Source: Candidatus Bathyarchaeia archaeon
GTDB lineage: Archaea; Thermoproteota; Bathyarchaeia; Bathyarchaeales; Bathycorpusculaceae
Length of the DNA stretch: 64,000 nucleotides
Reading direction: 5' to 3'
Assembly: GCA_049969855.1 (NCBI GenBank)
Contig: JBMFOB010000004.1
Span: 1-64,000 of the forward strand
The position numbers and the translations under genes were made by a program. Shown here in pieces: positions 1-64,000 of this stretch. Within the stretch, counting starts at the first letter, position 1. Every line of letters begins with the position of its first letter. The notes beneath the pieces were generated by a model. That model was not told the origin of the DNA. It made no database searches and saw nothing but the letters and a program-made list of their open reading frames with translations.

Positions 1-116
1 GCGTCTAAATGTGAAAAAACCTGTATGAATCCATCTTCCTTCACAGTTTCCAAAATAGCTTCTGCTGCCCGCGCTGCGGAATTTAAAAAATCTGCGGTAG
101 AGTCTTTTTCGGCCAT
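1..116 (-). CDS. DHH-family phosphoesterase (RecJ/GAN-like), 5' end only; runs off the window
   Basis: Manual translation from the ATG at 116 gives MAEKDSTADFLNSAARAAEAILETVKEDGFIQVFSHLDA, ending in DHH motif I (SHxDAD); rps15-DHH synteny is common in archaea. Confidence 0.75.
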   Translation of the reverse strand, partial: MAEKDSTADFLNSAARAAEAILETVKEDGFIQVFSHLD

Positions 117-204
117 AGTAATCACTTTAGGCTAAGAAGCTAAGTTATTTAAAGATTTAAAAGGTGTTGTGAAATTTACGAATGAAGGTTTTTGAAACAT
201 TTAA

Positions 205-645
205 TCATGTTATTGAGGCTATTTTTGGTTCATATTTCCAGTTCGGCGGCAGAACTCCTTCACGTTTGTAATAGCGTGAGAGTTTGTGAATTTTTGCCTC
301 TAAAATTTGAAGCGCCCTCTTATTATGCAAATCCTTCTTATTCCTCTCCAAGTGGGTGGCGAGGCTTTCAGCCTTTTTCAGCATGTTTGCTAAGTCTTCT
401 GGTATGGCTGGTGCAAGTTCCGCATCCTTAAGGATTTTTGTTATTGTTTTTCCTGTTATAGGCTTTACAAGTGGAATTGCGTATTGGTCCCTGAGGATTG
501 TTCCTATTCGGCTTGGGGGCTGTCCCTCTTTTGCCAGTTTAATCACTAACGCCTCGACCTCTTCTGGTTGGTATTTGCACCAGCTTGGAGGGCGTTTGCT
601 GACTGGTCTTATCTGGTGGGCTTTTCCCTTTTCCTGTTTTGGCAT
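205..645 (-). CDS. rps15: 30S ribosomal protein S15 (uS15/S13e)
   Basis: PSRIGTILRDQYAIP, PEDL, HLERNKKDLHNKRAL, IHKLSRYYK motifs. Confidence 0.97.
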   Translation of the reverse strand: MPKQEKGKAHQIRPVSKRPPSWCKYQPEEVEALVIKLAKEGQPPSRIGTILRDQYAIPLVKPITGKTITKILKDAELAPAIPEDLANMLKKAESLATHLERNKKDLHNKRALQILEAKIHKLSRYYKREGVLPPNWKYEPKIASIT

Positions 646-712
646 TTTTGTTCCCTTTTAAGTGTGGTATGAGCGAGGTTAGACGAATATTTAAAACCTT
701 CGATGTCCAGTT

Positions 713-1288
713 TTAGGCTGACTTATGAAAACGAACTAAAGTGAACATTTCATTCATAACTTTTGAAGGTTGACTGAGATCTTTAAGCTCCACCCTAGAA
801 TATGAAGAACGTCTCATGTATGGGTATGGCATAGCGTAAAATCCTCTGACGCCTGGGCTTAGAGGGGTTATGGAGCTATAGTTGAGAATTCTGGCGATGG
901 GACCTTGGTTCATAATTATGTCTGTTATTTCTGAGTAGGCGATTTCCCTAACTGAGATTGTGATGAATTTTCTGAATAGTATGATGCGACGGTTAGTGAG
1001 AATATAGAGGTGACCTTGAACGTAAAAGTATCCAACCAAAGCCATTACGGCGAAAACAAACGCAAACCCAATTATGATTGTAGAGAGAAAAATCCAAAAG
1101 AAAGCTTCAATAGGCGGAGTATATTGGGCAAAAGTTCTGATGAGGGAACCAAAGCTTAGTAAAATTGCTGTTGCAATAAGGGATAGGATGGATGTGAATA
1201 TGGAAGCATAGCGCCTCTGCAACCTCATTATTATTTTCTCATTTGGAAGCAGCGACACTTGAGGCGGAACAGTCTCCTCAACAGTCAT
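713..1288 (-). CDS. Membrane protein with bacterial PH (bPH_2/YdbS-like) domain, paralog 2
   Basis: Two hydrophobic helices, then YILTNRRII..FRKFI...ITDIIMNQGPIARILNYS. Confidence 0.75.
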   Translation of the reverse strand: MTVEETVPPQVSLLPNEKIIMRLQRRYASIFTSILSLIATAILLSFGSLIRTFAQYTPPIEAFFWIFLSTIIIGFAFVFAVMALVGYFYVQGHLYILTNRRIILFRKFITISVREIAYSEITDIIMNQGPIARILNYSSITPLSPGVRGFYAMPYPYMRRSSYSRVELKDLSQPSKVMNEMFTLVRFHKSA

Positions 1289-1857
1289 TAATTTTGTTGC
1301 CCCTCTGGCTGTTTAGTTTTCACCAACTTGGCTATGCTATCCCTAACCTCATATGGGTTCCGCACGCCGGAAATGGAGAATATAGCGGCTCCCATGGGCA
1401 TAATCATTCCAGCCGTTATTGGAGAAACTCTTCCATAATTGCAAATTCTACCAATTGGTCCTTGATTCACGATGAGGTCTGTTATCTTGTCATGCGTGAC
1501 CGTTCTTAATAAAATTCCAATGAATTTTCTGAACATTATGATTCTTTCATTAGTGATTATGTATCGATGTCCCTTAACGTAAATGTAACCCAGCCCGTAA
1601 AGGAGTGGCGGAAGGATTACAAAGCAAAAAACAGCCAGAGGAAATACAATCCACTGATTTTCTTTTGGGATAGCAAAGTTTAGGATCAGTAGTGCTCCTG
1701 CAATTACGAGAAGCCCAATAGTTGCTATAGTTACAAAGGATATGTAGGTTCTTCCCAAAACCATTAATATCTTTTCATTGGGCGCTATGGTGACTTCTTT
1801 AGGCACAGATAAATGAAACTTTTCGGGTGGTCCTAAAGTTTTCTCGTTCATTTGCAC
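1288..1857 (-). CDS. Membrane protein with bacterial PH (bPH_2/YdbS-like) domain, paralog 1
   Basis: Two TM helices, then YIITNERIIMFRKFI...KITDLIVNQGPIGRICNYG; stop overlaps the next start. Confidence 0.75.
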   Translation of the reverse strand: MQMNEKTLGPPEKFHLSVPKEVTIAPNEKILMVLGRTYISFVTIATIGLLVIAGALLILNFAIPKENQWIVFPLAVFCFVILPPLLYGLGYIYVKGHRYIITNERIIMFRKFIGILLRTVTHDKITDLIVNQGPIGRICNYGRVSPITAGMIMPMGAAIFSISGVRNPYEVRDSIAKLVKTKQPEGQQN

Positions 1858-1896
1858 TCACCATGCTAGTTAAATGTCAAGCTCTCATCTTGTTCT

Positions 1897-2484
1897 TTAA
1901 CATTTTCTTTTATACCATTCAGCAAACTTTCTTAAGGCTTCAGCCCTATGCGAATATCTATTTTTCTCCTCAACAGTCATTTCAGCAAAAGTTTTTCCTC
2001 CACCACCCAGCGGCGCAAAAATCGGGTCAAAACCAAAGCCTGAATTTCCCCACCGTTCTTCCTTCGTTATTACGCCTGTAACCTCGCCTTTAAAGCATAA
2101 GGGCGGTTCCGATTTTGATGAGCAATAGGCTATGGCTGACTGGAATTTCGCCTTTCTGTTTTCAACGTTTTCCATAAGCTTCAAAATCCCCTTATTTCCT
2201 ATAGCCTTATACACGTAAGCGGCGTATGGTCCTGGAAATCCGTTTAATGCTTCTATGAATAGCCCAGCATCTTCTGCAATAACTGGCAAATTGGATTTTT
2301 TAAATGCTTCAATAGCGCTTGCTTTAGCAATTTCTTCTAGGCTTTCGCTTTGAATCTCAAAAGTTTTGACTCTTAACATGCCAACGGCGATTTTGTATTC
2401 AGCTAATACCCTACGGGCTTCATTAAATTTGTTGATGTTGCTTGTTGCGAAAAATATGAATCTACCTTCCAACCTAAAACTCAT
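1897..2484 (-). CDS. rdgB: Non-canonical purine NTP pyrophosphatase (XTP/dITP, HAM1 family)
   Basis: ATSNINKFNE, EDAGL, FPGPY, GFGFDPIF, SHR motifs; start moved to the ATG at 2484. Confidence 0.95.
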   Translation of the reverse strand: MSFRLEGRFIFFATSNINKFNEARRVLAEYKIAVGMLRVKTFEIQSESLEEIAKASAIEAFKKSNLPVIAEDAGLFIEALNGFPGPYAAYVYKAIGNKGILKLMENVENRKAKFQSAIAYCSSKSEPPLCFKGEVTGVITKEERWGNSGFGFDPIFAPLGGGGKTFAEMTVEEKNRYSHRAEALRKFAEWYKRKC

Positions 2485-3136
2485 GAGCGTTCCCTTTTCT
2501 TTCAGCCACATATCTTCCTCTTCGCTCTATCTCCCTTATCTTCTCTAAAATGTTTTTTGCAGTTTCAGAGCCCACAATTTTAGTATATCCACGGATTATG
2601 GCGTTAAAACATTCTTCAGTGAAGCGAAAATGGGTGCTTTGGAGAGCCCTCTTCATAAGATGCAAATCCACTCCCCTAGCTTCCAACTCTTTTGTTTTCT
2701 CGCCAAGCCCAAAATCGACAAAGACGATTTTTCCTTCCTTGGTCAGAATCATGTTTGATGTGGTTAAATCGCCATGAATTATCCCACTTTCATGAAGTCT
2801 ACCTATTAACTCGCCAATTTTTAGGCATAAACTTTCTCTTTTCTCTTTTGAGACTTCTCCTAACAATTGTTTAACTTGTTTTCCTTCAATAAACTCCATT
2901 ATTATAGTGGCATTTTTTACATCAACCAGAAAAATCGTTGGCGTTGACACTCCCGCCTTTTTCGCTTCATGCATTAGCTGCGGCTCGTGGATTGTTCTAT
3001 AAATTCGAATCTGTTCATCCAAAATTTTCGGGCGATATTTTTTAGCCAAACGCTTTTTCATCACAAGTTTTCTGCCATGCCAATCTGCAAGGTAAAGGCT
3101 GGCTTCTGCTCCTTTCTTAATCAATATGAGCTTCAT
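2474..3136 (-). CDS. bud32: KEOPS complex kinase Bud32
   Basis: KGAEA, IIHGDLTTSN, VDFGL, DLH..KRAL, RGRY C-terminus; ATGA overlap with the kae1 stop. Confidence 0.96.
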   Translation of the reverse strand: MKLILIKKGAEASLYLADWHGRKLVMKKRLAKKYRPKILDEQIRIYRTIHEPQLMHEAKKAGVSTPTIFLVDVKNATIIMEFIEGKQVKQLLGEVSKEKRESLCLKIGELIGRLHESGIIHGDLTTSNMILTKEGKIVFVDFGLGEKTKELEARGVDLHLMKRALQSTHFRFTEECFNAIIRGYTKIVGSETAKNILEKIREIERRGRYVAERKGNAHEF

Positions 3137-4155
3137 TTCACCCATGGAACCTCAACTTCGTCGAGACGCCACCTTAATTTTACAAAACTTTTCTCAATTG
3201 GCGTGACTAAACCGCTTTTGTAAGCTAATACTCCTGTCCATGCAATCATGGCGCCGTTATCGACGGCGAATTCGCTTGGCACCACGCGGAATTCTGCATC
3301 GTGTTCTTCTGCTATAGCCTCAACCATGGACTGTAGTCTTTTGTTGGCAGCCACCCCACCCGTTAATAGAACCTCTTTTTTCTCCGTGTGGGCTAGAGCT
3401 CTTTCAGTGACTTCGGTAACCATGGAAAAGGCGGTTTCTTGAAGACTATAACATAAATCCTCAAGCTTATGTTCGCCTTTTTTGAGCAAGTTGACTGCTG
3501 CTGTTAATAAGCCACTGAAGGACGTATCCATTCCCTTGACTGTGTATGGCAAAGGAATCAGTTTCTTCCCTTCTCTTGCAAGTTTCTCAACCATAGCGCC
3601 GAGGGGCATGCCATGGCTTTGATGGAGTCCAGCTTCTATTGCAAACGAGTCCAAACAGTTTCCTAAAGCTACATCCAAAGTTTCGCCGAAAACTCTGTAA
3701 CGTCCAGAATCAAAGGCTGAAACAATGGTATTTCCGCCTGAAACATAAAGCGTAACCGGGTCTTTAACGCGCTCTTTCAATTTCCCAATTTCAATATGTG
3801 CTATACAATGGTTAACTCCTACAAGGGGAAGATTAAGATAAGAGGCTAATGCACGGGCTATTGTTGCGCCAGTGCGAAGGCATGGACCTAAGCCTGGTCC
3901 TTGAGAAAATGCTATAACCGACAAATCTCGTGGCCTTAATCCAGATTTTTTAAAGGCTTCTTCTATGACTTGGCTTGCCACTTCAGCGTGGTGTCTCGCC
4001 GCTTCCCGTGGGTGAATTCCGCCTTTTTCAGGTATGTAGGCGTTTATTACGTTGGCTAGGATTTCGCCGTTAAATGTTGATATTCCAACGCTGAAGTCGT
4101 CAGCTGTTGATTCTATTCCTAAACAGTAGGATTTGCCAGTCTTCTTATTCTTCAT
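3133..4155 (-). CDS. kae1: tRNA N6-threonylcarbamoyladenosine biosynthesis protein Kae1
   Basis: LGIESTA, GGIHPREAARHH, GPGLGPCL, HCIAH, VSGGNT, DNGAMIA. Confidence 0.98.
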   Translation of the reverse strand: MKNKKTGKSYCLGIESTADDFSVGISTFNGEILANVINAYIPEKGGIHPREAARHHAEVASQVIEEAFKKSGLRPRDLSVIAFSQGPGLGPCLRTGATIARALASYLNLPLVGVNHCIAHIEIGKLKERVKDPVTLYVSGGNTIVSAFDSGRYRVFGETLDVALGNCLDSFAIEAGLHQSHGMPLGAMVEKLAREGKKLIPLPYTVKGMDTSFSGLLTAAVNLLKKGEHKLEDLCYSLQETAFSMVTEVTERALAHTEKKEVLLTGGVAANKRLQSMVEAIAEEHDAEFRVVPSEFAVDNGAMIAWTGVLAYKSGLVTPIEKSFVKLRWRLDEVEVPWVK

Positions 4156-4256
4156 CTATTTTAATCCTTCATGGTTGTTTCTTATAAATAGAAGCATACA
4201 TCTTTTTATTTAAAATTGCATATATTATTAATGTTAAAAGCTGGAACTGATGAAAA

Positions 4257-4634
4257 ATGCCGAAACGCAATGATTTAGAACAAAAAGCCCTCCAATACAT
4301 AATGAACACTGGATTTGAGGGTGTGCTCCAGTCTGAACTATGGCGCAAACTCGGGGCAAGCAGCCGAGAAGGCTCAAGGATAGCCCTAAAACTAGAAGAC
4401 AAAAATCTCATCCGCCGAGAACGAGAACTCCGCGACGGAAGGTGGACTTATAGGCTTTATCCAAAAAGGGTTCCAGCGTCAATAGACTCCATAGCAGATG
4501 TTCCATGTCTAAAGTGTCCAGATAACACTCGATGCGACCCCTCAAGTGCAATTTCGCCTCAAACCTGCGAGAAACTTACAGAGTGGCTTCTCTTAATGGC
4601 TAAAAACGAATCTGGCGTGCTGGGTGACAGCTAG
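4257..4634 (+). CDS. Archaeal RPC34 / TFE-beta homolog (winged HTH + C-terminal Fe-S domain)
   Basis: GVLQSELWRKLG..SREGSRI..KLE wHTH, then PCLKCPDNTRC...ISPQTC four-Cys cluster typical of RPC34-like proteins. Confidence 0.8.
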   Translation: MPKRNDLEQKALQYIMNTGFEGVLQSELWRKLGASSREGSRIALKLEDKNLIRRERELRDGRWTYRLYPKRVPASIDSIADVPCLKCPDNTRCDPSSAISPQTCEKLTEWLLLMAKNESGVLGDS

Positions 4635-4636
4635 TT

Positions 4637-5248
4637 TTGCCAAAAGCTTGGGTTCGGGAAAGAAAAAGGGACTATTATTATAAGAAGGCTAAGGAAGAAA
4701 AATACCGTTCCAGAGCAGCCTACAAGCTTTTTGAAGCTGTAGAAAAATACCATTTCATAAAACACGGTGACGTTGTCGTTGATTTAGGTGCTGCGCCAGG
4801 CGGTTGGGTTCAAGCGGCAAGAAAAATTGTTGGAGGCAAGGGATTTGTTTTGGGAGTCGACCTCAAACCCATCGAGCCTTTTCCACAAAGTAATGTTCGG
4901 ACAATTATAGGCGATATAACTGAGCAAGAAACCCTTAACCAGATTCTACAGATGCTTCCAAGAAAAGCTGACGCTGTGATTTCTGATGCTTCGCCAAACA
5001 TCTCTGGAATATGGGAAATAGACCACGCCCGTCAAATAGACTTGGCGCAGCATGCATTAAAAATCGCTTTGGAAACCCTTAGGTTTTCTGGAAATTTTTA
5101 CGTGAAAGTCTTTCAAGGAGACTTGCTTGACGACTTCATTAAGAAGGTGAAAAAATATTTTGAGGTTGTAAGAATAGTGAAGCCTAAAGCAAGTAGGGCT
5201 AAGAGCTCTGAAATTTTTATTTTGGGAATGCGCTTGAGAAGAGATTAG
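4637..5248 (+). CDS. rlmE: 23S rRNA Um2552 2'-O-methyltransferase RlmE/FtsJ
   Basis: YRSRAAYKL, DLGAAPGGW, SDASP, KVFQG, KPKASR.SSE. Confidence 0.96.
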   Translation: MPKAWVRERKRDYYYKKAKEEKYRSRAAYKLFEAVEKYHFIKHGDVVVDLGAAPGGWVQAARKIVGGKGFVLGVDLKPIEPFPQSNVRTIIGDITEQETLNQILQMLPRKADAVISDASPNISGIWEIDHARQIDLAQHALKIALETLRFSGNFYVKVFQGDLLDDFIKKVKKYFEVVRIVKPKASRAKSSEIFILGMRLRRD

Positions 5249-5290
5249 ACGGCAAATATAAATTCTGTCGCCTCCTTCTTAGTAAGCAAG

Positions 5291-5998
5291 GTGAAAAGTT
5301 TGAAAATTATTGCAGCGGATTCTTCTGCGGCAATATTGAACAGCAAGTTTGAACCATTATTTATTGTGGCAGCAGCATCAGTTTTAGTGAACCCGCCTTA
5401 TAAAGAGCCAAGCATGTGTTTGGCTGAACCAATTTTTGCGAACGCATCCAACGGACATGGGGTTATTGTGCATGAGGCGGAACTTTGTAAAGAATTATTA
5501 GAAAAAGTGAAGGCTGATTCTGTGCATTTGGACATGTCTCTTGGAGCGGTTCCTCTGGAGCAGTTGTCGCCAATTCAGTTTTCAAACATGAGAATCTCCA
5601 ACAAGGCGAAGCGTAACCTTATAGGGATTCTGCCTAAACTTAGAAAAATTGCTGGCGAAATCACACAAAAATATGGAGTTGAAGTCTTAGCCATAGGAAA
5701 AGAAAGCATCCCCATAAGGATTGCAGAGCTAACAGCTGGAGCCCACGCAATCTTGTATGCATGCGAAAAAGCCGTAAAAGAAAATCAGACTGTTCTTTTG
5801 GGTTTACCGTCTAAATGTCAGCATATACTTTCAGAAAATAGAGTTTACCTTTGCTCTCTTATGCTTGCTGAACATGACGTGAGAGGTTATGCAGAAGACA
5901 CGAAAGAGATTTTGAAAAAAGTTAATATCACAGACATGTTAAATCCAATTGCAAGAGGCTTCAGAATCCTAAAAATAACGCCAAAACAATTAACATAA
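5291..5998 (+). CDS. DUF4152-like conserved archaeal protein
   Basis: IIAADSSAAIL, VxPPY, HLDMSLG, GKESIPIRIAELTAG pattern recalled from this family. Confidence 0.6.
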   Translation: MKSLKIIAADSSAAILNSKFEPLFIVAAASVLVNPPYKEPSMCLAEPIFANASNGHGVIVHEAELCKELLEKVKADSVHLDMSLGAVPLEQLSPIQFSNMRISNKAKRNLIGILPKLRKIAGEITQKYGVEVLAIGKESIPIRIAELTAGAHAILYACEKAVKENQTVLLGLPSKCQHILSENRVYLCSLMLAEHDVRGYAEDTKEILKKVNITDMLNPIARGFRILKITPKQLT

Positions 5999-6012
5999 AT
6001 GGTGATTGCCAT

Positions 6013-6561
6013 ATGAGTTTTGAATTCTGGAAAAACGCTTCACCTCTCGTCAGAAGAATAATAACAATTGCTCTCGTTTTCATTTTTGCCGTAATCATAA
6101 CGACTGTGGGAACATGGGCACCTATTGAAGAGCAAGAAGCAAATGAAATTAACAACGAACTTAACCAAACAATTGATTCATTAAAAGCAAATGATGCATT
6201 GCTTCAATACATTTTTGGAAACAATTTTATGTTTTCCCTAATAATGTTTGTACCCATAATTGGTGTTGTCTTCGGAGCTTATGTACTCTACAACACTGGA
6301 GCTGTTATAGCCGCAACTGCCATTTCCAACCAAGTTCCTCCAGCCCTAAACCTAATTGCTTTATTTTTAACACCTATTTTTTGGCTTGAGTTCATAGCCT
6401 ATTCAACTGCGATGGCTGAAAGCATTTGGTTAACCCGTCGCTTATGGCAACGCAGAGGTAAACATGAACTCGTAAATGCATGCAAGTTCATTTCAGTTTG
6501 CGCCGTAATTCTTTTGGTGGCTGCAATTATAGAAACATTGATGATTTATTCAGCTGCTTGA
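6013..6561 (+). CDS. Stage II sporulation protein M (DUF95)-like membrane protein
   Basis: Multi-TM; IFGNN, NTG, WLEF.AY, LLVAAIIE motifs. Confidence 0.75.
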   Translation: MSFEFWKNASPLVRRIITIALVFIFAVIITTVGTWAPIEEQEANEINNELNQTIDSLKANDALLQYIFGNNFMFSLIMFVPIIGVVFGAYVLYNTGAVIAATAISNQVPPALNLIALFLTPIFWLEFIAYSTAMAESIWLTRRLWQRRGKHELVNACKFISVCAVILLVAAIIETLMIYSAA

Positions 6562-6578
6562 TTTCATAAAATCCATTT

Positions 6579-7451
6579 TTATTTGCTTTTTCCATAAATC
6601 CTTATAATTTCTAGGCTTATGTCTAACGCTTTTGGACTATGTGTTATTTCGCCAAGGCTTACAATGTCTACTCCAGTTGAGGCAAATGCAATAATGTTCT
6701 CTGTTGTTATTCCACCGCTGGCTTCAAGCATCACTTTCCCAAAAAAGCCCTCCTTTTTTAAAAGGTTAATTGCCTTCTCTATTTGCTTTGGTGAAAAATT
6801 GTCCAGCATTATTATGTCTGCTCCAGCCTTAGCTGCGGTTAGCGCATCATTTGCGTTTGTAATTTCAACCTCTATTTTCTTGCCAAAAGATACTTTTTCT
6901 TTTACCTTTTTAACAGCCTTTTCAACGTTCCCAGCCACTTTAATATGGTTATCTTTAATCAAAACCATATCGTCCAGATGAAGCCTATGAGTGTCACCGC
7001 CCCCTAACATGACAGCCTTTTTATCAAAATATAGAAGCCCCGGCGCTGTTTTTCGTGTGCATGCAACCTTAGTCTTGAATCCACTTTTTTGAAGCGTTTC
7101 CACCAGTTTTCTTGTGATTGTTGCTATGCCACTCATCCGTGAAAGAATATTCAATAGTGTACGTTCAGTTGAAAGTATGGCTTGTGCATCTCCAGAAACT
7201 TTCATTAAAACTTGCTTTTCCCTTATTTTTTCTCCATCAGAAACCAAAGCTTCAACTTTAATCCCCAAACTTTCCAGAAGAATTTTTGCTTCCTCAACTC
7301 CAGCAATAACTCCAGTCTCTTTTGCTATTATCTCTGCCTCTGCCTGGGTTTCGGGTGGAACAATTAATGTTGTGGTTGTGTCTCCTTGCCCGATGTCTTC
7401 TGCAAGCATTTTTTGGAGTTTTTCTTCCAAAATTTTACGCGGTACGAACAT
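6579..7451 (-). CDS. nadC: Nicotinate-nucleotide diphosphorylase (carboxylating)
   Basis: EDIGQGDTTT, TRKTAPG, HRLHLDD..LIKDNH, MLDN, EASGGI. Confidence 0.97.
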   Translation of the reverse strand: MFVPRKILEEKLQKMLAEDIGQGDTTTTLIVPPETQAEAEIIAKETGVIAGVEEAKILLESLGIKVEALVSDGEKIREKQVLMKVSGDAQAILSTERTLLNILSRMSGIATITRKLVETLQKSGFKTKVACTRKTAPGLLYFDKKAVMLGGGDTHRLHLDDMVLIKDNHIKVAGNVEKAVKKVKEKVSFGKKIEVEITNANDALTAAKAGADIIMLDNFSPKQIEKAINLLKKEGFFGKVMLEASGGITTENIIAFASTGVDIVSLGEITHSPKALDISLEIIRIYGKSK

Positions 7452-7474
7452 ATTTCATTCTATGTTTGTTTGAC

Positions 7475-8662
7475 TTAAAATGTTTGCTTGTTTTCTGCAA
7501 TCTGAATTATTGTTTCGACAGCCTTCTCCAATCCGTCATAATTTAGAACTTCTTTTTGAATCTCTTTGAGCCGTTCTGGGATTGGGCTGTTTAAAATTTC
7601 GTTAACACTTTTCAAAAGCCTTTCTTTGTTTAATTCTTCCTGTTGGATTGTTTTTGCAACGCCTAAAATTTCGGCTTGTTTTGCATTGCTAAGCTGTTCA
7701 GTATGGCTTGGTGTTGGTATGAGTATCATTGGTTTTCCATAACACATTGTATGTGTTATTGTTCCATGTCCGGCTCGACTTATAATTATGTCAGCTGCTT
7801 TCAAGTATTCGAAGCGGTTTGGAATCCACTTGTAAATTGTTAGATTGCCATGGCGTATTGGTTTATCGTTGGCGTTTGGATAGCCAAGCGACATGACAAC
7901 CTCATAATCCTTCGGAAAATCCAGCAATAGTTTCCTCAAGATTCCCGTTAGAAAGGCTCTTTCTCTTACTGGTCCGCTTATTGGTGCAAAAATAATTGGC
8001 TTGTCAACTGGCAATTTTAATTTTCTCCGCAGTTCCTCCTCTCTCGGCAGCGTGTCTGGATGCATGGGCAATATTGGACCTATCAGTTTCACATTTTTTC
8101 TGTAAGATTTTGGAATGTTTAAGTTTCCAGTGCAAATAGTGTATGGTTTAGGAAAGTCTGGTATTAGAACTGTGTTTCCACTTGTCCACATTTTTCCAAT
8201 TATTGTAAGTGTTATGAAATCGGCAAACTTTGCTAGGCGCAAAAACCTCTTTTTTCTTGGAATTATTAGTTGAAATTGATTCAAAATGCAAATTCTTGGT
8301 ATCCCCAAAATCCTTGCTGCTAATAAGGGTGAAACGCGAGAATCCGAAACAACAATATCTGGCTTAAACTTTTCAATAGCACGGATTTCAGCATTCACCT
8401 GTTTTAGAAGGGTGAAAGAAGCCAAAAATGGTCCAGGATTGACTGCTGTTTGTTTAAAATCAACAGTTCCGTCGGGCTTAACTTGGAAACCAATAGGAGG
8501 CGCCTTTACAAGCGGCATCTTCTCCCTTTCTATATATCGTATGCCTTCGCGGTATGTTGAGAACAATACTTCAGCTTTTTTCTCTATGAGTTTTCTTGCT
8601 ATTGGGACGCATCTTCCAACATGTCCTAAACCGATTCCGCAGGGGGCAAAATAAACTTTCAT
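7475..8662 (-). CDS. GT-B glycosyltransferase, family 28 (MurG/MJ1255-like)
   Basis: GIGLGHVGR N-terminus; ISRAGHGTI, P.ILIP...EQ..NA C-terminal motifs. Confidence 0.85.
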   Translation of the reverse strand: MKVYFAPCGIGLGHVGRCVPIARKLIEKKAEVLFSTYREGIRYIEREKMPLVKAPPIGFQVKPDGTVDFKQTAVNPGPFLASFTLLKQVNAEIRAIEKFKPDIVVSDSRVSPLLAARILGIPRICILNQFQLIIPRKKRFLRLAKFADFITLTIIGKMWTSGNTVLIPDFPKPYTICTGNLNIPKSYRKNVKLIGPILPMHPDTLPREEELRRKLKLPVDKPIIFAPISGPVRERAFLTGILRKLLLDFPKDYEVVMSLGYPNANDKPIRHGNLTIYKWIPNRFEYLKAADIIISRAGHGTITHTMCYGKPMILIPTPSHTEQLSNAKQAEILGVAKTIQQEELNKERLLKSVNEILNSPIPERLKEIQKEVLNYDGLEKAVETIIQIAENKQTF

Positions 8663-8666
8663 GAGA

Positions 8667-9293
8667 TTATTTCCCGCCGAGGGCTTTAAGCTTCACTTCG
8701 CCTCTCGGTTTTTCTTCTTCAAAAATTATGGCTTGGAATTTGTAAATTTTGGTGCCTTCGAGAAGCCAATTATCTGGTGGTAACCCCGCCTTTATGCAGC
8801 ATTGGCAAAGAAACTCTTCTTCATCCCATTTCCACTCAATTGGAACTTGTGGCAAAAGCAGTCCTTTGAAAGGTCCCCTTTCAACAATCAACCCGTCTCT
8901 TCCAACCTTAATTTTTGTAGGATAATCCTTAGGTTTTTCAACTTTGATAAGTTGAGGAGGCGTTAATACGCTTACTTCAAAAACAACCTTGTCAAGTTCG
9001 CTTAAAGAAAGCGGATAAAAGCGTGGGTCTTGAGTTGCCGAGCTTATGGCTGAATCAATAACTGCCTCAACCAACGGGTTTGTGGGATATGGATATCCAA
9101 TGCAGCCTCTCAGCTCTTTTTCTCCACCGCTTATGCTGTTTATTGTGACGAAAACTCCGCATGGTTGTAAAAGTTTTTCCGGGGTATTTTCTGGAGCATT
9201 GATGCGCCTTCTGTTCTGTAAGTATTCTTCGACGGCTTTGCGTGCAAGTTCAACTAAGAATTTTCCTTCTTTCAAATTAAGCTCAAATAGCAA
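8667..9293 (-). CDS. AMMECR1-domain protein (TIGR00296)
   Basis: GVFVT, LRGCIG, DPRF, EVSVLT, GLLLPQV, KAGL. Confidence 0.95.
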   Translation of the reverse strand: MLFELNLKEGKFLVELARKAVEEYLQNRRRINAPENTPEKLLQPCGVFVTINSISGGEKELRGCIGYPYPTNPLVEAVIDSAISSATQDPRFYPLSLSELDKVVFEVSVLTPPQLIKVEKPKDYPTKIKVGRDGLIVERGPFKGLLLPQVPIEWKWDEEEFLCQCCIKAGLPPDNWLLEGTKIYKFQAIIFEEEKPRGEVKLKALGGK

Positions 9294-9372
9294 TTAATCT
9301 TCCCCAGTTATCCAATGAATACTCTCTAGTGCAATTAGAGGTTTTAAGCTTTCATGACGGCTATTTTAAAGT

Positions 9373-9993
9373 TTAAAATTTAATTGATTCTTCTTTTGTT
9401 CCATCTTTCGTTATGAATAGAAAATCTATGCCGTCGCCGCTCATGATGTCTCTGCTAATGGCAGATTTTATTGCTCTTACAACTAATTCTCTTGCCTCTT
9501 TCACAGTCATATTTTCTTTGTATCCCTCTTCTAAAACTCCCATGGCAATTTCTGTTCCAGAACCAACAACTGCATACTTGTCTGGAATCACTGAGCCTAA
9601 AACGTCTAACACGTAAAGCGATGCGCCTTCATCGTCTATTCCGCCGACGATTGTTTGTGTGATTAGTGGTGCTAATCTTCTGGCGAAAAGCAAATTTGAC
9701 ATGAGTTTGGCTGTGGACCTAACAGATATTGGTCTGTTAAAGTCTAAGCTGAAAAGGTTTGCGTAGGCTTCCACTTCCCTAACAAGGATTTGCATGTCAG
9801 AAACCAGTCCTGCGCATGCTGCGCCTATGCGGTCTGTTATTTTGAAAACTTTTTTGCCGCCTTTACTTACAACCAAATAACCATAAGAAACACGTTTTTC
9901 AGAGGCTAAAATAACGCCGTCTGAACAAACAACGCCAACTGTTGTTGCGCCTGGAACCCAAAGATATTCGCCTCCCTGTGCTTGTCTTTCCAT
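9373..9993 (-). CDS. psmB: Proteasome subunit beta, probably a non-catalytic paralog (Thr1->Ala)
   Basis: PGATTVGV..DGVILASEKR, KKVFKI, AGLVSD, GSG, RD..SGDG. Confidence 0.93.
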   Translation of the reverse strand: MERQAQGGEYLWVPGATTVGVVCSDGVILASEKRVSYGYLVVSKGGKKVFKITDRIGAACAGLVSDMQILVREVEAYANLFSLDFNRPISVRSTAKLMSNLLFARRLAPLITQTIVGGIDDEGASLYVLDVLGSVIPDKYAVVGSGTEIAMGVLEEGYKENMTVKEARELVVRAIKSAISRDIMSGDGIDFLFITKDGTKEESIKF

Positions 9994-10051
9994 ACTCTCA
10001 CCTTTTCCGTCATATACACAAGCAACTTATTAAACTTAATCGTAAAACTTT

Positions 10052-11325
10052 TTACGCTTCTATTGTTGTTATGCCTAAAACATCATTCAGCCTTTTTAAT
10101 TGTTCTCTATAATCGCCATAAACCATGACATGATGGTTTCCAGAAGTTTTATGGGTGAATTCCCTTGGATTTGCAACTTTCACTTTAACAGTCACTCTAC
10201 AATATTCCTCAGCATCCATGTCCACACAGTCTGCAACAACTCCTCTGGCAATTATCATGTTTTTCAAGTCTCCACTTAAACGGCATATAGTAACCTCCTG
10301 CCCTTTCTTCATTTCCACAAAGGCTGTTAGACTGCCAGTGAATTTTTCTCTATGATATCGTCTAAGCCTATAAGGCGCAGCGTTTGCTTTGTATCCTTCC
10401 ATTTTTCGGGGGCATACGCAGTGACTTAAGATTAGCGTGTTGTCTTTGGTGTCAACGAATGTGTTGCCCATGAAACATGGTTTTTCTGTTAAATAATGGA
10501 GAATCACCATTGATAGAAGGGATATTATGTCAGCTTCGCATGCTGATGGTATTCCCTCATCTCTTAAGTTAGTGTATGCAAAGCATGGAACTGGCAAGGG
10601 ATTGTCTCCATAAGCCATAGTTAATGCTCGCGCATTTTTCTCTTTCAGCAAATCTTCCATAACGAGGTAAAGTTTTGCAACGTTAACTAGGTCTTTTTCT
10701 TCTGGTTCAACAACCCTTTCCGCCCCTTTCATCCATTTCTCCACCAATGGTTTAACACGTTCCTCATCCATGTTCTCCCATCTTCTTATGACCTCTTCGC
10801 TTTCCACGTATTCCAGCGTTACCCCAAACTTTTCTTTAATTGCTTCACAGCCTCCACGAACATGACATATGAATCTTTGCCAATGAGGATAGTCAGCATT
10901 TAAAACCAGAATTTTGTCTGCTCCATTCTTTTCTTTGTCGAAAGTGCTCCTAAATAGTTGTTTAAGTCTTTATAGTCAACAGCAACCCAAACTTTTTCTT
11001 TGGGATAAACGTACTCTAAAGCGTCTAAGGGATTGTTCACCATCCCCTCATCATTAAAAAGAATTGTTGGAAAACTATACTCAGAAATTTTAACTATACA
11101 ATCGCCTAAGCCAAGATGAGGCTTGTAAATGAGAATGGCATCCGCCTTTGCCAATTGCTCTTTCAAAAGCGGAACTTTCTTTTCCTCGTTAACGATAGCA
11201 TGTTCTAATATTTGGATATTGATTTTCAAATTTTCTTTAAGCTGCTCTATTTTTTTCTTCATGAAATCTTCGTCAACTTGACCTTTTCGGCAGACTAGAA
11301 CTGGAAGAATTTTAAAGGGCTCCAA
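10052..11325 (-). pseudogene. L-fucose/L-arabinose isomerase-like protein split by a -1 frameshift at 10912-10915 (pseudogene, recoding or sequencing error)
   Basis: ORF 10900-11325 ends ..MEQTKFWF*; the -1 frame continues without a stop as ..KILVLNADYPHWQRFICHVRGGCEAIKEKFGVTLEYVESEE into ORF 10052-10807 (ACEAD, LSHC, CR, GNHHVMVYGD). Confidence 0.75.
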
Positions 11326-11363
11326 AATTGGTCTCCTTTCTCATGTTCCTTCATTCCTTTTTA

Positions 11364-12044
11364 CTATAGATAATATTGGTCTAAGTTGCCTTTCCAATTT
11401 TCGTATTTATATTCAGGAAGCGTCTTCACGCGACAAATTGGCTTAGCTATTATTTCCTTAACCTCAAACTCTTTGAAGAAGCTTCCACTGTAAGCGGTTT
11501 TCACAACTAAGGCTGTATCTAAGCCTTTATAAGTGCCTGCACAAGAAACGACTTCTTCGCCCGCATTAACTTCTCCTGCATCTGTTGCCATGATAGCAGC
11601 TTCTATGGCTATTTTTGTCCCTGCTCCAAATATTTCAAGGGTTTTATCGATTATGCCTTCTGGAGTTGGATATTCCCAGTTTATTGAGCGGGTGGGAGGC
11701 GCAAAAGGTCTTGTTCCTTGAATTATTTTTACGCCGTTTTCTTCCAGTTTCTTCAATGTTTCTGCATATTCTTTTCGCTTTAACCCTATCGGTATGTCAC
11801 CCTTCGGACCCCATGTTGTTGCTGGATAATGAGTTACAACAATCAATTTGGTTTTTGTTCCTTTAAATATGTTAAGCGCTTTTAGGGCGCTTCTTCCAGT
11901 TTCAGAGGCGACAACCACTTTGTTTAATCCGGTTTTTTCGCATCGTATTTTTGCTGCTTGTAAAACTTTTTCTGTATTCACTTCGCCGCAATATTGGAAA
12001 TATGTAATTTTCTTTTCAATATCACCTTTCATTCCCAACACCAC
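11364..12044 (-). CDS. Pyruvate-kinase C-terminal-like (PK_C, MTH1675-type) domain protein
   Basis: ITYF..G..NT, VVVASETG.SA, VVTH, FG.GTKIAIE...MATDAG, AGT..GLDTA. Confidence 0.85.
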   Translation of the reverse strand: MVLGMKGDIEKKITYFQYCGEVNTEKVLQAAKIRCEKTGLNKVVVASETGRSALKALNIFKGTKTKLIVVTHYPATTWGPKGDIPIGLKRKEYAETLKKLEENGVKIIQGTRPFAPPTRSINWEYPTPEGIIDKTLEIFGAGTKIAIEAAIMATDAGEVNAGEEVVSCAGTYKGLDTALVVKTAYSGSFFKEFEVKEIIAKPICRVKTLPEYKYENWKGNLDQYYL

Positions 12045-12092
12045 AGAGCTAAATACTCACCCATTCTATAACATTTTAAAGGCTGAAGTGAA

Positions 12093-12689
12093 ATGATAAA
12101 CCTTTACGTCAAAGAATTGGATAGCGTCTGGTTTGGAGTAGCCTTTGAAGGCGAAGAGATTTTTGCAACAACATTTGCTTTCAGCCAACAAAAGGCTTTG
12201 CAAAGTCTTTTAAGAAGCATTCCATTCAATGTTCCCTTCCAACAGTTAGAAAAACCCTCCAGTTTTGCTGAGCGCGCAATAGCTGTTTTAAAGGATGTTT
12301 ATGAGGGAAAAGATGTTTCAGCCAACTTCTCTTTGGCGACAAAACATTTGCCAAACTATACAAGAAGAGTTATTGAAACTACGCTCTTAATTCCAACGGG
12401 ATATGTAACCTCTTATGGGGCAATTGCCAAAGCGGTTGGCGGAAGCCCAAGGGCTGTTGGGAATGTTATGGCTATGAACCCTTTTGCGCCGCTCGTTCCA
12501 TGTCATAGGGTTGTCTGCTCAGACTTTACTTTAGGCGGGTATGGAGGCGGCTTAGATGTTAAGCTTCAAATTTTGAAGCGGGAGAGAAGAGGTTTTTCTT
12601 CTAAAAAGGAAATTTCCTTAAAAGGCAGAAAACTGCTTTTATTTCCAGTCGAATTCGTGTTAAACAGGGTTGAAGAAGGCAAAAGTTAA
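12093..12689 (+). CDS. ogt: Methylated-DNA--protein-cysteine methyltransferase
   Basis: IP.G...SYG.IA, RAVG, NP...VPCHRVV, GGYGGG. Confidence 0.93.
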   Translation: MINLYVKELDSVWFGVAFEGEEIFATTFAFSQQKALQSLLRSIPFNVPFQQLEKPSSFAERAIAVLKDVYEGKDVSANFSLATKHLPNYTRRVIETTLLIPTGYVTSYGAIAKAVGGSPRAVGNVMAMNPFAPLVPCHRVVCSDFTLGGYGGGLDVKLQILKRERRGFSSKKEISLKGRKLLLFPVEFVLNRVEEGKS

Positions 12690-12939
12690 CTGGAATTATG
12701 TGAGATGTAAACGCATCAATTATACTCATTAATTTAATAGGTAACTGCCCTAGAACTGATTTTTCTGCCACTTCATCTACTGAAAACATTCAGCGATTTT
12801 GATGAGGATTTTTATTCATGTTTAATATCCCTTTAAGCATGGGCTTTCTCATGGGGATATTCGTTTTGCTTTTATGTGTGATTAGGTTTAATCGTAAATG
12901 ATAAATGTGGGGTGGATACACCAGAAAGCGAGGGATTTA

Positions 12940-13464
12940 ATGGTTAAGCGTGGGCTTTATGTTGGACGCTTTCAGCCTTTTCATTTGGGGCATCTTGGCG
13001 CAATAAAAGACATTTTGAGGGAGGTTGACGAGTTGGTTATTGTTATTGGCAGTGCCCAATACAGCCACCGCATTGACAATCCATTCACTTCTGGAGAAAG
13101 ACTGATTATGATTCGCAAGGCTTTGGAAGAAGCCAAAATAGACTATTCACGAGTTTGGATTGTGCCTGTGCCAGATGTGCATTTGCATATGATGTGGGTT
13201 GCGGCAGTAGAAGGCTATACCCCACCTTTTAACGTTGTTTATTCCAATGAGCCTTTAACACGCCGACTTTTCTCGGAAGCCAAATACAAGGTTAGAGCCA
13301 TACGTTTTCATGAAAGAAAACTTTATTCGTCAACCGAAATTAGGGCAAGAATGCTGAAAGACGAGAGTTGGGAGAAGCTTGTTCCAAAAAGTGTTGCTGC
13401 CTTCATAAAGGAGATTGACGGGATCAACAGACTTCGGGATTTAACTAAGACTGATAAAGTTTAA
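12940..13464 (+). CDS. nadM: Nicotinamide-nucleotide adenylyltransferase
   Basis: GRFQPFHLGH, GSAQ, NPFT.GER, SSTEIR; start moved to the ATG at 12940. Confidence 0.95.
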   Translation: MVKRGLYVGRFQPFHLGHLGAIKDILREVDELVIVIGSAQYSHRIDNPFTSGERLIMIRKALEEAKIDYSRVWIVPVPDVHLHMMWVAAVEGYTPPFNVVYSNEPLTRRLFSEAKYKVRAIRFHERKLYSSTEIRARMLKDESWEKLVPKSVAAFIKEIDGINRLRDLTKTDKV

Positions 13465-14224
13465 TCTTATCCCCAACTTTTGCTTTGAAGGTTTTGGCGG
13501 CATTTCCCTGATTTATTGAAATTTCCAAAAAATCGTGGCTTCCAATAATGGCTAACGGCTCGTGGGCTTCAGCTTCTGCGTAAGCCTTGCAAAGCTTCAA
13601 CTTTAATCTAACGTCTTTAATTTCCACAGTAATGGAACCCCTAACATTCAACGCTTTAAGCTCTTTTTCTCGAAAATTTGTGATTATATTTCCAAAACTA
13701 TCCACATGCAGAACTTCACTAACAAATACGCCATCCTGCCGAATGACCTTCGCAAATTTTGGAGTTACAATTTCACGAATTTCAGGTCCATACTCCGCTG
13801 GTTGAATCCACCTCGTCAAGTGGGCGGCTGCTGGAGCGAAAATGTCTCTTCCATGAAACGTGTTGGAAAGTTTCTTATTTTTTATCTCGTAAATATGCTC
13901 TATTCCTTGATTTTCTGCGGCTAAGGTCAATACGCCATTGTCTGGTCCGATGTAAAATGCCTGTTTTGTCTGTATAAGTATGGGTCGCCTTTCTGTTCCA
14001 ACGCCCGGGTCAACAACGGCAACGTGAATTGTGTTTTTTGGAAAATACTTGGAGGCGGAAGCCAAAACATATGCGCCCATTCGCACATTAAACTTTTTTA
14101 TGTCATGGGTTATGTCAACAATTATAGCGTCTGGGCTTATGCTTAGAATTACAGCTTTCATTTCCGCCACGTAAGGGTCTTTCAAACCGAAATCCGTTGT
14201 CAAAGTAATTATTGCGCGGGGCAT
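13445..14224 (-). CDS. SAM hydroxide adenosyltransferase (DUF62; chlorinase/fluorinase family)
   Basis: ITLTTDFG, VVDPGVG, GPDNG, STFHGRDIFAP, DSFGN. Confidence 0.93.
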   Translation of the reverse strand: MPRAIITLTTDFGLKDPYVAEMKAVILSISPDAIIVDITHDIKKFNVRMGAYVLASASKYFPKNTIHVAVVDPGVGTERRPILIQTKQAFYIGPDNGVLTLAAENQGIEHIYEIKNKKLSNTFHGRDIFAPAAAHLTRWIQPAEYGPEIREIVTPKFAKVIRQDGVFVSEVLHVDSFGNIITNFREKELKALNVRGSITVEIKDVRLKLKLCKAYAEAEAHEPLAIIGSHDFLEISINQGNAAKTFKAKVGDKIKLYQS

Positions 14225-14264
14225 AACGTTCTTTATAAACGCCAACGATTAAAAATAGTTACCT

Positions 14265-15044
14265 TTGCACAGACCAAGGAAGTTTCATAAGGTGATAATT
14301 AACAAAAAACTTTCAGCAAAAAATGTGGCTTTAAGCGTTTGCTTCACAGCCTTATACACGGTTTTTTGTTTCATACCAATATCTCCAATAATTGGTTTGC
14401 CAGGTAAAACCATAACAGCCGCTGCAATAATGGCTCCCGTTATGGGCATAGTGCTTGGACCATATATAGGCGCAGTATCCACCCTTTTAGGCGGAACTAT
14501 TGCTTCTTTTGCTGGTGCTTTTTCTCCGCCAAGTTTGGTTTCTAGCATCGTCACAGCTTTCTGTGCTGGTATGCTTTACATTCGCAAGCGAAGCCTTTGC
14601 GTTTTCGCTTATTTTTCGCTATTGTTTCTTTTCGGTTTTTACCCTTTTGTTGGTCCTTTTTGGCTTTATCCACCATTAATGTGGTTTCAAATAGTTGGTT
14701 TTTTCGTTCTCATTTCGCCATTGCAGTCCAAAGCGATTAGAGATTTGAACTCTGAAAGTGTTTCAAAGCTTTTTCAAGCTTTTTTCACGATATCTCTTAC
14801 ATCGACTTTAGCTGGACAAATTGCTGGTTCCTTAGTTTTCGAGGTTCTTGCGTGGCCTGTTTTTATGGCGGATATAAATGGTTGGAGGGCTACGTGGCAA
14901 TTTTTAACATTCATTTATCCTGCTGAACGGGTAGTCATTGCATTAATGGGAACGTTTATTGGAACAACTTTACACAAAATTTTGAAGTCTGCAAATTTAA
15001 CGCTCCTTATTAATACCGACGCTCAGCAAGAAAAGTGCCCATGA
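14265..15044 (+). CDS. Integral membrane protein, ECF-transporter S-component-like
   Basis: About 7 TM helices; A.Y..., P..GIVLGPYIG and late P.ER motifs; start uncertain (GTG 14292 possible). Confidence 0.55.
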   Translation: MHRPRKFHKVIINKKLSAKNVALSVCFTALYTVFCFIPISPIIGLPGKTITAAAIMAPVMGIVLGPYIGAVSTLLGGTIASFAGAFSPPSLVSSIVTAFCAGMLYIRKRSLCVFAYFSLLFLFGFYPFVGPFWLYPPLMWFQIVGFFVLISPLQSKAIRDLNSESVSKLFQAFFTISLTSTLAGQIAGSLVFEVLAWPVFMADINGWRATWQFLTFIYPAERVVIALMGTFIGTTLHKILKSANLTLLINTDAQQEKCP

Positions 15045-15780
15045 AAATGCATTCTTTCTGAGGCATAGCCATATCCTCAGAACCATAAACACCATCATCA
15101 AAATCCACACTAACGCCCTTAATAATCACTAGCGGAGTTTTCTCCGCTGCTTCACCCATTAGAAAGTGTGCTGCAGAAGCCAAATTATCTGCAACGGCAT
15201 GCTGTGTGATGATTATTTGCTTTCCATAAATATCCTTCTCTCCTCTTCTGTCTTTTATGGGTTTGAAACCAGCCACAGCCAGAGCCAAACCAATGGTGCC
15301 CTTTCTAAGCGGTACTAAACCACTGTCAACAATTAAAACAGCAACTCGCTTACCTGTCCTATTTTTAATTTCATCTCTCAAGCGTTTCGCCCATTTTTTG
15401 GGATCAGTTGGCCATAATGCTGCATAATCTATGGGAGCGTTTTTATTGTCTATTCCAGCGTTTGCGGTTAAAATTCCATTTTTAAGCGTCAAAACAGCCT
15501 TTTCAACTCCCCCATAAATTTTGTCTGCTTCTCGTAAAATTAACTCTGCGAATGCTGGCTGTAGGGAAAAGTGTTTTGCCAACTCCTTCGCTTTCCTTGA
15601 AGGTTTAACTTCGCTCATTTTTATTAGGCGGTTTTCAACGTGAGCAATAACTTTTGAAGTTAAAGCCAGTATGTCATTGTCTTCAAGCTTTAAACCTTGT
15701 TCCTTTATGGCTTCAATGATTACATCAGTCAAATCATCGTTATGCTCTATAATTCTCATTTTGACTGCATAAAGCCTCAT
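15010..15780 (-). CDS. cofE: Coenzyme F420-0:L-glutamate ligase (CofE family)
   Basis: DILALTSKV, ANAGID..N, IVDS...LR.G, D..GEKDIYG, ADNLASAA..MGE. Confidence 0.88.
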   Translation of the reverse strand: MRLYAVKMRIIEHNDDLTDVIIEAIKEQGLKLEDNDILALTSKVIAHVENRLIKMSEVKPSRKAKELAKHFSLQPAFAELILREADKIYGGVEKAVLTLKNGILTANAGIDNKNAPIDYAALWPTDPKKWAKRLRDEIKNRTGKRVAVLIVDSGLVPLRKGTIGLALAVAGFKPIKDRRGEKDIYGKQIIITQHAVADNLASAAHFLMGEAAEKTPLVIIKGVSVDFDDGVYGSEDMAMPQKECIFMGTFLAERRY

Positions 15781-15785
15781 AATGT

Positions 15786-16070
15786 TTATCCTCCGTGAAT
15801 GACTGGAATAAGAACAACTTCGTCTCCGTCCTTAAGAAGGGTTTCTAAACCGTTTAATACGCTGATTTCCTTTCCATTTACAAGTATTAGCGCATTTGGT
15901 CTAGGATCTTCAAGTTCGGGGTCAACCAGTGTCCGCTTGATGGTTGGAAACTTTTCAACTATTTTCTTTATAACCTCCCTTAGGGGAGCTGCATCTTCAA
16001 TTTTGATGTCTATTTTGTTTCTGTTTGAAATCGTGCGAAAAACTCCAATAAAGTTCACAGTTACAGTCAT
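15786..16070 (-). CDS. MoaD/ThiS-family ubiquitin-like small archaeal modifier protein (SAMP)
   Basis: Beta-grasp size; ILVNG, L.DGDEV, C-terminal HGG. Confidence 0.92.
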   Translation of the reverse strand: MTVTVNFIGVFRTISNRNKIDIKIEDAAPLREVIKKIVEKFPTIKRTLVDPELEDPRPNALILVNGKEISVLNGLETLLKDGDEVVLIPVIHGG

Positions 16071-16085
16071 ATCATTTTCCCCACT

Positions 16086-17462
16086 TTATATGACTATTAT
16101 GACTGAAATGTCATTCACATTTGTGCCTGTTTGACCAGTAAAAATTAGGTCTTCAAGTTTGGAGAAGAAATTGTAGGAGTCATTTTCGGCAAGATATTCC
16201 TCTGGAGTTAATCCCTCCTTAGCTGCTTTCGTTAATGTTTTTCCGTCAACTATTGCCCCTGCAGCATCTGTTGGGCCATCTATGCCATCCGTGCTTATTG
16301 AAGCCAAAACCGCTCCATCCATTCCATTCATTTTTAATGCCGCCGCCAAGGCTATTTCCTGGTTTCTTCCTCCTTTACCCTTTCCAATAATGGTTACTGT
16401 GGTTTCTCCCCCAGCAATTATGCCTGCTGGTTTTGGGATGGGATTTCCGGAAACAGAAACTTCATGGGCTATTGAGGCAAGCATGGTTCCAACGTGTCTG
16501 GCTTCGCCTTCTAATGTTGCGGTCAGCAAAAGCGTGTTTAATCCTTCAGATTTTAGGCATTCTTGGGCTGTTTTGCTTGCAAGCCTGTTGTTTCCAATAA
16601 TTACGTTGAAGACTTTCTTGAAGGCTTCATCATTGGCTTTTGGTGTTTCCGGAATTTTGCCTTTCTCTCCTTCTAAAAGAACCTTTCTGATTGATGTCGG
16701 AATTTTATCCCACAACCCGTATTTTTTCAAAACTTTTATTGCATCGCTGAAGGTTGTGGAATCTGGAACGGTTGGTCCTGATGCGATAAAATCTAATGGG
16801 TCGCCAACAACATCTGAGAGAATGAGATTTAGAATAGTGGCTGGATAAGCCTTTTTTGCCAACCAACCTCCCTTGAAATCCGATATGTTCTTTCTGACAG
16901 TGTTAATCTCATTTATTGTTGCACCGCATTTTAGCAAGGCATCCGTTATTTTCTTTTTATCATTGATTGTTATGTCGCCGCGGGGCAAGGGCATGAGGCT
17001 TGAACCCCCGCCAGAAATTAAACAAATGATTAAATCGTTTTCTCCGGCGTTTTCTGCTATTTCCAGCATGCGTCGAGTTCCTTCCACACCTGAATCATCT
17101 GGGATTGGGTGGCTTGCTTCATGAAGCTTTATAATGTCTGTTTTGTGTTTACTGCCGTAAGGAACGTTAACTAACCCCATCCTTATTATGCGTCCTAAAA
17201 CCTGTTCCAAAGCTTCAGCCATTGAACCGCTTGCCTTGCCGCCACCTATAACGTAAACGTTCCTGAACTTCTTTAAATCAAAGGAATATTTATCCACATG
17301 AAGGGTTGAGTTTTTCAATAAAACTTTTGATTTTATTATCTGTTTTGGGTCAACAGCATTCAGCGCAGATTCAAGGCTTTTTAGTGCTAGTTCTCTGGCT
17401 TTTCTGTTAAGTTGCGTCTCGCCATTATCTATTAGTTTTTCTTTATTCTTTATTGTTATCAT
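16086..17462 (-). CDS. gck: Glycerate 2-kinase (MOFRL family)
   Basis: GGGKAS, HPIPD, LISGGGS, KGG, SDVVGD, GGETTV, GGRNQE, TDGIDG, TGTNVND. Confidence 0.95.
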   Translation of the reverse strand: MITIKNKEKLIDNGETQLNRKARELALKSLESALNAVDPKQIIKSKVLLKNSTLHVDKYSFDLKKFRNVYVIGGGKASGSMAEALEQVLGRIIRMGLVNVPYGSKHKTDIIKLHEASHPIPDDSGVEGTRRMLEIAENAGENDLIICLISGGGSSLMPLPRGDITINDKKKITDALLKCGATINEINTVRKNISDFKGGWLAKKAYPATILNLILSDVVGDPLDFIASGPTVPDSTTFSDAIKVLKKYGLWDKIPTSIRKVLLEGEKGKIPETPKANDEAFKKVFNVIIGNNRLASKTAQECLKSEGLNTLLLTATLEGEARHVGTMLASIAHEVSVSGNPIPKPAGIIAGGETTVTIIGKGKGGRNQEIALAAALKMNGMDGAVLASISTDGIDGPTDAAGAIVDGKTLTKAAKEGLTPEEYLAENDSYNFFSKLEDLIFTGQTGTNVNDISVIIVI

Positions 17463-17559
17463 TTGATTGCCCTAACATTGATTTTTTATGGTTAACTGCG
17501 TAATTGTAATAAGCTAATATTAATAAAGAATTCCACAAATCTTTGTTCGGTGAGTCCAA

Positions 17560-18561
17560 ATGCCAAAACCAAAAGTTTATGTTACACGTGAACTTCCAGA
17601 AAGGGGTCTTAAAATAATTAAGGAGCATTTTGACACTGAAGTTTGGCCAGAATATGCTCCACCGCCAAAAAAGGTGATAATTGAAAAAGCTAGAAAGGTT
17701 GACGCCCTTGCCACGCTTTTGTCTGACAAAATAGACGCTGAGGTTTTTGATGCTGCGCCAAAACTTAAGATTGTTGCTCAGATGGCTGTTGGCTTTGACA
17801 ACATAGACATTCCAGAAGCCACGAAAAGAGGAATATATGTAACGAACACTCCGGAGGTTTTAACCGACACAACAGCAGATTTCGCTTGGGCTTTGTTATT
17901 GGCTGTTGCTAGGCGTGTTGTTGAAGCAGACAAGTATGTTCGCAGTGGACAGTGGAAGGTTGGTTGGCATCCTATGATGATGCAGGGCAGAGACGTTCAC
18001 GGCGCAACATTAGGCGTTGTTGGTGCTGGGAGAATAGGCTTTGCAGTTGCAAAAAGAGCCACGGGTTTTGATATGAAAATCCTCTTTTACGATGTTGTAC
18101 CCCGACCAGAAATGGAAAAATTAGGCGCAAAAAAAGTTGACATGGACACCCTTCTAAGAGAATCAGATTTCATCACCATTCACGTTCCGCTGATGAAAGA
18201 AACCTATCACCTAATAAATGAAGAGAAGCTTAAACTTATGAAGAAAACCGCTTATCTAATAAACAACTCCCGTGGACCGGTTGTGGACGAGAAAGCATTA
18301 TACCATGCATTAAAAGAAGGTAGAATAGCTGGCGCTGCCCTTGACGTTTTTGAACAGGAACCAACACCCATGGATAATCCTTTACTAAAACTTGACAATG
18401 TGGTTGTTGCTCCGCATATATCTAGTGCAAGCTATGAAACTCGCTCTAGAATGGCTGAGATGGTTGCAGAAAATTTGGTGGCGTTCTTTGAAGGGAAAAA
18501 ACCTCCGAACCTAGTTAACCCAGAAGTAATGAAAGTTAGACCATTGCAAAAGCAATTTTAA
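17560..18561 (+). CDS. gyaR: Glyoxylate/hydroxypyruvate reductase (D-2-hydroxyacid dehydrogenase)
   Basis: AVGFDNID, TNTPEVLT, GAGRIG, NNSRG, LDVFEQEP, PHISSA. Confidence 0.93.
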   Translation: MPKPKVYVTRELPERGLKIIKEHFDTEVWPEYAPPPKKVIIEKARKVDALATLLSDKIDAEVFDAAPKLKIVAQMAVGFDNIDIPEATKRGIYVTNTPEVLTDTTADFAWALLLAVARRVVEADKYVRSGQWKVGWHPMMMQGRDVHGATLGVVGAGRIGFAVAKRATGFDMKILFYDVVPRPEMEKLGAKKVDMDTLLRESDFITIHVPLMKETYHLINEEKLKLMKKTAYLINNSRGPVVDEKALYHALKEGRIAGAALDVFEQEPTPMDNPLLKLDNVVVAPHISSASYETRSRMAEMVAENLVAFFEGKKPPNLVNPEVMKVRPLQKQF

Positions 18562-18648
18562 CATGGATTTAAGGTCAATTTTAGTGCAATAGTTAAATAT
18601 TCCTTGTTTTTACCTTTCTTTTTCTCTTCAAAACAAAAGGTGATTTGA

Positions 18649-19821
18649 GTGAGTTCCATCTTTGCGAAGAGAATGGAAACTTTAGGAACAGAAACAGCCT
18701 TTGAAGTGCTTGCAAAAGCAAAAGCCTTGGAAAAACAGGGAAAAGACATTGTGCATTTAGAAATAGGCGAACCAGATTTTGACACGCCTAAGAACATTAA
18801 AGAAGCCGCCGTGAAAGCCCTCTATGAAGGTTACACCCATTATGTTCCATCCGCTGGAATCCCAGAGCTAAGAGAAACAATTGCCGAGTACATTTCTAAA
18901 ACAAGAAGAATAAAGGTTGAACCTGAAGAGGTTGTTGTAACACCAGGCGCAAAACCAATAATGTTTTTCGCCATTCTTGCATGCGTGAATCCCGGCGAGG
19001 AGGTTTTGTATCCAAACCCAGGCTTTCCAATTTATGAATCTGTCATAAATTTTGTTGAAGCCAAACCTGTGCCTATACCGCTTTTGGAAGAAAATGATTT
19101 TAGAATGGATCATGAATATGTTAAGAAGAAGATAACAAAAAAGACTAAAATGATTATTCTGAACTCTCCGGAAAACCCAACTGGCGGCGTTTTGACTAAG
19201 GAAGACTTGAAAGTTATAGCTGATTGCATTTCAAATAGAGATGATGTGCTTGTGCTTTCCGACGAAATATATAGCAGAATAATTTATGAGGGCGAGCATG
19301 AAAGCATCGCTTCGCTTCCAGGGATGAAGGAGAAAACGATTATACTGGATGGATTTTCAAAAACCTATGCCATGACAGGTTGGAGACTTGGCTATGGCGT
19401 AATGCGAAAAGATTTAGCCCAAAAATTCGCCCAACTCATGACCAACTCCAACTCTTGCACATGCACTTTCATTCAGATGGCTGGCATTGAGGCTTTGAAA
19501 GGACCGCAAAATGAAGTAGAAAGGATGGTTTCTGAATTTAGAAAAAGAAGGGAAGTTATAGTTTCTGGTTTAAACAAGATTAAGGGAATAACATGCAAAA
19601 AACCCCGCGGAGCCTTCTATGTATTTCCCAACATAAAAGGAACTGGGATGGACTGTCGCAAACTTGGAGATTACTTGCTTAATGAAGCTGGTGTGGCTGT
19701 TTTACCAGGCACATCCTTCGGAAAATACGGTGAAGGCTATTTGCGTTTGTCCTTTGCCAATTCTATTGAGAATATTAAAAAGGCTTTGGACAGAATATCT
19801 AAGGCTCTTGAAAAACGATAA
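18649..19821 (+). CDS. Class I/II PLP aminotransferase (aspartate aminotransferase-like)
   Basis: IGEPDF, NSPENPTG, SDEIY, GFSKTYAMTGWRLGY, GAFY, YLRLS. Confidence 0.93.
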   Translation: MSSIFAKRMETLGTETAFEVLAKAKALEKQGKDIVHLEIGEPDFDTPKNIKEAAVKALYEGYTHYVPSAGIPELRETIAEYISKTRRIKVEPEEVVVTPGAKPIMFFAILACVNPGEEVLYPNPGFPIYESVINFVEAKPVPIPLLEENDFRMDHEYVKKKITKKTKMIILNSPENPTGGVLTKEDLKVIADCISNRDDVLVLSDEIYSRIIYEGEHESIASLPGMKEKTIILDGFSKTYAMTGWRLGYGVMRKDLAQKFAQLMTNSNSCTCTFIQMAGIEALKGPQNEVERMVSEFRKRREVIVSGLNKIKGITCKKPRGAFYVFPNIKGTGMDCRKLGDYLLNEAGVAVLPGTSFGKYGEGYLRLSFANSIENIKKALDRISKALEKR

Positions 19822-19826
19822 TTTCT

Positions 19827-20210
19827 TTAATCCTCTATTTTTTCTCCGGTTAAAGTTTCAACTATGTCTGAGGCTAATTGAACTAGGTTGTCTGCCCTTT
19901 TCATAGTTATTTCTCCGTTCACCTCTCCCATTTGGGCGAGTTGCTGCATCATTTCTTCGATTTGCACTAAAAATTTTAATAGGGGGTCGCTTATTGATTG
20001 GGGTTTTTCTGCGGCTTCTCTTATGGCAATTTCTACGAATGCTGGTTCTCCAAGGCTATAATAAATAGCGTTTCGAGCTTTTCTGACGGCTTCTAAAATT
20101 AGGGTTGGAGCCATGTAGGGCAATTTTCTTGCCGCTTCAAGCTCTGCCTTAGCCTCTCGCAAGTATCGATGCGCCCATCCTCTTCTGTATTCATCCATCA
20201 TTTGCATCAT
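19827..20210 (-). CDS. Hypothetical helical protein, HEPN-like
   Basis: All-alpha; W..RYLREAKAELEAAR..EAVRKA resembles a HEPN N-terminus; SD GGAG upstream. Confidence 0.5.
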   Translation of the reverse strand: MMQMMDEYRRGWAHRYLREAKAELEAARKLPYMAPTLILEAVRKARNAIYYSLGEPAFVEIAIREAAEKPQSISDPLLKFLVQIEEMMQQLAQMGEVNGEITMKRADNLVQLASDIVETLTGEKIED

Positions 20211-20253
20211 TTCTCCTTGTGTTTCTTAAAAGGATTGAAAGTGTTTTATAAGG

Positions 20254-20475
20254 TTACTCTTCTTCTGAAGTTTCGTTTGAGGAAGCTGCTGGGGTTCCAG
20301 CGAAAGCGTGGGTTATGTATCCTGCAATCTGATTTCTCACTTTTGTAGTTGCCCCTTTTGTCAACATATCAACCATACGTTTGTTGTTTTCAAAATTGTT
20401 AGAAAATTTGTCAGGAAACCGTCGAATAAGTTCCTTGGCTAATCGTTTAATCTGTTCTGTTCGCACATTTCCCAA
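20254..20475 (-). CDS. rps17e: 30S ribosomal protein S17e
   Basis: MGNVRTEQIKR.AKEL, F..NK, RNQIAGYIT. Confidence 0.96.
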   Translation of the reverse strand: MGNVRTEQIKRLAKELIRRFPDKFSNNFENNKRMVDMLTKGATTKVRNQIAGYITHAFAGTPAASSNETSEEE

Positions 20476-20860
20476 CTTTTAGTTTCCCCCAAGCTCACCA
20501 TTATCCTCGCATGTAAGCATGCACTGAAGTAAACCTTCATTAAAGAAAGGGACAATTTAACCTTTCTCAACCTAACTCGGAAATGGGGTGATTCAACCAC
20601 TCCAATTATTTATGCAAGCTTATTTTATATCGAAACTGGATAGATGTCCGCATCAGAAAGACTGATTTATTAAGATATACGATAATGTTTCTGGGAGAGT
20701 CCATGAATTTAAAAATGAATGTTAAACTATGGGAAAAACCCGTTCACGAAACGGTCGAGTTGCTTAAAGCACAATCATTATGGATTTCAATTTTATTTTA
20801 TCGTAAATTTGCTTAGTCTATTTGTCTTCGAATGCTTCAGCACATAATTGAGAAGTTCAT

Positions 20861-21640
20861 TCAGTTTAACTTTACTTTGAAAAAATCTTCAAAGTTTTTT
20901 ATTATTTGCTCAGCAACAATCGCCACTTCCATATTTTTAATTTCAGCTATTGCTTCAACCACTGTTGGAATGAAAGCGGGCATTGGAATCCGACCGTTGA
21001 AAGGTTTTTTAAAATAACGCACTGGACCATCAGTTTCCGTCAACAAATTAGTTAATGGGATTTTTCTGACAACTTCGCGTATGCCATTGGAGTAAGCAGT
21101 GGGTGGGCCTTCTGTAATGTAATATCCATTCTCCACAACTTTAGTTAATAGGCTGATTGGGTTGCTGAACCAATGCAACAAGACTTTCTTAATTTTGTAG
21201 GATGGGAGCATTTCGACTATCTGCGTTGTTGTGCCACGGGAATGAATTATAACTGGCAATTCAAGTTTTTCAGCTAGATGTAGCATTTCGTTAAAAACCA
21301 TTAACTGTTTATCCCAAATCTTTGCGTACTTATAGTCTAACCCCACCTCTCCAATGGCAACAAACGCCTTGTTCCCTTTCTGTTCAGAAATCAATTTCAA
21401 AGTCTCTTGAAGTTCTTCATCAGTTAAAGCTTGCACATTCCACGGGTGAATGCCCAATGCAGCATAAACAATTCCTTGATATTTATCAGCCAACTTGAGA
21501 CTTTCGATGCTTGTTTTAAAATCCATGGAGTTTGAAACTAAAGCAACAACATTTGAGCGTTTAGCCTCAGCTATAACCTCATTGATGTGTTCTGAATATT
21601 CCTCGTCTGAGAGGTGAATGTGAGAGTCCACGAACTTCAT
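20861..21640 (-). CDS. tatD: TatD-family deoxyribonuclease
   Basis: DSHIH, GIHP, IGEVGLD, IHSR, HWF, ETDGP. Confidence 0.95.
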   Translation of the reverse strand: MKFVDSHIHLSDEEYSEHINEVIAEAKRSNVVALVSNSMDFKTSIESLKLADKYQGIVYAALGIHPWNVQALTDEELQETLKLISEQKGNKAFVAIGEVGLDYKYAKIWDKQLMVFNEMLHLAEKLELPVIIHSRGTTTQIVEMLPSYKIKKVLLHWFSNPISLLTKVVENGYYITEGPPTAYSNGIREVVRKIPLTNLLTETDGPVRYFKKPFNGRIPMPAFIPTVVEAIAEIKNMEVAIVAEQIIKNFEDFFKVKLN

Positions 21641-21762
21641 TTGGAACCCGCGGCTTTATTAGAATGTTCAAATTTCACTTTTAAAATTTCCTTTTCCTTT
21701 AGAGCAATTTTCCATGCTGCTTTGTTTTCAGAAAATAAGGAACAATAAACGTTAAATATTGA

Positions 21763-21770
21763 TTTAAATA
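21763..21770 (+). promoter_or_regulatory. TATA box of the histone gene
   Basis: TTTAAATA ending about 27 nt upstream of ATG 21797; GGAGG SD at 21785-21789. Confidence 0.55.
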
Positions 21771-21796
21771 GAAAAAGAGGCTGCGGAGGAGTGTTT

Positions 21797-22018
21797 ATGG
21801 CTGATTTAGAATTAGCTGTGGCTCCCATGCATAGAATATGCAAAAAGGCTGGAGCGGACAGAGTAAGCGAAGCAGCAGCCAAGGAACTTGCTAAAGCATT
21901 GGAAGAGATTGGCGTGAAAATCGCCAAAGAAGCCTTAGATTTTGCGATGCATGCTGGAAGAAAAACCATAAAAGCAGAAGATATTGAAATTGCTGCAAAA
22001 AAAGTTATGAGTCGATGA
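21797..22018 (+). CDS. Archaeal histone (HMf family)
   Basis: [32 protein letters not shown]. Confidence 0.97.
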
Positions 22019-22065
22019 CTTCTTTTACAAGTATCTCCTTTCTTTTTCAAAGTCTAAAAATCATT

Positions 22066-22815
22066 TCATAATAGGCTTTGTGAAGAATCCCATAGAAACT
22101 GGAAGTAATCTCTTGCAAACTGTACTAAACCAATATGGTTGCTCCATATCACGAGGCTTGGTTTTTCCTCGCCTAAAAACAACATAGCTTCTTTTCCATC
22201 CACAATTATTCCGCCGCCAAACATTTTGTCTCTAACTCGCAATTCGGCTAAGCCCTTAAACTTTTTAAGGCTCTTCCATTCTTCGGTTTTTCCAGCAACC
22301 ATAAGTTTGATGTTCAAGTGGGCTTTCTGAAGGGTTTCTAAGGAAAGAGTTGTTAAAGCAAGTGTGTTTTTGGCGAATTTTGGTGCGGCTATCATTATTT
22401 CTTTCGCGGCTTTTCTTATGGTTTCCTCGAGCTTAGCCATAACTGCTTGTTGACCGTGCAATATTAGTATGTCTGGATGTTCCACAAGCTCCCTTTTCTC
22501 GTATAATGGTTGCAGTTCGCTGGCGATTGTTTGTTCCCAACTTTTGTATTTGTCTTCAAGTTTAATTTTTGCTGCCGCTAAGGCTTCGAGGGGCGGTAAT
22601 GGGTAGTATTTGTTTGGGCGGCTTTCTACAATTTTAATCCATCCCTTTTCCTTGAGAGCGTTCAGAACTTCATAGATTTTTGAGTAGGGCACTTTTGTCT
22701 TCTTGCTTATTTCCATGGCTGTCATTTGTCCGCTTTCCAGCAGAGCAAAATAGGCTTCAACCTCGTATGTGTTTAACCCCATTTCCCGTAAAATCTGTTT
22801 ACTATCCCCACTCAT
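22066..22815 (-). CDS. TrmB-family transcriptional regulator
   Basis: GL..YE..AY..LL, TA.EIS....VPYSKIYEVL..L..KGW wHTH plus PLD-like C-terminal domain; start may be 22839. Confidence 0.9.
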   Translation of the reverse strand: MSGDSKQILREMGLNTYEVEAYFALLESGQMTAMEISKKTKVPYSKIYEVLNALKEKGWIKIVESRPNKYYPLPPLEALAAAKIKLEDKYKSWEQTIASELQPLYEKRELVEHPDILILHGQQAVMAKLEETIRKAAKEIMIAAPKFAKNTLALTTLSLETLQKAHLNIKLMVAGKTEEWKSLKKFKGLAELRVRDKMFGGGIIVDGKEAMLFLGEEKPSLVIWSNHIGLVQFARDYFQFLWDSSQSLL

Positions 22816-22915
22816 TTGCAACTTGAACCCCTCAATCACCTTATGAAAAGTTTGGAAACCTTATTATATCCTTCCTTAAAATCTTCAAAACATTACTTAA
22901 AAGTGCGGTGAACAC

Positions 22916-24406
22916 ATGAAATTCATTAAAGAAACAGAAAGTTTGTGCCCAGAATGCCTAAAAGTATTAAAGGCTACAATCTTTGAAGAAGACGGCAAAG
23001 TTTACATAAAAAAGGAATGTCCACAACACGGCTTTTTCCAAGAAGTTTACTGGTCTGACTATGAACAGTATTTGCGAGCTGAAAAATTCAGATATGACGG
23101 CGATGGCTTAAACAATCCGAGAACAAAAACTGTTAACGGCTGTCCATACGACTGTGGCATATGCCCTCAACACAAGTCCCATACGGCTCTAGCAATAATT
23201 GATGTTACAAACCGATGTAACCTTAAATGTCCAGTTTGTTTTGCCAACGCTGCAGCTGCAGGATACGTTTACGAACCAACGAAAGAAGAAATTCGAGGCA
23301 TGTTGGAAAATTTGCGCAAGAATGACCCTGTACCTGCTACTGCTCTTCAGTTTTCTGGTGGCGAACCAACCGTGCGTAATGACCTTTTCGAACTTATTCG
23401 AATGGCTAAGGAGCTTGGTTTTCGCCATGTTGAAGTTAATACGAATGGGCTTCGACTTGCCCAAAGCGTTGATTATTGTAAAGGCTTGAAAGAAGCTGGA
23501 ATGAGCACAGTTTATCTGCAGTTTGACGGGTTAACTCCTGATGTTTACAAGTTTATTCGTGGAATAGACTTGCTGGACATTAAAATGAAGGCTATTGAAA
23601 ATTGTCGCAAAGCCGGAATTGACAGCATAGTTTTGGTCGTCACACTAATTAAGGGCGTAAATGACAGCCAACTTGGTGACATTATACGTTTTGCAGTGCA
23701 AAACTTCGATGTTGTCCGTTGCATAAACGTTCAACCCGTCTCCCTCTGTGGAAGGCTTCCCCAAACAGAGCGGGAGAAAATGCGCATCACAATCCCAGAT
23801 TTCATGCGGTTGGTGCAGGAACAAACGAACGGCAAAATAAAAATGTCAGACTTCTATCCGGTGCCAACAGTTGTGCCAGTTTCGAAAGCCGTTGGAGCCT
23901 TAAAAGGCAAAAGATATGTGGAGTTCACTGCGCATCCTCACTGTGGGATGGCAACATATATATTTGTTGAAAACGGCGAGATTGTACCGATAACGCATTA
24001 TGGAAACGTGGATAATTTCATTAAAACAATGCAGAAAGTATATGAGGATGCTTCAAAGGGAAACAAAAACAAGGCAAAACTGCGCTTGGTTGGAGCTTTG
24101 CGTCACATAAAATTCAGTTTCTTAAGAAAGCATGTTTGGGGCGTGCTAAAGGAGGGAAGTTACGAAGCTTTAGGAGATTTACAGAGAAAATCCATACTGC
24201 TTTCATCAATGCATTTTATGGACCCATACAACTTTGATTTAGAACGAGTCCAACGCTGCGTAATCCATTATGCAATTCCAGACGGACGCATAATTCCCTT
24301 CTGCACATTGAATTCAATTCACCGTCCAGAAATTGAGAAGAAACTTGGAATGTCAATTAAAGAGTGGCAGGAAAAGCATAAGGTTGAAATAACCCAGTAC
24401 GCCTAA
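22916..24406 (+). CDS. tes: Tetraether lipid synthase (Tes / GDGT-MAS), radical SAM enzyme
   Basis: N-terminal SLCPEC..K.CPQHG, GCPYDCGICPQH, radical-SAM CNLKCPVC, HPHCG, FMD.YNFD.ERV.RC.IHY, GRIIPFC. Confidence 0.88.
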   Translation: MKFIKETESLCPECLKVLKATIFEEDGKVYIKKECPQHGFFQEVYWSDYEQYLRAEKFRYDGDGLNNPRTKTVNGCPYDCGICPQHKSHTALAIIDVTNRCNLKCPVCFANAAAAGYVYEPTKEEIRGMLENLRKNDPVPATALQFSGGEPTVRNDLFELIRMAKELGFRHVEVNTNGLRLAQSVDYCKGLKEAGMSTVYLQFDGLTPDVYKFIRGIDLLDIKMKAIENCRKAGIDSIVLVVTLIKGVNDSQLGDIIRFAVQNFDVVRCINVQPVSLCGRLPQTEREKMRITIPDFMRLVQEQTNGKIKMSDFYPVPTVVPVSKAVGALKGKRYVEFTAHPHCGMATYIFVENGEIVPITHYGNVDNFIKTMQKVYEDASKGNKNKAKLRLVGALRHIKFSFLRKHVWGVLKEGSYEALGDLQRKSILLSSMHFMDPYNFDLERVQRCVIHYAIPDGRIIPFCTLNSIHRPEIEKKLGMSIKEWQEKHKVEITQYA

Positions 24407-24462
24407 GCTTAGAAAACCTAAAGAACTACAAGCACTCTTTCAGTTAATGGAAGCTGATTAGA

Positions 24463-24783
24463 ATGGGTGGCAAAAAGAAGCTTAGCTTAAAGCAAATGGA
24501 GCGTATGCAGCTTAAGAAGGATGAGGAAGAGAAAAAGAAAAAGGAAAAAGCAGCAGCACCTAAGGAGAAAAAGCCCTCCACAATAGTTCCGCCAGACCCA
24601 AAAAACGAAAAAATAGTGGGCGAATTAAAGAAAATGGGAGTTTTAACGCCTTACGCTGTCGCTTCCCGCTTTAATTTGCGAATAAGCGCAGCGAAAGACT
24701 TCTTGGAGCAGTTGGAGGATGAGGGCGTAGTTCAACTGGTCTCTGGAAGCCATAACATCAAAATATACAAGCCAATAGGCTAA
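24463..24783 (+). CDS. rps25e: 30S ribosomal protein S25e
   Basis: MGGKKK basic N-terminus; LTPYAVASRFNLRISAAK..L..L wHTH. Confidence 0.9.
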   Translation: MGGKKKLSLKQMERMQLKKDEEEKKKKEKAAAPKEKKPSTIVPPDPKNEKIVGELKKMGVLTPYAVASRFNLRISAAKDFLEQLEDEGVVQLVSGSHNIKIYKPIG

Positions 24784-24829
24784 ACTCCTAGTTTGTTTTC
24801 TCTTTCCACTTGATTCTTTAATTGGGTAT

Positions 24830-25330
24830 TTGGAGTTTGGAATCTTAATGGAAAAGTTTCCAGAGAGAATATACACCCATGAAGAGGTTAAAAAAGCTAA
24901 GGAGCTCATTGATAAAGGCTATAAACATCGTTTAAGAATTAAAGGAAACACTATTTTCAAGGAGAAGGCTCGCCAAGCCCTTAAACTTGTTAGAACAGCT
25001 GGCTACTATGACTTTTTAAGAACGTATATTCGCTGTATAGTGGAGATTGATGGTTTAACACAGCTTCGGGAGTCTGAAGCGTCCATTTGGGCAAATAGGT
25101 ATGCAGTTGAAAACCCTGTTGATGCTGCAAGTCTATTTGTGCAGAAAGCGCATCATATGCGAGAATATCTTGAGGGTAAACTTTACTATGGGTGTGAAGC
25201 AGAAAAACGCTCTATGGGAAAACGCATAGAATTTCTTAAAGTGTTAAAAGAGAAAACTCGAGAAGACAAGATAAAAGTGGAATGTGAGAGGCTTCTGAAA
25301 CTTTGGTATGAAAGCTCCATAGTTTATTAG
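24830..25330 (+). CDS. Conserved hypothetical protein, possibly a degenerate zincin fold
   Basis: Clean ORF with normal codon style; AASLFVQKAHH...EAE; likely start ATG 24848. Confidence 0.7.
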   Translation: MEFGILMEKFPERIYTHEEVKKAKELIDKGYKHRLRIKGNTIFKEKARQALKLVRTAGYYDFLRTYIRCIVEIDGLTQLRESEASIWANRYAVENPVDAASLFVQKAHHMREYLEGKLYYGCEAEKRSMGKRIEFLKVLKEKTREDKIKVECERLLKLWYESSIVY

Positions 25331-25390
25331 CTGTCGGCTTGAAAATTTTTGTTTAAATGAGTAGCTTTTTAAGTTAGTTAAACTAAAAAG

Positions 25391-28300
25391 TTGTTAAAAT
25401 TTAAGGGGAATTTTTTGTCCTCTCGTGAATCTCTACAAAGCGGTAGATACGTTACTCTCAAAAAATTAGGAGAAGGCGGGAAAGGCATCGTATATAAGGC
25501 TAGAGACACTGCTTTGAACCGTATTGTTGCAATTAAGATGCTTAAAAGTGCAGTTTTAACTGAAGAGGCCTATTCCCGTTTTATGCGGGAAGCGCAGGCG
25601 GTAGCGAAACTTAATCATCCAAATATTGTTTCAATACATGACATCGGCAAAGAAGATGGAAAACAATTTTTTGTCCTCGAGTTTGTTGATGGAATGAGTC
25701 TACGCGAGCTTATGGGAACATATCCAGAAGGCAAATGCGACATAAAAACTGTCCTAAGAATAGGCATAGATGTTTGCTCTGCGCTTCAGTATGCGCATTC
25801 TCAAAACATTCTCCATCGAGACATTAAACCTGAAAACATCATGATCACACAGGAAGGCAATGTGAAACTGATGGATTTCGGTTTGGCAAAAATGCTGGGG
25901 CAGCCTAGGATAACGCAAGAAGGAGTAATAGTGGGCACAGTTGCCTATGTTGCGCCTGAAGTAGCATTAGGAAAAGGTGCTGACGCAAGATCTGACCTTT
26001 ACTCCCTTGGTGCAGTACTTTATGAAGCTGTCACTGGAAGACCACCTTTCATAGGCGAAGACTCCGTAAAAATTATCTTCAGTCACATTCATGACTACCC
26101 AATTTCGCCGAACAAGCTGAATTCGAAGGTTCCGCAGGCTTTGGCAGAGTGTATCATGAAGCTTCTGGAAAAGGAGCCAACGAAAAGATATCAGAGTGCA
26201 GCGGATTTGCTTAATGTGCTAAGAGAAATAGCTGAAGGCTTCTTAAGGGAGGTTTATGTTCCTTCTCATAAAACAAGCGTTGTGGTTCCACCTCAACGTC
26301 CTTTTGCTATGCGAGAGACTCAGCTTATCGATAGAGTTGAAGAGATGAATTTTCTCAGAGAGACTGTTGATAGGGCAGTGCGTCGTGAAGGTGGCCTTGT
26401 TTTTCTTTGTGGGGAGGCTGGAATTGGAAAGACAAGGTTAACTAGGGAACTAGACGCTTATGCACGCTTGCGTGGAATGCAAGTTTTATACGGAAGGTGT
26501 CCAGCGTTGTTCAGAATGGATGGTGTGCCTCCTTATGTTCTGTGGAATGAGGTGATAAAAGATTATTTGCAAGTCTGCACTCCTGAGCAGTTGTATAAAG
26601 TGATTGGTTTCTATCCGAGCGAGGTTTGTAAGTTAGTTCCAGAAATCAGGCAGAAGCTTGGTACAATTCCTCAGTCTCTACCTATAAGTCCAGAGCAGGA
26701 GCGTGACAGACTTTTTGAAGCGGTTTCCCAGTTCATGATTAACCTTTCTAAAGAGACTCCTTTGCTGATTATTCTTGATGATTTGCAATGGACTGATCAG
26801 TCCTCGCTTTTGTTACTGCATTATTTGGCTCGGGGTGTTTACCGTGAGCCTTTGCTACTTTTGGGTGCGTACCGTGACACTGACATTGACGAACGGCATC
26901 CTTTGTCTCCTGTTTTGACAGAATTGAATAGGGAACGTTTGCTTCAATCCGCTCAATTGAAACGCATGTCTTTCAACGATGTTCAGGAGATGATTAAGCA
27001 GATTTTGGACCAAGACGATGTTCCAAGAGAGTTTTGTGAACTTGTTTATGAGAAAACGAGGGGTAATCCCTTCTTTGTTGAAGAAGTGATAAAGTCTCTC
27101 AAGGAAGAAGAGGTTATCTTTCGTGAGGAGAATCGTTGGAAAATTAAGGAAGTTTCTAAAATTGAATTTCCTAAGACTGTTAAGAGTATTATAAAGGCGA
27201 GAATAAGTCGGCTTGATGAGGACTGCCAGAATATTTTGACTTTAGCTTCTTTTGTTGGGAACGATTTCTCTTTTGAAGCAATATGTGGGGTCATCAATAT
27301 TGAAGAGAATAAATTGCTTGAGCTGATGGAGAAGTTGCTTAAAACTGGACTGGTTAAGGAGAGGGTTGTTCGCGGAGAAGATGTTTATTATTTTGCTGAT
27401 GTGATAGTGAGGGATGTTGTGCACGAGGAAGTTAGCCATTTAAGGCATAAGAAACTTCACAGTAGTGTTGGTAACGCCTTAGAGAAGGTTTACGCTAAAA
27501 AGATTGACGAACACTTTGGCGAGCTTGCATATCATTTTCTCGAAGGCAGTGACAAAGAAAAGGCACTTGATTATTTCTTGAAAGCAGGAGAAAAAGCACA
27601 GACAGTATATGCCCACAATGAAGCCTTATCTTATCTCCAACATGCGCTTGAACTGCTTAAAGAGAAGAGGGCCAGCCCAGAACAAAAGGTTCCCGTAGTT
27701 GAGAAACTCGGTGACCTTAACTATTGGATAGGAAAGCCTGATGCTGGAATGGAATACTATGGCAAAGCGTTGACTTTGTGGGATCAGCTTGAAGACAAGA
27801 AGAATATCGCAAGGCTCCATACTAGAATGGCATTGATGCTTTGGCACGGATTGGGTGACAAGGTTAAAGCTTCCGAACATCATCATATGGCTTTGGAGAT
27901 ACTTGAGAAAGAACCCGAAAGCGTGGAGTTGGCTAGCTTGTACGAAGATGTTTCACACATGCTTTGGCGAACTGGCAAATCTGATGAAGCCTTGATTTGG
28001 ACACAGAAAGCCCTTGCACTGGCAGAGAAATTAAACGCCCCCGACGTTATAGCACGTTGTTACAACAATCTAGGCGTGCTTAAACTGAAGTCTGGAGAAT
28101 TCGACAAGGCTGCAGAATACCTTAGGCAAGGATTAAAAATAGACCTTGAGAACAAACTTCTAGGTGATGCTCTCACCTTTTACAATAACCTCTGCACCCT
28201 TTACCTCTCGACAGGAGAATTTCAGAAGTTGTTCGAGACTGCCCAAGAAGGCTCCGATATGGCCAAGAAAGTTGGTGCTTTGTATCCCTTGGCTTGGCTT

Positions 28301-29074
28301 GATATGATGCTGTGTGCTTCTTATGGATACAGGGGAGACCTGCAAAAAGCCCTTTCCCTAGCTGAGGACAATCTCGCATTGGTCAAGCGAATCAAATATA
28401 CAGCTTTTATAGGAAGCGCATTGGGTACACTTGGCACATGTTACCGTTATCTTGGAGAATGGGATAAGAGCCTTAATTACTTTAAGGAGTCCTTTGACCT
28501 TGCTAGGGAAGCTGGAGAGTATCAAGAAACTGGAAATGCCGCCTCAGAGCTTGGAATGCTATATATGGAAATGGAAGACTACGATGAAGCTGAGAAATAC
28601 CTCAATGAAAGCGACAGCATTTTTGAGAAAGCAGGAGATACAGACAGTCAAATGACTACGCCACTACCAGCTCTTTCAAGACTATATTTGGAAAAAGGTG
28701 AAGTCGATAAAGCCACAGCTCTAATTGAGAAAATCTACGAATATGCAACAAAAGCCAAAAATCGATTGGCTATGTGTGATGCTGAGTTGTTGAAAGCAAT
28801 GCTTTTTAGGGAAAAGAAAAGCTGGGGGCAATCTATACAGCACTTTGAGAAAAGCCTTCAGGAAGCCAAATCCCTAAATATCCAAAATTGGCATGTCTTC
28901 CAATACGCAGAAATCCTATATGAATACGGTTTAATGTACCTCGAAAGAAACGAAGAAGGCGATAAAGAAAAGGCCTACTCGCTTCTCGATCAAGCTCTGA
29001 TGATATACCAGAAAGCCGATGCGAAAAAGAGAATAGAAAAGGTAATAGCGAAAAAGAAACTGCTCACGGCTTAG
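25391..29074 (+). CDS. Ser/Thr protein kinase - STAND (AAA_16) ATPase - TPR multidomain protein
   Basis: Kinase GEGGKG/VAIK/HRDIKPEN/DFG/APE; Walker A GEAGIGKT, Walker B LIILDDLQW, GNPFF; C-terminal TPRs; likely start TTG 25415. Confidence 0.92.
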   Translation: MLKFKGNFLSSRESLQSGRYVTLKKLGEGGKGIVYKARDTALNRIVAIKMLKSAVLTEEAYSRFMREAQAVAKLNHPNIVSIHDIGKEDGKQFFVLEFVDGMSLRELMGTYPEGKCDIKTVLRIGIDVCSALQYAHSQNILHRDIKPENIMITQEGNVKLMDFGLAKMLGQPRITQEGVIVGTVAYVAPEVALGKGADARSDLYSLGAVLYEAVTGRPPFIGEDSVKIIFSHIHDYPISPNKLNSKVPQALAECIMKLLEKEPTKRYQSAADLLNVLREIAEGFLREVYVPSHKTSVVVPPQRPFAMRETQLIDRVEEMNFLRETVDRAVRREGGLVFLCGEAGIGKTRLTRELDAYARLRGMQVLYGRCPALFRMDGVPPYVLWNEVIKDYLQVCTPEQLYKVIGFYPSEVCKLVPEIRQKLGTIPQSLPISPEQERDRLFEAVSQFMINLSKETPLLIILDDLQWTDQSSLLLLHYLARGVYREPLLLLGAYRDTDIDERHPLSPVLTELNRERLLQSAQLKRMSFNDVQEMIKQILDQDDVPREFCELVYEKTRGNPFFVEEVIKSLKEEEVIFREENRWKIKEVSKIEFPKTVKSIIKARISRLDEDCQNILTLASFVGNDFSFEAICGVINIEENKLLELMEKLLKTGLVKERVVRGEDVYYFADVIVRDVVHEEVSHLRHKKLHSSVGNALEKVYAKKIDEHFGELAYHFLEGSDKEKALDYFLKAGEKAQTVYAHNEALSYLQHALELLKEKRASPEQKVPVVEKLGDLNYWIGKPDAGMEYYGKALTLWDQLEDKKNIARLHTRMALMLWHGLGDKVKASEHHHMALEILEKEPESVELASLYEDVSHMLWRTGKSDEALIWTQKALALAEKLNAPDVIARCYNNLGVLKLKSGEFDKAAEYLRQGLKIDLENKLLGDALTFYNNLCTLYLSTGEFQKLFETAQEGSDMAKKVGALYPLAWLDMMLCASYGYRGDLQKALSLAEDNLALVKRIKYTAFIGSALGTLGTCYRYLGEWDKSLNYFKESFDLAREAGEYQETGNAASELGMLYMEMEDYDEAEKYLNESDSIFEKAGDTDSQMTTPLPALSRLYLEKGEVDKATALIEKIYEYATKAKNRLAMCDAELLKAMLFREKKSWGQSIQHFEKSLQEAKSLNIQNWHVFQYAEILYEYGLMYLERNEEGDKEKAYSLLDQALMIYQKADAKKRIEKVIAKKKLLTA

Positions 29075-29078
29075 GCTT

Positions 29079-29465
29079 TTAACATCTCTCTACTCTTATT
29101 TTCGTTCCGCTTTTCACGTTACTGAACAATTCAAGGTTTTTTGTTACTTGTCCGAGGATGTTTACTGGGCTGTATGGCTGTGATTCTCCATAGAATATGC
29201 ATATGGCGCTTCCCATGGGCCAAAAGGCTATTGCACCCTTTTCAACGGCACTTTTTGCTTTTTCTTCTCCCATTTTAATCGGTGTTTCAAAATAGACTTC
29301 CTCTTTCCATAGGGCGGCTCTGCCTTCTATTGGAAGTTTTCTAACAATCATGTCCACGGTTCTTGGCGCCAAAAAGCGTACGAGCTCTCCTTCCGCTTCC
29401 CCTAATCCTTCAATTACAAATTTTATTTTTACACGCGAAATCTCTTGCTCTTCACTGCTCACCAT
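29079..29465 (-). CDS. Cyclophilin-like fold protein (DUF369)
   Basis: APRTV...LPI, WKEEVYF, GAIAFWP.G.AICIFYG, SPVNILG. Confidence 0.85.
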   Translation of the reverse strand: MVSSEEQEISRVKIKFVIEGLGEAEGELVRFLAPRTVDMIVRKLPIEGRAALWKEEVYFETPIKMGEEKAKSAVEKGAIAFWPMGSAICIFYGESQPYSPVNILGQVTKNLELFSNVKSGTKIRVERC

Positions 29466-30789
29466 TTTCCACCTTTTTGAGAAATTCTTCCAATATTTGT
29501 TCAAGCGTTACTGGTCCTAACACTTGCAGTTCATATTTCACTCGCACTGTTGGCTTGTTCAGCGTCATAACCCTTCTCAAGTCGATGGGTGTTCCTATCA
29601 CAACAACATCGCAAGGCGTTCGGTCAATTGTTTCTTTAAGTTCGGCTATTTGTTTCTCGCCATAACCCAAAGCGGGAAGGATTGGTCCTAAATGGGCATA
29701 TTTTTTATAAGCTTCCCTTATTGAACCGACAGCGTATGGTCTCGGATCAACAATTTCGCCTGCTCCAGACTTTTTCGCCATTATAGTTGCAGCTCCATAG
29801 GGCATGTTTCCATGCGTCAATGTTGGACCGTCCTCGATTACTAGGACACGTTTTCCCTTAATCAGTTCAGGGTTGTCGGCTGTTACTGGCGAAGCTGCTT
29901 CCAATATTATGGCGTTTGGATTTACGCTTCTGACGTTTTCTTTAACTTTTTTCACGTTTTCTGGTTCTGCTGTGTCAACTTTGTTTATTATCACAACATT
30001 TGCCATTCTCAAATTAGCCTCTCCAGGATGATAAGTCAATTCGTGCCCTGCCCTATGGGGGTCAGCTACAACTATGTGCAAGTCTGGTTTGTAGAATGGT
30101 AAGTCGTTGTTGCCTCCATCCCAAACGATTATATCCGCCTCCTTTTCAGCTTCACGCAGAATCTTTTCATAGTCGACGCCTGCGTAAACAATTATGCCGT
30201 TGTCGATGTGGGGTTCGTATTCCTCTCTTTCTTCTATTGTGCATTCGTATTTGTCTAAATCTTCATATGAGGCGAATCTTTGGCAAATCTGCTTTGTTAA
30301 GTCGCCGTAGGGCATTGGGTGTCTAATGGCGACAACTCTTAAACCCTTGTTTTTGAGAATTTTTGCGACTTTTCTTGAAGTTTGGCTTTTTCCTGAACCA
30401 GTTCTAACAGCACCCACTGAAACAATTGGAACTTTTGCGTTCAGCATTGTTGTCTTCGGTCCCATTAAGCGGAAGTCTGCTCCGTTTGCCAATGCAATAG
30501 AAGCCTTGTGCATGACATATTCGTGAGAGACATCGCTGTAGGCGAAAACAACTTGGTCAACATCATGTTGCCGTATTAGTTTGGGCAGGATTTCTTCTGG
30601 ATAAATTGGTATACCCTTTGGATAATTTGGACCTGCAAGCTCTGCAGGGTAAATTCTGCCTTCTATGCCGGGAATCTGCGTAGCTGTGAAGGCGATAACT
30701 TCATAGGCGTCATTGCTTCGGAAGTAAACATTGAAGTTGTGGAAGTCCCTACCCGCCGCTCCCATTATAATAACCTTAACTTTCTCCAT
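29452..30789 (-). CDS. cDPG-synthetase-like P-loop protein; candidate arginine synthetase (ArcE family)
   Basis: IMGAAGRDFHNFN, AFTATQIP, AVRTGSGKS, RHPMPYG, EEREEYEPH, WDGGNND, EDGPTLTHG. Confidence 0.8.
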   Translation of the reverse strand: MEKVKVIIMGAAGRDFHNFNVYFRSNDAYEVIAFTATQIPGIEGRIYPAELAGPNYPKGIPIYPEEILPKLIRQHDVDQVVFAYSDVSHEYVMHKASIALANGADFRLMGPKTTMLNAKVPIVSVGAVRTGSGKSQTSRKVAKILKNKGLRVVAIRHPMPYGDLTKQICQRFASYEDLDKYECTIEEREEYEPHIDNGIIVYAGVDYEKILREAEKEADIIVWDGGNNDLPFYKPDLHIVVADPHRAGHELTYHPGEANLRMANVVIINKVDTAEPENVKKVKENVRSVNPNAIILEAASPVTADNPELIKGKRVLVIEDGPTLTHGNMPYGAATIMAKKSGAGEIVDPRPYAVGSIREAYKKYAHLGPILPALGYGEKQIAELKETIDRTPCDVVVIGTPIDLRRVMTLNKPTVRVKYELQVLGPVTLEQILEEFLKKVENGEQ

Positions 30790-30870
30790 AACACATTTCT
30801 CCTTGTGAGAATCTCTGACAAGTGGGTTCAATACTACTTAATCATTCCATATAAACCTTAACATGCAATC

Positions 30871-31974
30871 CTATCCTATCATATGTAAAACTGTGTCGCC
30901 TATGAAATTTATTTGCTCTGTTGTGACGCCTGGGTGAACTGGTAATGAAAACACTTGTTTTGAGGCTTTCTCTGTTTCTGGAAGTCTATATTTTCCAAAT
31001 TTTATGTAATAGGGCATGAGGTGCACTGGGTTCACGTAGTATGCTTCTGCCCCTATTCCCCTTTGCCTCAATTCTTCTAAAATTTTGTTTCTTTCTTTTT
31101 CACTAGCGTTTTTTAGTCTAACCGTATAGAGGTACCAGCTGTGTTTGCAATCTTTTGTTTCTTTTGGTAGTTGTAAATTTTTTGTGTTTGTAAGTTTTTC
31201 CGTTAGTTTCATGGCGTTTTGGCGTCGTTTGGCTGAAAATTTTGGCAGTTTTTGAAGTTGCGCATATCCTATGGCTGCTTCTATTTCTGGCATACGATAG
31301 TTGTAGCCAAGCATAGTGGATTTGTACTTCTCCTGTTCGCCATGGCTTCTCATTATGCGAATCTTTTCTGCAATCTCTTCGTTGTTTGTTGTTACTATGC
31401 CGCCTTCGCCTGTGGTAATGTTTTTGCTTGCGTATAAACTCCAACATGCAACATCAGCGAATTTTCCGACAGGTTTGCCTTTGTATGTTGCGCCGTGGGC
31501 TTGGGCTGCGTCTTCAATTATTAGTAATGCGTGTTTGTCGGCGATTTCCCTTATTGGTTGCATGTCAGCTGGTAAACCATAAAGGTCCACGGGAACTATG
31601 GCTTTTGTCTTTTTTGTAATTGCCTTTTCAATTTTTTTGGGAGAAATGTTGTATGTTTCTGGGTCTATGTCTACAAAGACTGGTTTCGCTCCAGCCATAA
31701 GGATAGCCTCGGCTGTTGCCACAAAAGTGAAACTTGGCAAAATCACTTCGTCTCGTGGTTTTATTCCAGCCCCAATCATTGCTAAATGTAAGGCTGCTGT
31801 TCCGCTGTTTACGGCTATGGCATGTTTTGCTTCTGCGTATTTTGCGAAAGCTTCCTCAAACTTTTTGACCATGGGTCCAGCGCCGAGGGCGTGGGTCAAT
31901 ATACCACTTTTCAAAACTTCTGTTACGGCCTCAATTTCTTCCTTTCCAATTTGTGGAGCATTTATTGGAATCAT
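30871..31974 (-). CDS. DegT/DnrJ/EryC1/StrS sugar aminotransferase
   Basis: NSGTAALH, FTFVAT, EDAAQAHG, SLYASKNITTGEGG, GYNYRM. Confidence 0.95.
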   Translation of the reverse strand: MIPINAPQIGKEEIEAVTEVLKSGILTHALGAGPMVKKFEEAFAKYAEAKHAIAVNSGTAALHLAMIGAGIKPRDEVILPSFTFVATAEAILMAGAKPVFVDIDPETYNISPKKIEKAITKKTKAIVPVDLYGLPADMQPIREIADKHALLIIEDAAQAHGATYKGKPVGKFADVACWSLYASKNITTGEGGIVTTNNEEIAEKIRIMRSHGEQEKYKSTMLGYNYRMPEIEAAIGYAQLQKLPKFSAKRRQNAMKLTEKLTNTKNLQLPKETKDCKHSWYLYTVRLKNASEKERNKILEELRQRGIGAEAYYVNPVHLMPYYIKFGKYRLPETEKASKQVFSLPVHPGVTTEQINFIGDTVLHMIG

Positions 31975-32058
31975 AGGTTTTCACCGCCAAGTTAGGTATG
32001 CTGCTTGGTGTTAATAATTTCTGTGTTTGAATAAATTTTGGTTGTATTAAAAACTAAG

Positions 32059-32682
32059 TTAAATGGTTGGAAAAGTGTTTAAACTTTTGATTCTGTTTAG
32101 GAATTCCTCCATTTCTTTTTCCACTTCTTCCTTTCTCTTCGTCAAAAACTCTAACTCCTCAGATATTTCGTCTAACCATTCTTTCATGGCTAAATTGCAT
32201 TCTTCCCGTGTCATTTTTGCAAGATATTTGGAAACATCTTCTGGATTGCGTTTTCTTAACAAGCGAAGGGGACAATTTATTCTTTGAAATTTTGAAAAAG
32301 AGAAGAAATGTCTGGTTGAACGTGGCTTCATGAGACGTCCACTAAGCCCTGCTGAGAGAACCTTATCAACGGTTATTTCTTCGTCGGGATTGCCTATGTA
32401 ACGGTGAATCCTTCTCCTTCCAACTCGTATTTTTGGATTTTGGAAGGCATCAACAAGTATGACTGGTATTAGTGTGTAGCCGAGGCTTTTTAAGGCGAGC
32501 CACCGGTGCATTCCGTCTAGGATTACATGGGTTTTTTCATCTGCTATTATTGGATACTTTAGTAAGCCGTCTCTAAGGATTTCTTGTTTAAGCAGTTCCA
32601 AATATAATGGAGAGCCTTTTTCGTGGGGTTTCAAAGAGTTTATTGGAAGCAAAACAATTTTTAAATCCTGTTTTTCCGTCAT
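32059..32682 (-). CDS. ParB/Srx-fold protein, SbnI/SerK-like (candidate free-serine kinase)
   Basis: L.PHE, I..DG....PI, VILDGMHRW.ALK.LG...IPV, GRLM.P.STRH; start ATG 32682. Confidence 0.7.
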   Translation of the reverse strand: MTEKQDLKIVLLPINSLKPHEKGSPLYLELLKQEILRDGLLKYPIIADEKTHVILDGMHRWLALKSLGYTLIPVILVDAFQNPKIRVGRRRIHRYIGNPDEEITVDKVLSAGLSGRLMKPRSTRHFFSFSKFQRINCPLRLLRKRNPEDVSKYLAKMTREECNLAMKEWLDEISEELEFLTKRKEEVEKEMEEFLNRIKSLNTFPTI

Positions 32683-32692
32683 GTGCTTTACC

Positions 32693-34048
32693 TTAGTGGC
32701 TAAAGGTTGAAACTTCGATTTTTTCAGGTTCATAATCTACCAGTTTGCCGCTGAGAAACTGCTCGTAAGCCGTTAGGTCAAGTAAGCCGTGTCCACTGTA
32801 ATTCATTGCAATTATTTTTTTCTCGCCTGTTTTCTTGCATTTTAGTGCTTCATCTATTACATATTTTAGGCTGTGGGCGGTTTCGGGAGCTATTATTAAT
32901 CCTTCTGTTTGGGCTAGAATCTTTGCGGCTTCGAAAACTTCATTTTGACTGTAAGCAACAGAGCGCATATACCCCTTATATATTAGGTATGACATCAAAG
33001 GCGCCATCCCGTGATATCGCAATCCGCCAGCATGTATGGGTGGACAAGCATATCCATGTCCAATTGTTAACATTTTCAGAAGTGGCGTCATTTTGCCTGT
33101 GTCTCCATAATCGTATGTGTAGATGCCTCTTGTTGTGTGGGGAACGGCTTTTGATTCGCAAGCAACAAATTCTGTTTTTGTTTTGCCTTTGAGCTTGTCC
33201 ATCATGAAGGGGAATGCGAAGCCTGCATAGTTTGAGCCTCCGCCTATGCATCCGCAAATTATGTTTGGGTAAATGTCCATAAGTTCGAATTGTTTTTTTG
33301 CTTCTAAGCCTACTATTGTTTGGTGCATGAGAACGTGATTCAGCACGGAGCCTAAAGAGTACCGTGTATCTTCGTTTGTAAGCGCATCTTCAATGGCTTC
33401 TGTGATGGCTATTCCCAAAGTTCCAGGATTGTCTGGGTTTTCTTTGAGCAGTTTTCTGCCGAAATTTGTTTGTTCGCTTGGTGATGGGAACATTTCTGCG
33501 CCGTAAATCTGTGCTATGATTCTTCTGCCTGGCTTTTGGTAATAGCTTGTTTTAACCATGTAGATTCGGCATTTCAGTCCGAAAATGGTGCATGAAAAGG
33601 CTAGGGCTGTGCCCCACTGTCCTGCTCCGGTTTCAGTCACTAGTCTTTTGATTCCTTGTTGTTTGTTGTAGTAGGCTTGTGCAAGGGCGGTATTAGTTTT
33701 GTGGCTTCCTGTTGGGCTGAAGTTTTCGCATTTGAAGTATATCTGGGCTGGTGTTTTCAAATAATTTTCTAGGCGTTTTGCTCTGTAAAGTGGTGTTGGA
33801 CGTGGAAGCCTTAGGTATGCATCGAGTATTTCATCCGGTATTTTTATGTAGCGTTCTGTGGAAACTTCTTGTTTTATGAGTTCTTTTGCGAATATTCTCT
33901 CAAGTAGTTGTGGGCTTATGGGTTTTAGGGTTGTTGGGTCCAATGGTGGTGGTAATGGTTCTGGGAGATCTGCTTGGATATTGTACCATTCTCTGGGTAT
34001 TTCTTCGGGATTTAACTGTGTGAAGCTTTCATTAATTTTTGAATGCAT
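32693..34048 (-). CDS. trpB2: Tryptophan synthase beta, TrpB2 type
   Basis: IPREWYNI, RPTPLYRA, GSHKTN (PLP Lys), TETGAGQWG, LGSVLNHV, GGGSN, HAGGLRYHG, APET.H, SGHG. Confidence 0.95.
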   Translation of the reverse strand: MHSKINESFTQLNPEEIPREWYNIQADLPEPLPPPLDPTTLKPISPQLLERIFAKELIKQEVSTERYIKIPDEILDAYLRLPRPTPLYRAKRLENYLKTPAQIYFKCENFSPTGSHKTNTALAQAYYNKQQGIKRLVTETGAGQWGTALAFSCTIFGLKCRIYMVKTSYYQKPGRRIIAQIYGAEMFPSPSEQTNFGRKLLKENPDNPGTLGIAITEAIEDALTNEDTRYSLGSVLNHVLMHQTIVGLEAKKQFELMDIYPNIICGCIGGGSNYAGFAFPFMMDKLKGKTKTEFVACESKAVPHTTRGIYTYDYGDTGKMTPLLKMLTIGHGYACPPIHAGGLRYHGMAPLMSYLIYKGYMRSVAYSQNEVFEAAKILAQTEGLIIAPETAHSLKYVIDEALKCKKTGEKKIIAMNYSGHGLLDLTAYEQFLSGKLVDYEPEKIEVSTFSH

Positions 34049-34161
34049 ACAGATGTCCCCTTATGTATATTTTTGTTCATTTGCGTATGATATTATACTC
34101 AAGACAACACGAACATATTTATACTTTACTGCACAAAAAAGTACATGAAGGAATCTGTAAC

Positions 34162-34665
34162 ATGTGGAGCAAAATTGCAAAATGCCTAGAAGACTATCCA
34201 GAACGGCTCAAAGTAGCTCGAGTTCTCGTAGAAAATGGACTGAGCGTGAGAAACGGAAAAATCTATCTTAACGAAATTGAAGTTCCACCGGTTCGCATAG
34301 CAAGAGTTGCTGGAGTAGACAGAAGAACAGTGAACGAGACGCTGAATGCTATCCGCACAAACCGCGAACTTAAGCCAATTTTTGAAGGGTTAAGGTCTGC
34401 TGGGCATTCTTTAAAGGAGATTGCTAAACATTTGGATTTGGGAGTTGTTGAAATAACTCCTGTTGATGCACGAATTCCGGGCATACTTGCAAGCTCCGCC
34501 TCAATTCTTGCGAATGCTGGTTTGAGTATAAGGCAGGCGATAGTTGATGATCCAGAGTTGTCGCCTGAGCCTAAATTAACTTTGATTGTTGAGAGAAAAA
34601 TTCCAGGCGAATTGATTCCAGAATTTCTAAAAATAAAGGGAGTGGCTAAAGTTTCAATTTATTAA
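34162..34665 (+). CDS. ACT-domain regulator of amino-acid metabolism (COG2150-like)
   Basis: MW..I...YP..VAR..GL, IARVAGVDRRTV HTH, C-terminal ACT (PGILA...SIRQAI.DDP); start ATG 34162. Confidence 0.85.
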   Translation: MWSKIAKCLEDYPERLKVARVLVENGLSVRNGKIYLNEIEVPPVRIARVAGVDRRTVNETLNAIRTNRELKPIFEGLRSAGHSLKEIAKHLDLGVVEITPVDARIPGILASSASILANAGLSIRQAIVDDPELSPEPKLTLIVERKIPGELIPEFLKIKGVAKVSIY

Positions 34666-34749
34666 ATGTTTCATGTTATGGATTGATTTTTTTAACCGCT
34701 ATGAATAATAAAGAGTTTGATGAGTGAATCATTCGCTTGGGGTTTGTAA

Positions 34750-36732
34750 ATGCCTAGGATAGGCGTTTATGTTTGCCACTGCGGTTTGAACATAGCTGGA
34801 GTTGTTGATGTAGAGAAGGTGGCTAATTATGCTGAGAAGTTGCCAGATGTTGTGGTGGCTAGGCATTATGTTTACATGTGTTCTGAAACTGGACAGCGCA
34901 TGATAAAAGAAGACATTAAAGCGCATAACCTTAACCGAATAGTTATCGCCACATGCTCGCCGAGAATGCATGAAGAAACTTTCCGCAGAACCGTTGCTGA
35001 GGCAGGCTTAAACCCTTACCTTCTTGAAATCGTCAATTTGAGAGAACATGTCTCTTGGGTTCACAGCGAAGAGCCAGAAAAAGCAACGGAAAAAGCTAAA
35101 GACCTTGTGAAGATGGGCGTAGCACGTGTTAAACTTTTGGAGCCTTTGGAAAAGCGAAGGGTTAGCGTGGAGAAAAGTGTTTTAGTTGTCGGCGGCGGGA
35201 TTGCTGGGATACAGGCTTCGTTGGATTTGGCTGATGCTGGTTTTAGAGTTTATCTTGTTGAGAAGGCGCCTAGCATTGGCGGGCGCATGGCACAGTTGGA
35301 CAAGACTTTTCCAACCCTTGATTGTAGTGCTTGCATTCTCACTCCTAAAATGGTTGATGTTGCAAGACACCCAAAAATAACATTGTTGACGAATTCTGAG
35401 GTTACAAATGTTAGTGGGTTTGTTGGAAATTATGAAGTTTCAGTTGTAAAGAAGCCCCGTTATGTGGATGAGAAAAAATGTGTTGGTTGCGAACTATGCA
35501 CTCAAGTTTGTCCAGTTAAGGTTCCAGACGAATTTAATGAAGGCTTAAGCCAAACACGCGCAATATCAGTTTATTCTCCCTATGCCGTGCCAAAAGTAGC
35601 CATAATAAACCCAAACCATTGCCTAAGACTGAAATATGATAAAGATGTTTGCGGTAAATGCTTAAACGCATGTGAAGCAAAAGCCATAAACTTTGCACAG
35701 CAACCAGAAGAACTTAGGCTTAAAGTGGGCGCCATAATCTTGGCTGTTGGAGCGGAAGTTTTTGACGCTTCTAAAATGCCAGAGTTAGGATATAAACGAT
35801 ACAAGAATGTAATATCCAACATAGAATTTGAAAGGATTTTGAATGCTTCTGGACCTACTAAAGGAGAAATTTGCCGCCAAAACGGCGAGCCTCCGAAAAC
35901 TATCGTTTTTGTTCAATGTGTGGGTTCCAGAGACAAACGTTTTCATGAATATTGCTGTCGTGTAGGGTGTATGGCAACTTTAAAACAAGCAATTCTTGTT
36001 CAAGAAAGGTTAGGAGAAAACGTGAAAATTTATGTTTGCTTTAATGATATGCGTGCTTTTGGCAAGGGATATGATGAGTTTTATAGACGAGCAAGAGAGT
36101 TAGACATAGAATTTGTTGCAGGGTTGCCATCAGACATTCGAAGCGCTTCGGACGGTTCACTTTACTTTGATGTTTACGATAAAGGAACAAACAAGCTTTT
36201 GGAAATGCGACCAGACTTAATTGTTCTAGCGAACGGATTAGTTCCAAACAGCGACCTTGAAAAAGTAAGCGCCCTATTCCATGTCTCAAGGAGCGCCGAT
36301 GGTTTTCTTTTAGAGGCACATCCAAAACTGCGACCTCTAGAGAGTTTGACAGCTGGAATTTTCATTGCGGGTTCTTGTCAAGGACCTAAGGATATACCAG
36401 ACACTGTTGCCCAAGCCAGCGGGGCAGCAGCAAAAGTAATCGACCTTTTGGCGAGTGGGGTAATTGAGCTTGAGCCTTTAACAGCGGTTATTGATAAGAA
36501 CTTATGCAGTGGTTGTCAAGTTTGTGAGCCGCTTTGTCCGTTTTTTGCGATAGAAATGAAAACGGAAACCGTGGAAGGTGTGGAAAAAGTTAAAGCGGAA
36601 ATTATTGAAGCCATGTGTCAAGGCTGTGGTCTCTGCGTTTCAGCATGTCCCACCAAAGCAATCAAAATGCGGCATTATAATGATGAGCAATTTCTGGCGC
36701 AAGTTCAAGCATGCTGTTCTGAAAGGAGGTAA
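34750..36732 (+). CDS. hdrA: Heterodisulfide reductase subunit A (flavin-based electron-bifurcating subunit)
   Basis: RIGVYVCHCG.NI, CSPR.HE, GGGIAG, DKTFPTLDC..CI, QCVGSR, CCRVGC, EAHPKL, two ferredoxin domains. Confidence 0.96.
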   Translation: MPRIGVYVCHCGLNIAGVVDVEKVANYAEKLPDVVVARHYVYMCSETGQRMIKEDIKAHNLNRIVIATCSPRMHEETFRRTVAEAGLNPYLLEIVNLREHVSWVHSEEPEKATEKAKDLVKMGVARVKLLEPLEKRRVSVEKSVLVVGGGIAGIQASLDLADAGFRVYLVEKAPSIGGRMAQLDKTFPTLDCSACILTPKMVDVARHPKITLLTNSEVTNVSGFVGNYEVSVVKKPRYVDEKKCVGCELCTQVCPVKVPDEFNEGLSQTRAISVYSPYAVPKVAIINPNHCLRLKYDKDVCGKCLNACEAKAINFAQQPEELRLKVGAIILAVGAEVFDASKMPELGYKRYKNVISNIEFERILNASGPTKGEICRQNGEPPKTIVFVQCVGSRDKRFHEYCCRVGCMATLKQAILVQERLGENVKIYVCFNDMRAFGKGYDEFYRRARELDIEFVAGLPSDIRSASDGSLYFDVYDKGTNKLLEMRPDLIVLANGLVPNSDLEKVSALFHVSRSADGFLLEAHPKLRPLESLTAGIFIAGSCQGPKDIPDTVAQASGAAAKVIDLLASGVIELEPLTAVIDKNLCSGCQVCEPLCPFFAIEMKTETVEGVEKVKAEIIEAMCQGCGLCVSACPTKAIKMRHYNDEQFLAQVQACCSERR

Positions 36733-37248
36733 TTGAGTATGGGTTTAACAGATTTAATGTCAATGGCTAAACCCAACATGGAAGTGCGTGAAAAATTTTT
36801 GTCAAAGCTTGGCAACAAAGAACTCATTAACTGTTTTCAATGTTTAAAATGCACCAGCGGATGCACAGCGTTAAAACTTTTAGAGTTGAAGCCTCATGAA
36901 ATAGTTAAACTTGTCAATTTTGGCTTTGTGGATGAATTGGCGTCGTCGGAAATAATTTGGACTTGTGTAACATGCCTAAAGTGTGTGCAAAGGTGCCCAC
37001 AGAAAGCCTCACCATACCACACGATAATGGTTCTTAGGAATATGGCTGTTGAAAAGGAAGTGCAGATACCTGAAGAATACTTGAAAGCTTTCTCAAGAAT
37101 TCTCGAAACAGGCTTGGCTGAAGCACCTCAAGAAGTCACGACAAAAAAGATGGAAGTTTTTGATCGTAAAAGTCTAAAGTTGCCAAAAATCAACCTTCCA
37201 AAGGAGAGTTTTCAAGCAGCGTTTATGAAAATTATGGAGGAGAAATAG
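36733..37248 (+). CDS. hdrC: Heterodisulfide reductase subunit C
   Basis: CFQCLKCTSGC and WTCVTCLKCVQRCP 2x[4Fe-4S] motifs. Confidence 0.9.
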   Translation: MSMGLTDLMSMAKPNMEVREKFLSKLGNKELINCFQCLKCTSGCTALKLLELKPHEIVKLVNFGFVDELASSEIIWTCVTCLKCVQRCPQKASPYHTIMVLRNMAVEKEVQIPEEYLKAFSRILETGLAEAPQEVTTKKMEVFDRKSLKLPKINLPKESFQAAFMKIMEEK

Positions 37249-38124
37249 GTGAAACTTGCTGTTTTCTGGGGCTGTCGCATATTAACAAGTCAGTACGCTT
37301 ATGAAATGTCTGTTCGAGAAGTTTTCAAAAAACTAAACATAGAACTTGTAGATCTATCCGAAGCTAATTGTTGTGGAGACCCGATAAAAAGCATAAAAGA
37401 CCCCGCAGCAAACTATTTAGCCATTAGAGTTTTAGCCCTAGCAAACTCGACAGGTTTAGATGGTTTGCTTGTGCCATGCAATCGTTGCCACTTTGCCATT
37501 TCAGAAGCAAAAAACGTTGCGAACAAAAACAAGAATCTTAACGAAAAAATCAAGGGCTTGCTGAAGGAAGAAGAATTAGAGTATAACGCTAACATTAAAA
37601 TTTGGCACATAATCGACTTTCTGCACGACTTTGTTGGCTTAGATTCTATTAAAAAAGCAACACAAAAGCCTCTTAAAGATTTGCGGTTGGCAACGCATGT
37701 TGGTTGCCAAATCATTCGTTACAGCGACCTTGGAAGGGTTGATGATGCGGAGAATCCTCGAAAACTTGATAAGTTAGTGGAGGTTCTTGGAGCGAAAACG
37801 GTGGATTACGCTGAAAAACTGGATTGTTGTGGTGCACCTTTAATGTATAGTCATCCCAGTTCTGCTCTTTCTCTTGCTGGCGCTAAAATTAAGGCTTTAA
37901 CGAGTTTGGGTGTTGACGGTTTGGTTATTTCTTGTCCCGATTGTGGTTTGATGTTTGATTTTAGGCAGAAGGATGCAGTGGCGACTGTTGGAGCAAAAGC
38001 CAGTCTTCCAGTGATTTATTATACGCAGCTTCTTGGTTTAGCCTTAAACATCGAAGCAGAAAAACTTGGTTTGCATCTTAACCAAAGCCCTGTGGAGCAA
38101 CTTTTAATGAAAATTTCTGCTTAA
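37249..38124 (+). CDS. hdrB: Heterodisulfide reductase subunit B
   Basis: Two CCG domains: WGC..NCCG..PCNRC and HVGC..DCCG..SCPDC.MFD. Confidence 0.92.
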   Translation: MKLAVFWGCRILTSQYAYEMSVREVFKKLNIELVDLSEANCCGDPIKSIKDPAANYLAIRVLALANSTGLDGLLVPCNRCHFAISEAKNVANKNKNLNEKIKGLLKEEELEYNANIKIWHIIDFLHDFVGLDSIKKATQKPLKDLRLATHVGCQIIRYSDLGRVDDAENPRKLDKLVEVLGAKTVDYAEKLDCCGAPLMYSHPSSALSLAGAKIKALTSLGVDGLVISCPDCGLMFDFRQKDAVATVGAKASLPVIYYTQLLGLALNIEAEKLGLHLNQSPVEQLLMKISA

Positions 38125-38181
38125 ACGCTAAACAACTTTTATATTCCAAGTTTAAAAATAGAAGCTTCAAGGTGAAAGTTT

Positions 38182-39399
38182 ATGGTTGATTTCAGTTTCA
38201 CAGAAGAGCAAGAGCTTTTCCGCAAAGCATTGAAAGAATGGTGCGAGAAAAATTTGTCCCTTGAAAAAATCAGAGAGATGGATAGTAAAGGCGAAATTCC
38301 GAAAGAAATTTTGAAGAGCATGGCTGACTTGGGCTTGCTTGTCATGACTGCGCCGCAGGAGCATGGTGGAACAGGCGCTGACTGGGTTACTGCCTGTATT
38401 GCTGGAGAAGAGTTGGGTTATGCTGACATTAGTATTGCTATTCCAGTGCTTTGGCTTGTGGAATCTTCTTGGGGCTTTGTTGTTGACAGATACTGCACAG
38501 AAAAAGTTCGTGAAACAGTTATCCATCCGGCAATAAAAGGCGAAGCCTTCATAGGCATAGCTTCCACGGAGTCTGGCGGCGGCTCTGATGTTGCAGCCTT
38601 CAAATCCACAGCCCGTAAGGAAGGAAACGATTGGATTTTGAATGGAGAGAAAATGTACATTAGCGGAACTGAAGAAGCCAAAAAACTTGGCGGAGGCTAC
38701 TTTGTCGTTGCCAGAACTTCGCCTGCACCTCCAGAAGCGCCACATCGTGGGATGACGGGCTTTTACTTGCCAATAAATGCTTCTGGGGTTGAAATTAACA
38801 AACGCTTTGATGATATGGGGCGGATGGCGATTTCCACTGGCGGTTTTATGATGAAAAATGTTAGGATACCCGACTCATATCGCCTTGGTGAAGTGGATAA
38901 AGGCTTCTATTTAACCATGGAAGGTTTTGACAATGCAAGAATATTGATAGCAGCAGTCTGCATTGGAGCTGCGAGAAGGGCGCTTGACATTGGAATGGAA
39001 TACATTAAAGAGCGGAAGGCTTTCGGCAGACCTATCGGAAAATTTGAGGGAATACAGTTTGAATTGGCGGATGATTGGGCGCAACTTGAGGCTCTGCGTT
39101 CACTCGTTTATCGAACCGCATGGATGAACGACAAAAAGTACAAGGAAAACAAATTCACACCATTAGAAGTTAGCAGAATGATTGCTGCTTGCAAACTGAT
39201 GGCGCCGCATTTCGCCTTCGACGTTTTCAAGCATGCAATGATTTGGCTTGGCGCCTACGGTTATACCAAAGAATGCCCATTAGAAATGGGATTGCGTGGA
39301 ATAATGTCTTACTGTGTCGGGGCTGAAGGAGCCACAAACATTCAAAGAATAGTCATAGCAAGAGAACTTTTAGGCAAAGACTACATACCCTACAAATAA
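38182..39399 (+). CDS. Acyl-CoA dehydrogenase
   Basis: DF.FTEEQ, TE..GGSD, LNGEKMYIS, R.AFGRPIGKF.GIQF, GAYGY, EGATNIQR. Confidence 0.94.
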   Translation: MVDFSFTEEQELFRKALKEWCEKNLSLEKIREMDSKGEIPKEILKSMADLGLLVMTAPQEHGGTGADWVTACIAGEELGYADISIAIPVLWLVESSWGFVVDRYCTEKVRETVIHPAIKGEAFIGIASTESGGGSDVAAFKSTARKEGNDWILNGEKMYISGTEEAKKLGGGYFVVARTSPAPPEAPHRGMTGFYLPINASGVEINKRFDDMGRMAISTGGFMMKNVRIPDSYRLGEVDKGFYLTMEGFDNARILIAAVCIGAARRALDIGMEYIKERKAFGRPIGKFEGIQFELADDWAQLEALRSLVYRTAWMNDKKYKENKFTPLEVSRMIAACKLMAPHFAFDVFKHAMIWLGAYGYTKECPLEMGLRGIMSYCVGAEGATNIQRIVIARELLGKDYIPYK

Positions 39400-39410
39400 T
39401 CCCATTATTC

Positions 39411-39424
39411 ACATTTTCTTTTTT
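39411..39424 (+). terminator. Oligo-T archaeal terminator candidate after the hdrACB-acd operon
   Basis: ACATTTTCTTTTTT just after the acd stop. Confidence 0.4.
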
Positions 39425-39527
39425 AATGAAGTTTACTGTTTTCGCCAGTTCCTTCATCATGCAGGAAACCATTAACGCATGAGCATGCTTGTACTCTTAA
39501 CAAGCCTTAAGGCTTCATCTTAAGAAG

Positions 39528-39908
39528 ATGAGCTTAAGTTGCCACGTCTCGACCGTCATAATTTCGTGGGTGGGGTATATGACTGGCTATGTTTCTCTCC
39601 AAACAACTGTCGAATTCTCAGTTATCGCGTTGCTGCTTGTAGGTTCAACCCACGCTCTCCGACGTTTCGTTTCGACTTCTTTCCCCAAGTGGCAATTTTT
39701 CAGGCGAGTTGTCTTCGTCCTGTGCGGCATTTTCTGGATTGGTTTCTTTTTATGGAGAATTTCCGTGATTGCCCTAAGACAAGTGTTCGGTTTAAGTGCA
39801 GATACCTCAGCATTCCTAGCGTTACCATGTTACCTACTGGGAGCCTACATTGCAGACAAACTAGAGAAGCGCACGCGTATGCATACACGCCAAAGGACAC
39901 ACTCCTAA
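39528..39908 (+). CDS. Hypothetical small membrane protein (about 3 TM)
   Basis: Three hydrophobic segments; codon style differs from neighbours; start may be ATG 39579. Confidence 0.45.
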   Translation: MSLSCHVSTVIISWVGYMTGYVSLQTTVEFSVIALLLVGSTHALRRFVSTSFPKWQFFRRVVFVLCGIFWIGFFLWRISVIALRQVFGLSADTSAFLALPCYLLGAYIADKLEKRTRMHTRQRTHS

Positions 39909-40103
39909 CAGAAAATGCATTGGTTTTCCAAATTTTTAGAACAGCTTCTTTTAATGTCTCCTAAGAGAATGTTGTTAGTTCTTTGGTTTTAAGGAAAAGT
40001 ATAAGTTTTTAGAGCGGTATAGAAGGAACCATTGGGAAAATAGGAGGAAAAACTAGAGAGGGTAGGTCGCGTATTGGTTGTTTTTAAGCCCAAAAATATG
40101 TTG

Positions 40104-41054
40104 TTACCGCAGTTGCTTCTTTAATGCTTCTTTCAGTGCTGGCAGTATCTCATATAAGTCGCCTACAACGCCGTAATCTGCAACCTCAAATATCGGCGCA
40201 TTCTCATCCTTGTTAATAGCCACTATCACTTTCGCATCTCGAATTCCGGCTACGTGCTGAATTACGCCAGAAATTCCACAAGCAATGTAAAGTTTTGGCT
40301 TAACCTTATGTCCAGACAATCCAACCCATTCTGTGAACCATTTTCTATCCTCAACTAAGGGTCGTGTGTTGCCAACTTGCCCGTTCAGAATTTTTGCCAA
40401 CTCTTCTAGTAAAGCAGTGTCTTCTTTCTTTTCTAATCCTCTTCCGCAACTGACTATTACATCTGCGTCTTCAATTCTTACGCTTGAAATTTCGATGGGT
40501 TTTGTTTCTATGATTTCTGTTTTTGGTGCTTCAATTTTTGCGTCGAATTTTATTATTTGTCCATTGCGGTCTTTTGGCTGAAGTTTTTCAAATGTTCTTT
40601 GGGGAATTGTTGCTATTTGTGGTTTTGTTTTGAAGGTTATTTTTGCAGTGGCGTTTCCGCCGTATGTTATTCTTTCGCCTATTAGCCTTCCCTGTTCGTC
40701 AACATTTAGCCTATTACAGTCGGGGATGCATCCAGTTTGGAGGCGAGTTGCAAGTTTGGCTGCGAGGGGTTTTCCATTCCTTGTTGAGCCTATTAGTATT
40801 ATTTCAGGTTTGTAATCTATTACGAGACTGTGTAAAACGCTGAGGTATGGTTCCATTTGAAAATGTGTCAAGGCTTGATTTTCGATTAGAAAAACTTTGT
40901 CTGCTCCATGTTTTATTAACTCGTTTGCCCTTTCTTGAACGTTATATCCAATCAGAACAGCCGCCAACTCTTTTTGCAATTTATCCGCTATTTCTCTTCC
41001 TTTCCCAAGCATCTCTAAAGTCAAATCGTGCTTTTCAGAATAAACCAGAATCAT
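40104..41054 (-). CDS. etfA: Electron transfer flavoprotein alpha subunit
   Basis: GAD.V, YGGN, VIVSCGRG, GLSG..VKP.LYIACGISG.IQH.AG, AINKD.NAPIF; start ATG 41054. Confidence 0.95.
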   Translation of the reverse strand: MILVYSEKHDLTLEMLGKGREIADKLQKELAAVLIGYNVQERANELIKHGADKVFLIENQALTHFQMEPYLSVLHSLVIDYKPEIILIGSTRNGKPLAAKLATRLQTGCIPDCNRLNVDEQGRLIGERITYGGNATAKITFKTKPQIATIPQRTFEKLQPKDRNGQIIKFDAKIEAPKTEIIETKPIEISSVRIEDADVIVSCGRGLEKKEDTALLEELAKILNGQVGNTRPLVEDRKWFTEWVGLSGHKVKPKLYIACGISGVIQHVAGIRDAKVIVAINKDENAPIFEVADYGVVGDLYEILPALKEALKKQLR

Positions 41055-41058
41055 TTTT

Positions 41059-41847
41059 TCACCTTCCAACAACGCCTTCCTCAACCAAAGCCTTAACCAA
41101 TTTGTCGGCAATCTCTTGCGCTGTTTCGCCAGTTATTTTCACTCTTTTTCGTTCCGTTTTTGGAGCCAAAACTTCCATTACTTCAATTTTTGTATCAAGC
41201 TTTTCTTTTTGAAGGTTCAAGTCTGCAGCAGTCCATGTTGTTATTTCCTTTTTTGAAGCTTTCATTATCATCATAAGCGATGGAATTCTAGGCTGGTTTA
41301 TTTCTCTCGTAACCGATATCAAAGCTGGCATTTTCACTTTTACAGTTTCAATGGCGTCTTCAATGGCTCTTTCCACAATAACCGCATCACCTTCCACAGA
41401 AATTTTTCTAACAGAAGTCGCCTGCGACAAGCCAAGAAGCTCCGCCAATCTTGAACTGACAAGCCCTGAAAAGCTATCCAAGGAGGTTTCGCCGCATAAT
41501 ATCAAGTCAAAGGTTCCGATTTTTTTGATTGATTCTGCAAGAATATAAGCGGTGCCTAAAGTGTCTATGTCTTTAAAGTTGGGGTCGCTAATCATGTAAG
41601 CCTTGTCTGCTCCCATGGCGAGGGCTTCTCGCAGAACAGTTTTTGCATCTTCAGCGGTGACTGTTACGGTTAATATTTCAATGTTGCCAATTTTCTCCTT
41701 AATCCTTATAGCTTCTTCTAAGGCGTTTTTGTCAAAATCGCTTATTTTCTTGGCTGCACCAGCAGTTATTAATTGTCTTGTTGTTGGGTCAACTTTTAAC
41801 TGTGAAACGTCAATTGCTTGTTTGAGGCAAACAATTATTCTATTCAA
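41059..41847 (-). CDS. etfB: Electron transfer flavoprotein beta subunit
   Basis: IIVCLKQ, FDKNALEEA, LREALAMGAD, DTLGTA, DLILCG..S.D, INQPRIPS; start TTG 41847. Confidence 0.95.
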   Translation of the reverse strand: MNRIIVCLKQAIDVSQLKVDPTTRQLITAGAAKKISDFDKNALEEAIRIKEKIGNIEILTVTVTAEDAKTVLREALAMGADKAYMISDPNFKDIDTLGTAYILAESIKKIGTFDLILCGETSLDSFSGLVSSRLAELLGLSQATSVRKISVEGDAVIVERAIEDAIETVKVKMPALISVTREINQPRIPSLMMIMKASKKEITTWTAADLNLQKEKLDTKIEVMEVLAPKTERKRVKITGETAQEIADKLVKALVEEGVVGR

Positions 41848-42010
41848 TAATTTTCCCTTCTGATAATGGGTTGTTAGAAAACCTAAATTTCTGGTGCTTG
41901 TAAAAAACTTTTGCTCTGATAACTCTAATGTTTTAATGGTGCAATTTTGTTGTGGAAAGGAAGTGAGTGTGCATAAAAATTTATTAGCGTATGTTTTTAA
42001 AGTCTCCCGC

Positions 42011-43126
42011 ATGGAAGAAGCGAACATAGTTATTATAGGCGCTGGCATAGTTGGCTTGGCTGTAGCTGCAAAACTTTCCGAAAGGAATGAAGGAGTCTAT
42101 ATTTTAGAGAAAAATTCAAGGTTTGGACAAGAAACAAGCACGCATAACAGTGGAGTAATTCATTCGGGTATTCATTATCCGCCCGGTTCTCTTAAGGCTA
42201 AATTATGCGTTAAAGGCAATTTGATGATTTACGAAATTTGCGAGAAATATATGATTCCATATAAGCCTTTAGGAAAATTGACAGTGGCTATTGAAGATGA
42301 AGAGTTGGAAGAGTTGGAAAAACTGAAGCGTTGGGGAGAGGCAAACGGTGTTGAGGGTTTGAAATTTTTGGAAAGGGAAGATGTTAAGCGGTTGGAGCCA
42401 AATGTTGAGGTTGAAAAGGCGCTTTATTCTCCTTCTACGGGTATTGTTGAACCTGACGAGCTTATGAACTATTTTTATGCCAAGGCTTCTGAGAATGGTG
42501 CAGTTTTGGCTACACAAACAGAAGTAACTGGTTTAAGAAAAACAAACGGCAATTATGAAGTGAGCGGAATCAGTTTAGGCGAAAAATTCACCATAAAAGC
42601 AAAAAGCGTGATAAATTGTGCTGGGCTTTACTCAGACAAAATAGCCACGCTTATTGGGTTGAACGTGGAAAAACTTGGTTATAAATTGCATTATTGCAAA
42701 GGCGATTACTTTAGGCTTATTGGCAAAGCTCCAGTAAAAATGCTGATTTATCCAGTTCCGAAAGGACCAGGATTAGGAATTCACTTGACCCCAGACCTTG
42801 CGGGAGTAGTGAAATTGGGACCAAACGCCTACTATGTGGATAACATCAGCTATGAAGTGAACTCCAGCGAAGAGGAGTTTCGGGAAGACGTCAAAAGATT
42901 CTTGCCATCCATCCGAAACTATGAACTCACACCCGATTTTGCCGGAGTCAGACCCAAACTTCAAGGTCCAAGCGAAGAGTTTAGGGATTTTGTCATAAAA
43001 CATGAGGCTGACAGGGGCTTTTTTGGCTTCATAAATCTTATAGGCATTGAGTCTCCGGGTTTGACGGCGGCGCCAGCTATTGGCGAGTTTGTTTCCGAAA
43101 TCTACGAGAATGAAATTAAGAAATGA
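42011..43126 (+). CDS. lhgO: FAD-dependent oxidoreductase, L-2-hydroxyglutarate dehydrogenase (LhgO)-like
   Basis: IIGAGIVG, TSTHNSGVIHSGIHY.PGSLKA.LC, NCAGL, KGDYF, IYPVP, GIHLT, AGVRP, GIESPGLT; start ATG 42011. Confidence 0.8.
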   Translation: MEEANIVIIGAGIVGLAVAAKLSERNEGVYILEKNSRFGQETSTHNSGVIHSGIHYPPGSLKAKLCVKGNLMIYEICEKYMIPYKPLGKLTVAIEDEELEELEKLKRWGEANGVEGLKFLEREDVKRLEPNVEVEKALYSPSTGIVEPDELMNYFYAKASENGAVLATQTEVTGLRKTNGNYEVSGISLGEKFTIKAKSVINCAGLYSDKIATLIGLNVEKLGYKLHYCKGDYFRLIGKAPVKMLIYPVPKGPGLGIHLTPDLAGVVKLGPNAYYVDNISYEVNSSEEEFREDVKRFLPSIRNYELTPDFAGVRPKLQGPSEEFRDFVIKHEADRGFFGFINLIGIESPGLTAAPAIGEFVSEIYENEIKK

Positions 43127-43223
43127 GAGGTTTAAACAATATTTTCGGGAGTGTTGAAACATAAAATATTAGAATAGAGTTTTATTTTAATGTCAAACAA
43201 AATTGAAAGAGAGGATATGAAAA

Positions 43224-44348
43224 ATGGCTTCTAAAACGTTTTTCTGGCAGGGAAACGAGGCTTGTGTTGAAGCGGCAATAATTGCTGGCTGCCGGTTTTT
43301 CGCTGGTTATCCCATATCTCCTGCAAACGAGATTTCTGAGTATATGGCGGCGCGACTGCCGAAAGTTGGCGGTGTCTTCATGCAGATGGAGGATGAGCTA
43401 GCTTCTATTGGTGCTGTTATGGGGGCGAGTTGGTGTGGAGAAAAGGCTATGACAGCGACTTCTGGGCCAGGTTTCAGTTTAATGCAAGAGACTCTTGGCT
43501 GGGGTTTTATGACTGAGACGCCATGCGTTGTTGTGGATGTTCAGAGAGTTGGACCTGGCACTGGACAAGCCACTAAGGCTGCGCAAGGTGATGTGATGCA
43601 GGCTCGTTGGGGAACCCATGGTGACTATTCTGTTATAGCGCTTTCTCCCAATTCTGTTCAGGAAATGTTTGAACTTACAATTAGGGCTTTTAACTTGGCT
43701 GAAAAATATCGCACGCCAGTCATTGTCTTGACTGACGAGATCATCGCCCATGTTAGGGAGCAAGTTGTAATCCCGCCATTAGAAAATGTCACGATAATAA
43801 ACAGAAAAAAGCCCAAGGCTGAAGACAAAATCTTCTTCGGTTTAGAGAATGTAGCGCCAATGCCATCCGTCGGCGAAGGCTTCAATGTTGCCGTCACCGC
43901 TTCAACTCATGATGAATATGGAGTTCGATTTACGGCAGACCCAAAAGTGCATAGGCGTATGGTGGAAGTCATCAACAACAAGATTAAGAAAAACGTGGAT
44001 GACATAGTGGAAGTTGAAACCTACAACATTGACGACTGCAGAGTGGGCATAGTTTCTTTCGGGTGCACATCCCGAGCAGTTTACGAGGCTGTTGAAACTG
44101 CAGAAGCAGATGGAATAAAAGCGGGTTATGTTCGTTTAAAAACCGTCTGGCCATTACCAGAAAAACAAATCATGCGATTGGCAGAGTCTGCTGAAAGAAT
44201 AATTGTTCCGGAGATGAATCTTGGACAGTTATATTATGAAGTTAAAAGGATAGCGTGTTCAAGGGATGTTGTTTCTTTGAGTAAGATTGGCGGAGGAGAA
44301 ATGATTACGCCTGAGGAGATTTTAGCTGAAATTTTAAGAGGACGGTGA
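43224..44348 (+). CDS. korA: 2-oxoacid:ferredoxin oxidoreductase alpha subunit (2-oxoglutarate-type)
   Basis: GNEA, FFAGYPISP, QMEDE, TATSGPG, QRVGPGTG, HGD, PEMN.GQ. Confidence 0.9.
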   Translation: MASKTFFWQGNEACVEAAIIAGCRFFAGYPISPANEISEYMAARLPKVGGVFMQMEDELASIGAVMGASWCGEKAMTATSGPGFSLMQETLGWGFMTETPCVVVDVQRVGPGTGQATKAAQGDVMQARWGTHGDYSVIALSPNSVQEMFELTIRAFNLAEKYRTPVIVLTDEIIAHVREQVVIPPLENVTIINRKKPKAEDKIFFGLENVAPMPSVGEGFNVAVTASTHDEYGVRFTADPKVHRRMVEVINNKIKKNVDDIVEVETYNIDDCRVGIVSFGCTSRAVYEAVETAEADGIKAGYVRLKTVWPLPEKQIMRLAESAERIIVPEMNLGQLYYEVKRIACSRDVVSLSKIGGGEMITPEEILAEILRGR

Positions 44349-45187
44349 ATGGTATGGGTGAAGCGTTTTCAAGTCGCAGTTATATGAGAGATTTGAGGTT
44401 GCCTTTCTGTCCCGGATGCGGTTTGTTTGCTTTAAGTGACACTTTTCTGAGGGCTGTCTATGAATTGGGCTATAAGGACTTAAGCAATTTCATTTTCACA
44501 AGCGGGATAGGCTGCACATCTTGGATTCCTTCGCCCTATTTCAAGGCTGATTCTGTTCACACGCTTCATGGAAGAAGCATACCGCCAGCAACAAGCATAA
44601 AACTCCTAAAACCCGATTTTCACGTTGTCGTCTTTGGAGGAGACGGCGATATAGTTGGCATAGGTTTAAGCCACTTCATTCATGCTGCAAGGAGAAACAC
44701 GGATATTCTTGTGATAATGGGAAACAACATGGTTTATGGCATGACTGGCGGACAAGTTGCACCCACAACACCATACAAAGCCCACACAACCACAACGCCC
44801 TATGGAAGCTTTGAGCATCCTTTAGACGCTGCAAAACTTGCAGTGGCAGCAGGCGCAGCCTACGTAGCCAGATGGACAACAGCCCATCTCAGCGAATTGA
44901 AGGAGTCAATTAAGAAGGCGATACAACTGCAAGGTTTCAGATTTATTGAAGTTGTAACTCAATGTCCCACAGCCTACGGCAGAAGAATGGGCTTTAAAAA
45001 TGTTGGAGAAATGCTAAGATGGTTTAAGGAAAATTCCATTCCAGTCAAGCAGGCGGAAGGAATGAGCGAAGAAGAATTGGAGGGTAAAATTGTTGTTGGA
45101 GAGTTTGTGGAAAGAAAACGTCCAACACTTGTAGAAAATGTTCATGCTCTGTTGAAGGAGGCGCAGAAAGGTGGCAAAAAGGATTGA
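44345..45187 (+). CDS. korB: 2-oxoacid:ferredoxin oxidoreductase beta subunit
   Basis: FCPGCG, SGIGC, HTLHGR, TPP-binding GDGD...NN.YGMTGGQ, QCPT. Confidence 0.92.
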   Translation: MNGMGEAFSSRSYMRDLRLPFCPGCGLFALSDTFLRAVYELGYKDLSNFIFTSGIGCTSWIPSPYFKADSVHTLHGRSIPPATSIKLLKPDFHVVVFGGDGDIVGIGLSHFIHAARRNTDILVIMGNNMVYGMTGGQVAPTTPYKAHTTTTPYGSFEHPLDAAKLAVAAGAAYVARWTTAHLSELKESIKKAIQLQGFRFIEVVTQCPTAYGRRMGFKNVGEMLRWFKENSIPVKQAEGMSEEELEGKIVVGEFVERKRPTLVENVHALLKEAQKGGKKD

Positions 45188-45701
45188 GATAATAATAGGT
45201 GGAAGTGGCGGTCAAGGCGTTGTCTTAGCTGGGCAAATATTGGGAAAGACTGTTGCATATGAAGGAAGAAAAGTTCTACAAACGCAGAGCTATGGAGCTG
45301 AAGCAAGAGGAAGCCTAGCAAGAAGCGAAGTAATAATTTCAGAAAACCCAATAGGTTTCCCAGCGGTTAGAAAATGTGACATACTAGTCGCTATGAACCA
45401 AGAATCCTTAAATGCGAATCTGCAACACCTTAAGGATGATGGGCTATTGATAGTTGACAGCACCAATGTGCAAGAAATTCTTGAAACGAAGGCGAAAGTC
45501 TACAAAGTTCCCATAACTGAAACCTGTAAGAAAATGTTTGGAGAAGCAACATACGCAAACATGATGATGCTTGGAGTTTTAACCAAACTAACCAAATTGG
45601 TTAGTGGCGAAACTATGAAGAAAGTCATAGAGGAAGTTGTTCCTGCAAAAACATTAGACGCCAACTTGAAAGCCTTCGAGAAGGGTCAAGAGTTAATATA
45701 A
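45171..45701 (+). CDS. korG: 2-oxoacid:ferredoxin oxidoreductase gamma subunit
   Basis: GSGGQG, QSYGAEARG, NM.MLG, N.KAFEKG. Confidence 0.9.
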   Translation: MAKRIEIIIGGSGGQGVVLAGQILGKTVAYEGRKVLQTQSYGAEARGSLARSEVIISENPIGFPAVRKCDILVAMNQESLNANLQHLKDDGLLIVDSTNVQEILETKAKVYKVPITETCKKMFGEATYANMMMLGVLTKLTKLVSGETMKKVIEEVVPAKTLDANLKAFEKGQELI

Positions 45702-45726
45702 CCTACAAAGTTTAATACAATCTTCG

Positions 45727-46845
45727 GTGGTCTTTGTGGAATACGAAATTAAATGCAGCATTTGCGGGCAACCTTCAACCAATCTTTTAGATTTTAAATG
45801 TCCCAAATGCGGTCAGCCTTTAGAAATTCAGAATTTTGTCAAATTTGAACATGAAAAAATTGTAACTAAAGACTATACTATTTGGCGGTATGCAAAATTT
45901 TTCCCGTATGTGAAAAAAGAGGAAATTATCACGTTAGGAGAGGGTTGGACCCCCCTTGTCAATTTCTCAAGCAATGTTTATTTCAAACTTGAAAGTCTTA
46001 ATCCAACCGGTTCTTTCAAGGACAGAGGCTCGGCGGTGCTTTTTTCCGCCTTACATAGGCTTGTGAAAAGGGCTGGTGGATATGTATCTGAGGATTCTTC
46101 TGGTAATGCTGGGGCGTCTATGGCTGCTTACGCTGCTCGTGCAGGTTTGAAGGCGAAAATTTATGTTCCGGAAAATGTTTCTGGACCGAAGTTTAATCAA
46201 ATTCAATTTTATGGTGCAGATGTCGTTAAGGTTTCTGGAAGCCGTAGCAAGGTTGCTGAGGAAGCGCAAAAAACCGAAGCGGGAAAATTCTATGTTGGAC
46301 ACATTTTGCATCCGTTGTTTAGGGATGGAATAAGAAGTCTTGCTTATGAGATAGCTGAACAGTTTGGTTGGCGTGTTCCAGAACGCATTTACTTGCCAGT
46401 TTCAGCTGGCACTTTGCTTTTAGGCGTGATTGATGGATTTAAGCATCTTATCGACTCAAACATTATAGAAAATATGCCAAAAATCGTGGCTTGCCAAACA
46501 CAACAAGTTTCACCCCTTTATCATCAGTTTAAAAACTTAAGATATGCCCCTCCTGAAAAGGTAACATCCATTGCTGATGCTTTGGTGAGTGTAAATCCTC
46601 CACTTTTAGCAGTTATGGTCAAAAAGTTAAGAGAAGCGAAAGGCGATGCTGTTATGGTTGGCGAAAACGAAATATTGGACGCTTTTATGGAGCTTGCTGG
46701 AAAAGGATTTTTTGTTGAACCAAGCTCGGCTGTTGCATATGCAGCCTACAAAAAACAGCTCTTAAATAAGGAAGCGTCAAAAACTGATGAAACTCTCATA
46801 ATTCTTACTGGGATGGGTTTGAAAACTATGCTTAAACCACGCTAA
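45727..46845 (+). CDS. Threonine synthase-like PLP enzyme with N-terminal zinc ribbon
   Basis: CxxC..CxxC, LGEG.TPL, NPTGSFKDRG, EDSSGNAG, EPSSA, LTG.GLK. Confidence 0.85.
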   Translation: MVFVEYEIKCSICGQPSTNLLDFKCPKCGQPLEIQNFVKFEHEKIVTKDYTIWRYAKFFPYVKKEEIITLGEGWTPLVNFSSNVYFKLESLNPTGSFKDRGSAVLFSALHRLVKRAGGYVSEDSSGNAGASMAAYAARAGLKAKIYVPENVSGPKFNQIQFYGADVVKVSGSRSKVAEEAQKTEAGKFYVGHILHPLFRDGIRSLAYEIAEQFGWRVPERIYLPVSAGTLLLGVIDGFKHLIDSNIIENMPKIVACQTQQVSPLYHQFKNLRYAPPEKVTSIADALVSVNPPLLAVMVKKLREAKGDAVMVGENEILDAFMELAGKGFFVEPSSAVAYAAYKKQLLNKEASKTDETLIILTGMGLKTMLKPR

Positions 46846-46899
46846 CGACATTCGCGTAATAGTTTCCATTAAAAAATTTGCTTTTCCGCTTTTGCTTTA

Positions 46900-46912
46900 G
46901 AAAAATTTATAT
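46900..46912 (+). promoter_or_regulatory. BRE/TATA promoter candidate for the thermosome gene
   Basis: GAAAAA-TTTATAT upstream of a GGAGG SD (46943-46947) and TTG 46957. Confidence 0.5.
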
Positions 46913-46956
46913 TGTAATGCTGTTTCTCATTGAGACGCATTAGGAGGTTGTTTGGT

Positions 46957-48612
46957 TTGTCATCAACTGCACAAGCTGGAGGAGTTCCAGTCTTAATATT
47001 AAAAGAAGGTTCAAGCCGAAGCAGAGGAAGAGAAGCGCAGCACGCAAACATAATGGCTGCAAGAATTGTGGCTGAAACCGTTAAAAGCGCTTTAGGCCCG
47101 AAAGGTATGGATAAAATGCTTGTGGACAGCTTCGGCGATACAACGATAACAAGTGATGGACGCACAATTTTAGATGAGATGGATATTCAGCATCCAGCAG
47201 CTAAAATGATGGTTGAAGTTGCGAAAACGCAAGACAACGAAGCTGGCGACGGAACAACAACAGCCGTAGTCCTAGCGGGCGAATTACTCAACAAGGCAGA
47301 AGAACTTATTGGAAAAAATGTTCACCCAACAATAATCATTGACGGATACAAGAAAGCCAGCGAAAAAGCATTGGAAGTTTTAGAGAAAATAGCAATGCCA
47401 ACAGGGTCAAACGCTGAAGAGTACTTGAAAAAAGTGGCAATGACTTCCATGGCAAGCAAGTTAGTGGCTGAACATAAACAATACTTGGCTGAACTCGCCG
47501 TTAAGGCTGTTCTTGAAGTTGCAGAGAAAGAAAATGGAGAATACAAGGTGGACATTGATGACATTAAGGTTGAAAAGAAACCCGGCGAATCTTTAAGAGA
47601 TACTAAGCTCATTCAAGGCATAGTTTTGGATAAGGAAGTGGTTCATTCTGGAATGCCTAAGCGGGTGGAAAAAGCCAAAATAGCATTATTGGACACGGCG
47701 TTGGAGATTGAGAAGACAGAGTTTGATGCTAAAATAAACATTGAAAGCCCAGAGCAAATGGATGCTTTCCTCAAGCAGGAGGAGGAAATGCTGCGGGGGA
47801 TGGTTGAAAAGATAGAGGCAATAGGCGCCAATGTTGTTTTATGCCAGAAGGGCATAGACGACATGGCTCAACACTTCTTAGCTAGGAAAGGAATTCTTGC
47901 AGTTCGCAGAATCAAAAAGTCGGATATGGAGAAGCTTTCAAAAGCCACTGGTGGAAAAATAATAACCAACATAGATGACATGAGCTCATCTGACTTGGGA
48001 TACGCAAGCCTTGTTGAAGAACGCAAGATAGGCGACGACAAAATGACCTTCGTTGAAGGATGTAAACATCCAAGGGCGGTTACAATTTTGATAAGGGGTG
48101 GAACGGAACGCATAGTGGACGAAGCAGAACGCTCATTACATGACGCATTATGCGTAGTTCGAGATGTGGTTGAAGAACCAAAAATCTTAGCTGGGGGCGG
48201 AGCTCCAGAGCTTGAAATTTCTCGCATGCTCAAAAAATATGCTGAAACCCTTCCTGGAAGGGAGCAGCTTGCAGTTAAAAGCTTTGCAGAAGCCCTTGAA
48301 GTGGTTCCAGTAACGCTAACAGAAAATGCTGGTTTAGACCCAATAGACATACTGTCAGAATTGCGGGCACGCCACGAAAAAGGTGAAACATGGGCTGGAA
48401 TAGAAGTTAACTCTGGAAAAGTCCAAGACATGAGTGAAGCCGGAGTCTTCGAGCCTTTGGCTGTCAAGAAGCAAATAGTCAAATCCGCCGGAGAAGCTGC
48501 CTCAATGATACTTAAAATTGATGACGTGATTGCTGCTGGAAAAATGAAAGCTCCTCCAACACCGCCGGGTGGCCCACCGGGAGCTGGGTATCCAGGCGCT
48601 GGGGAGTATTAG
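46957..48612 (+). CDS. ths: Thermosome (group II chaperonin) subunit
   Basis: [27 protein letters not shown], Gly/Pro-rich tail; start TTG 46957 after GGAGG. Confidence 0.98.
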
Positions 48613-48639
48613 AATACGTCTAAAAAAGAGAAGAAAATT

Positions 48640-48876
48640 TTGATAGGTCCTCCTAAGCTTACTCGTTTCGAAAAGGCTAGGATAGTGGGGGCTAGGGCGC
48701 TGCAAATATCCATGGGCGCTCCAATCCTCGTCGAGGTTTCAGAGGGATTTTCAAGTCCAATAGACATAGCCTTAAAGGAGCTTGATGCTGGAATTTTGCC
48801 AATGACTATTAGGCGAACATTGCCAGACGGCACATACCAAGACATCCCACTCAAATGGTTGCTAGAGGAAACATAG
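48640..48876 (+). CDS. rpo6: DNA-directed RNA polymerase subunit K (Rpo6)
   Basis: [32 protein letters not shown]. Confidence 0.97.
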
Positions 48877-48877
48877 C

Positions 48878-49666
48878 TTAGAATGGTGGGGGCGGCGGTG
48901 GCGGAATCCTTCTGCTTTCTTCTTTTGCGTACATGGAATAGTAGTAAAATGTAGATGCAATTGGAGATATTGGTGCAATTACTGAGCTTATGATTGTGCT
49001 GACTAATGCACTGTACATTCCAAACGGAGCCAAAATCAGATTTACTACAAAAGCTAAAGCTCCAATTATTAACCCAACTATTAATGAAAGGGCAAATGTC
49101 TTAAGCCATCTTTTGCTTACAAGCTCTCTGCTTCTGGTTAGGCTTTCAAGGGCTCCCTTCCCTTCTATTACAATAACTGGAATTACAAGATAGAACATTA
49201 TGGATATTATTATGCCTGGAATTATTAAGAGCAGCAAACCTAACATTGTTAGGATGCCAACTATCAGCGATGCAACTAAAAGGGAAGGGAGCTTGGAAAC
49301 AGCGAATTTGAAGGAGTCGCTCAAGCTTGCTTTTCCCTTCTCAATTATGTCAGAAGCGGATTTAATCAAAATTCCAGAGACAACAGTGCCTATAATCCAT
49401 GAAATTATTGCGATAATAAATGCTAAAGCCATAAGCGTTAAGAGTATGTTCAAAAGCTTGGGCCAAACAACTTCTGGAGGACCCGTGAAATCTATTTTTG
49501 TAATTTCTTGCATGTAAGTGAGTATTGGGAGGCTTAATAAGGCTGAGATTATGCTAAATATCAAGTATGGTATGAAGAAGGTGCCGAAGTTCTTAAGGTA
49601 TAAGCTAAATGTTAAGGAAATATTTTCTTCAACAGATAATTCATGTGTGGGCTTTGATTCAGACAT
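48878..49666 (-). CDS. Hypothetical multi-pass membrane protein with C-terminal polyproline
   Basis: About 6 TM; LLIIPGI, E.KG..ESL.RS..L motif; ends PPPPPPF. Confidence 0.75.
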   Translation of the reverse strand: MSESKPTHELSVEENISLTFSLYLKNFGTFFIPYLIFSIISALLSLPILTYMQEITKIDFTGPPEVVWPKLLNILLTLMALAFIIAIISWIIGTVVSGILIKSASDIIEKGKASLSDSFKFAVSKLPSLLVASLIVGILTMLGLLLLIIPGIIISIMFYLVIPVIVIEGKGALESLTRSRELVSKRWLKTFALSLIVGLIIGALAFVVNLILAPFGMYSALVSTIISSVIAPISPIASTFYYYSMYAKEESRRIPPPPPPPF

Positions 49667-49704
49667 TTAATTCATATTTATAGTGTTCAACTGTTTTAAT
49701 AAAT

Positions 49705-50208
49705 TTACGTTTTTAATTTACTATCAGCTCTTTTAAGGCTCTCCAAGTTTTCCTTTGCTTGTTCAAGTGTTTTCCTTATTCTTGTCCAGTGGGCTCCTTG
49801 CCAGTAGATTTTTTCGCATTTTGGACATTCCCAAAACTCATTGTAATATGTGAATGTGCTTTTTTCTACTTTGTTGGCTGCTTTTTCTTTTGGTATTGGT
49901 TTTACTCTTGTGTTGCATTTTGGGCATCTGGATGTTGCCATGTCTATGTCTAATTCAATTTTGAATCTTTTTGCAATTTGTGCGAGTCTTTCTGCTTCTG
50001 TTTTTCCTTCGATGTAGAAGGCGTTAACTCCCTTTGCTGTGGCTTGTTGGTAAAGCTCGAAATCTCTTGTGAGAAGTATTCTTCTTTCCTTTTTTGCTAT
50101 TGTGATTAGTTGGTTATCGTCGAGTTTGCTTGAGTATTTCACGTTGTGTCCCAGCATGCGAAGCCAGCGGGTAAGTTTTCCAAGCATGCCGTCGGCGATG
50201 AACTTCAA
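49705..50208 (-). CDS. Mut7-C RNase domain protein (PIN-like + Zn ribbon)
   Basis: FIADGMLGKL.RWLRMLG, LLTRD, SRCPKCN, CPKC.KIYW.G.H. Confidence 0.93.
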   Translation of the reverse strand: MKFIADGMLGKLTRWLRMLGHNVKYSSKLDDNQLITIAKKERRILLTRDFELYQQATAKGVNAFYIEGKTEAERLAQIAKRFKIELDIDMATSRCPKCNTRVKPIPKEKAANKVEKSTFTYYNEFWECPKCEKIYWQGAHWTRIRKTLEQAKENLESLKRADSKLKT

Positions 50209-50210
50209 TT

Positions 50211-51551
50211 TTATTCTCTCCGAATTATTTCTCCGCTTCCAGCCCTTGCGACTATTTCATCTTCATCCATAATTAATTGTCCTTTGACGAAAGTTTTAAC
50301 AGGTTTTCCTTTAACTCTCCACCCATCGAATGGAGAATATTTTGCTTTTGAGTGAAATTTCGATGCTTCTATCTTGCCTTTCCTTTTTAAATCTATAACC
50401 GTCAAATCTGCCATATTCCCTTCTTCCAAATATCCTCTACCCTTGAGTCTGAAAATCCTAACTGGGTTTTCTGCCATTAACTTGACAACATCTCCTATCG
50501 ATAATTTTTTGCGGTTGACTTCTGTGAGTAGTAGCGGAAGTGTTGTTTCTAATCCTGGTATGCCCACCTTAACATTCCAAATATTTTCAACTTTTTTCTC
50601 AGCCACAGTGTGTGGCGCATGGTCTGAAGCTAAAATGTCAATCCACCCATTTTTGACGCCTTCCAAAAGGACTGCGGTATGCTTTTTCTCTCGAAGTGGT
50701 GGCAAAGTTAGCGTTAAAGCGCCAATTTTCCTCAAGTCTTTAGCTGATAAAAACATGTGATGTGGTGTGGCTTCGCAGCTTATTGGCAAGTCTGATTGTT
50801 TACCCTCTATTATTATTTCTAATCCCCTTTTTGTGCTTATGTGGCAAAAGTGCAAAGGCGAATGAGTTTGTTTTGCAATGTTTAGTAAACGGTTTATTGC
50901 CTTCCACTCTGCAATTTCTGAATGCGCCTTTAAAAATGCTTCAATGTCATTGCGGTTAAGTTGTTTAAATTTTTCTTCGATCTTTTTTATTGTTTCTTTG
51001 TCTTCTGCGTGGACAGCCACTAAAGTTTTTGATTTTTTGACATTTTTGAATGCTTCTGATAAGGCGTTATCGTCATCGATGTTTAATCCGCCAACTTGCT
51101 CCATCATAAAAAGCTTGAAGGCAACAGCCCCAGCCCTAATAATTTCTTGGATTTCGCTTGTTCTTTTTGGAAATTCAGAGTAAAAACCAACGTTAACCAA
51201 AATTTTCTTTTCAGCAACTTCCATGCGCTTTCTTAAAGTTTCAACACTCATAGTTACTGGGTTGTTGTTTGGCATGTCTAAAACCGTTGTTATTCCACCA
51301 GCTGCAGCCGCCGCAGTCCCACTGTAAAAGTCTTCTTTGTAGGCTTTTCCTTCATCCCTTAAATGCGTATGAACGTCTATTACACCAGGCAAAACTAAAA
51401 GATTCTTCAAATCCATTTTTTTATCTGCTTTTGGCATGAGAGTTTCTTTGCCTATCTTGTAGATTTTGCCGTTTTCTATGGCGAGGCTGCATTCCATTAT
51501 CTTTTTGTTTATGTAGGCTTTCGTGTTGTTTAGAACTAAGTCGACTGTCAA
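50211..51551 (-). CDS. pyrC: Dihydroorotase (cyclic amidohydrolase)
   Basis: PGVIDVHTHLR, AAAGG.TT..DMPN, HAED, HIST, E.TPHH, SDHAPH. Confidence 0.9.
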   Translation of the reverse strand: MTVDLVLNNTKAYINKKIMECSLAIENGKIYKIGKETLMPKADKKMDLKNLLVLPGVIDVHTHLRDEGKAYKEDFYSGTAAAAAGGITTVLDMPNNNPVTMSVETLRKRMEVAEKKILVNVGFYSEFPKRTSEIQEIIRAGAVAFKLFMMEQVGGLNIDDDNALSEAFKNVKKSKTLVAVHAEDKETIKKIEEKFKQLNRNDIEAFLKAHSEIAEWKAINRLLNIAKQTHSPLHFCHISTKRGLEIIIEGKQSDLPISCEATPHHMFLSAKDLRKIGALTLTLPPLREKKHTAVLLEGVKNGWIDILASDHAPHTVAEKKVENIWNVKVGIPGLETTLPLLLTEVNRKKLSIGDVVKLMAENPVRIFRLKGRGYLEEGNMADLTVIDLKRKGKIEASKFHSKAKYSPFDGWRVKGKPVKTFVKGQLIMDEDEIVARAGSGEIIRRE

Positions 51552-51599
51552 GTTAGGCTCTCTCTTTTCTTTAAAGTATAAGAATTGGCTGTTAAAAGT

Positions 51600-52526
51600 T
51601 TACTCTATTATTTTGAAGAAGTCTCTTTCCGTTAGGATTCCTACAAGTTTTTCGTTTTCAACAACTGGTAAAGCGCCAACATTTTTCTCCCGCATAATTT
51701 TCGCTGCCTTACCTATGTCCGCATTTGGTTCTATTGTTGCAACTTCTTTTGTTGCTATTTCTATGGCAAGTGTGTTCAAGACTTGGATTATGTTTCCTGA
51801 CTGCAGATATGTGAAGACTTTTCCTGAGCCGAAAAACCTTATAATGTCCATTGCTGTTATTATGCCCATTATTTTGCTGTCGGATATTATTGGTAGTCTT
51901 CTGAACCCTTGGGTTGCCATTGTTTTTTCAGCTTCAAAAATTGTTGTTTTGGGCAAAGCGGTGACGACTTTTTCTGACATTAATTCGGAAACTTTTACGC
52001 CGCTCATTCTGTTGGCAAACATGTTTGCTATGTCTCTTTCTGTGATTATTGCTCTGACGCGGTTTTCTTCGTCAACTACTGGTAAACCGCCAAGGTTCTT
52101 CTCTTTCATAATTTTTACTGCTTCACTTATTTTTGAAGAGGTTTTAACGGAAGCAACGTTTTTTGTCATTATGAGTCTAACTGGCTCGTTTATGGCTTTG
52201 AAAAAGTTTCCGCTATGTTTCTGTTGGATTATCTCAAATTTTTTTCCGCCGCCAAGATAATCTATTATGTCTGTGGCTGTTATGATTCCTTCTAGGGCTT
52301 TTGTTCCAGGGTTGGCTATGGGTATTCTGCGGAATCCTTCTTTTGACATTATTCGGATGGCATCATAGATTGGTGTGGTAGGCGCCATGGTTACAACTGG
52401 GCTTTTTGCGATGTGCATTATTTCGCTTTCGCGTTTTTTTGATGGATGGGCTCTTAAAGAGAGTTGACCCTTCTCCTTTAGTGTTCTTCTGAAGGTTTCT
52501 CTACTCAAAATATCATCCTCTTTCAT
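51600..52526 (-). CDS. CBS-domain protein (four CBS motifs)
   Basis: Repeated M...FRRIPI/GLPVV...GIIT.RD units. Confidence 0.92.
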   Translation of the reverse strand: MKEDDILSRETFRRTLKEKGQLSLRAHPSKKRESEIMHIAKSPVVTMAPTTPIYDAIRIMSKEGFRRIPIANPGTKALEGIITATDIIDYLGGGKKFEIIQQKHSGNFFKAINEPVRLIMTKNVASVKTSSKISEAVKIMKEKNLGGLPVVDEENRVRAIITERDIANMFANRMSGVKVSELMSEKVVTALPKTTIFEAEKTMATQGFRRLPIISDSKIMGIITAMDIIRFFGSGKVFTYLQSGNIIQVLNTLAIEIATKEVATIEPNADIGKAAKIMREKNVGALPVVENEKLVGILTERDFFKIIE

Positions 52527-53308
52527 TTAACAATTATTTTGGCAATATCCTCCCTGTCAACTATACCAATCAACTTGCTATTCTTATCTATCACGGGGAC
52601 TCTTCCTATATCCTTTGAAACCATGATTTTGGCAACTCTGATTGCCCTTATTGAGGGTTCCACGGCTATAACTTGGGTATTCATGATTGAAGAGATTTTG
52701 GATGAGCCCCGAAAGCGTCCCTTTTTAGATTCGAATGTTGGCAATAATGCTCCACTTTGTATGAGGTCTTTTTGTGTGACAATTCCCATCAGCCTATTAT
52801 CTTTCACGACTGGCAAGCCCGCAAAAGATTTGGTTTGCATTAAGCGCCAAATGTTATCCACGTCATCTTCTGGAGAACAAGCCACAACGTTTTTTGACAT
52901 TACTTCCTCGACGGTTCTTGCAAGTTTTTCTGGGCTTGTCTTAATTATGGCTTCGATGAAGTTTTCTAAGCCGAAAACTCCCTTGTAATTTTTGTCTTGA
53001 GTGGAGTTTATGGCTGGTATGTTCCATTCGTCGAGTCGAATCATTTCTTTAACTGTGGATGTAGCATCATCTTCTATTGTTGCTGTATGTTTTGGATTTC
53101 TCATGATGCCTTTAACTCTTATTGGGGAGACGGAGGAGGAGATTGTCATGATGTCGCCGCGGGAAACTATGCCAATAAGCCTTTTTGTTTTGTCTATTAC
53201 TGGAAGAATTCTTAGGGAAAAATCTCGTATTATTGCTCGGGCTTTTGTGGCAAGTTCATCTTCATAAACGGACAGGTGCTTTTCATTCATGATTTCTTTA
53301 ACACGCAA
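52523..53308 (-). CDS. CBS-domain protein (four CBS motifs)
   Basis: LPVID..LIGIVS.D, GLPVV..GIVT.KD, GRVPVI..GIVDRED; start TTG 53308. Confidence 0.92.
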   Translation of the reverse strand: MRVKEIMNEKHLSVYEDELATKARAIIRDFSLRILPVIDKTKRLIGIVSRGDIMTISSSVSPIRVKGIMRNPKHTATIEDDATSTVKEMIRLDEWNIPAINSTQDKNYKGVFGLENFIEAIIKTSPEKLARTVEEVMSKNVVACSPEDDVDNIWRLMQTKSFAGLPVVKDNRLMGIVTQKDLIQSGALLPTFESKKGRFRGSSKISSIMNTQVIAVEPSIRAIRVAKIMVSKDIGRVPVIDKNSKLIGIVDREDIAKIIVK

Positions 53309-53318
53309 AAACTCGTCC

Positions 53319-53906
53319 TCACTCTTCCTCTTCTTCCAATTCCGCTCTACAATCTTCGCAGATGTATTCTCCATTAACCTCTTTCAAGTCGTCTGACCAT
53401 CCTCCGCAGTGGTCGCAGTATCCAGCAAGAGGCGTGGATTCTTCTTCGCTTTCTTGGGCTCTATTTTCGCCTTCTATTAGCGCTTTTTCTTGTATTGTTT
53501 CCACAAGTTCAGGCATGACTGCTAAAATGTCTTTGCTTGAGATTAACCCGATAAGCTGTCCCTTGTATATGACTCCTAATCTTCTTATGTTTAATCTGCT
53601 CATTCTTCTCGCTGCTTCGTTAATTGTTTCGTGGGGTTCTATTGTAAGCAGGGGTGAGGTCATAACTTCTTTTGTTTGGAGGGAGTCTGGTTTAACATTT
53701 TTAGCTAAGACTCTTACAACCAAGTCTCTTTCCGTTATTATTCCTAACGGTTTTCCCTCTTTGTTTGTTACTATTATGCAGCCTAAACCATGCTTATCCA
53801 TCAATTCTGCAGCTTTGTTCACTGGTGCATCTTCTTCTATGGTTACAACTGGGCTACTCATAACGTCTCTTACCAGCATCTTAGACCTTAATCCAATGTC
53901 AGCCAT
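53319..53906 (-). CDS. CBS-pair protein with C-terminal Zn-ribbon
   Basis: VRDVMS.PV, GIITERD, IRRL; GYCDHCG...ICEDCR; start ATG 53906. Confidence 0.92.
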   Translation of the reverse strand: MADIGLRSKMLVRDVMSSPVVTIEEDAPVNKAAELMDKHGLGCIIVTNKEGKPLGIITERDLVVRVLAKNVKPDSLQTKEVMTSPLLTIEPHETINEAARRMSRLNIRRLGVIYKGQLIGLISSKDILAVMPELVETIQEKALIEGENRAQESEEESTPLAGYCDHCGGWSDDLKEVNGEYICEDCRAELEEEEE

Positions 53907-54056
53907 TCTCATCAGCCATGGGAGGATTTTGCCTTTTAAGTTATGCTTCACTCAAGTCAAAATAAGCATCATGCTTTTAAAACTTGCCGTGTAGCGTGAA
54001 AAACTAATTAGGATGTTTTGATAAAAGGTTCAGTCTAACATGTGGAGGGATATTAA

Positions 54057-54947
54057 ACGTTAAAAACAAATGTTGAAAAATTGGTGAAAATTTCAGTTGT
54101 GGGCGAAGTAGCCAGCCCAGTTTATGGAAGAGACATATACAGAGTTTCTGCCCATGGAATTCCAATGGTTTTGCCAGGAGTCGGCGGAATCACATACAAC
54201 GTGCGAGTTGGCGACCCAGCATGCGGATGGGAAGCAGACCATGTTGAACCAGGAGTAAGCCTAGAAAATAAAGAGAATGATCCGCGTTATGGACAAGGCG
54301 CAAACACGGCTTTTAATGTGCTTTCTTGTGTTGGAAACGAGGCGGTGGTGGTTGGAGGCGAAGCCAAAGGTGCAAAGGGGGTTGTAACTGGAAAACATGG
54401 CGGAATAGAACATGTGCTTGCGGATTTTCAGCCTGAAACCCTTGAAAAGCTCATGTTAGGCGACAAGGTTCTCATTAAGGCTTTCGGCGTCGGCTTGAAA
54501 CTGTTAGATTTTCCAGAAGTGAAGGTTATGAATATGGATCCACGCTTTCTTGAAGCCTTAAACCCGAAGCCGAACGGCGACAAAATTGAGGTTCCAGTAA
54601 CGCATACTATTCCAGCGGCTATAATGGGTTCTGGTTTGGGGGCAAACCAAACCTATTCTGGAGATTATGACATCCAACTTTTCGATGAAGCAACCATAAA
54701 AGAATGGAAGCTCGACAGTTTAAGACTTGGCGATTTGGTGGCTATCCTTGACGCTGACCACTCTTATGGGAGAATATACAAGAAAGGCGCCATATCCATT
54801 GGCATAGTTGTTCACACAAACTGTGTAACCTCTGGTCATGGTCCTGGAGTTACAACCCTCTTCACGTCATCAACTGGGAAGATTGTTCCAAGGATTGACG
54901 CAAAAGCCAACATTGCCTCAATCTTAAAGTTGAGGACAGATATATAA
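54057..54947 (+). CDS. DUF4438-family protein; probable ACG start at 54057 (first canonical start TTG 54081)
   Basis: PG.GGITYN..GD, DH.EPG, SC.GN, G.HGG.EH, MGSG.G, GDYDI, GHGPG; GGAGG 8 nt before ACG-TTA-AAA-ACA-AAT. Confidence 0.8.
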   Translation, partial: TLKTNVEKLVKISVVGEVASPVYGRDIYRVSAHGIPMVLPGVGGITYNVRVGDPACGWEADHVEPGVSLENKENDPRYGQGANTAFNVLSCVGNEAVVVGGEAKGAKGVVTGKHGGIEHVLADFQPETLEKLMLGDKVLIKAFGVGLKLLDFPEVKVMNMDPRFLEALNPKPNGDKIEVPVTHTIPAAIMGSGLGANQTYSGDYDIQLFDEATIKEWKLDSLRLGDLVAILDADHSYGRIYKKGAISIGIVVHTNCVTSGHGPGVTTLFTSSTGKIVPRIDAKANIASILKLRTDI

Positions 54948-54987
54948 GGTGGCATTTATTTATTGATGTGTAAGAGGAGTAGGAAAA

Positions 54988-55281
54988 TTGCCCTATAAGA
55001 GAAAGAGTCGTGGCAGGTCAAAGGGTGGAAAAGGTAGCAGCGGCGTTGTTCAGTGTGCCATGTGTGGACAACTGGTTCCTAGGGATAAAGCCAAAAAAGT
55101 TACCAGTAGGCGCTCGATTGTTGATCCTCAGTTAGCTAAAGAGCTTCGTCAGAAGGGGACCTATCTGTCTTCTTGGGTTGACACTAAATATTATTGTATT
55201 TCATGTGCTGTGCATCGTGGCATCGTGAAAGTTAGGGCTCGGGATGAAAGGCGTAGTCGTTTACGCCCCAGAAGGTTTTAA
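54988..55281 (+). CDS. rps26e: 30S ribosomal protein S26e
   Basis: KRKSRGRSKG, C..CG..VPRDKA, YCISCAVH..IVKVR. Confidence 0.96.
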   Translation: MPYKRKSRGRSKGGKGSSGVVQCAMCGQLVPRDKAKKVTSRRSIVDPQLAKELRQKGTYLSSWVDTKYYCISCAVHRGIVKVRARDERRSRLRPRRF

Positions 55282-55875
55282 TTTTTTATAAACATGTAAG
55301 CATCTTTGCAGAACTGTTAAGTTTGAAAGTATCGCAAGCAAAATTATACCAACGTTCATTACTTTTTTTGTTTCTGCTTCCCAAAGAAATGCTATGATGC
55401 TTGTTATGGCGAGTATGATTATGCGTTCTGCCCTTTCAGCCAACCCTATCGACTCCATTTGGATTCCGGCTGCTTCTGCTCTTGCGCGGCTATAACTTAC
55501 TAGTAATGAGCCGATTAGGGCTATTAAACCCCATAAAGCATCGCATAGTCCGCCTAAAATTATGCCAGCATAAACTATTGCGTCGGCATACCTATCCAAT
55601 AAAGAGTCTAAGAAACCGCCAAAAGGCGTTGCTTCTTTGTATGTTCTTGCTATTACGCCGTCTAAAGCGTCGCAAAAACCTGAAAGCAAGAGGAGAATTG
55701 TGGCAATTTGAAGGTAAAAATTGTTTGTTTGCCATAGCGCATATGTTAAAGCGGAGAAGAAGGCTAATGTTATGCCGATGAGGCTTATATTGTTTGGCGT
55801 TAAACCCATTTTGTGGGCTACTTTTGCTTCGGCAACAAGCCATTCTTGAACTTTCTTCTTCAGTTTTGTCAGCAT
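55261..55875 (-). CDS. pgsA: CDP-alcohol phosphatidyltransferase (archaetidylinositol-phosphate synthase-like)
   Basis: TPN.IS, D.LDG..AR, G.FLDS..DRY.D, SY.RARAE, ERAER. Confidence 0.9.
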   Translation of the reverse strand: MLTKLKKKVQEWLVAEAKVAHKMGLTPNNISLIGITLAFFSALTYALWQTNNFYLQIATILLLLSGFCDALDGVIARTYKEATPFGGFLDSLLDRYADAIVYAGIILGGLCDALWGLIALIGSLLVSYSRARAEAAGIQMESIGLAERAERIIILAITSIIAFLWEAETKKVMNVGIILLAILSNLTVLQRCLHVYKKLKPSGA

Positions 55876-55966
55876 TTCGGCGTCACCATCTTTTATTAAA
55901 GAAGCGATTCTTATTTATGTGAGTGTATAAAGATAAATTTGCTTAGTGAAATGGTGGTGTTGTGGA

Positions 55967-56260
55967 ATGATTAATGTAGCCTCTTTAAAAGTCGGTGAGA
56001 AAACATGTTTAGGTGTTAGAATTGAGCTTCCAGAATCGCCGCCACTTTTACTTGTAATGGCGGATAAGGGTTTTGTCATGTGCGTTTTCTTAAATGTGGA
56101 TGCTGCTGAAAAACTCGGCGTGGCAGCAGCCATGGTTAGCGGCGTTAAAAGCTTTGACGACGTTTTAAATGCAAACGTTAAAGCAGTCACGAGTAAGGCT
56201 GAAACTTTTGGCGTTAAGGTTGGAATGAAAGGCGCTGAAGCGTTAACGCTTATGTTTTGA
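55967..56260 (+). CDS. YunC/DUF1805 family protein
   Basis: P...LL.....GFVMC..LN, AA.V.GV...D.L.A.V..VT..A...G...GM.G.EAL. Confidence 0.85.
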   Translation: MINVASLKVGEKTCLGVRIELPESPPLLLVMADKGFVMCVFLNVDAAEKLGVAAAMVSGVKSFDDVLNANVKAVTSKAETFGVKVGMKGAEALTLMF

Positions 56261-56275
56261 AAAGCCCAAAATTGA

Positions 56276-56319
56276 TAGCCTCCCCTAGGATTTTCTAGCC
56301 CCCTCCCCTCTAGGTTTTC
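56276..56319 (+). repeat. Imperfect tandem direct repeat at the edge of a decayed island
   Basis: TAGCCTCCCCTAGGATTTTC followed by TAGCCCCCTCCCCTCTAGGTTTTC. Confidence 0.6.
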
Positions 56320-56401
56320 AGAATTTTGACGATATGTGAGGTTGTAGTTATCGCAAAATATATGTAGAGAGTTGAATGAGCCTTAACTGGAAAGGTGTTC
56401 T

Positions 56402-56560
56402 CAGCCGGGAACGAATCCTCGCGGAGTGGAAATAAGTAAAGATGCGCTGGTAAGGCTGCTTCATGACAAGGATTCTAAGAAAATTGAGATATTTTGGCAA
56501 CGTTCAGTAATGGAATATAAACCGTATCAGAGATGGGTGGATTACTGGAAAGAGAGTTAA
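56402..56560 (+). pseudogene. 3' remnant of a ThaI-like type II restriction endonuclease
   Basis: Start-less frame QPGTNPRGVEISKDALVRLLHDKDSKKIEIFWQRSVMEYKPYQRWVDYWKES*, recalled as resembling the ThaI-family C-terminus; convergent with and overlapping the MTase stop. Confidence 0.6.
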
Positions 56561-57190
56561 CTTAAAAATTCGGCTAATTTGATTTGAGACTGCTTCTTTA
56601 AGAAATCTTTGATTCTTTTTTCGGCTAGTTTCACATACTCTGGTTCTATGTCATAACCAACGTAATACCTGCTTGTTTGAAGAGCTGCTATTGCCGTTGT
56701 TCCGCTGCCCATAAAAGGGTCTAATATGACTTCTCCCTCAAAAGTGTAAAGTTTTATGAGCCTAAGAGGTAATTCAACTGGAAATGGGGCTGGATGACCA
56801 ACTCTAGTGGCTGATTCAGCAGGGAAAGTCCATACACTTTTTGTCCACTCTAAAAACTCTTCTTGAGTAATGGTGCTGTTTCTCCCCTTTGGGTTTTGTC
56901 TGCTGAATGTATCCTTTGAAAAAATCAATATGTATTCATGGACATCTCTTAGCGTAGGGTTACTTGGTGAACACCAACTTCCCCAAGCGGTAGAAGCCGC
57001 GGCGCTCGAACCTTTATCCCAGATTATTTCGCCTCTCATAAGAAATCCAATGTCTAACATGCTTTGAACAACAAAGACATCCAGAGGGATGTATGGTTTT
57101 CTGCCTAAATTAGCCACATTAATGCAAGCTCTGCCTCCGGGGACTAGAACCCTGTATGTTTCTTTGAACACTTTTGTTAGTAAACTTCTA
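56557..57190 (-). pseudogene. 5'-truncated N4/N6 DNA methyltransferase (beta class)
   Basis: RVLVPGGRACINVAN, HEYIL, HPAPFP, DPFMGSGTT present; catalytic TSPPY region absent, and homology breaks upstream of RSLLTKVFKE. Confidence 0.8.
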
Positions 57191-57201
57191 TGGCTGGGTT
57201 A

Positions 57202-57423
57202 CTATTGAGCGTGGTGGATTGTGGCAGTGGGGGTGCTGCCAACAAATTCAGATATGCTTTTTGTGGGAATTTGAATGAATCTCCGAAGGGCTTCCATCTT
57301 TTTAAGAACTTTACTTACCATCATTTCTCCCTCTAAATATCTATTTACCATATCTATGAATCTTTCTATTTGAGCATAACCACCAACACTGCGGCGCTTA
57401 AGCGTCTCAATACGCTTATCCAA
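57202..57423 (-). other. Short ORF or gene fragment of unknown origin within the decayed island
   Basis: 73-aa ORF abutting the truncated MTase; internal GAGGGAG SD before MMVSKVLKK. Confidence 0.3.
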
Positions 57424-57528
57424 ACTCTACGCTTAATCGCGCCATGTTAAATCCGTGCGTCAACCAAATTTAAATTTACATTCACCAAAAATAAGACATA
57501 AGATACAAAAAGGGAGAACAGCAAACAA

Positions 57529-58131
57529 ATGCAAAAACAAGACCAGTTAGAAGTGATAGCGGCTGAAATTTTAAACTGCAAAAAATGTGGCTTGCACAAA
57601 ACCCGAAAGAACGCTGTTCCAGGCGAAGGCAATCCGGAAAGCCATGTGATGTTTGTTGGTGAGGCTCCTGGTTATTGGGAAGACGTTAAGGGTAAGCCAT
57701 TTGTTGGTGCTGCTGGAAAATTTCTTGGCACGTTACTAGCCAGCATAGGCTTTTCGAGAGAAGATGTTTTTATAGGCAATGTTTTAAAGTGTAGACCGCC
57801 TGAAAACCGTGAACCCGCACCAAATGAAATTCAAACATGCACACCCTACTTGGATAGGCAGATTAAGGTTATTCAGCCAAAATTTATTGTCACTCTTGGA
57901 AATTATTCCACAGCTTACATTTTTTCAAAGGCTAATTTGGATTTTAGCAGCATTACACAAGTGCATGGAAAAATCTATGAAACAGTAGTTTTAGGCATGC
58001 CTATGATGGTTTTTCCAACATTTCATCCGGCTGCAGCCCTCTACAGCGCTAGATATAAGGAAGAGTTAACTGAGGATTTTCAAAGGTTGGGGCGGGAGCT
58101 GACAAAAAGAGGATTAATCAAATTTTCATGA
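57529..58131 (+). CDS. udg: Uracil-DNA glycosylase, family 4 ([4Fe-4S])
   Basis: CKKC.L, VGEAPG..E...G.PFVG.AG, KCRPP.NR.P...C, HPAA. Confidence 0.96.
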   Translation: MQKQDQLEVIAAEILNCKKCGLHKTRKNAVPGEGNPESHVMFVGEAPGYWEDVKGKPFVGAAGKFLGTLLASIGFSREDVFIGNVLKCRPPENREPAPNEIQTCTPYLDRQIKVIQPKFIVTLGNYSTAYIFSKANLDFSSITQVHGKIYETVVLGMPMMVFPTFHPAAALYSARYKEELTEDFQRLGRELTKRGLIKFS

Positions 58132-59029
58132 CGGATTTTATTTCATTAAGGAGCTCTTCTGCATTCTTGAAAGTTTTGGAAGGCAAGGCAGTCAAAAAAG
58201 TGTTAAGTCTCTCTTGTTTTCCCTCTTCAGCCTCCACAAGTCTCCATCCAACCTTCTTAATTAACATGCTTTTTGAAATGGGATAGCGTGTTCTTCCCAA
58301 AATCTCCTTTAGTGATTGTAAGCCGATGGTGCTGGTGATTTTTGGGAATTTTCCTTCAGCTAGATATCTCTTAAAGCGTGTTGCATCGTCAAACATTGAA
58401 AGGTTATTAAACAGTACGTAAACCTCTTTTCCGTGCTTTTCGTAGGGTGTTATGGATTCTTTAAGCCTTTTCAATTCTGCATCGCTGTATTGGTAATAAT
58501 ACATTTGTTCGCCTAAACCGTGAAGCCTAAAATAGGCTATTTCAGCGGCATAGGCGGGCATAACCCTAAATGGGTCAGTAACATGTGCAACATTGGCTTC
58601 TTCCAAAACTTTCCTAAGCCTCTCGTAAGTTTCTGGAGTCTCCCATGCTGGTCCACGAGTCTCCCAAACCAAAACCAAACCTTCACGGTTGATTTCTTTG
58701 AAAAATTTTTCAGCATCTTCAAGCTTGTCGGGTCTGAAAGAGCTTGGCGTCTGGATAAGCAGTATTTTGGAATCTAAAACTTTGCATATTTGCTTCATTT
58801 TTTCGAAAGCTTGAAGGCTTGCGTCGCTGATTTTCATTTTTTCTTTGTGGCTTATGTCTTGGTGCGCTTTCACTGTGAACTCGAATGTTTCTGGTGCCTT
58901 CTTCCGCCAGCCTTCTACGGTTTCCATGCGTGGGTATTGGTAAAAGGTGCTGTTCAACTCTACAAGGCTAAAATTCTCAAAGTATTTCTTCATTGATGTT
59001 GGGAAACCGCAACATCCAACCTTAATCAT
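58118..59029 (-). CDS. DUF72 (YecE-like TIM barrel) protein with C-terminal DUF2795-like extension
   Basis: VGCCG, VELNSTFY, FTVKA...ISH, Q.P.SF, WE.R, YFRLHG, YxY, FNN; tail YPISK..L...LP...F....EL. Confidence 0.88.
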   Translation of the reverse strand: MIKVGCCGFPTSMKKYFENFSLVELNSTFYQYPRMETVEGWRKKAPETFEFTVKAHQDISHKEKMKISDASLQAFEKMKQICKVLDSKILLIQTPSSFRPDKLEDAEKFFKEINREGLVLVWETRGPAWETPETYERLRKVLEEANVAHVTDPFRVMPAYAAEIAYFRLHGLGEQMYYYQYSDAELKRLKESITPYEKHGKEVYVLFNNLSMFDDATRFKRYLAEGKFPKITSTIGLQSLKEILGRTRYPISKSMLIKKVGWRLVEAEEGKQERLNTFLTALPSKTFKNAEELLNEIKSVMKI

Positions 59030-59044
59030 TATGGTTCGCGCCTG

Positions 59045-59812
59045 TTATGCGCTTATTTTTGGTGGTGGGCGGACTGGTTTTCCAAGTTTTCTGCGAAGCG
59101 CAATGCGATAGAGCTTCCTCAAAGATTTTATTAACTGCTCAACCGTTGGCAAACTAGAATAAATAAGCGGAATACGGTCATACTCCGCCAGCCTTATTGA
59201 ATGTTCATCCGGCTTAACGCCTTGGAAAACCACAACCCGAGGCTTCAAATTGTTCAAGCGGACAATCATCATAGGCGAATTCTCATTCCCTATATTTGTA
59301 AAAATTAATGCGCGTTCTGTTGTAGCGCCAAAAAGTTGCGAATACTCCAAGCCAGAAAGGGTTTCAATCGCCCTTTTCTCATCAACAACGGTGTAACCGT
59401 AAACTTCCTTAACGAATGTGCTTGTGCATGCGACTATTTCGCCTTTTATGGCTTTGCATAAGTATTCTATGCGAACTGGTATTGGAAACTCTCTGAGGTC
59501 AAGTATGGCTACACTGGGCGAACTTGTTAATTTTGCAAATTCGCGGATGAAACGGCTTCCGCGTTCTTCATCGATTTTTAATAATGCCCAAACGAACCTT
59601 CTAACAAACTTTGTGCCTGGGCTTTCGCGTCGTCCGCTTTCGTAATCGCTAATAACAGAAGACGCTATCACCATTTTATCTGAAAGACTTGTTTGTGAAA
59701 CAGCGAAAAGCTCACGCCATTTCCGCATTGTGGCGCCAGGCTTGTTGGATAGGATTATTTCTCCTGCTATTCTTCTTGCTAGAACTTCGCGAACGCTTGG
59801 GGATACTGACAT
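59045..59812 (-). CDS. Archaeal HTH transcriptional regulator (COG1709-like)
   Basis: RIAGEI.LS..PG..MRKWRE.F..SQ, SVISDYESGRR.SPG, G.T.ERALIFT, SPM. Confidence 0.88.
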   Translation of the reverse strand: MSVSPSVREVLARRIAGEIILSNKPGATMRKWRELFAVSQTSLSDKMVIASSVISDYESGRRESPGTKFVRRFVWALLKIDEERGSRFIREFAKLTSSPSVAILDLREFPIPVRIEYLCKAIKGEIVACTSTFVKEVYGYTVVDEKRAIETLSGLEYSQLFGATTERALIFTNIGNENSPMMIVRLNNLKPRVVVFQGVKPDEHSIRLAEYDRIPLIYSSLPTVEQLIKSLRKLYRIALRRKLGKPVRPPPKISA

Positions 59813-59889
59813 GCCATGCGACCTTCCAGTCTGCCAAGTTTTCCTTTAAAACATTGCGAAGTATAAAACTGTACCGTTTTTCTTTTCAT

Positions 59890-60804
59890 TCAAAAGAGGA
59901 ATATTAGAAAAATTCCTGCGACAACCATTATGGCTCCAACAGCATTTTTTGGTGTGATACGTTCGTGAAGGAGAAGAACTGCTAACAATGTGGAAAAGAG
60001 GGGTGTTGTTGAAGATATTGGAACGGCTCGTGCTTCTGGAATGTGTATGAAACTGAATGCAAGGAGAAACCATCCCAAACCCAACGCCACAATTCCCCCT
60101 GAAACTAGAAGAGCCCACGTTTTTCTCTCTATCTTCAAAAAACTGAAGTCTCTGTCAATGAGGGGCGAAAAGGCCAGCAGGGCAATCGCCACGGCAGCGG
60201 TTCTTATGGTGTTTATGGCTAAAGCATGTTCCAAATCGCTTGTTTCTGGAAGGGTCACAGCGACGTCAATCATGGCTATGCTAACTGACCAAAATATGGC
60301 TGCTGCCAGAGCGGAAACAACTCCCTTAACCAAAATTTTCTTCTGTTTCCTCATCCCATTTGCATTTTTCTCTTCGCTTAGAAGCCATACTCCCAGAACT
60401 ATTATGATAGCTCCAAAAACGACTGGTAAAGTGACGGGTTCTCCGAGGAATGTTGCCCATAAAAGTCCGAAGAGGGGATAAATGCATGTTATTGGGACGG
60501 CGCGTCCTACGCCTATAAGTTTTAGGCTAACCATGTATAATGTGTCGCCGAAGCCCAGCCCTATTATGCCGCTGGCGCAAGAGAGTGAAACAGCATAATT
60601 TGGCAAGCTTGTTAAGATGGCAGTTCTGCCGCTTAAGGCTAAAAAGATAAACAGAATTGTGCATGTGCTTGTTAATCGCATTATGTTTGCTGAAATAGGC
60701 TTAGTTTTCAACAATGCCTCTTTATACAGCATAGCCGATATTGTCCAGCTGAAGGCTGCGCCTAAAGCCGCAAGTTCTCCAATCATTTTTTCACGCTTTT
60801 TCAC
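59890..60804 (-). CDS. DMT/EamA family transporter
   Basis: About 10 TM in two repeats; G..RAVPI...PLF, E..T....G. Confidence 0.92.
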   Translation of the reverse strand: MKKREKMIGELAALGAAFSWTISAMLYKEALLKTKPISANIMRLTSTCTILFIFLALSGRTAILTSLPNYAVSLSCASGIIGLGFGDTLYMVSLKLIGVGRAVPITCIYPLFGLLWATFLGEPVTLPVVFGAIIIVLGVWLLSEEKNANGMRKQKKILVKGVVSALAAAIFWSVSIAMIDVAVTLPETSDLEHALAINTIRTAAVAIALLAFSPLIDRDFSFLKIERKTWALLVSGGIVALGLGWFLLAFSFIHIPEARAVPISSTTPLFSTLLAVLLLHERITPKNAVGAIMVVAGIFLIFLF

Positions 60805-60877
60805 TTGAGCTTATAGAGGAGATGATTTTGCTCTAAGCTGTTAAATACCTAACGCTGTATAAAATCCGAACAGTGCG

Positions 60878-61573
60878 TTGAAAATGCAAATCCTCGTTAG
60901 TTGGGCTTCAGAAGTTTCTTCAAGGTTTCCAGAACTTGCCATCTGCATTGGCGTAATCTGCAATGTCAGAGTGGAGAAAGAAAATGAACGGATTAATAGT
61001 CTTAAAAAGTCTGTTTATGAGGAAGTTAGAGCCAAATACAGCATTGAAACCTTGAAAGATGATCTAACAGTGCGAGCCTACAGAGACTTTTATTGGAGGC
61101 TTGGCATAGACCCAACGAAAACTAGACCTTCAGGTGAAGCCTTGCTGAGACGGGTTTTGCATGGTGATGAACTTCCGCGAATATCAACGGTTGTGGACGC
61201 TTACAACTTGGCTTCTATGAAAACAATAATCCCAATAAGCGGATTCGACAAAGACCGCTTAAACCCGCCCTTCGAGGTTCGATTTGCAAGAAACGGCGAA
61301 ACCTTCACGGGAATTGGCATGAGTAAACCCATCGCCTTAACGGATAAAATGCTTGTTTTAGCAGACCAAAAACAAGTTTTATGCATTTACCCTTACAGAG
61401 ACTCAGACTGCACAAAGATTACTGAAAACACACGGAATGTGTTGGTTGTTGGGTATGGTGCTCCAGAAATATCCCAAGAACAGCTTAAAGAGGCTGTGGA
61501 AACAACTCTTTCATACATCAAATTGGTTTCAGGCGGCGAAACTGGAATTTTAAAGGTTTTTAGCCGTACTTAG
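60878..61573 (+). CDS. B3/B4 tRNA-editing-like domain protein
   Basis: AYRDFYWRLGIDPTK.RPS.EALLRR, VDAYN..S, PYRDS. Confidence 0.9.
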   Translation: MKMQILVSWASEVSSRFPELAICIGVICNVRVEKENERINSLKKSVYEEVRAKYSIETLKDDLTVRAYRDFYWRLGIDPTKTRPSGEALLRRVLHGDELPRISTVVDAYNLASMKTIIPISGFDKDRLNPPFEVRFARNGETFTGIGMSKPIALTDKMLVLADQKQVLCIYPYRDSDCTKITENTRNVLVVGYGAPEISQEQLKEAVETTLSYIKLVSGGETGILKVFSRT

Positions 61574-61588
61574 TGTTCAGATTTGTTA

Positions 61589-61917
61589 CTAGGTTTCGGT
61601 TAAGGGGTCTTTGAAGGTTATCTTAAAGTCTTTCCATAAGATTTCCGTATGAGTTAGGAGTTCTTGGTCATGTGTGTATATTGCTGGAATTTTGTTTGTT
61701 ATGAAGTCAGAAGCATCTTCAGTCTCCTCTCAGCTTCACTTGAAACCCATTTTTGTCCAAAAACAAGCGTGTGATAGGTTTCGTGAAGCACCGTTGGGTT
61801 TATAGCAACCCTGTTTTCTGAGGATAAGTTGATGAGAAGATTTTTAAGCTTCTCATGTTCGGAGAAGGCGGAATCCAAAGCATAGCATAAAATGTTAGTA
61901 TCTAAACCAATGATCAC
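61589..61917 (-). pseudogene. vapC: VapC/PIN toxin with internal deletion and frameshift
   Basis: N-terminal LDTNIL...LHE..H ends MLLTS*; a shifted frame carries the PIN C-terminus FITNKIPAIYTHDQELL...FKDPLTET*; the middle helix with the third acidic residue is missing. Confidence 0.75.
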
Positions 61918-61918
61918 G

Positions 61919-62161
61919 TTAAGCCTTGCTCCAAACAGCTTTCATCTTTGAAGGTGGCCAATTCTCAGGTTTGCCTTTTCTTGGAGGTTCAGATGTTATG
62001 ACCTTTCGGAATTCTTCCATGAAATTTCGTGGTTTACCTGGCGCTATTAGGAAGCCTTCATTAGTTCTTTTAAGCGTGACGATGTCGCCTATCTGTTCCC
62101 TTATATCTGGAGGAAGGTAAAGCCTGCCCTTTGAATCCATTTTAAGTTGAACTTCATTCAT
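61919..62161 (-). CDS. AbrB/MazE/SpoVT-type antitoxin (VapB)
   Basis: MDSKGRLYLP.DIRE motif; directly upstream of the PIN gene; start ATG 62161. Confidence 0.85.
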   Translation of the reverse strand: MNEVQLKMDSKGRLYLPPDIREQIGDIVTLKRTNEGFLIAPGKPRNFMEEFRKVITSEPPRKGKPENWPPSKMKAVWSKA

Positions 62162-62317
62162 AATCCCACCATGATAAAGTGGGAAAACATAACATTTAAG
62201 CATATCGTTTAACCATGAAGAGGAGCCCGAACATTCCATGTATCTTTTGTAAATGCAAATTTTAAAGCAAGGAAAAGGTTTTTAGCTGCACATCCAAATA
62301 ATGGATGGCGTTAAAAT

Positions 62318-63085
62318 ATGTCTTTCCGTGAAAGAATGGAGCAAACAGCCAAAAACAAAAAATCCAACATTGTTTTGAACTTAGATTTTCCCTTTGAGAA
62401 GCCCGAAAACCGTGAAAACCTCTTTAAGAGGGCGATTGGTGTTCTTGAGGCGGTTTCGCCTTACGTTTGCGCTGTAAAAATTAACCATCATTTGGTTCTT
62501 CCCCTCGGCACTTTTGACGGCGTTCAAAAACTTGTGGGGAAGGCGCATGATTTTGGGCTTATGGCAATAATGGATTGTAAGGCAAACGATATTGGCTCAA
62601 CAAACCAGGTTATCGCCGAATATTATTATGCTGCTGGTTTCGACGCTCTCATAGCCAACCCGTTTATTGGATGGGAAGAAGGTTTAAAGCCAATTTTCGA
62701 CGTTGCCAAAAAGCAGCAGCGCGGCATAATTCTTCTCGTTTATATGAGTCACAAGGGAGCAAGCGAAGGCTATGGGCAGACTGTTTATGACGTTAAAACT
62801 GGAGAGAAAACTCTGCAGTATATTGTTTTTGCGAAAAAAGCCTTAAAATGGGAAGCCGACGGCGTTGTTGTTGGAGCCACATATCCTGAAAAAATACGGG
62901 AAGTACACGAAATATTGGGCGAAAAAATACCCATATACTCTCCTGGAATTGGCGCTCAAGGCGGCGAAATAAAATCTGCTTTGAAGGCTGGAGCCCGTTA
63001 TCTATTGGTGGGAAGGGCAATAACGCTTGCTGAAAATCCCGCTGCTTCTGCCAAGGAAATTAGGAATCTTGCCATGTCAAAATGA
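62318..63085 (+). CDS. pyrF: Orotidine-5'-phosphate decarboxylase
   Basis: DCKANDIGST (DxKxxDI), VVGAT, SPGIGAQGG, VGRAI. Confidence 0.95.
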   Translation: MSFRERMEQTAKNKKSNIVLNLDFPFEKPENRENLFKRAIGVLEAVSPYVCAVKINHHLVLPLGTFDGVQKLVGKAHDFGLMAIMDCKANDIGSTNQVIAEYYYAAGFDALIANPFIGWEEGLKPIFDVAKKQQRGIILLVYMSHKGASEGYGQTVYDVKTGEKTLQYIVFAKKALKWEADGVVVGATYPEKIREVHEILGEKIPIYSPGIGAQGGEIKSALKAGARYLLVGRAITLAENPAASAKEIRNLAMSK

Positions 63086-63094
63086 CGGCAGTTT

Positions 63095-63247
63095 TTATCT
63101 TTCACGTCTTTCCCAAAGCTCCTTTTTAAGCATGTCTCTAACTGCTGAACGTATGGCTGCGCTTCTGCTTGGATACATATTCGCCCTAACAAGCTCGTCT
63201 AATCCTTCCAGATAAGCTTCTGGTAACAATACTGTTACAAGTTTCAC
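63095..63247 (-). CDS. Ribbon-helix-helix (CopG/CdrS-like) regulator
   Basis: KLVTVLLPEAYLEGLDELV...YPSRSAAIR.AVRDML; GTG start 63247 after a GGGGG SD. Confidence 0.88.
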   Translation of the reverse strand: MKLVTVLLPEAYLEGLDELVRANMYPSRSAAIRSAVRDMLKKELWERRER

Positions 63248-63318
63248 TTTATTTCCCCCTAAACATATTATGCATATAACATGCTGCAAATATAAAATTT
63301 GACCACGAACTCGAATCT

Positions 63319-63651
63319 TTAAAGGCTTTCTCTGGTGTTCCAAACTTCTTTAAGTGTGTTTTGGAATGTTTTGTAGACGTCTTCAACGTAGATGGTGTGG
63401 TGGCGTATTCCTTCTTGAACCATTCCTGCAGCAACCAAGGCGGAGCCTACTATGTCGCTTATTGTTGGGTCTGGGAAGGCTATTAAGGCTAAACCAATTT
63501 TTATTAATTTTGAACTTTTTCCTTTGCGCCACAAATTTTTTGTTGCTTTGGCTTCTCTTGTTGTTTCTTTCATTGTTTGAAGTAGCTCTCCATAACTTTC
63601 GTTCAATTCCTTTAAGGCGTCAGCCAAAGCTTTTACATCTTCGGTTTTCAT
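63319..63651 (-). CDS. Hypothetical protein (coiled N-terminus + hydrophobic hairpin)
   Basis: Clean 110-aa ORF; GLALIAFPDPTISDIVGSALVAAG. Confidence 0.6.
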   Translation of the reverse strand: MKTEDVKALADALKELNESYGELLQTMKETTREAKATKNLWRKGKSSKLIKIGLALIAFPDPTISDIVGSALVAAGMVQEGIRHHTIYVEDVYKTFQNTLKEVWNTRESL

Positions 63652-63866
63652 TTGAACCCTGCCTAACTTTGTCTATTATAGATTATGAAGCACAAAAACT
63701 TTAAACTCAGTAATTACCTTACTTTGCGGCTTTTCCTTTCTATAAAACTCTTCCATTTTTAAAAAATGGATTGGAAATTTACTTTTTCAGCCTACATTTT
63801 TTATTGTTTTGTGGTAAATCATAAATTTGGAAACAGCAAATCAATTACAGCTTGAAAAGGGGTGTC

Positions 63867-64000
63867 ATGGTGGAATCGTTTGAAGCGAAAAATTTTGTGG
63901 AATCCCAAATTGAAAAAATTAAGAAGAGTATAGGCAACGAAAAGGCTTTGGTTGCTGTTTCAGGCGGTGTTGACAGTTCAACATGCGCTGTGCTGACGCA
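63867..64000 (+). CDS. guaA: GMP synthase ATP-pyrophosphatase subunit, 5' end; runs off the window
   Basis: Manual translation MVESFEAKNFVESQIEKIKKSIGNEKALVAVSGGVDSSTCAVLT with the PP-loop SGGVDSS; GGGGTG SD upstream. Confidence 0.88.
   Translation, partial: MVESFEAKNFVESQIEKIKKSIGNEKALVAVSGGVDSSTCAVLT

Follow-up and report, generated by a model that had tools for sequence, protein, structure and literature searches.

A predicted serine kinase gene adjoins trpB2 at a TrpY-associated locus in Bathyarchaeia

A stand-alone tryptophan synthase gene and a relative of the genes for free serine kinases, which are rare, lie side by side in a bathyarchaeial genome. The window analysed here is a 64,000-nt stretch of Candidatus Bathyarchaeia archaeon (GCA_049969855.1, contig JBMFOB010000004.1, positions 1 to 64,000), and the locus within it comprises three genes. 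On the minus strand, trpB2 (32693-34048) encodes a 451-aa, TrpB2-type PLP tryptophan synthase beta protein. It is followed, after 10 nt, by a ParB/Srx-fold gene (32059-32682), the 207-aa product of which is related to SerK and SbnI and is predicted to be a free L-serine kinase. Divergently from trpB2, the plus strand carries trpY (34162-34665), encoding a 167-aa transcription regulator of the TrpY family. The 113 nt between trpY and trpB2 (34049-34161) contain a TATA-like A/T-rich stretch and GTAC-type boxes. The order of trpB2 and the ParB/Srx-fold gene had been described in an initial annotation of this DNA, and its coordinates and strands match the list of open reading frames.

The start of the kinase-like gene is conserved. 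The trpB2 stop codon (TAA, 32695-32693) is separated from an ATG at 32682 by a spacer (32683-32692, minus strand) containing AGGT, a possible ribosome-binding site. In its longest form, the reading frame spans 32059-32733 (224 aa) from an alternative ATG at 32733, while the internal ATG at 32682 gives the 207-aa product. Homologues begin at the position of 32682 or five to six codons upstream of it, and no earlier start exists in two related loci (L002 and L004). The nearest in-frame kinase start lies -20 to +36 nt from the trpB2 stop in 62 of 74 related loci, that is, with an overlap of up to 20 nt or a short spacer. Such short spacing suggests that trpB2 and the kinase-like gene are co-transcribed.

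The trpB2 product belongs to the TrpB2 type. It scores 686 bits against PRK12391 (cut-off 366) and 674 bits against TIGR01415 (cut-off 519) in NCBIfam, and its best matches in the PDB are the TrpB2 structures 6hul, 4qys, and 6hte (E 1e-146 to 6e-139). Arg344 of its AGGLRYHG motif (codon 33017-33019, minus strand) occupies an alignment column in which the three TrpB2 structures also have Arg and in which 5ey5 and 1x1q have the Asp of the TrpB1-type motif, bearing out the earlier reading of this residue as an Arg where TrpB1 has Asp. Lys117 of the GSHK motif (codon 33698-33700, minus strand) aligns with GAHK of TrpB1-type chains, and we take it, from established knowledge of TrpB, to be the PLP lysine. 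Both residues are invariant in an alignment (A6) of TrpB2 sequences adjoining ParB-like genes, Arg344 in 30 of 30 sequences. According to Busch et al. 2014, the Arg of AGGLRYHG reportedly binds the phosphate of O-phospho-L-serine (OPS). TrpB2 enzymes are elsewhere cited as OPS users, in the part of PMC11917138 drawn on here, and the corresponding part of PMC11535334 describes indole cross-feeding obtained with a TrpB2 homologue, with a KM for indole below 1 uM.

The regulator can be identified more specifically than at first. The initial annotation had called a divergent HTH-ACT amino-acid regulator; we find that the protein passes the cut-off of the TrpY family (NF053754, 189.9 bits against 180) over practically its full length (residues 2-164 of 167, profile positions 1-163 of 163), with only weak HTH and ACT matches in Pfam. 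TrpY is a tryptophan-responsive repressor of Methanothermobacter. Of the 74 related loci, 67 have a divergent TrpY match upstream of trpB2; in the remaining seven, the contig stops no more than 112 nt from the trpB2 match. Across 68 intergenic regions (those of the 67 loci plus the window), length varies only from 98 to 120 nt; AAGTATAA is present in 67 and ATGTAC in 66 of them. We infer that this conserved region is a putative operator.

The ParB/Srx-fold protein groups with SerK and SbnI. In NCBIfam, its matches are to SerK (E 1.6e-12), SbnI (E 1.9e-8), and, more weakly, Noc (E 5e-3), although the SerK and SbnI matches are limited to residues 7-82 and, at 47.1 and 34 bits, lie far under the equivalog cut-offs of 380 and 350. 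A phmmer search of the PDB returned SbnI (1e-7) and SerK (2e-6) among 11 matches at E values up to 1, none of which was a ParB chain. With a profile of the family, the match to SerK (5x0b) reaches E 1e-27 and that to SbnI 7e-16, compared with 2.6e-4 for the best ParB or Noc. The earlier proposal that this is not a partition protein therefore withstands comparison with SbnI, SerK, and the ParB CTPases. It is scarcely credible that the protein is of ParB type, a DNA-binding, partition, or nuclease protein with no link to tryptophan. Close homologues do appear in public records as “ParB N-terminal domain-containing protein”, and Pfam gives a weak ParB_N match; however, at 18.9 bits this match falls short of the gathering score (26.3), NCBIfam gives no match to TIGR00180 (parB_part), and neither Pfam nor NCBIfam reveals an HTH or any other DNA-binding domain. 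The gene is flanked by trpB2 and by a gene for a DegT aminotransferase, with no parA gene adjacent.

The protein nevertheless differs from SerK and SbnI in architecture. With 207 residues and a different tail, it does not have their full two-domain organization (~240-255 residues). The profile matches 5x0b in two stretches, SerK 14-118 and 203-241, the second pairing with profile positions 97-135; it skips the SerK middle domain (~119-202, ~84 residues), which the window protein does not have. Instead, residues 143-207 (32062-32256, minus strand) form a charged, probably helical C-terminal extension. This extension is common only to the “extended” relatives, in which E172, E176, and E186 are nearly invariant, and is missing in SerK and in “mini” relatives of ~130 aa (alignments A1 and A2). 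Its one PDB match is weak and prefoldin-like (E 0.21).

The three motifs named in the initial annotation are all present and conserved. Each count given here is out of the loci, among the 74, in which the match extends over the motif. Glu21 of KPHE (codon 32620-32622, minus strand) is kept in 72 of 72 loci; in the profile alignment, “phE” pairs with KPHEQ in 5x0b, KPHQQ in 5x0j, and KPHAQ in 5x0e, so that Glu21 corresponds to the SerK glutamate that was mutated in 5x0e and 5x0j. The DGMHR motif (D56-R60 within LDGMHR; 32503-32517, minus strand) is invariant in 73 of 73 loci and pairs with DGVHR of SbnI and DGHHR of SerK. The PRSTRHFF motif (P120-F127, with PRSTRH at P120-H125; 32302-32325, minus strand) corresponds to the C-terminal SPKTTRH segment of SerK, and T123, R124, H125, and F126 are kept in 72 of 72 loci. 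Seven pairwise comparisons give a dN/dS of 0.05-0.14 for the gene. Two family features have changed: column 105 (SerK K205), which holds Lys in 100% of both the mini and the extended group, has Val or Ile in the window clade, and the tyrosine of the family's VDY is not kept in the window clade. Taken together, these comparisons suggest a cut-down SerK core of ParB/Srx fold with its own helical tail, which probably supplies OPS for TrpB2.

The same features could describe a protein that binds a nucleotide without catalysis. Such a switch, scaffold, or allosteric partner might activate or stabilise TrpB2 through its helical tail, or act on DNA together with TrpY in the manner of SbnI's regulator role. 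Many proteins use the ParB fold for switching or scaffolding, SbnI is named a bifunctional regulator and synthase by NCBIfam, and the window clade has lost the SerK middle domain and the family-wide lysine while gaining a charged helical tail. [quoted passage not shown] We consider this reading unlikely, however: the gene is under strong purifying selection, with no variation in the catalytic Glu or in any phosphate- or nucleotide-type motif, no DNA-binding domain was detected, and relatives are fused to or adjoin enzymes that use phosphorylated serine-like substrates.

The pairing of trpB2 with the kinase-like gene is conserved, in favour of the initial annotation's reading. We find trpB2 directly upstream of the kinase form in 74 of 74 loci. 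Part of this linkage may reflect shared ancestry, since the whole neighbourhood is syntenic within the class. In five loci, trpB2 has been swapped for a type 53-58% identical, with the kinase gene and TrpY still in place. The coupling is not obligatory: the kinase form occurs in seven of 121 sampled Bathyarchaeia and a TrpB2 over the cut-off in 90 of them, and one sampled genome has an adjacent mini form. Among sampled genomes, trpA is found in none of the seven holders of the kinase form and in 50 of the 114 non-holders. In one family (f1), trpA is missing from two sampled genomes, and these are precisely its two kinase holders.

Mini relatives adjoin trpB2 beyond this class. Among 80 loci from other phyla, the ~130-aa form has a TrpB2 with AGGLRYH as its neighbour in 20 (Bacillota, Caldisericota, Ignavibacteriota, Patescibacteria, Nitrososphaerota, and Thermoproteota). 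Of the remaining 60 loci, 11 have a cysteine-synthase-like (CysK/M-like) enzyme nearby and one has SepCysS, and in one protein (P0147) ParB-like domains are fused to a CysK/M-like domain. The main bacterial TrpB2-linked clade and the Bathyarchaeial clade (each with a starred support of 99) are placed far apart in the tree. T-box leaders directly precede trpB2 in three loci (L105, L146, and L166), and in L146 and L166 the sequence GAA-UGG-A, read by eye, occupies the expected specifier position. Support for the coupling comes from tryptophan-sensing control (by TrpY, or by a T-box leader in some bacteria), from its recurrence in distant phyla, and from its enrichment among genomes that yielded no trpA.

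The sister clade raises the question of another substrate. In the nearest sister clade (support 93, not starred), TrpB2 adjacency is seen in none of 18 loci, and the genes sit in glycan cassettes with a cytidylyltransferase, an Asp/Glu racemase, a methyltransferase, and a CDP-alcohol or TagF-like phosphotransferase. A hydroxy amino acid such as threonine could be the substrate there. The window protein might likewise phosphorylate L-threonine, homoserine, D-serine, or a sugar-linked alcohol, or serve another consumer, in the decoration of cell-surface glycans with the downstream DegT, the adjacency to trpB2 being inherited synteny. Two further observations point in this direction: a DegT gene lies within 300 nt after the kinase gene in 48 of the 69 loci with enough flank, and threonine synthase is a near neighbour of Bathyarchaeial mini paralogues at L137 and L168. 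We nevertheless hold this explanation to be improbable. DegT is missing or displaced in 21 of the 69 loci while trpB2 is never missing, DegT occupies the same locus in sister genomes without the kinase gene, and cytidylyltransferase, racemase, and phosphotransferase genes are not at the window locus. At positions 20, 63, 64, 67, and 91, moreover, the window clade shares its residues with the TrpB2- and CysK/M-linked minis and not with the glycan clade.

The genome offers few other roles for phosphoserine. The assembly is 1.28 Mb and 93% complete. As the initial annotation stated, the window contains no trpA; a search of the complete set of contigs did not find one either, and searches there for TrpB1, IGPS, and a chorismate-binding TrpE were also negative. 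An indole-salvage reading fits this genome, as no de novo tryptophan pathway was found. SerB, SepRS, and CysK/M over the cut-off were likewise not found in this 93%-complete genome, which leaves TrpB2 as its only evident OPS user. Two SerA-like dehydrogenases are present (~300 bits, under the cut-off), so OPS might also be made via the 3-phosphoglycerate route.

The same inventory bears on the direction of the reaction. An enzyme working mainly in reverse (O-phosphoserine + ADP to serine + ATP) could stand in for SerB, a role proposed for the SbnI-like DUF1015 family “SerBK”. No SerB was found in the genome, the two SerA-like genes are present, and the part of PMC13759103 drawn on here indicates that kinase-looking SerBK proteins can replace serB. 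That same source, however, describes the reverse reaction as thermodynamically unfavourable. Nor would one expect a tryptophan regulator to govern a serine-synthesis gene, or such a gene to accompany trpB2 in every related locus, and the T-box-controlled trpB2-mini pairs of bacteria would be left unexplained. Reverse operation is therefore very improbable.

We lean towards a TrpY-controlled module that would convert serine to phosphoserine and then to tryptophan by indole salvage, and regard it as moderately probable. When tryptophan is scarce, the TrpY-family repressor would leave the divergent region, allowing trpB2 and the kinase-like gene to be transcribed together. The SerK-core protein would then phosphorylate free L-serine to OPS, with Glu21 as the catalytic base and ATP, ADP, or CTP as the donor. 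TrpB2 would join OPS, held at its phosphate by Arg344, with environmental indole to yield L-tryptophan. The phosphate bond spent on serine provides a better leaving group, and capture of indole would thus be favoured.

A more far-reaching version is doubtful. The kinase-like protein and TrpB2 might form a physical two-enzyme “activated-serine tryptophan synthase”, in which the clade-specific helical tail docks on TrpB2 and hands over OPS, making indole capture effectively irreversible and allowing tryptophan-auxotrophic Bathyarchaeia to live on trace indole from the environment. SerK-core proteins without the middle domain might then be general, as yet unrecognised OPS suppliers for TrpB2, archaeal cysteine synthases, and SepRS/SepCysS, with an offshoot feeding CDP-amino-acid glycan decoration.

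The OPS dependence of TrpB2 has been cited since 2014, with the source of OPS and the occasion for using the enzyme left open. A dedicated kinase-like gene coupled to trpB2 would make this question testable with two proteins and three substrates. If our favoured reading is true, SerK with cysteine synthase and SbnI with SbnA would be joined by a third case of the “free serine kinase plus PLP enzyme” design, and a minimal serine-kinase core of ~130 residues would be defined. Several hundred “ParB N-terminal domain-containing” or “hypothetical” proteins would need re-annotation, and tryptophan auxotrophy and indole cross-feeding would have to be predicted differently for uncultured archaea. In the literature searched, we found no description of TrpB2 coupled with a free serine kinase relative, in agreement with the initial annotation, which knew of none.

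Known systems resemble each part of the locus. The TrpB2 enzymes of Sulfolobus/Saccharolobus and Thermotoga (4qys, 6hul, and 6hte) have the same AGGLRYHG motif as the window TrpB2. They are reported to be OPS-dependent, with high indole affinity; the parts of PMC11917138 and PMC11535334 that report this name no dedicated OPS source, while here a kinase-like gene is coupled to trpB2. The window regulator resembles the TrpY of Methanothermobacter in that it passes the TrpY-family cut-off over its full length, and the control region next to it has conserved GTAC-type boxes, which are putative binding sites. It is predicted, however, to control a two-gene salvage unit, in a genome with no trp operon found.

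The glycan cassettes of the sister clade follow the logic of CD0242, CD0243, and CD0244 in the proposed CDP-threonine route to the Clostridioides difficile Type A flagellin glycan (CD0241-CD0244), as given in the part of PMC10714395 considered here. A ParB-fold kinase takes the place of CD0241, a phosphoserine-phosphatase-like phosphotransferase. The window locus, by comparison, lacks the partner genes of that route.

SerK of Thermococcus kodakarensis (TK0378) and PF0380 of Pyrococcus furiosus are ADP-dependent free L-serine kinases (PDB 5x0b and 1vk1). SerK makes OPS for a fold-type-II PLP enzyme in cysteine synthesis; the main text of the source (Makino 2016, PMC5120207), as far as it is used here, does not mention tryptophan or TrpB. 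SerK and the window protein have the same ParB/Srx-type core and share the KPHE, DGxHR, and PKTTRH motifs, but the window protein lacks the SerK middle domain and carries an additional C-terminal helical tail. The partner of SerK is a cysteine synthase, while that of the window protein is TrpB2, accompanied by a tryptophan-type regulator. The SbnI-SbnA pair of Staphylococcus aureus (staphyloferrin B; 5ujd and 6nr6) also places a ParB-fold free serine kinase beside an OPS-consuming PLP enzyme. The N-domain of SbnI matches the window protein (E 1e-7), with HE and DGVHR in common. SbnI is reported to be ATP-dependent, with ~254 residues that include a C-terminal domain and with a second role as a regulator. 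Its OPS consumer is SbnA, the predicted counterpart of which in the window is TrpB2.

The trpB2 gene of the window is followed by a small ParB/Srx-fold gene and preceded by a divergent TrpY-family gene. The trpB2 ORF (32693-34048, minus strand; 451 aa) ends in a TAA that is separated by 10 bases, including AGGT, from the conserved start (ATG 32682) of a kinase-like gene of 207 aa on the same strand (stop at 32059-32061). An alternative start for the kinase-like gene, ATG 32733, would overlap trpB2; this start is not conserved, since two related loci (L002 and L004) do not have it. The trpB2 product scores above the cut-offs of both PRK12391 (686 bits) and TIGR01415 (674 bits), and its closest solved structures are the TrpB2 entries 6hul, 4qys and 6hte. 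The divergent gene (ATG 34162, plus strand) matches the NCBIfam TrpY family over its full length, with 189.9 bits against a cut-off of 180. The ORF layout and spacer, the TrpB2 scores and the TrpY match thus confirm the arrangement described in the initial annotation, and the regulator recorded there as an ACT protein can be placed more precisely in the TrpY family. The arginine read in the AGGLRYHG motif likewise falls, by alignment, at the position of the aspartate in TrpB1-type chains.

The small ParB-fold protein is related to SerK and SbnI and is not a partition ParB, as had been proposed from the sequence. Pfam returns ParB_N alone, at 18.9 bits, under the threshold of 26.3. The top NCBIfam ranks are SerK (E 1.6e-12) and then SbnI (E 1.9e-8), although these matches span residues 7-82 only and are far under the equivalog cut-offs. 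SbnI, SerK and PF0380 are among the 11 PDB sequence matches at E <=1, and ParB chains are absent from these 11. Searched exhaustively, 1.84 billion representatives yielded 1211 relatives (E <=0.001), which fall into three architectures by length and motif spacing: a long form (~250-300 aa, with ~150 residues separating the two motifs), a mini form (~125-170 aa), and an extended form (~200 aa, with a charged C-terminal tail) that includes the window protein. A profile of the window protein with its mini and extended relatives, run against PDB sequences, hits Tk-SerK (5x0b) with E 1e-27 over two segments, profile 7-107 to SerK 14-118 and profile 97-135 to SerK 203-241. Therefore, the family corresponds to a SerK core minus the middle domain (~119-202). 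The same profile matches SbnI at E 7e-16, with the top ParB/Noc chain at E 2.6e-4. A search of the ESM Atlas returned only the window protein's own Bathyarchaeial clusters. Among the sequencing runs listed, one DNA run reaches 0.74 of the sampled words, every other one stays at 0.17 or lower, and RNA runs are absent.

The core motifs of the kinase-like protein are strictly conserved among the 74 related Bathyarchaeial loci. P19-H20-E21 is present in 72 of the 72 loci that cover it, D56-R60 in 73 of 73, and T123-R124-H125-F126 in 72 of 72. E21 aligns with the KPHE glutamate of SerK, the residue that differs from wild type in the mutant entries 5x0j and 5x0e. Relative to the window, dN/dS of the kinase-like gene is 0.05-0.14 in seven computable pairs, and three more pairs are saturated. 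Two points stand against a perfect match with the SerK family: the column of SerK K205, an invariant lysine in the mini and extended groups, is Val/Ile in the Bathyarchaeial clade, and the family's VDY motif is without its tyrosine there. The putative function of the protein is deduced from homology, conserved motifs and the genes around it.

The kinase-like gene is consistently linked to trpB2. A scan with one genome per species confirmed 83 relatives and retained 80 of them. The 74 Bathyarchaeial loci (L001-L074) all carry the extended form, at 64-95% identity, and all except three of their records are titled Bathyarchaeia or Bathyarchaeota. Each has a same-strand trpB2 directly upstream of the kinase-like gene, and in 62 of the 74 the nearest in-frame kinase-gene start lies -20 to +36 nt from the trpB2 stop. 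A divergent TrpY gene lies upstream in 67 loci; the remaining seven contigs stop 112 nt or less from the trpB2 match. Downstream, a DegT-type aminotransferase gene is found within 300 nt in 48 loci and farther off in eight; it was not found in 13 loci with at least 1.5 kb of flank, and five loci could not be judged. The link to trpB2 (74/74, a count to which shared ancestry adds, as synteny extends from the HdrA-like to the cyclophilin-like gene in many of these genomes) is therefore tighter than that to the downstream neighbor, which is often absent or displaced.

Five loci (L005, L011, L012, L013 and L027) have a trpB2 that is just 53-58% identical to that of the window, with the kinase-like gene (77-83%) and TrpY in place on either side; for these two flanking genes together, the identity is 77-86%. 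Judged by these identities, this looks like an in situ swap of TrpB2 type with the pairing preserved. The spacer between trpB2 and the kinase-like gene is longer in these five loci, at 48-211 nt. A further record, titled Candidatus Acidiferrales bacterium (L045), holds a Bathyarchaeial HdrA-TrpY-TrpB2-kinase-GTPase locus at 67-82% identity, and its kinase-like protein groups in the tree with that of a Bathyarchaeial locus, L049 (support 97). An archaeal contig placed in the wrong bin is the probable explanation.

Two other genes in the same part of the window were also observed. The first (29452-30831, minus strand) encodes a 459-aa P-loop protein with weak cobW and MipZ matches; its single PDB sequence match is the cyclic 2,3-diphosphoglycerate synthetase 9sxb (E 1.8e-6, residues 223-336), and the gene accompanies the cyclophilin-like gene (29079-29504) in most related loci. 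The second (25391-29074, plus strand) is a 1227-aa ORF; its translation, read by eye, suggests an N-terminal Ser/Thr protein-kinase-like region joined to an AAA/STAND-like ATPase region and TPR-like repeats.

Within the class, the pairing is conserved wherever the gene exists, yet it is not general to Bathyarchaeial TrpB2. Among 121 evenly chosen Bathyarchaeia genomes (>=80% complete, the window's own included), 90 have TrpB2 above the cut-off and only seven hold the extended kinase form. Six of these have it adjacent to TrpB2; the seventh (G036) has only a kinase fragment, on another contig. The adjacency on which the initial annotation was built is thus conserved across the loci with the extended form, but in a small part of the class. 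No second match at E <=1e-10 was found in the seven holders. In one other genome (G075), trpB2 is directly preceded by a mini form, and ~50 genomes of the sample have an ORF of ~290 aa whose match is confined to the N-domain. Two genomes of one genus (G100:C14, with L263:1799-2071 and 5254-7160, and G115:C1) carry a SerK-like gene of ~290-300 aa that is ~3.2 kb from TrpY/trpB2 and not adjacent to it.

Sister genomes without the kinase gene retain the rest of the locus. Three genomes of one family within the sample (f1; G032, G099 and G105) have TrpY, a type-2 trpB2 and DegT at the same locus, with an NAD-kinase-family gene between trpB2 and DegT. This gene encodes ~378 aa of the ATP-NAD-kinase family (L257:5521-6660 and L262:2674-3807). 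It was considered as a functional replacement for the kinase; the idea was dropped because the window's own genome carries a 51%-identical copy elsewhere, on another contig (G000:C8:22084-23193).

The tryptophan pathway upstream of TrpB2 was not found in the window's own genome. In this assembly (1.28 Mb, 49 contigs, 93% complete), trpA, TrpB1, IGPS and chorismate-binding TrpE all gave no match above cut-off, in searches that matched all 14 control genomes. The lack of trpA reported for the window is thus matched by the search of the assembly, and indole would therefore have to come from outside the cell. SerB, SepRS and CysK/M are also without matches above cut-off in the assembly, which leaves TrpB2 as the sole evident O-phosphoserine user. 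A second SerK-like gene was not found there, nor was SerC by the narrow TIGR01364 model. The assembly does have two short SerA-like dehydrogenases, below cut-off, and a weak class-V aminotransferase match; a route from 3-phosphoglycerate to O-phosphoserine is neither shown nor excluded by these SerA-like matches and the lack of a SerB match. Across the class, trpA occurs in 50 of the 121 sampled genomes, but not one of the seven with the extended form has it. Of the 12 other genomes sampled from family f1, 10 carry trpA; G008 and G067, the two without it, are exactly the two holders. As related genomes are not independent, these counts describe a pattern only.

The association with TrpB2 recurs outside the class. 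An alignment of 19 mini sequences recovered 245 confirmed loci, and in 20 of the best 80 of these a TrpB2 with AGGLRYH lies directly beside the mini gene. The records of these 20 are titled Bacillota (including Symbiobacterium), Caldisericota, Ignavibacteriales, Patescibacteria, Nitrososphaerota and Thermoproteota, and at L157 a divergent TrpY is also present. Rfam T-box leaders immediately precede trpB2 at L105, L146 and L166; at the latter two, the expected specifier position reads GAA-UGG-A by eye, a reading that the model does not annotate. A quick tree (112 rows, 127 columns), in which many forks are open, places the Bathyarchaeial clade (support 99) distant from the main bacterial TrpB2-linked clade (99). 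Therefore, at least two distant branches of the family show the association with TrpB2.

Other PLP enzymes also neighbor the mini genes. For the remaining 60 of the best 80 loci, each flank was represented by its longest ORF within 1.2 kb, and 14 of the resulting 111 ORFs have a PALP domain. By NCBIfam, these 14 comprise 11 CysK/M-like proteins, two threonine synthases and one TrpB1; nine of the 11 CysK/M-like proteins are a long form (~390-420 aa) from Thermoproteota, all under curated cut-offs. A neighbor at L132 is SepCysS, above cut-off. At L137:2246-3244 and L168:2771-3430 a threonine synthase, and at L132:2735-3916 the SepCysS, is the longest ORF within 1.2 kb of a second, mini-type SerK-like paralogue of other Bathyarchaeia. 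Members of the family may therefore serve O-phosphohomoserine or Sep-tRNA pathways as well. One relative of 582 aa (P0147) has two ParB-like N-domains fused to a CysK/M-like PLP domain, and the fusion reads as a “Rosetta stone” for a putative serine kinase and an O-phosphoserine-using enzyme. A candidate TrpB2-kinase fusion (P0129, 266 aa) was not counted, its sequence reading like a frameshifted, error-laden ORF.

The closest sister clade of the Bathyarchaeial proteins is found in a different context. The tree places an extended non-Bathyarchaeial clade (support 98) as sister to the Bathyarchaeial clade, a grouping with support 93. The 18 extended relatives outside the class (L174-L191) are from records titled Woesearchaeota, Nanoarchaeota, Saccharibacteria, Campylobacterota, Bacteroidota and others, and none of the 18 has TrpB2 nearby. 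In the 14 of these loci scanned with Pfam, the partners of the kinase-like gene are a nucleotidyltransferase domain, fused or adjacent to it (10/14), an Asp/Glu-racemase-family gene (10/14), a SAM methyltransferase (8/14), a CDP-alcohol phosphatidyltransferase (6/14) and a TagF-like glycerophosphotransferase (3/14). Glycosyltransferase, NeuB and DegT genes surround these cassettes, recurrent examples of which are L186:3581-6739, L184:3631-6969 and L179:2143-4634. Their design is that of the route proposed for the Clostridioides difficile Type A flagellin glycan, outlined as phosphothreonine to CDP-threonine, followed by GlcNAc transfer, with N-methylation at some step (PMC10714395). By this analogy, the cassette, with its cytidylyl- or nucleotidyltransferase, looks like an undescribed, kinase-started counterpart of the Type A route, which suggests a free hydroxy amino acid as the substrate phosphorylated in the extended clade. 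In this context, the substrate need not be serine. A glycan-type role for the Bathyarchaeial protein is opposed by positions 20, 63, 64, 67 and 91, at which its clade and the TrpB2- and CysK/M-linked minis have residues in common that the glycan clade has changed.

We return to phosphoserine supply, the role proposed in the initial annotation, and regard it, from homology and gene context, as the moderately favored reading of the kinase-like protein. TrpY would act as a repressor at the conserved control region of 113 nt (34049-34161), and a shortage of tryptophan would allow trpB2 and the kinase-like gene to be transcribed jointly. The kinase-like protein would then convert serine to O-phosphoserine, which TrpB2 would join to scavenged indole. 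TrpB2 enzymes are described as using O-phosphoserine (PMC11917138), and reports on TrpB2 give a sub-micromolar KM for indole together with a phenotype of indole cross-feeding (PMC11535334). ADP is given as the phosphate donor of SerK (PMC5120207), and a SerK-like protein is reported to bind CTP (PMC12704722).

Full-text literature searches, which covered the main texts of openly accessible papers, found no paper linking trpB2 to the kinase-like gene, in agreement with the earlier remark that the coupling had not been described. The word “tryptophan” is absent from the main texts of the SerK paper (PMC5120207) and of the 2025 survey of ParB folds (PMC12704722). The locus appears to follow a known design, in which a free serine kinase feeds a fold-type-II PLP enzyme, in a new variant form. 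What is specific to it is the truncated SerK core with a clade-specific tail, the TrpB2 partner and the TrpY control.

Follow-up and report, generated by a model that had tools for sequence, protein, structure and literature searches.

The window analysed here, the whole 64,000-nucleotide stretch of a Candidatus Bathyarchaeia contig (JBMFOB010000004.1), contains a gene for a stand-alone TrpB-like enzyme, trpB2, followed on the same strand by a gene for a ParB/Srx-fold protein that resembles the free serine kinases SerK and SbnI; a gene for a TrpY-family regulator is transcribed divergently from trpB2 (Table 1). It had been predicted that the ParB/Srx-fold gene follows trpB2 after 10 nt, and the open reading frames and the sequence bear this out. 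The kinase-like reading frame extends over 32059-32733 (minus strand), with an internal ATG at 32682 giving a protein of 207 residues; the same start position and length are found in many close homologues. The junction reads ...CAC TAA ggtaaagcac ATG ACG... and, judged from the sequence, is of the operon type; in related loci the spacers between the two genes, as estimated, are mostly 8-50 nt.

Table 1. Positions of genes and predicted control elements at the trpB2 locus (window coordinates)
Feature	Position	Strand	Remarks
SerK/SbnI-like (ParB/Srx-fold) putative free L-serine kinase gene	32059-32682	-	207 aa
Spacer, trpB2 stop codon to kinase-like ATG	32683-32692	-	10 nt, read from sequence
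trpB2	32693-34048	-	stand-alone TrpB-like PLP enzyme, 451 aa, AGGLRYHG; TIGR01415, PRK12391
Shared divergent promoter/operator region (predicted)	34049-34161	.	between trpB2 and trpY
Two degenerate boxes	34064-34069, 34074-34079		between TATA and trpB2 start; 10 bp apart
BRE/TATA-like element	34116-34127	-	AAAGTATAAATA, minus-strand reading
GTAC-core box	34141-34146		adjoins trpY; candidate TRP box
trpY	34162-34665	+	transcription regulator of the TrpY family (HTH plus ACT-like), 167 aa; NF053754

Conservation and predicted control of the trpB2 locus

The trpB2 product scores 674 bits with TIGR01415 (cut-off 518.85) and 686 bits with PRK12391, also over cut-off, as against 153 bits with the trpB1 model TIGR00263 (cut-off 392), and it has the AGGLRYHG motif that had been noted in it. 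Sulfolobus solfataricus TrpB2 chains match it at 467-493 bits (6hul_B, 493; 4qys_B, 468), as compared with 145 bits or less for TrpB1-type chains, and in a profile search trpB2 was the sole trpB-type gene of the genome. A fragment search bearing on the Arg of this motif and the Asp claimed for TrpB1 gave TrpB2 chains only. Ever since TrpB2 enzymes were reported to prefer O-phosphoserine, it has been a question what they do physiologically and where this co-substrate comes from. By analogy with other TrpB2 enzymes, described in PMC11917138 (citing Busch 2014) as O-phosphoserine dependent, the enzyme encoded in the window would prefer O-phospho-L-serine.

The gene pair recurs in related genomes. 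At 71 of the 72 related Bathyarchaeia loci with enough upstream DNA, trpB2 lies directly upstream of the kinase-like gene; at the 72nd (L084) the matches to trpB2 and to the kinase-like gene are both broken, with the genes still side by side. A trpY gene diverges from trpB2 at all 60 related loci with enough DNA. The original prediction would have been refuted by an adjacency that is not conserved; the pairing proves tighter than the surrounding synteny, the adjoining downstream degT being found at 44 of 65 related loci. We conclude that the recurrence of the pair is more than chance. The 73 supporting loci are all Bathyarchaeia-type by match and are not mutually independent; the titles of 72 name Bathyarchaeia/Bathyarchaeota or an uncultured archaeon, and that of L057 a Candidatus Acidiferrales bacterium. 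Two TrpB2 lineages, 52-58% identical to each other, have the kinase-like gene behind them. In a single genome (L098) a member of a different, short SerK-like clade lies between trpY and trpB2; in its TRH motif, Trp replaces the Arg that is invariant elsewhere.

In a sample of 151 genomes of the class, trpB2 was present in 112, eight of which have an adjacent SerK-like gene (seven of the 207-residue type and one of the short type); most TrpB2 enzymes therefore work without a neighbouring kinase. The coupling is lineage-restricted, belonging to part of one class, and no paper describing it was found in the literature searched.

The divergent gene, predicted to encode an HTH-ACT regulator, does so and can be assigned specifically to the TrpY family, with 189.9 bits for NF053754 (TrpY_fam; cut-off 180) aligned over 1-163 of 163; the Pfam matches to HTH and ACT domains are below threshold only. 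Between the two genes, the BRE/TATA-like element AAAGTATAAATA is exact in 66 of the 67 intergenic regions of related loci. The GTAC tetramer occurs 143 times in trpB2/trpY intergenic regions, against 22 expected and a maximum of 34 in 200 shuffles, kinship of the loci inflating the counts. The GTAC-core boxes are mostly spaced 10 or 20 bp apart, and we take them to be candidate TRP boxes on the assumption that the consensus is TGTACA. Regulation of trpB2 itself by TrpY, in Methanothermobacter thermautotrophicus, is said to have been reported by Karr in 2008. According to the parts of PMC6737238 consulted, repression of trp genes by TrpY acts at TRP boxes located where divergent promoters overlap; the same source has the Thermococcus kodakarensis homologue not regulating trp genes, and for that reason the function of TrpY here is not guaranteed. 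TrpY is a candidate regulator of the trpB2 operon.

The 207-residue protein

All three motifs predicted for the ParB-like protein (PHE, DGMHR and P.STRH) were found, as PHEKG (with the glutamate at E21), DGMHR (residues 56-60) and PRSTRH (120-125). Its best NCBIfam matches are SerK (47.1 bits) and SbnI (33.7 bits), confined to the N-terminal region and failing the equivalog cut-offs of NF053625 (380) and NF033589 (350), respectively. A phmmer search of the PDB with the protein gave SbnI at 1e-7 and SerK at 1.7e-6, while a profile of the kinase-like family matched SerK over its full length (1.7e-38), with all three motifs aligned. E21, invariant in the kinase-like alignment (A2), aligns with the PHE motif of SerK (E30), where the SerK E30Q entry reads PHQ. 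DGMHR and PRSTRH align with DGHHR and PKTTRH of SerK, and D56, G57, R60, R124 and H125 are likewise invariant.

The AF2 model of the protein (pLDDT 90.2) placed SerK, PF0380 and SbnI at the top of the Foldseek and VIA rankings; the structural alignment to SerK spans model residues 1-146 only, with a structure-based identity of 23-25%. The ParB/Srx-like N-terminal fold is present, and the best match overall is to the serine kinases. The ∼90-residue alpha/beta subdomain, which forms a large part of the C-terminal domain in SerK/SbnI, is absent in alignment A2, so that any substrate-binding residues which that subdomain may contribute are missing with it, and residues 159-202 of the model form a long C-terminal helix that is specific to the clade and has no SerK counterpart. 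We regard it as a divergent relative in truncated form and no SerK or SbnI equivalog.

The DNA-binding ParB signature TIGR00180 (parB_part) gave no match to the protein at E ≤0.01, Pfam ParB_N (18.9 bits; cut-off 26.3) and Noc (15.9 bits; cut-off 315) scored below their cut-offs, and neither the Pfam nor the NCBIfam profiles revealed an HTH or any other DNA-binding family. The earlier claim that the ParB-like gene does not encode a partition protein stands, as by sequence and fold the protein groups with SerK/SbnI, apart from the DNA-binding ParB CTPases. Its homologues are annotated at source as 'ParB N-terminal domain-containing protein', and its ESM Atlas matches are Bathyarchaeota 'hypothetical protein' clusters only. 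A weak search for fusions of the kinase-like domain in longer proteins (364-2000 aa) gave none at E ≤1e-5. One protein of 266 residues (P0129), with a TrpB2 C-terminus continuing into ParB-like sequence, was a possible Rosetta-stone fusion but was rejected because the kinase-like part looks degenerate or frameshifted (LQE for PHE, NGMHR, then unrelated sequence).

Relatives, genome context and alternative functions

Other SerK-like paralogues of Bathyarchaeia were found at 20 loci, at five of which they lie beside or are fused to CysK/M and at one beside SepCysS, both of these being enzymes that consume phosphoserine; P0147 is a SerK-like/CysM fusion. At three more of the 20 loci the paralogue overlaps a MoaD/Urm1-like gene. 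In a quick tree, the closest sister clade of the 207-residue clade is not SerK/SbnI but an uncharacterized group with DGSHR and PRTTRH motifs (SH-aLRT 96), which occurs in gene clusters with cytidylyltransferase or NTP-transferase and CDP-alcohol transferase genes and whose substrate need not be serine. A PF01467 cytidylyltransferase-like domain is fused in 14 of 33 relatives scanned. Six of the seven distant loci found were scanned; five have a gene or fusion for a cytidylyltransferase or an NTP-transferase, of which three also have CDP-alcohol phosphatidyltransferase genes and two an Asp/Glu racemase, and a methyltransferase is present at four of the six.

The contexts of the sister clade, together with the loss of the SerK middle subdomain and equivalog scores far under cut-off, would be expected if the protein were a SerK-like small-molecule kinase acting on a substrate other than serine, such as another hydroxy-amino acid or an amino-alcohol, its place beside trpB2 then being a legacy of gene order or the sign of another chemistry, such as the supply of an alternative beta-substituted donor to TrpB2. 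Nevertheless, in the trpB2-linked clade the PHE motif retains its His, which it does in SerK/SbnI but not in the sister clade, and CysK/M and SepCysS are the neighbours of other paralogues. The genes read around the 73 trpB2-linked loci included no cytidylyltransferase or CDP-alcohol transferase, a weak point since seven window proteins were tested. Furthermore, the sole invariant partner is TrpB2, for which O-phosphoserine is given as the preferred co-substrate in the part of PMC11917138 consulted. We therefore regard a substrate other than serine as unlikely.

It had been noted that the window contains no trpA, which is correct; nor was trpA, trpB1, trpC or trpD found above cut-off in the whole 1.28-Mb assembly, which is 93% complete, so that gene absences are provisional. 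Among the genomes sampled, trpA is missing in seven of the eight with a kinase-like orthologue and present in 62 of the 143 others. This distribution and the clade-specific helix might suggest that the 207-residue protein stands in for TrpA, serving TrpB2 through the helix as an allosteric or docking subunit, or else is a transcription factor like SbnI, which NCBIfam calls a bifunctional transcriptional regulator/O-phosphoserine synthase. The strict conservation of E21, DGxHR and TRH in the clade would be unexpected for a purely structural protein, however, the profiles brought up neither an HTH nor another DNA-binding family, and TrpY is already there as regulator; a regulatory or structural partner seems to us quite improbable.

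The serine pathways of the genome bear on both the supply and the use of phosphoserine. In the 93%-complete assembly no second SerK-like gene was found, SerB gave sub-threshold matches only, and neither SepRS nor CysK/M was over cut-off; nor was SerC_1, a narrow model for which just four of the 14 control genomes have a match over cut-off. Since none of SerB, SepRS, CysK/M and SerC_1 is over cut-off, TrpB2 is the only recognizable phosphoserine consumer in the genome. The PGDH-like gene of the window matches glyoxylate reductase over cut-off (526 bits) and adjoins a glycerate 2-kinase-like gene (268.5 of 550 bits, below cut-off), which together point to a non-phosphorylated serine route. A phosphorylated pathway is also possible because the SerC_1 model is narrow and a second PGDH-like gene lies on another contig, C18 (311 bits, sub-threshold); such a pathway may make phosphoserine without any kinase.

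The lack of a SerB over cut-off and the presence of PGDH-like genes could also be read as favouring the reverse direction, in which the protein would act in a phosphatase-like manner, converting phosphoserine to serine and replacing SerB, like the unrelated DUF1015 'SerBK'. A kinase-type replacement of SerB is indeed proposed by GapMind 2026, for DUF1015 and not for the SerK-like family, and the same source, in the part consulted, describes the reverse reaction as thermodynamically unfavourable (PMC13759103). Reversal would leave the strict linkage to trpB2 and the control by TrpY without a reason, and the glyoxylate reductase and glycerate 2-kinase-like neighbour point to the non-phosphorylated route; we consider it very improbable. 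Finally, an ordinary ParB-type partition, CTPase or nuclease protein lying next to trpB2 by chance, as the annotation of homologues and the weak ParB_N match would have it, can practically be dismissed, given the lack of an HTH and of a TIGR00180 match at E ≤0.01 and the conserved operon position behind a metabolic gene.

Proposed indole-salvage module and comparison with known systems

The original prediction was that the ParB-like gene makes phosphoserine for TrpB2. This interpretation is supported, and those of its named refutation tests that could be run in silico all gave favourable results. On balance, we think it probable that trpB2, the kinase-like gene and trpY form a TrpY-controlled, kinase-driven module for indole salvage. 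Within the ParB/Srx fold, the 207-residue protein would belong to the SerK/SbnI branch as a minimal form, a putative kinase with L-serine as its proposed substrate. It would use a nucleotide donor (ATP, ADP or other) to turn free L-serine into O-phospho-L-serine, from which TrpB2, presumably translated from the same transcript, would make L-tryptophan with scavenged indole, releasing phosphate. Overall this would amount to Ser + indole + NTP -> Trp + NDP + Pi, in which nucleotide hydrolysis and a good leaving group could pull salvage forward at low indole. When tryptophan is plentiful, TrpY would repress the operon via the shared promoter region with its GTAC-core repeats.

Rather more tentatively, SerK-like 'mini-kinases' could be a general, on-demand source of free O-phosphoserine in many archaea, each paralogue serving a single consumer, whether TrpB2, CysK/M or the SepRS/SepCysS route. 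The triad would then be a self-contained, nucleotide-driven indole-to-tryptophan cassette that replaced de novo synthesis in some Bathyarchaeia, and would give the first in vivo-type evidence for phosphoserine as the physiological co-substrate of TrpB2.

A conserved operon of trpB2 and a serine-kinase-like gene, together with a tryptophan regulator, makes the role of TrpB2 directly testable with two small soluble proteins. If the proposal is true, free serine kinases reach beyond their cysteine (SerK) and siderophore (SbnI) contexts into aromatic amino-acid salvage, and the catalytic core of the SerK family is defined at ∼130-150 residues. It would also explain how Bathyarchaeia without trpA, trpC and trpD obtain tryptophan from environmental indole, and the names of hundreds of database entries, at present 'ParB N-terminal domain-containing protein' or 'hypothetical protein', would have to be corrected.

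Among known systems, SerK of T. kodakarensis (TK0378; PDB 5X0B and others) is an ADP-dependent free L-serine kinase, with an orthologue, PF0380 (1VK1), in Pyrococcus furiosus. It has a ParB/Srx-type N-domain like the protein described here, and its catalytic-Glu motif PHE (E30), DGxHR and C-terminal PK(T/S)TRH..PF all align. SerK is longer (242 residues, as against 207): its N-domain is separated from the TRH motif by a ∼90-residue alpha/beta insert that is missing here, whereas the 44-residue C-terminal helix is an addition here. In both cases phosphoserine is proposed to go to a fold-type II PLP beta-replacement enzyme; the partner of SerK is cysteine synthase, in keeping with the supply of phosphoserine to cysteine synthesis described in PMC5120207, and here it would be TrpB2. 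The best single-sequence PDB match to the 207-residue protein (E 1e-7) is Staphylococcus SbnI (PDB 5UJD, 5UJE, 6NR6), whose LHE and DGVHR align with it. SbnI, a free serine kinase that depends on ATP and is also a regulator, supplies SbnA in the synthesis of staphyloferrin B, and its gene adjoins that of the phosphoserine-using PLP enzyme it serves. It differs in having a larger C-terminal domain and a DNA-binding and regulatory role, and its setting is bacterial and siderophore-related. S. solfataricus TrpB2a/TrpB2i (PDB 4QYS, 6HTE, 6HUL) share AGGLRYHG with the window TrpB2, and no serine kinase linked to them was found in the literature searched; here, by contrast, trpB2 is paired with a kinase-like gene and trpY and is the only trp biosynthetic gene recognized in the genome (93% complete). 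Methanothermobacter thermautotrophicus also has a TrpY-family regulator, but there trpY diverges from trpEGCFBAD, and here from trpB2.

Gene anatomy and genomic setting

The gene at the centre of the original prediction starts at an internal ATG of a longer ORF, 10 nt past the TAA of trpB2 in the window sequence, as had been proposed. Many close homologues, labelled Bathyarchaeia and in some cases Bathycorpusculaceae, share this start and a length of 207 aa, and the ATG is therefore likely to be the true start. The upstream 451-aa product is by sequence a TrpB2, scoring 674 bits on TIGR01415 (cut-off 518.85), whereas the TrpB1 model gives it just 153 bits (cut-off 392). It matches the solved S. 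solfataricus TrpB2 chains 6hul_B, 4qys_B and 6hte_B at 467–493 bits, against at most 145 bits for TrpB1-type chains, and shares with the former the AGGLRYHG motif noted in the original prediction. The divergent gene, predicted to encode an HTH-ACT regulator, matches the NCBIfam TrpY family along its whole length and above cut-off (189.9 vs 180 bits), while its Pfam HTH and ACT matches are both sub-threshold. Downstream of the 207-aa gene lie genes for a DegT/DnrJ-type aminotransferase, a 459-aa CobW/HypB-like P-loop protein and a cyclophilin-like protein.

Two further observations come from translations read by eye. Directly past trpY, three ORFs resemble heterodisulfide-reductase genes, and the HdrA-like gene adjoins trpY in about 25 related loci too. 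Elsewhere in the window, a 1227-aa ORF with a Ser/Thr protein-kinase-like N-terminus continues with an apparent AAA/NACHT-like region and TPR-like repeats; its product is probably a STAND-type signalling protein.

Coordinates of features in the window and in related loci
Feature	Source	Position	Strand	Remarks
207-aa gene	window	32059-32682	-	start and length common to many close homologues
ORF holding the 207-aa gene	window	32059-32733	-	internal ATG at 32682
trpB2	window	32693-34048	-	451-aa ORF
trpY–trpB2 intergenic region	window	34049-34161		common to both genes
trpY	window	34162-34665	+	167-aa product
HdrA-, HdrC- and HdrB-like ORFs	window	34750-38124	+	
1227-aa ORF	window	25391-29074	+	
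Glycerate 2-kinase-like gene	window	16086-17462	-	below cut-off, 268.5 of 550 bits
PGDH-like gene	window	17560-18561	+	scores as glyoxylate reductase
Aminotransferase gene	window	18649-19821	+	other flank of the glyoxylate reductase-like gene
trpB2 directly beside trpA	G145, contig C3	69598-71612		
trpB2 directly beside trpA	G020, contig C2	44703-46699		
trpB2 directly beside trpA	G129, contig C17	13980-16162		
trpB2 directly beside trpA	G060, contig C21	6521-8705		
Sister-clade locus	L087	1720-4784		
Sister-clade locus	L088	3631-5974		
Sister-clade locus	L091	4486-6600		

The absence of trpA from the window (positions 1-64000 of contig C4), noted with the original prediction, extends to the whole source assembly (1.28 Mb, 93% complete, 3.8% contaminated), in which searches for trpA, trpB1, trpC and trpD, and for a second SerK-like gene, found none. 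The SerB, SepRS, CysK/M and SerC_1 models likewise gave nothing over cut-off. On this inventory TrpB2 is the only recognisable phosphoserine consumer, within the limits set by a 93%-complete assembly and by models that are narrow for archaea. The genome has two PGDH-like genes, of which the one in the window scores above cut-off as glyoxylate reductase (glyoxylate/hydroxypyruvate reductase; 526 bits). The cluster around it (16086-19821) hints at a non-phosphorylated serine/glycerate route.

Family and fold of the 207-aa protein

Pfam returned ParB_N alone for this protein, sub-threshold (18.9 vs 26.3 bits). Its top NCBIfam models were the free serine kinases SerK (47.1 bits) and SbnI (33.7 bits), matched in the N-terminal region only and far under the equivalog cut-offs of 380 and 350. 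The only PDB sequence matches below E 1e-4 were SbnI (1e-7), SerK (1.7e-6) and the P. furiosus orthologue 1VK1, in alignments that pair LHE with PHE and DGVHR with DGMHR. When 1.84 billion cluster representatives were searched exhaustively with HMMER, 1211 relatives came up at E ≤1e-3, of which 8 reached E ≤1e-30. An alignment of 34 sequences, including relatives of ~280 aa, bridges the protein to SerK, and the profile built from it matches SerK over residues 15–241 (E 1.7e-38). The PHE, DGMHR and P.STRH motifs picked out in the original prediction fall at equivalent places, KPHEKG, DGMHRW and KPRSTRHFFSF in the window protein aligning with KPHEQ, DGHHRW and SPKTTRHVLPF in SerK. The 'E30Q mutant' entry of the PDB has KPHQQ at this place, which makes the aligned Glu SerK E30. 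E21, D56, G57, R60, R124 and H125 are invariant in all 34 sequences.

An AlphaFold2 model built from a 17-sequence alignment (mean pLDDT 90.2, pTM 0.83) has a long C-terminal helix at residues 159–202. When it was compared with the PDB by Foldseek, ranks 1–9 were all SerK, PF0380 (P. furiosus orthologue) or SbnI entries (E 5e-9 to 1.2e-7), the first Noc/ParB appearing at 3.6e-4. Family and predicted fold together place the protein in the serine-kinase branch of the ParB/Srx fold, as a divergent and truncated member. We consider it very probable that it belongs with the SerK-type small-molecule kinases and not with the partition ParBs, in keeping with the original prediction.

Conservation, distribution and promoters of the triad

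Scanning one genome for each GTDB species gave 80 loci. Of these, 73 are Bathyarchaeia-type, with complete matches at 64–95% identity; their titles name Bathyarchaeia/Bathyarchaeota or an uncultured archaeon for 72, and Candidatus Acidiferrales bacterium for L057. The adjacency pointed out in the original prediction is conserved: of the 72 Bathyarchaeia-type loci having at least 300 nt upstream, 71 have trpB2 as the immediate upstream gene on the same strand, and in the exception, L084, broken matches for trpB2 and the kinase-like gene are still side by side. trpY is divergent in 60/60 Bathyarchaeia-type loci with enough DNA, whereas of 65 loci only 44 have an adjacent degT, the gene being displaced in 8 and missing from 13. 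It is thus the triad of trpY, trpB2 and the 207-aa gene that is conserved as a unit, not the wider neighbourhood. The gene occurs behind two TrpB2 lineages, type I, like the window copy, and type II (L018, L024, L025, L026 and L098), which are 52–58% identical to each other and keep GGLRYHG in all copies. The seven remaining loci are distant (36–40% identity; Saccharibacteria, Mariniphaga, Woesearchaeota, Nanoarchaeota and Methanosarcinales), and none of them has trpB2.

Among 151 Bathyarchaeia genomes, which are related to one another so that the counts are descriptive and not a statistical test, trpB2 was found in 112 (105 over cut-off) and a SerK-like match at E ≤1e-10 in 76. An orthologue of the 207-aa protein (at least 56% identity) was present in eight (the source genome G000, G008, G062, G072, G145, G065, G030 and G036), beside trpB2 in seven; in G036 trpB2 lies on another contig. 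Of 63 genomes with trpA, only G145 carries the orthologue, and there trpA adjoins a second trpB2 copy. Within the window's own family trpA is present in 13 of 15 other genomes, and the trpA-less G008 and G072 both have the triad. A trpB2 copy stands directly beside trpA in several Bathyarchaeia (see table), so two contexts coexist, one trpA-linked and the other kinase-linked or stand-alone.

We compared 67 trpY–trpB2 intergenic regions (66 loci and the window), whose relatedness inflates all counts. The BRE/TATA-like AAAGTATAAATA is exact in 66. Close to the trpY start, 61 regions have a GTAC-core box, the TRP-box consensus being taken as TGTACA; in all, 143 GTAC occurrences stand against 22 expected and a maximum of 34 in 200 shuffles. 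Among boxes proximal to trpB2 the spacing is 10 bp 18 times and 20 bp 8 times, and the window's own two proximal boxes are degenerate, with GAAC and ATAC cores. TRP boxes in overlapping divergent promoters are described as the sites of TrpY repression, and a TrpY homologue from Thermococcus is shown not to regulate trp genes (PMC6737238).

Relatives of the 207-aa protein and the proposed mechanism

Twenty further Bathyarchaeia loci carry SerK-like genes, ten of a short form (~145 aa) and ten of a long form (~290 aa). Five lie beside or are fused to CysK/M (L099, L101, L107, L109 and L103, the last with two SerK-like N-domains fused to CysM; library protein P0147 is a similar SerK-like/CysM fusion), one lies beside SepCysS (L100), one between trpY and a type II trpB2 (L098), and three overlap a MoaD/Urm1-like gene (L104–L106). 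The other ten have no evident link (beside lysS, L094 and L095; beside uppP, L096, L097 and L102; L108, L110–L112; and L113, with trpB2 2.6 kb off). The CysK/M, SepCysS and MoaD/Urm1-like contexts, in which overlaps with MoeB/ThiF-like genes also occur (L099, L100, L101, L103, L104–L107 and L109, in genomes G082, G097, G078, G145, G103, G099, G013, G135 and G073), suggest that in Bathyarchaeia kinases supply phosphoserine for cysteine synthesis, and possibly also for a CysO/CysM-type route.

A quick maximum-likelihood tree unites the 207-aa group in one clade (SH-aLRT 99) and puts the L098 protein in another; the SerK-like neighbours gained by trpB2 therefore come from two clades, L098 being a single case. 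The L098 protein and the lysS- and uppP-linked forms read PKSTWH, Trp replacing the otherwise invariant Arg.

The main uncertainty for the mechanism is the closest sister clade (SH-aLRT 96), an uncharacterised DGSHR/PRTTRH group (loci L087–L093; P0128, P0130, P0135 and other proteins) at 36–40% identity in CPR bacteria, DPANN archaea, Bacteroidota and Methanosarcinales. A PF01467 cytidylyltransferase-like domain is fused in 14 of 33 relatives scanned. Of the seven distant loci found, six were scanned: five have a cytidylyltransferase/NTP-transferase gene or fusion, three of these also CDP-alcohol phosphatidyltransferase genes and two an Asp/Glu racemase, and four of the six have a methyltransferase. 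This layout suggests a kinase whose product is CDP-activated and then transferred in the manner of the Kennedy pathway, with some alcohol as substrate. The trpB2-linked clade keeps the His of the PHE motif, like SerK and SbnI; the sister clade differs.

In the mechanism that we favour, the 207-aa putative kinase would convert Ser and NTP to O-phosphoserine, TrpB2 would join this to indole to give Trp and Pi, and a single TrpY-repressed transcript would express both genes. We hold this kinase-fed TrpB2 module under TrpY, taken as a whole, to be moderately probable. What the data show directly is the anatomy of the genes, their family and fold assignments, the conserved motifs, the synteny and the gene inventory; catalysis, substrate, phosphate donor and regulation are inferred from these. 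The observations behind the original prediction are confirmed, and its interpretation, phosphoserine made for TrpB2 under the ACT regulator, is supported by the available tests.

In the literature searched, with most subscription journals outside it, we found no paper linking TrpB2 with a ParB-like or serine kinase, and the conserved pairing with TrpB2 and TrpY is previously undescribed within that scope. The word 'tryptophan' does not occur in Makino 2016 (PMC5120207), nor 'tryptophan' or 'TrpB' in the main text of a 2025 ParB-CTPase-fold survey (PMC12704722), nor 'TrpB' or 'ParB' in GapMind 2026 (PMC13759103), whose serine-kinase idea is a different one based on DUF1015. Clear-cut SerK homologues are described in Makino 2016 as confined to four genera. 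Among free serine kinases the 207-aa protein represents a new and truncated form: in the 34-sequence alignment SerK has an alpha/beta insert of ~90 residues between its N-domain and the TRH motif, whereas the 207-aa protein passes from one to the other without it.

Follow-up and report, generated by a model that had tools for sequence, protein, structure and literature searches.

HdrACB encoded with ETF and an acyl-CoA dehydrogenase in Bathyarchaeia: a candidate soluble electron-bifurcating unit

In methanogens, the MvhAGD-HdrABC and FdhAB-MvhD-HdrABC complexes reduce ferredoxin and CoM-S-S-CoB by flavin-based bifurcation of electrons that come from H2 or formate. FlxABCD-HdrABC and HdrA2B2C2 are NADH- or F420H2-dependent Hdr complexes. 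HdrL is a large HdrA with a GltD-like domain, and an HdrL-like protein occurs in some of the clusters described below. EtfD, EMO, FadF and DgcB are ETF-oxidising iron-sulfur CCG proteins, HdrD- or HdrBC-like, that feed menaquinone. According to published accounts, ETF donates electrons to EtfD, the soluble part of which is homologous to HdrBC (PMC13083937), the EtfD type is the only established case of transfer from ETF to an Hdr-type cluster (PMC13083937; EMO, bioRxiv 2024.08.04.606487), and EtfD has lost two 'bridging' cysteines (PMC13083937). For a unit composed of an acyl-CoA dehydrogenase (ACAD), ETF and HdrABC we found no published description in the literature.

We analysed a 64 kb stretch of DNA (referred to as the window) from a 1.28 Mb Bathyarchaeia MAG with a completeness of 93%. 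An original prediction had named hdr, ACAD, etf, lhgO, kor and thrC-like genes in this stretch. All of them are present where it had placed them, in the order hdrA-hdrC-hdrB-ACAD, convergent etfBA and divergent lhgO-like-korABG-thrC (ORFs, Pfam and NCBIfam).

Gene content and cofactor ligands of the locus

The hdrA gene (34750–36732, plus strand) encodes a canonical protein of 660 residues with FAD and several 4Fe-4S clusters (Pfam Pyr_redox_2 and Fer4) and without an MvhD domain. It aligns over its full length with the solved methanogen HdrA 8rvu_a (746 bits). Against the NCBIfam HdrA2 model it scores 890 bits (model positions 1–643 of 777) and does not reach the cut-off of 1100. HdrC (36739–37248, plus strand; Fer4_8/9/17) contains two CxxCxxCxxxC 4Fe-4S motifs and scores 71 bits against TIGR03290, under the cut-off of 160. 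The hdr genes had been predicted to abut with zero gaps. This holds for hdrC and hdrB, the GTG start of which directly follows the hdrC stop, but hdrA and hdrC may be 6 nt apart: the longest hdrC ORF has a TTG start at 36733, directly after the hdrA stop, whereas the ATG at 36739, preceded by GGAGG, appears the likelier true start.

HdrB (37249–38124, plus strand) comprises two CCG domains (two copies of PF02754) and matches the solved HdrB 8rvu_b with 165 bits. In this alignment all ten cluster cysteines are kept (C9, C41, C42, C77 and C80; C153, C193, C194, C229 and C232). Nine of the ten are invariant in 76 orthologues and C232 is conserved in at least 90% of them. HdrB also retains the cysteines aligned with the two 'bridging' residues reported as lost in EtfD. 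Such a full disulfide-reducing set argues for thiol/disulfide turnover and not for a mere wire for ETF. HdrABC is soluble and complete. No other full HdrB was found in the genome; the window contains its only canonical HdrB and the only canonical HdrBC that we found.

The ACAD gene follows hdrB as predicted (38182–39399, plus strand) and codes for a short/medium-chain-like protein of 405 residues with all three ACAD Pfam domains. Its closest solved relatives are 1ukw, rat SCAD (1jqi) and CarC, and the glutamate of a 'YEG' motif aligns with the catalytic Glu. The scores against NCBIfam equivalogs were all far under cut-off and no substrate-specific model matched; the glutaryl-CoA dehydrogenase model gave 197 (cut-off 470), no signal above the other matches. 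A T-tract is located immediately 3' of the ACAD stop. ACAD and etfA converge on a spacer of 704 bp (39400–40103). Its ORF of 126 residues (39528–39908, plus strand) is probably not a gene: tblastn yielded 0 matches in 79 related loci, and there was no match in 12 loci of relatives. An Rfam search of the spacer gave no match.

EtfA, the large ETF subunit (40104–41054, minus strand; PF01012 and PF00766), has no N-terminal ferredoxin domain. EtfB, the small subunit (41059–41847, minus strand; PF01012), begins with a TTG that was read directly. EtfA scores 241–209 bits against the bifurcating ETFs 6fah_A, 7koe_B, 7qh2_A, 4kpu_A and 5ol2_A and 131–122 bits against the non-bifurcating 1efp_A and 1efv_A; for EtfB the values are 160–123 bits for bifurcating ETF-B chains and 114–105 bits for non-bifurcating ones. 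Judged by these scores, the ETF resembles the bifurcating, NADH-binding type more closely than the non-bifurcating one. Around the AMP/FAD site, EtfB is presumably unlike either type in sequence.

The 163 bp that separate etfB from the divergent LhgO-like gene (41848–42010, read directly) and the ATG at 42011 agree exactly with the original prediction. The LhgO-like gene (42011–43126; PF01266 DAO) encodes an FAD-dependent oxidoreductase of the LhgO, type-2 GlpO and L2HGDH group. It is followed on the same plus strand by korA (43224–44348; POR_N and PFOR_II) for the alpha subunit of a 2-oxoacid:acceptor oxidoreductase, korB (44345–45187; TPP_enzyme_C) for the TPP-binding beta subunit, korG (45171–45701; PF01558 POR) for the gamma subunit, and thrC (45727–46845) for a threonine synthase (PRK06450, 453 bits, above the cut-off of 301). 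A korD gene had been predicted to be missing. Indeed, a scan of the whole window, read in all six frames, for the ferredoxin motif CxxCxxCxxxCP detected three copies in HdrA, one in HdrC and none elsewhere. In eight of eight orthologous korABG sets, a search for the delta (ferredoxin) subunit did not detect the motif in the vicinity either.

These neighbours could belong to a C5 pathway, in which the LhgO-like protein would oxidise L-2-hydroxyglutarate to 2-oxoglutarate with ETF as acceptor, KorABG would convert the product to succinyl-CoA and reduced ferredoxin, the ACAD would act on an acyl-CoA derived from C5-dicarboxylates or Lys/Glu, and all ETF electrons would exit via HdrABC. In the window, some 100 bp separate the LhgO-like gene from korA on its 3' side, and its orientation is opposite to that of etfBA; two genomes of the window's genus share this arrangement. 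LhgO and L2HGDH are the best named families of its product. Lactate dehydrogenase-EtfAB, described as a 2-hydroxyacid dehydrogenase with a bifurcating ETF, provides a precedent (PMC5736913). However, the protein scores 248.8 bits against NCBIfam LhgO, under the cut-off of 299, and is nearly as close to the type-2 glycerol-3-phosphate oxidase model (215; cut-off 460); among solved structures it is closest to 3dme, a protein of no assigned function, followed by Drosophila L2HGDH (8w75) and GlpO (4x9m). Its gene is linked to the cluster in 2 of 67 Bathyarchaeia loci, both from the window's genus, and in a single one of the 29 loci that have flanks of 9 kb. KorA passes the cut-off only for the generic alpha-subunit model PRK08659 (538.6 bits; cut-off 411) and stays under that of the 2-oxoglutarate-specific model (354.7; cut-off 579), while KorB is under that of PRK11866 (216.9 bits; cut-off 402). 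The missing glutaryl-CoA dehydrogenase signal of the ACAD also speaks against the pathway, and no ACAD is known to use succinyl-CoA. The C5-dicarboxylate or Lys/Glu route of the original prediction is thus still a guess; its details are weakly supported and we consider it very improbable.

Conservation of the linkage across two phyla

A sample of 67 Bathyarchaeia loci was retrieved by HdrB alone. Loci with at least 5 kb on both flanks were regarded as well flanked and genes within 8 kb as linked; related genomes in these counts are not independent samples. The ACAD is linked in 33 of 38 well-flanked loci (absent in 5) and ETF in 28 (absent in 10). Where the flank was sufficient, the ACAD is located directly 3' in 38 of 52 loci. 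In Thermoplasmatota the genes are colinear as ACAD-etfB-etfA-hdrC-hdrB-hdrA, with gaps of at most 50 bp in locus L124, and well-flanked loci contain ETF in 8 of 9 cases and the ACAD in 7 of 9. As a control, 20 paralogous HdrB loci of relatives (33–38% identity) contained neither ACAD (0/20) nor ETF (0/20); in place of these, NfnB-like and MvhD genes and two genes for HdrA were present. HdrACB, EtfAB and ACAD are the conserved core. Their linkage is clade-specific and extends over two phyla.

Rearrangements within Bathyarchaeia comprise hdrACB-mvhD-etfBA (L090 and L095), etfBA-ACAD-mvhD-hdrACB (L113) and hdrACB-ACAD-korABG, apparently one operon (L077). The ACADs have 80–97%, about 55% or 29–34% identity to that of the window, while ETF and Hdr stay orthologous. 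This interchangeability of the ACAD type points to ETF and Hdr as the level of the coupling. The medium-potential modules vary across the orthologous clusters, too: in 11 of 67 loci HdrA contains an insertion of about 470 residues, an NfnB/GltD-like NAD(P)H module, the Thermoplasmatota clusters additionally encode MvhD as well as HdrL-like and FrhB-like proteins, and the window variant has no recognisable module of this kind (neither MvhD nor an NfnB-like insert). Such variation fits ACAD and ETF as a fixed, different branch. HdrACB, ETF and ACAD are conserved together in other genomes, in two phyla and in varied orders, whereas KorABG is linked in only 8 of the 67 loci from Bathyarchaeia and the LhgO-like gene in the 2 mentioned above.

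The predicted lack of MvhD and hydrogenase is valid for the contig of the window, on which neither FlpD/MvhD nor [NiFe]-hydrogenase gave a match, but not for the genome. MvhD domains and hydrogenases are encoded on contigs C14, C22 and C23; two other HdrA paralogues have a fused MvhD, one of them adjoining MvhGA, and there is a double-FlpD protein. C14 harbours a second, paralogous ETF/ACAD cluster with an HdrD-like CCG protein, MvhD proteins and an HdrA-MvhD. Nor is the lack of MvhD a family trait, since some orthologous clusters carry mvhD. The setting is non-methanogenic, as had been supposed: McrA was not found in the 93%-complete genome, which makes CoM-S-S-CoB an unlikely substrate of HdrABC. 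DsrC was not found in the genome either.

In view of the MvhD-type genes elsewhere, there might be no physical unit at all. ACAD-EtfAB, bifurcating or not, would then be an ordinary Bcd-Etf-like enzyme, HdrABC would use MvhD partners encoded elsewhere, with the sole canonical HdrBC possibly serving the HdrA-MvhD proteins, and the arrangement would reflect synteny or shared redox regulation. The etfBA genes are indeed opposite in strand to hdrACB-ACAD, and a large part of the synteny in Bathyarchaeia stems from an inherited neighbourhood: unrelated TrpY-like (24 loci), TrpB2 (23), thermosome (13) and thrC genes (14 of 67) are conserved beside the cluster as well, the last being absent from 12 Thermoplasmatota loci and probably a chromosomal neighbour outside the redox module. 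On the other hand, Thermoplasmatota repeat the linkage in their different colinear order without these neighbours or the likewise conserved SerK-like and DegT genes of the window (no SerK-like, TrpB2, TrpY-like or thermosome gene among the matches listed, no DegT among the best 25 of 34 matches), the paralogous Hdr loci are devoid of ETF and ACAD, and ETF stays with Hdr in the rearranged Bathyarchaeia variants. We consider it unlikely that the physical unit does not exist.

A proposed mechanism of the ACAD-ETF-HdrABC unit

Based on gene content and linkage we propose that HdrACB, ACAD and EtfBA form a soluble, flavin-based bifurcating or confurcating unit that couples acyl-CoA/enoyl-CoA to ferredoxin, a proposal that in our judgement could equally well prove right or wrong. 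ETF would shuttle electrons between the ACAD flavin (acyl-CoA/enoyl-CoA, high potential) and the methanogen-type HdrABC, and the HdrA flavin would be the site of bifurcation or confurcation. In this fermentative archaeon without quinones the likeliest direction would be confurcating acyl-CoA oxidation. High-potential electrons from ACAD and ETF would enter on the HdrBC side, like those of ETF at the HdrBC-homologous EtfD. HdrA would join them with low-potential electrons of reduced ferredoxin, one source of which could be the adjacent KorABG without a delta subunit, and pass the combined electrons to a medium-potential carrier, in the insert-less variant through a putative partner. The disulfide site of HdrB might still turn over. 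In reverse, the unit would act as a Bcd-Etf-like enoyl-CoA reductase yielding reduced ferredoxin.

The electron transfer from ETF to EtfD is a precedent for this unit. The HdrD-like CCG protein in the paralogous ETF/ACAD cluster on C14 and the recurrent adjacency of the ferredoxin-reducing KorABG also count in its favour. Against it count the disulfide-reducing cysteine set of HdrB, the absence of a recognisable medium-potential module from the window variant, the loci without linked ETF or ACAD, and the fact that 67 longer EtfA homologues include no fusion of ETF with Hdr, CCG or MvhD. The linkage fits the earlier claim that ETF electrons are handled by HdrABC.

A simple shuttle, moreover, needs no ETF of bifurcating, NADH-binding appearance. 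Such an ETF, close to the solved NADH-using ones, might rather be the electron-input module of HdrABC, replacing MvhAGD, FdhAB-MvhD or FlxABCD, with the ACAD as an alternative high-potential outlet: the EtfB flavin would oxidise NADH, and HdrA would receive the electrons and bifurcate them to ferredoxin and to some disulfide reduced at HdrB. The catalytic cysteine set of HdrB would suit this role. ETF looks like a replacement for the NfnB-like and MvhD genes that take its place in the paralogous HdrCB loci, and in L090 and L095, which lack the ACAD, it lies beside the usual HdrA adaptor. The NADH-dependent FlxABCD-HdrABC, itself a proposal, would be a precedent (PMC6687939). Yet a serial pair of bifurcating flavins would be redundant, the 11 orthologous HdrA proteins with an insert have their own NAD(P)H module besides ETF, no gene is linked more tightly than the ACAD, and the cluster contains no gene for a thiol/disulfide carrier, with DsrC not found in the genome. 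We regard ETF as an input module as rather doubtful. The pairing of HdrABC with ACAD and ETF proposed above may be an undescribed electron-bifurcating enzyme.

Comparison with known systems

As in the MvhAGD-HdrABC and FdhAB-MvhD-HdrABC complexes, HdrA, HdrC and HdrB of the window are canonical: they align with the solved subunits over the entire length, HdrB has every cluster cysteine and HdrC has its cluster motifs. In contrast to them, the locus has no mvhD, hydrogenase or formate dehydrogenase genes and is linked to ACAD and ETF instead. With FlxABCD-HdrABC and HdrA2B2C2 it shares the occurrence of HdrABC outside hydrogenotrophic methanogenesis and exchangeable donor modules, but those complexes use an MvhD-type adaptor (FlxD or a fused MvhD) without ETF or ACAD. 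Orthologous clusters with the NfnB/GltD-like insertion in HdrA, or with the HdrL-like and FrhB-like proteins, are similar to HdrL-type systems.

EtfD, EMO, FadF and DgcB likewise couple ETF to a module homologous to HdrC and HdrB. The window system differs from EtfD in having no membrane or haem domain, in keeping the catalytic 'bridging' cysteines in HdrB that are reported as lost in EtfD, and in possessing HdrA, the bifurcating flavoprotein absent from EtfD. With Bcd-EtfAB, CarCDE and LctBCD, the ETF-based bifurcating complexes of Firmicutes, the window system shares an ACAD plus an ETF; both ETF subunits of the window score highest there and CarC is among the top matches of the ACAD. CarE and LctC have an N-terminal ferredoxin domain that is absent from EtfA of the window, and the cluster has, unlike these systems, a complete HdrABC attached.

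Gene content and subunit features of the cluster

The window, which covers positions 1–64000 of contig C4 in a 93% complete assembly of 1.28 Mb and 49 contigs, has Bathyarchaeia MAGs as its closest public relatives. ORF calling together with Pfam and NCBIfam searches over the window confirmed the gene calls of the original prediction. On the forward strand, hdrA (34750–36732) is followed by hdrC, hdrB (37249–38124, with a GTG start abutting the hdrC stop) and the gene of an acyl-CoA dehydrogenase (ACAD, 38182–39399). The longest hdrC ORF begins with TTG at 36733; an ATG at 36739, preceded by GGAGG, is the more likely start. The genes of an electron-transfer flavoprotein (ETF) converge on this set from the reverse strand (etfA, 40104–41054; etfB, 41059–41847, TTG start). 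A gap of 163 bp (41848–42010) separates etfB from a divergent, forward-strand set comprising the gene of an LhgO-like flavoprotein (42011–43126), korA, korB and korG (43224–45701) and the threonine synthase gene thrC (45727–46845). Ferredoxin-type CxxCxxCxxxCP motifs are confined to HdrA and HdrC in the whole window, so the claim that korD is missing holds as well.

No Rfam or tRNA match was obtained in the window. A 126-codon ORF (39528–39908) in the 704-bp spacer between the ACAD gene and etfA was considered as a membrane partner and rejected: it had no match in the loci of 12 relatives and none in 79 related loci. It is unconserved even inside the genus, has a single weak, sub-threshold Pfam match and is probably not a gene. 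Elsewhere in the window (25391–29074, forward strand), a 1227-aa protein of this archaeal genome combines a Ser/Thr protein kinase domain with an AAA_16 ATPase and MalT-like TPR repeats.

Residues 2–658 of HdrA align end to end with the solved methanogen HdrA (8rvu_a, 746 bits). The protein has the architecture of bifurcating-type HdrA, i.e. a thioredoxin-reductase-like FAD domain together with N-terminal, inserted and C-terminal iron-sulfur domains. NCBIfam HdrA models are its top matches, yet the score stays under the equivalog cut-off (890 vs. 1100). Of the HdrA2 model, HdrA matches positions 1–643 of 777 and ends at the start of the MvhD extension, and no MvhD-type [2Fe-2S] adaptor was found at the cluster. 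HdrC contains two 4Fe-4S motifs. In HdrB, all ten cysteines of the two CCG motifs (five each), the ligands of the non-cubane 4Fe-4S clusters, are aligned to the solved methanogen HdrB (8rvu_b); nine of them are invariant in 76 orthologues, and the tenth, C232, is conserved to at least 90%. According to the accessible part of the EtfD structure paper (PMC13083937), two of the CCG cysteines are the 'bridging' cysteines that make Hdr clusters catalytic. Since HdrB keeps them, it looks like a working disulfide reductase rather than a mere wire. No other canonical HdrB is encoded in the genome. Regarding a CoM-S-S-CoB context, the 93%-complete genome gave no MCR_alpha match, which control genomes did give; neither McrA nor DsrC was found in it, and there is one GcvH.

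The ACAD is composed of the expected N-terminal, middle and C-terminal domains (PF02771, PF02770 and PF00441). The glutamate of its AEGATNIQR segment is aligned with the YEG glutamate of 1ukw and of rat SCAD (1jqi), which we take to be the catalytic base of ACADs, and the enzyme is predicted to be catalytically competent. Its score is under every substrate-specific NCBIfam cut-off. The best values, for acryloyl-CoA reductase (227 bits) and cyclohexanecarboxyl-CoA dehydrogenase (224 bits), are each less than half the respective cut-off. The model for non-decarboxylating glutaryl-CoA dehydrogenase (NF045552) comes third with 197 bits at a cut-off of 470, and the solved glutaryl-CoA dehydrogenase 3mpi ranks 27th of 28; an assignment as glutaryl-CoA dehydrogenase is therefore not supported. 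The nearest solved structures are generic short- and medium-chain ACADs and CarC. Compared with solved ACADs the protein has small insertions, e.g. eight residues near position 320.

EtfA scored 241–209 bits against solved bifurcating ETFs and 131–122 bits against non-bifurcating ones; for EtfB the values were 160–123 and 114–105 bits. For both subunits the best references were CarDE, the ETFs of A. fermentans and C. difficile, LctBC and Thermotoga EtfABCX, all clearly above canonical ETFs. The ETF is closer to bifurcating (group 2) than to canonical ETFs, lacks an N-terminal ferredoxin domain in EtfA, and looks NADH-competent from its sequence. Among 67 EtfA homologues of 554–2000 aa we found no fusion to Hdr, CCG or FlpD domains, which is weak negative evidence. 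The only fusions in this set were EtfB-EtfA, MTHFR-EtfA, ACAD-EtfA and ECH-EtfA. In three homologues of about 610 aa (P0004, P0006, P0010) a methylenetetrahydrofolate reductase domain (PF02219) is fused to a full EtfA, and in others the partner is an enoyl-CoA hydratase or an ACAD. A complex prediction for EtfA and EtfB, in which HdrB was scored as their partner, reached 0.00 at a mark of 0.32; the controls were not folded, and this is no evidence either way.

The reading we regard as most likely, with about even chances of being right, has the ACAD, ETF and HdrABC work as one soluble unit, the ETF being the link between the other two. The catalytic cysteines kept in HdrB, the seemingly NADH-competent ETF and the lack of an evident third-partner module in the window variant argue against it. 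The main rival would make the ETF an NADH-oxidising input module that replaces Mvh or Flx, with some disulfide being reduced at HdrB. We consider this rather unlikely.

Conservation of the cluster in other genomes

Conservation of the cluster had been set as a check beforehand. One genome per species was scanned with an HdrB alignment, and neighboring genes were counted by tblastn with the window proteins. An HdrB orthologue (at least 51% identity) was present in 12 of 40 relatives; the rest contained only paralogues with at most 38% identity. The scan yielded 79 loci, 67 of the Bathyarchaeia type (54–91% identity) and 12 from Thermoplasmatota (45–51%). Two of the 67 (L093 and L105) come from MAGs labeled as bacterial (Acidiferrales and Krumholzibacteriaceae), which carry Bathyarchaeia-type hdrACB(-ACAD-etfA) with 61–67% HdrB identity and are probably mis-binned archaeal contigs.

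In Bathyarchaeia the ACAD gene lies directly downstream of hdrB in 38 of the 52 loci with enough flank. Where at least 5 kb were available on both sides, an ACAD was found within 8 kb in 33 of 38 loci and an ETF in 28 of 38. KorA within 10 kb was much rarer (5 of 29 loci with 9 kb flanks; 8 of 67 overall), and the LhgO-like gene occurred once among the 29 and in two of the 67 loci, both from the genus of the window. ThrC was present in 9/29. The widely conserved part of the cluster is thus HdrACB with ACAD and ETF; the LhgO-Kor part is not generally retained. At least three types of ACAD occur in these clusters (80–97%, ~55% and 29–34% identical to that of the window) while ETF and Hdr stay orthologous, so ETF-Hdr is the constant axis of the cluster. 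Across the same genomes (L053–L119), the ACAD is far better conserved than the Hdr subunits, with 80–97% identity where HdrB has 57–91%.

Genes for DegT, SerK-like, TrpB2, TrpY-like and thermosome proteins are also conserved around the Bathyarchaeia cluster. As these neighbors are unrelated to it, the Bathyarchaeia linkage counts are in part due to synteny that related genomes have inherited. The block consisting of the DegT aminotransferase, SerK-like, TrpB2 and TrpY-like genes, the hdr cluster, thrC and the thermosome gene is common to many Bathyarchaeia (30871–34665 and 46930–48612 in the window); the TrpY-like gene was found in 24 and the thermosome gene in 13 of the 79 loci.

Three observations go beyond inherited synteny: the gene order in a second phylum, rearranged Bathyarchaeia variants, and a paralogue control. 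In Thermoplasmatota an ETF is present in 8/9 and an ACAD in 7/9 loci; Kor was found in none of seven. The genes follow the order ACAD-etfB-etfA-hdrC-hdrB-hdrA on one strand, with gaps of at most 50 bp in locus L124, and the operon continues with a 1501-aa HdrL-like protein, MvhD, an FrhB-like protein and a polyferredoxin. None of the other Bathyarchaeia neighbors was among the matches listed for these loci (for DegT, the best 25 of 34). The operon in L124 (6425–19560) comprises about ten genes; its HdrL-like protein is built up from ferredoxin, GltD-like and HdrA-like parts, and a methylmalonyl-CoA mutase gene is located upstream. Rearranged Bathyarchaeia clusters have the orders hdrACB-mvhD-etfBA (L090, L095), etfBA-ACAD-mvhD-hdrACB (L113) and hdrACB-ACAD-korABG (L077), and the rearranged variants keep ETF with Hdr. 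As a control, 20 loci of 10–20 kb that surround the other class of HdrB genes found in the relatives contained neither an ACAD (0/20) nor an ETF (0/20); they carry NfnB-like, MvhD and two HdrA genes instead. Mere co-localisation of HdrABC with ACAD/ETF, for which the inherited part of the synteny would leave room, is disfavored by the Thermoplasmatota operon as well as by the paralogue control, and we deem it improbable. In another locus (L102, 5728–12040), the whole hdrA-hdrC-hdrB set is duplicated in tandem (66–69% and 59–65% identical to the window genes), and the locus contains neither an ACAD nor an ETF.

The LhgO-like protein scored 248.8 against NF008726, with the best stretch at model positions 2–269 of 389. 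This is below the equivalog cut-off of 299, and its identification as LhgO is not upheld. Type-2 glycerol-3-phosphate oxidase is nearly as good a match (215 at a cut-off of 460), and the nearest structure, 3dme, is of unknown function. KorA passes the generic 2-oxoacid:acceptor oxidoreductase model PRK08659 (538.6 vs. 411) and only this generic model; the 2-oxoglutarate-specific models remain below their cut-offs (KorA 354.7 vs. 579, KorB 196.5 vs. 364). The window korABG encodes alpha, beta and gamma subunits without a delta subunit; delta-less two- and three-subunit OFORs are known. ThrC passes the threonine synthase model PRK06450 (453.3 vs. 301). The originally predicted oxidation of C5-dicarboxylates or Lys/Glu draws on the LhgO-KOR neighborhood. 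It depends on a genus-specific, LhgO-like flavoprotein without assigned function, and we judge this route very unlikely.

Variable modules and further Hdr loci of the genome

The orthologous HdrA reaches a length of about 1127 aa in 11 of the 67 Bathyarchaeia loci and contains an inserted NfnB/GltD-like unit (Fer4_20 and Pyr_redox_2, ~470 aa), as in L058 (6104–9487) and also in L057, L060, L061, L073, L100, L104, L108, L110, L111 and L113. The insertion site is in the inserted-ferredoxin domain, between residues 290 and 301 of the window HdrA. A selenocysteine or an intein as the cause of the split HdrA matches in relatives was rejected, because the 1127-aa ORF is uninterrupted and the extra piece is the NfnB/GltD-like module. 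The insert-bearing loci are scattered over the HdrB tree (FastTree), including the 11-member clade of the window itself. Four Bathyarchaeia clusters have an mvhD gene inside or next to them, and 8/12 Thermoplasmatota loci contain one. The absence of MvhD is therefore a trait of the commonest variant, which includes the window, but not of the whole family, a minority of whose orthologous clusters carry mvhD. The modules that come and go are those that would handle a medium-potential carrier, i.e. NAD(P)H, F420 or H2.

Contig C4 gave no FlpD/MvhD or [NiFe]-hydrogenase match, but the claim does not extend to the genome, in which four FlpD matches are located on contigs C14 and C23. Downstream of an HdrA-MvhD fusion (789 aa) on C14 come an ADP-forming acyl-CoA synthetase and MvhG/MvhA. 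A long operon that diverges from this set encodes an HdrD-like CCG protein, a thioredoxin-reductase-like protein, a double-FlpD ferredoxin protein and an NfnAB-like pair, then etfBA, an ACAD, a 3-hydroxyacyl-CoA dehydrogenase, another ACAD and an enoyl-CoA hydratase. This region (L009, 151–19998) holds the second ETF/ACAD beta-oxidation operon of the genome; the set divergent from it reads HdrA-MvhD, an ACD-GNAT fusion (934 aa) and MvhG/MvhA and is at the contig end. On C23, the gene of a ferredoxin/GltD-like protein precedes that of a second HdrA-MvhD (802 aa) and a small two-cluster ferredoxin ORF, after which comes a korABG paralogue; this set thus does have a delta-type subunit. In this region (L010, 9833–17693), a 2,4-diaminopentanoate-dehydrogenase-like gene comes before the ferredoxin/GltD-like one, and korABG is 42–52% identical to that of the window; both a 5-oxoprolinase (pxpABC-like) and a membrane hydrogenase-like cluster of group 4 are nearby. 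Within this one genome, ETF/ACAD genes adjoin Hdr-type proteins twice, and Kor genes adjoin HdrA twice.

Proposed electron route and comparison with known systems

As far as sequences can tell, the cluster combines a complete HdrABC with intact ligands, a bifurcating-like ETF and an ACAD, in a linkage that is clade-specific and spans two phyla. This linkage is in line with the proposal that ETF electrons are passed on via HdrABC; the complex and the electron route are what we infer from it.

Based on a single unit of ACAD, ETF and HdrABC, the following route can be envisaged. ACAD/ETF would form the high-potential branch and reach Hdr through HdrBC, by analogy with the way ETF reaches EtfD, a homologue of HdrBC. 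HdrA would combine these electrons with those of reduced ferredoxin; the delta-less KorABG, a recurrent neighbor, would be an obvious source of the latter. One ferredoxin pair would be produced per acyl-CoA formed, matching a 1:1 confurcation. The enoyl-/acyl-CoA couple has a potential of about -10 mV and ferredoxin one of -450 to -500 mV. The mean, near -250 mV, would allow reduction of NAD(P)+, or of protons at low H2. Run in reverse, the unit would carry out the Bcd-Etf reaction.

We tentatively go one step further, with less than even confidence, and propose that ACAD-EtfAB-HdrABC might be an undescribed class of MvhD-free bifurcating/confurcating enzymes. The ETF would be docked on an Hdr subunit. 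Quinone-free Bathyarchaeia and Thermoplasmatota could use the enzyme to oxidise acyl-CoA to enoyl-CoA with reduced ferredoxin, or for the reverse, and modules for NAD(P)H (NfnB-like insert), F420 (FrhB-like) or H2 (Mvh) would set the third partner.

In the anaerobic breakdown of fatty acids and amino acids, the thermodynamic bottleneck is the step that oxidises acyl-CoA to enoyl-CoA. In syntrophic bacteria it is overcome by membrane-bound ETF:menaquinone oxidoreductases (EMO/EtfD) and by reverse electron transport. Bathyarchaeia rank with the most abundant archaea of sediments. If our reading is correct, a soluble HdrABC connected to ETF/ACAD would give abundant, quinone-poor sediment archaea an alternative in the cytoplasm for handling the acyl-CoA/enoyl-CoA couple, and could point to the role of HdrB in organisms without CoM-S-S-CoB. 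Since the six genes are compact and conserved, heterologous expression would test the hypothesis directly.

All parts of the cluster belong to known families (HdrABC, ETF, ACAD and OFOR). We found no description of an ACAD/EtfAB/HdrABC cluster in the full-text literature, although subscription reviews of HdrA modules and supplements may hold one. In the accessible part of Poudel et al. 2018, 12 bifurcating enzyme types are tabulated and this combination is not among them (PMC6085437); if true, our proposal would add a new partner set to the list. The available text of Qi et al. 2021 gives etfAB and hdrABC only as separate ancestral Bathyarchaeia genes (PMC8407382), and for Culexarchaeia separate EtfAB-ACAD and Hdr complexes have been proposed (PMC9723716). 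Methanogen HdrABC shares the features of HdrA and HdrB with the window proteins and differs in its MvhD adaptor and CoM-S-S-CoB context. In EtfD, as described in the accessible part of the source, the bridging cysteines are replaced, whereas the window HdrB keeps them (PMC13083937). The Car system resembles the cluster on both flavoprotein sides, with CarC among the structures nearest to the ACAD and CarDE among the best matches of the ETF.
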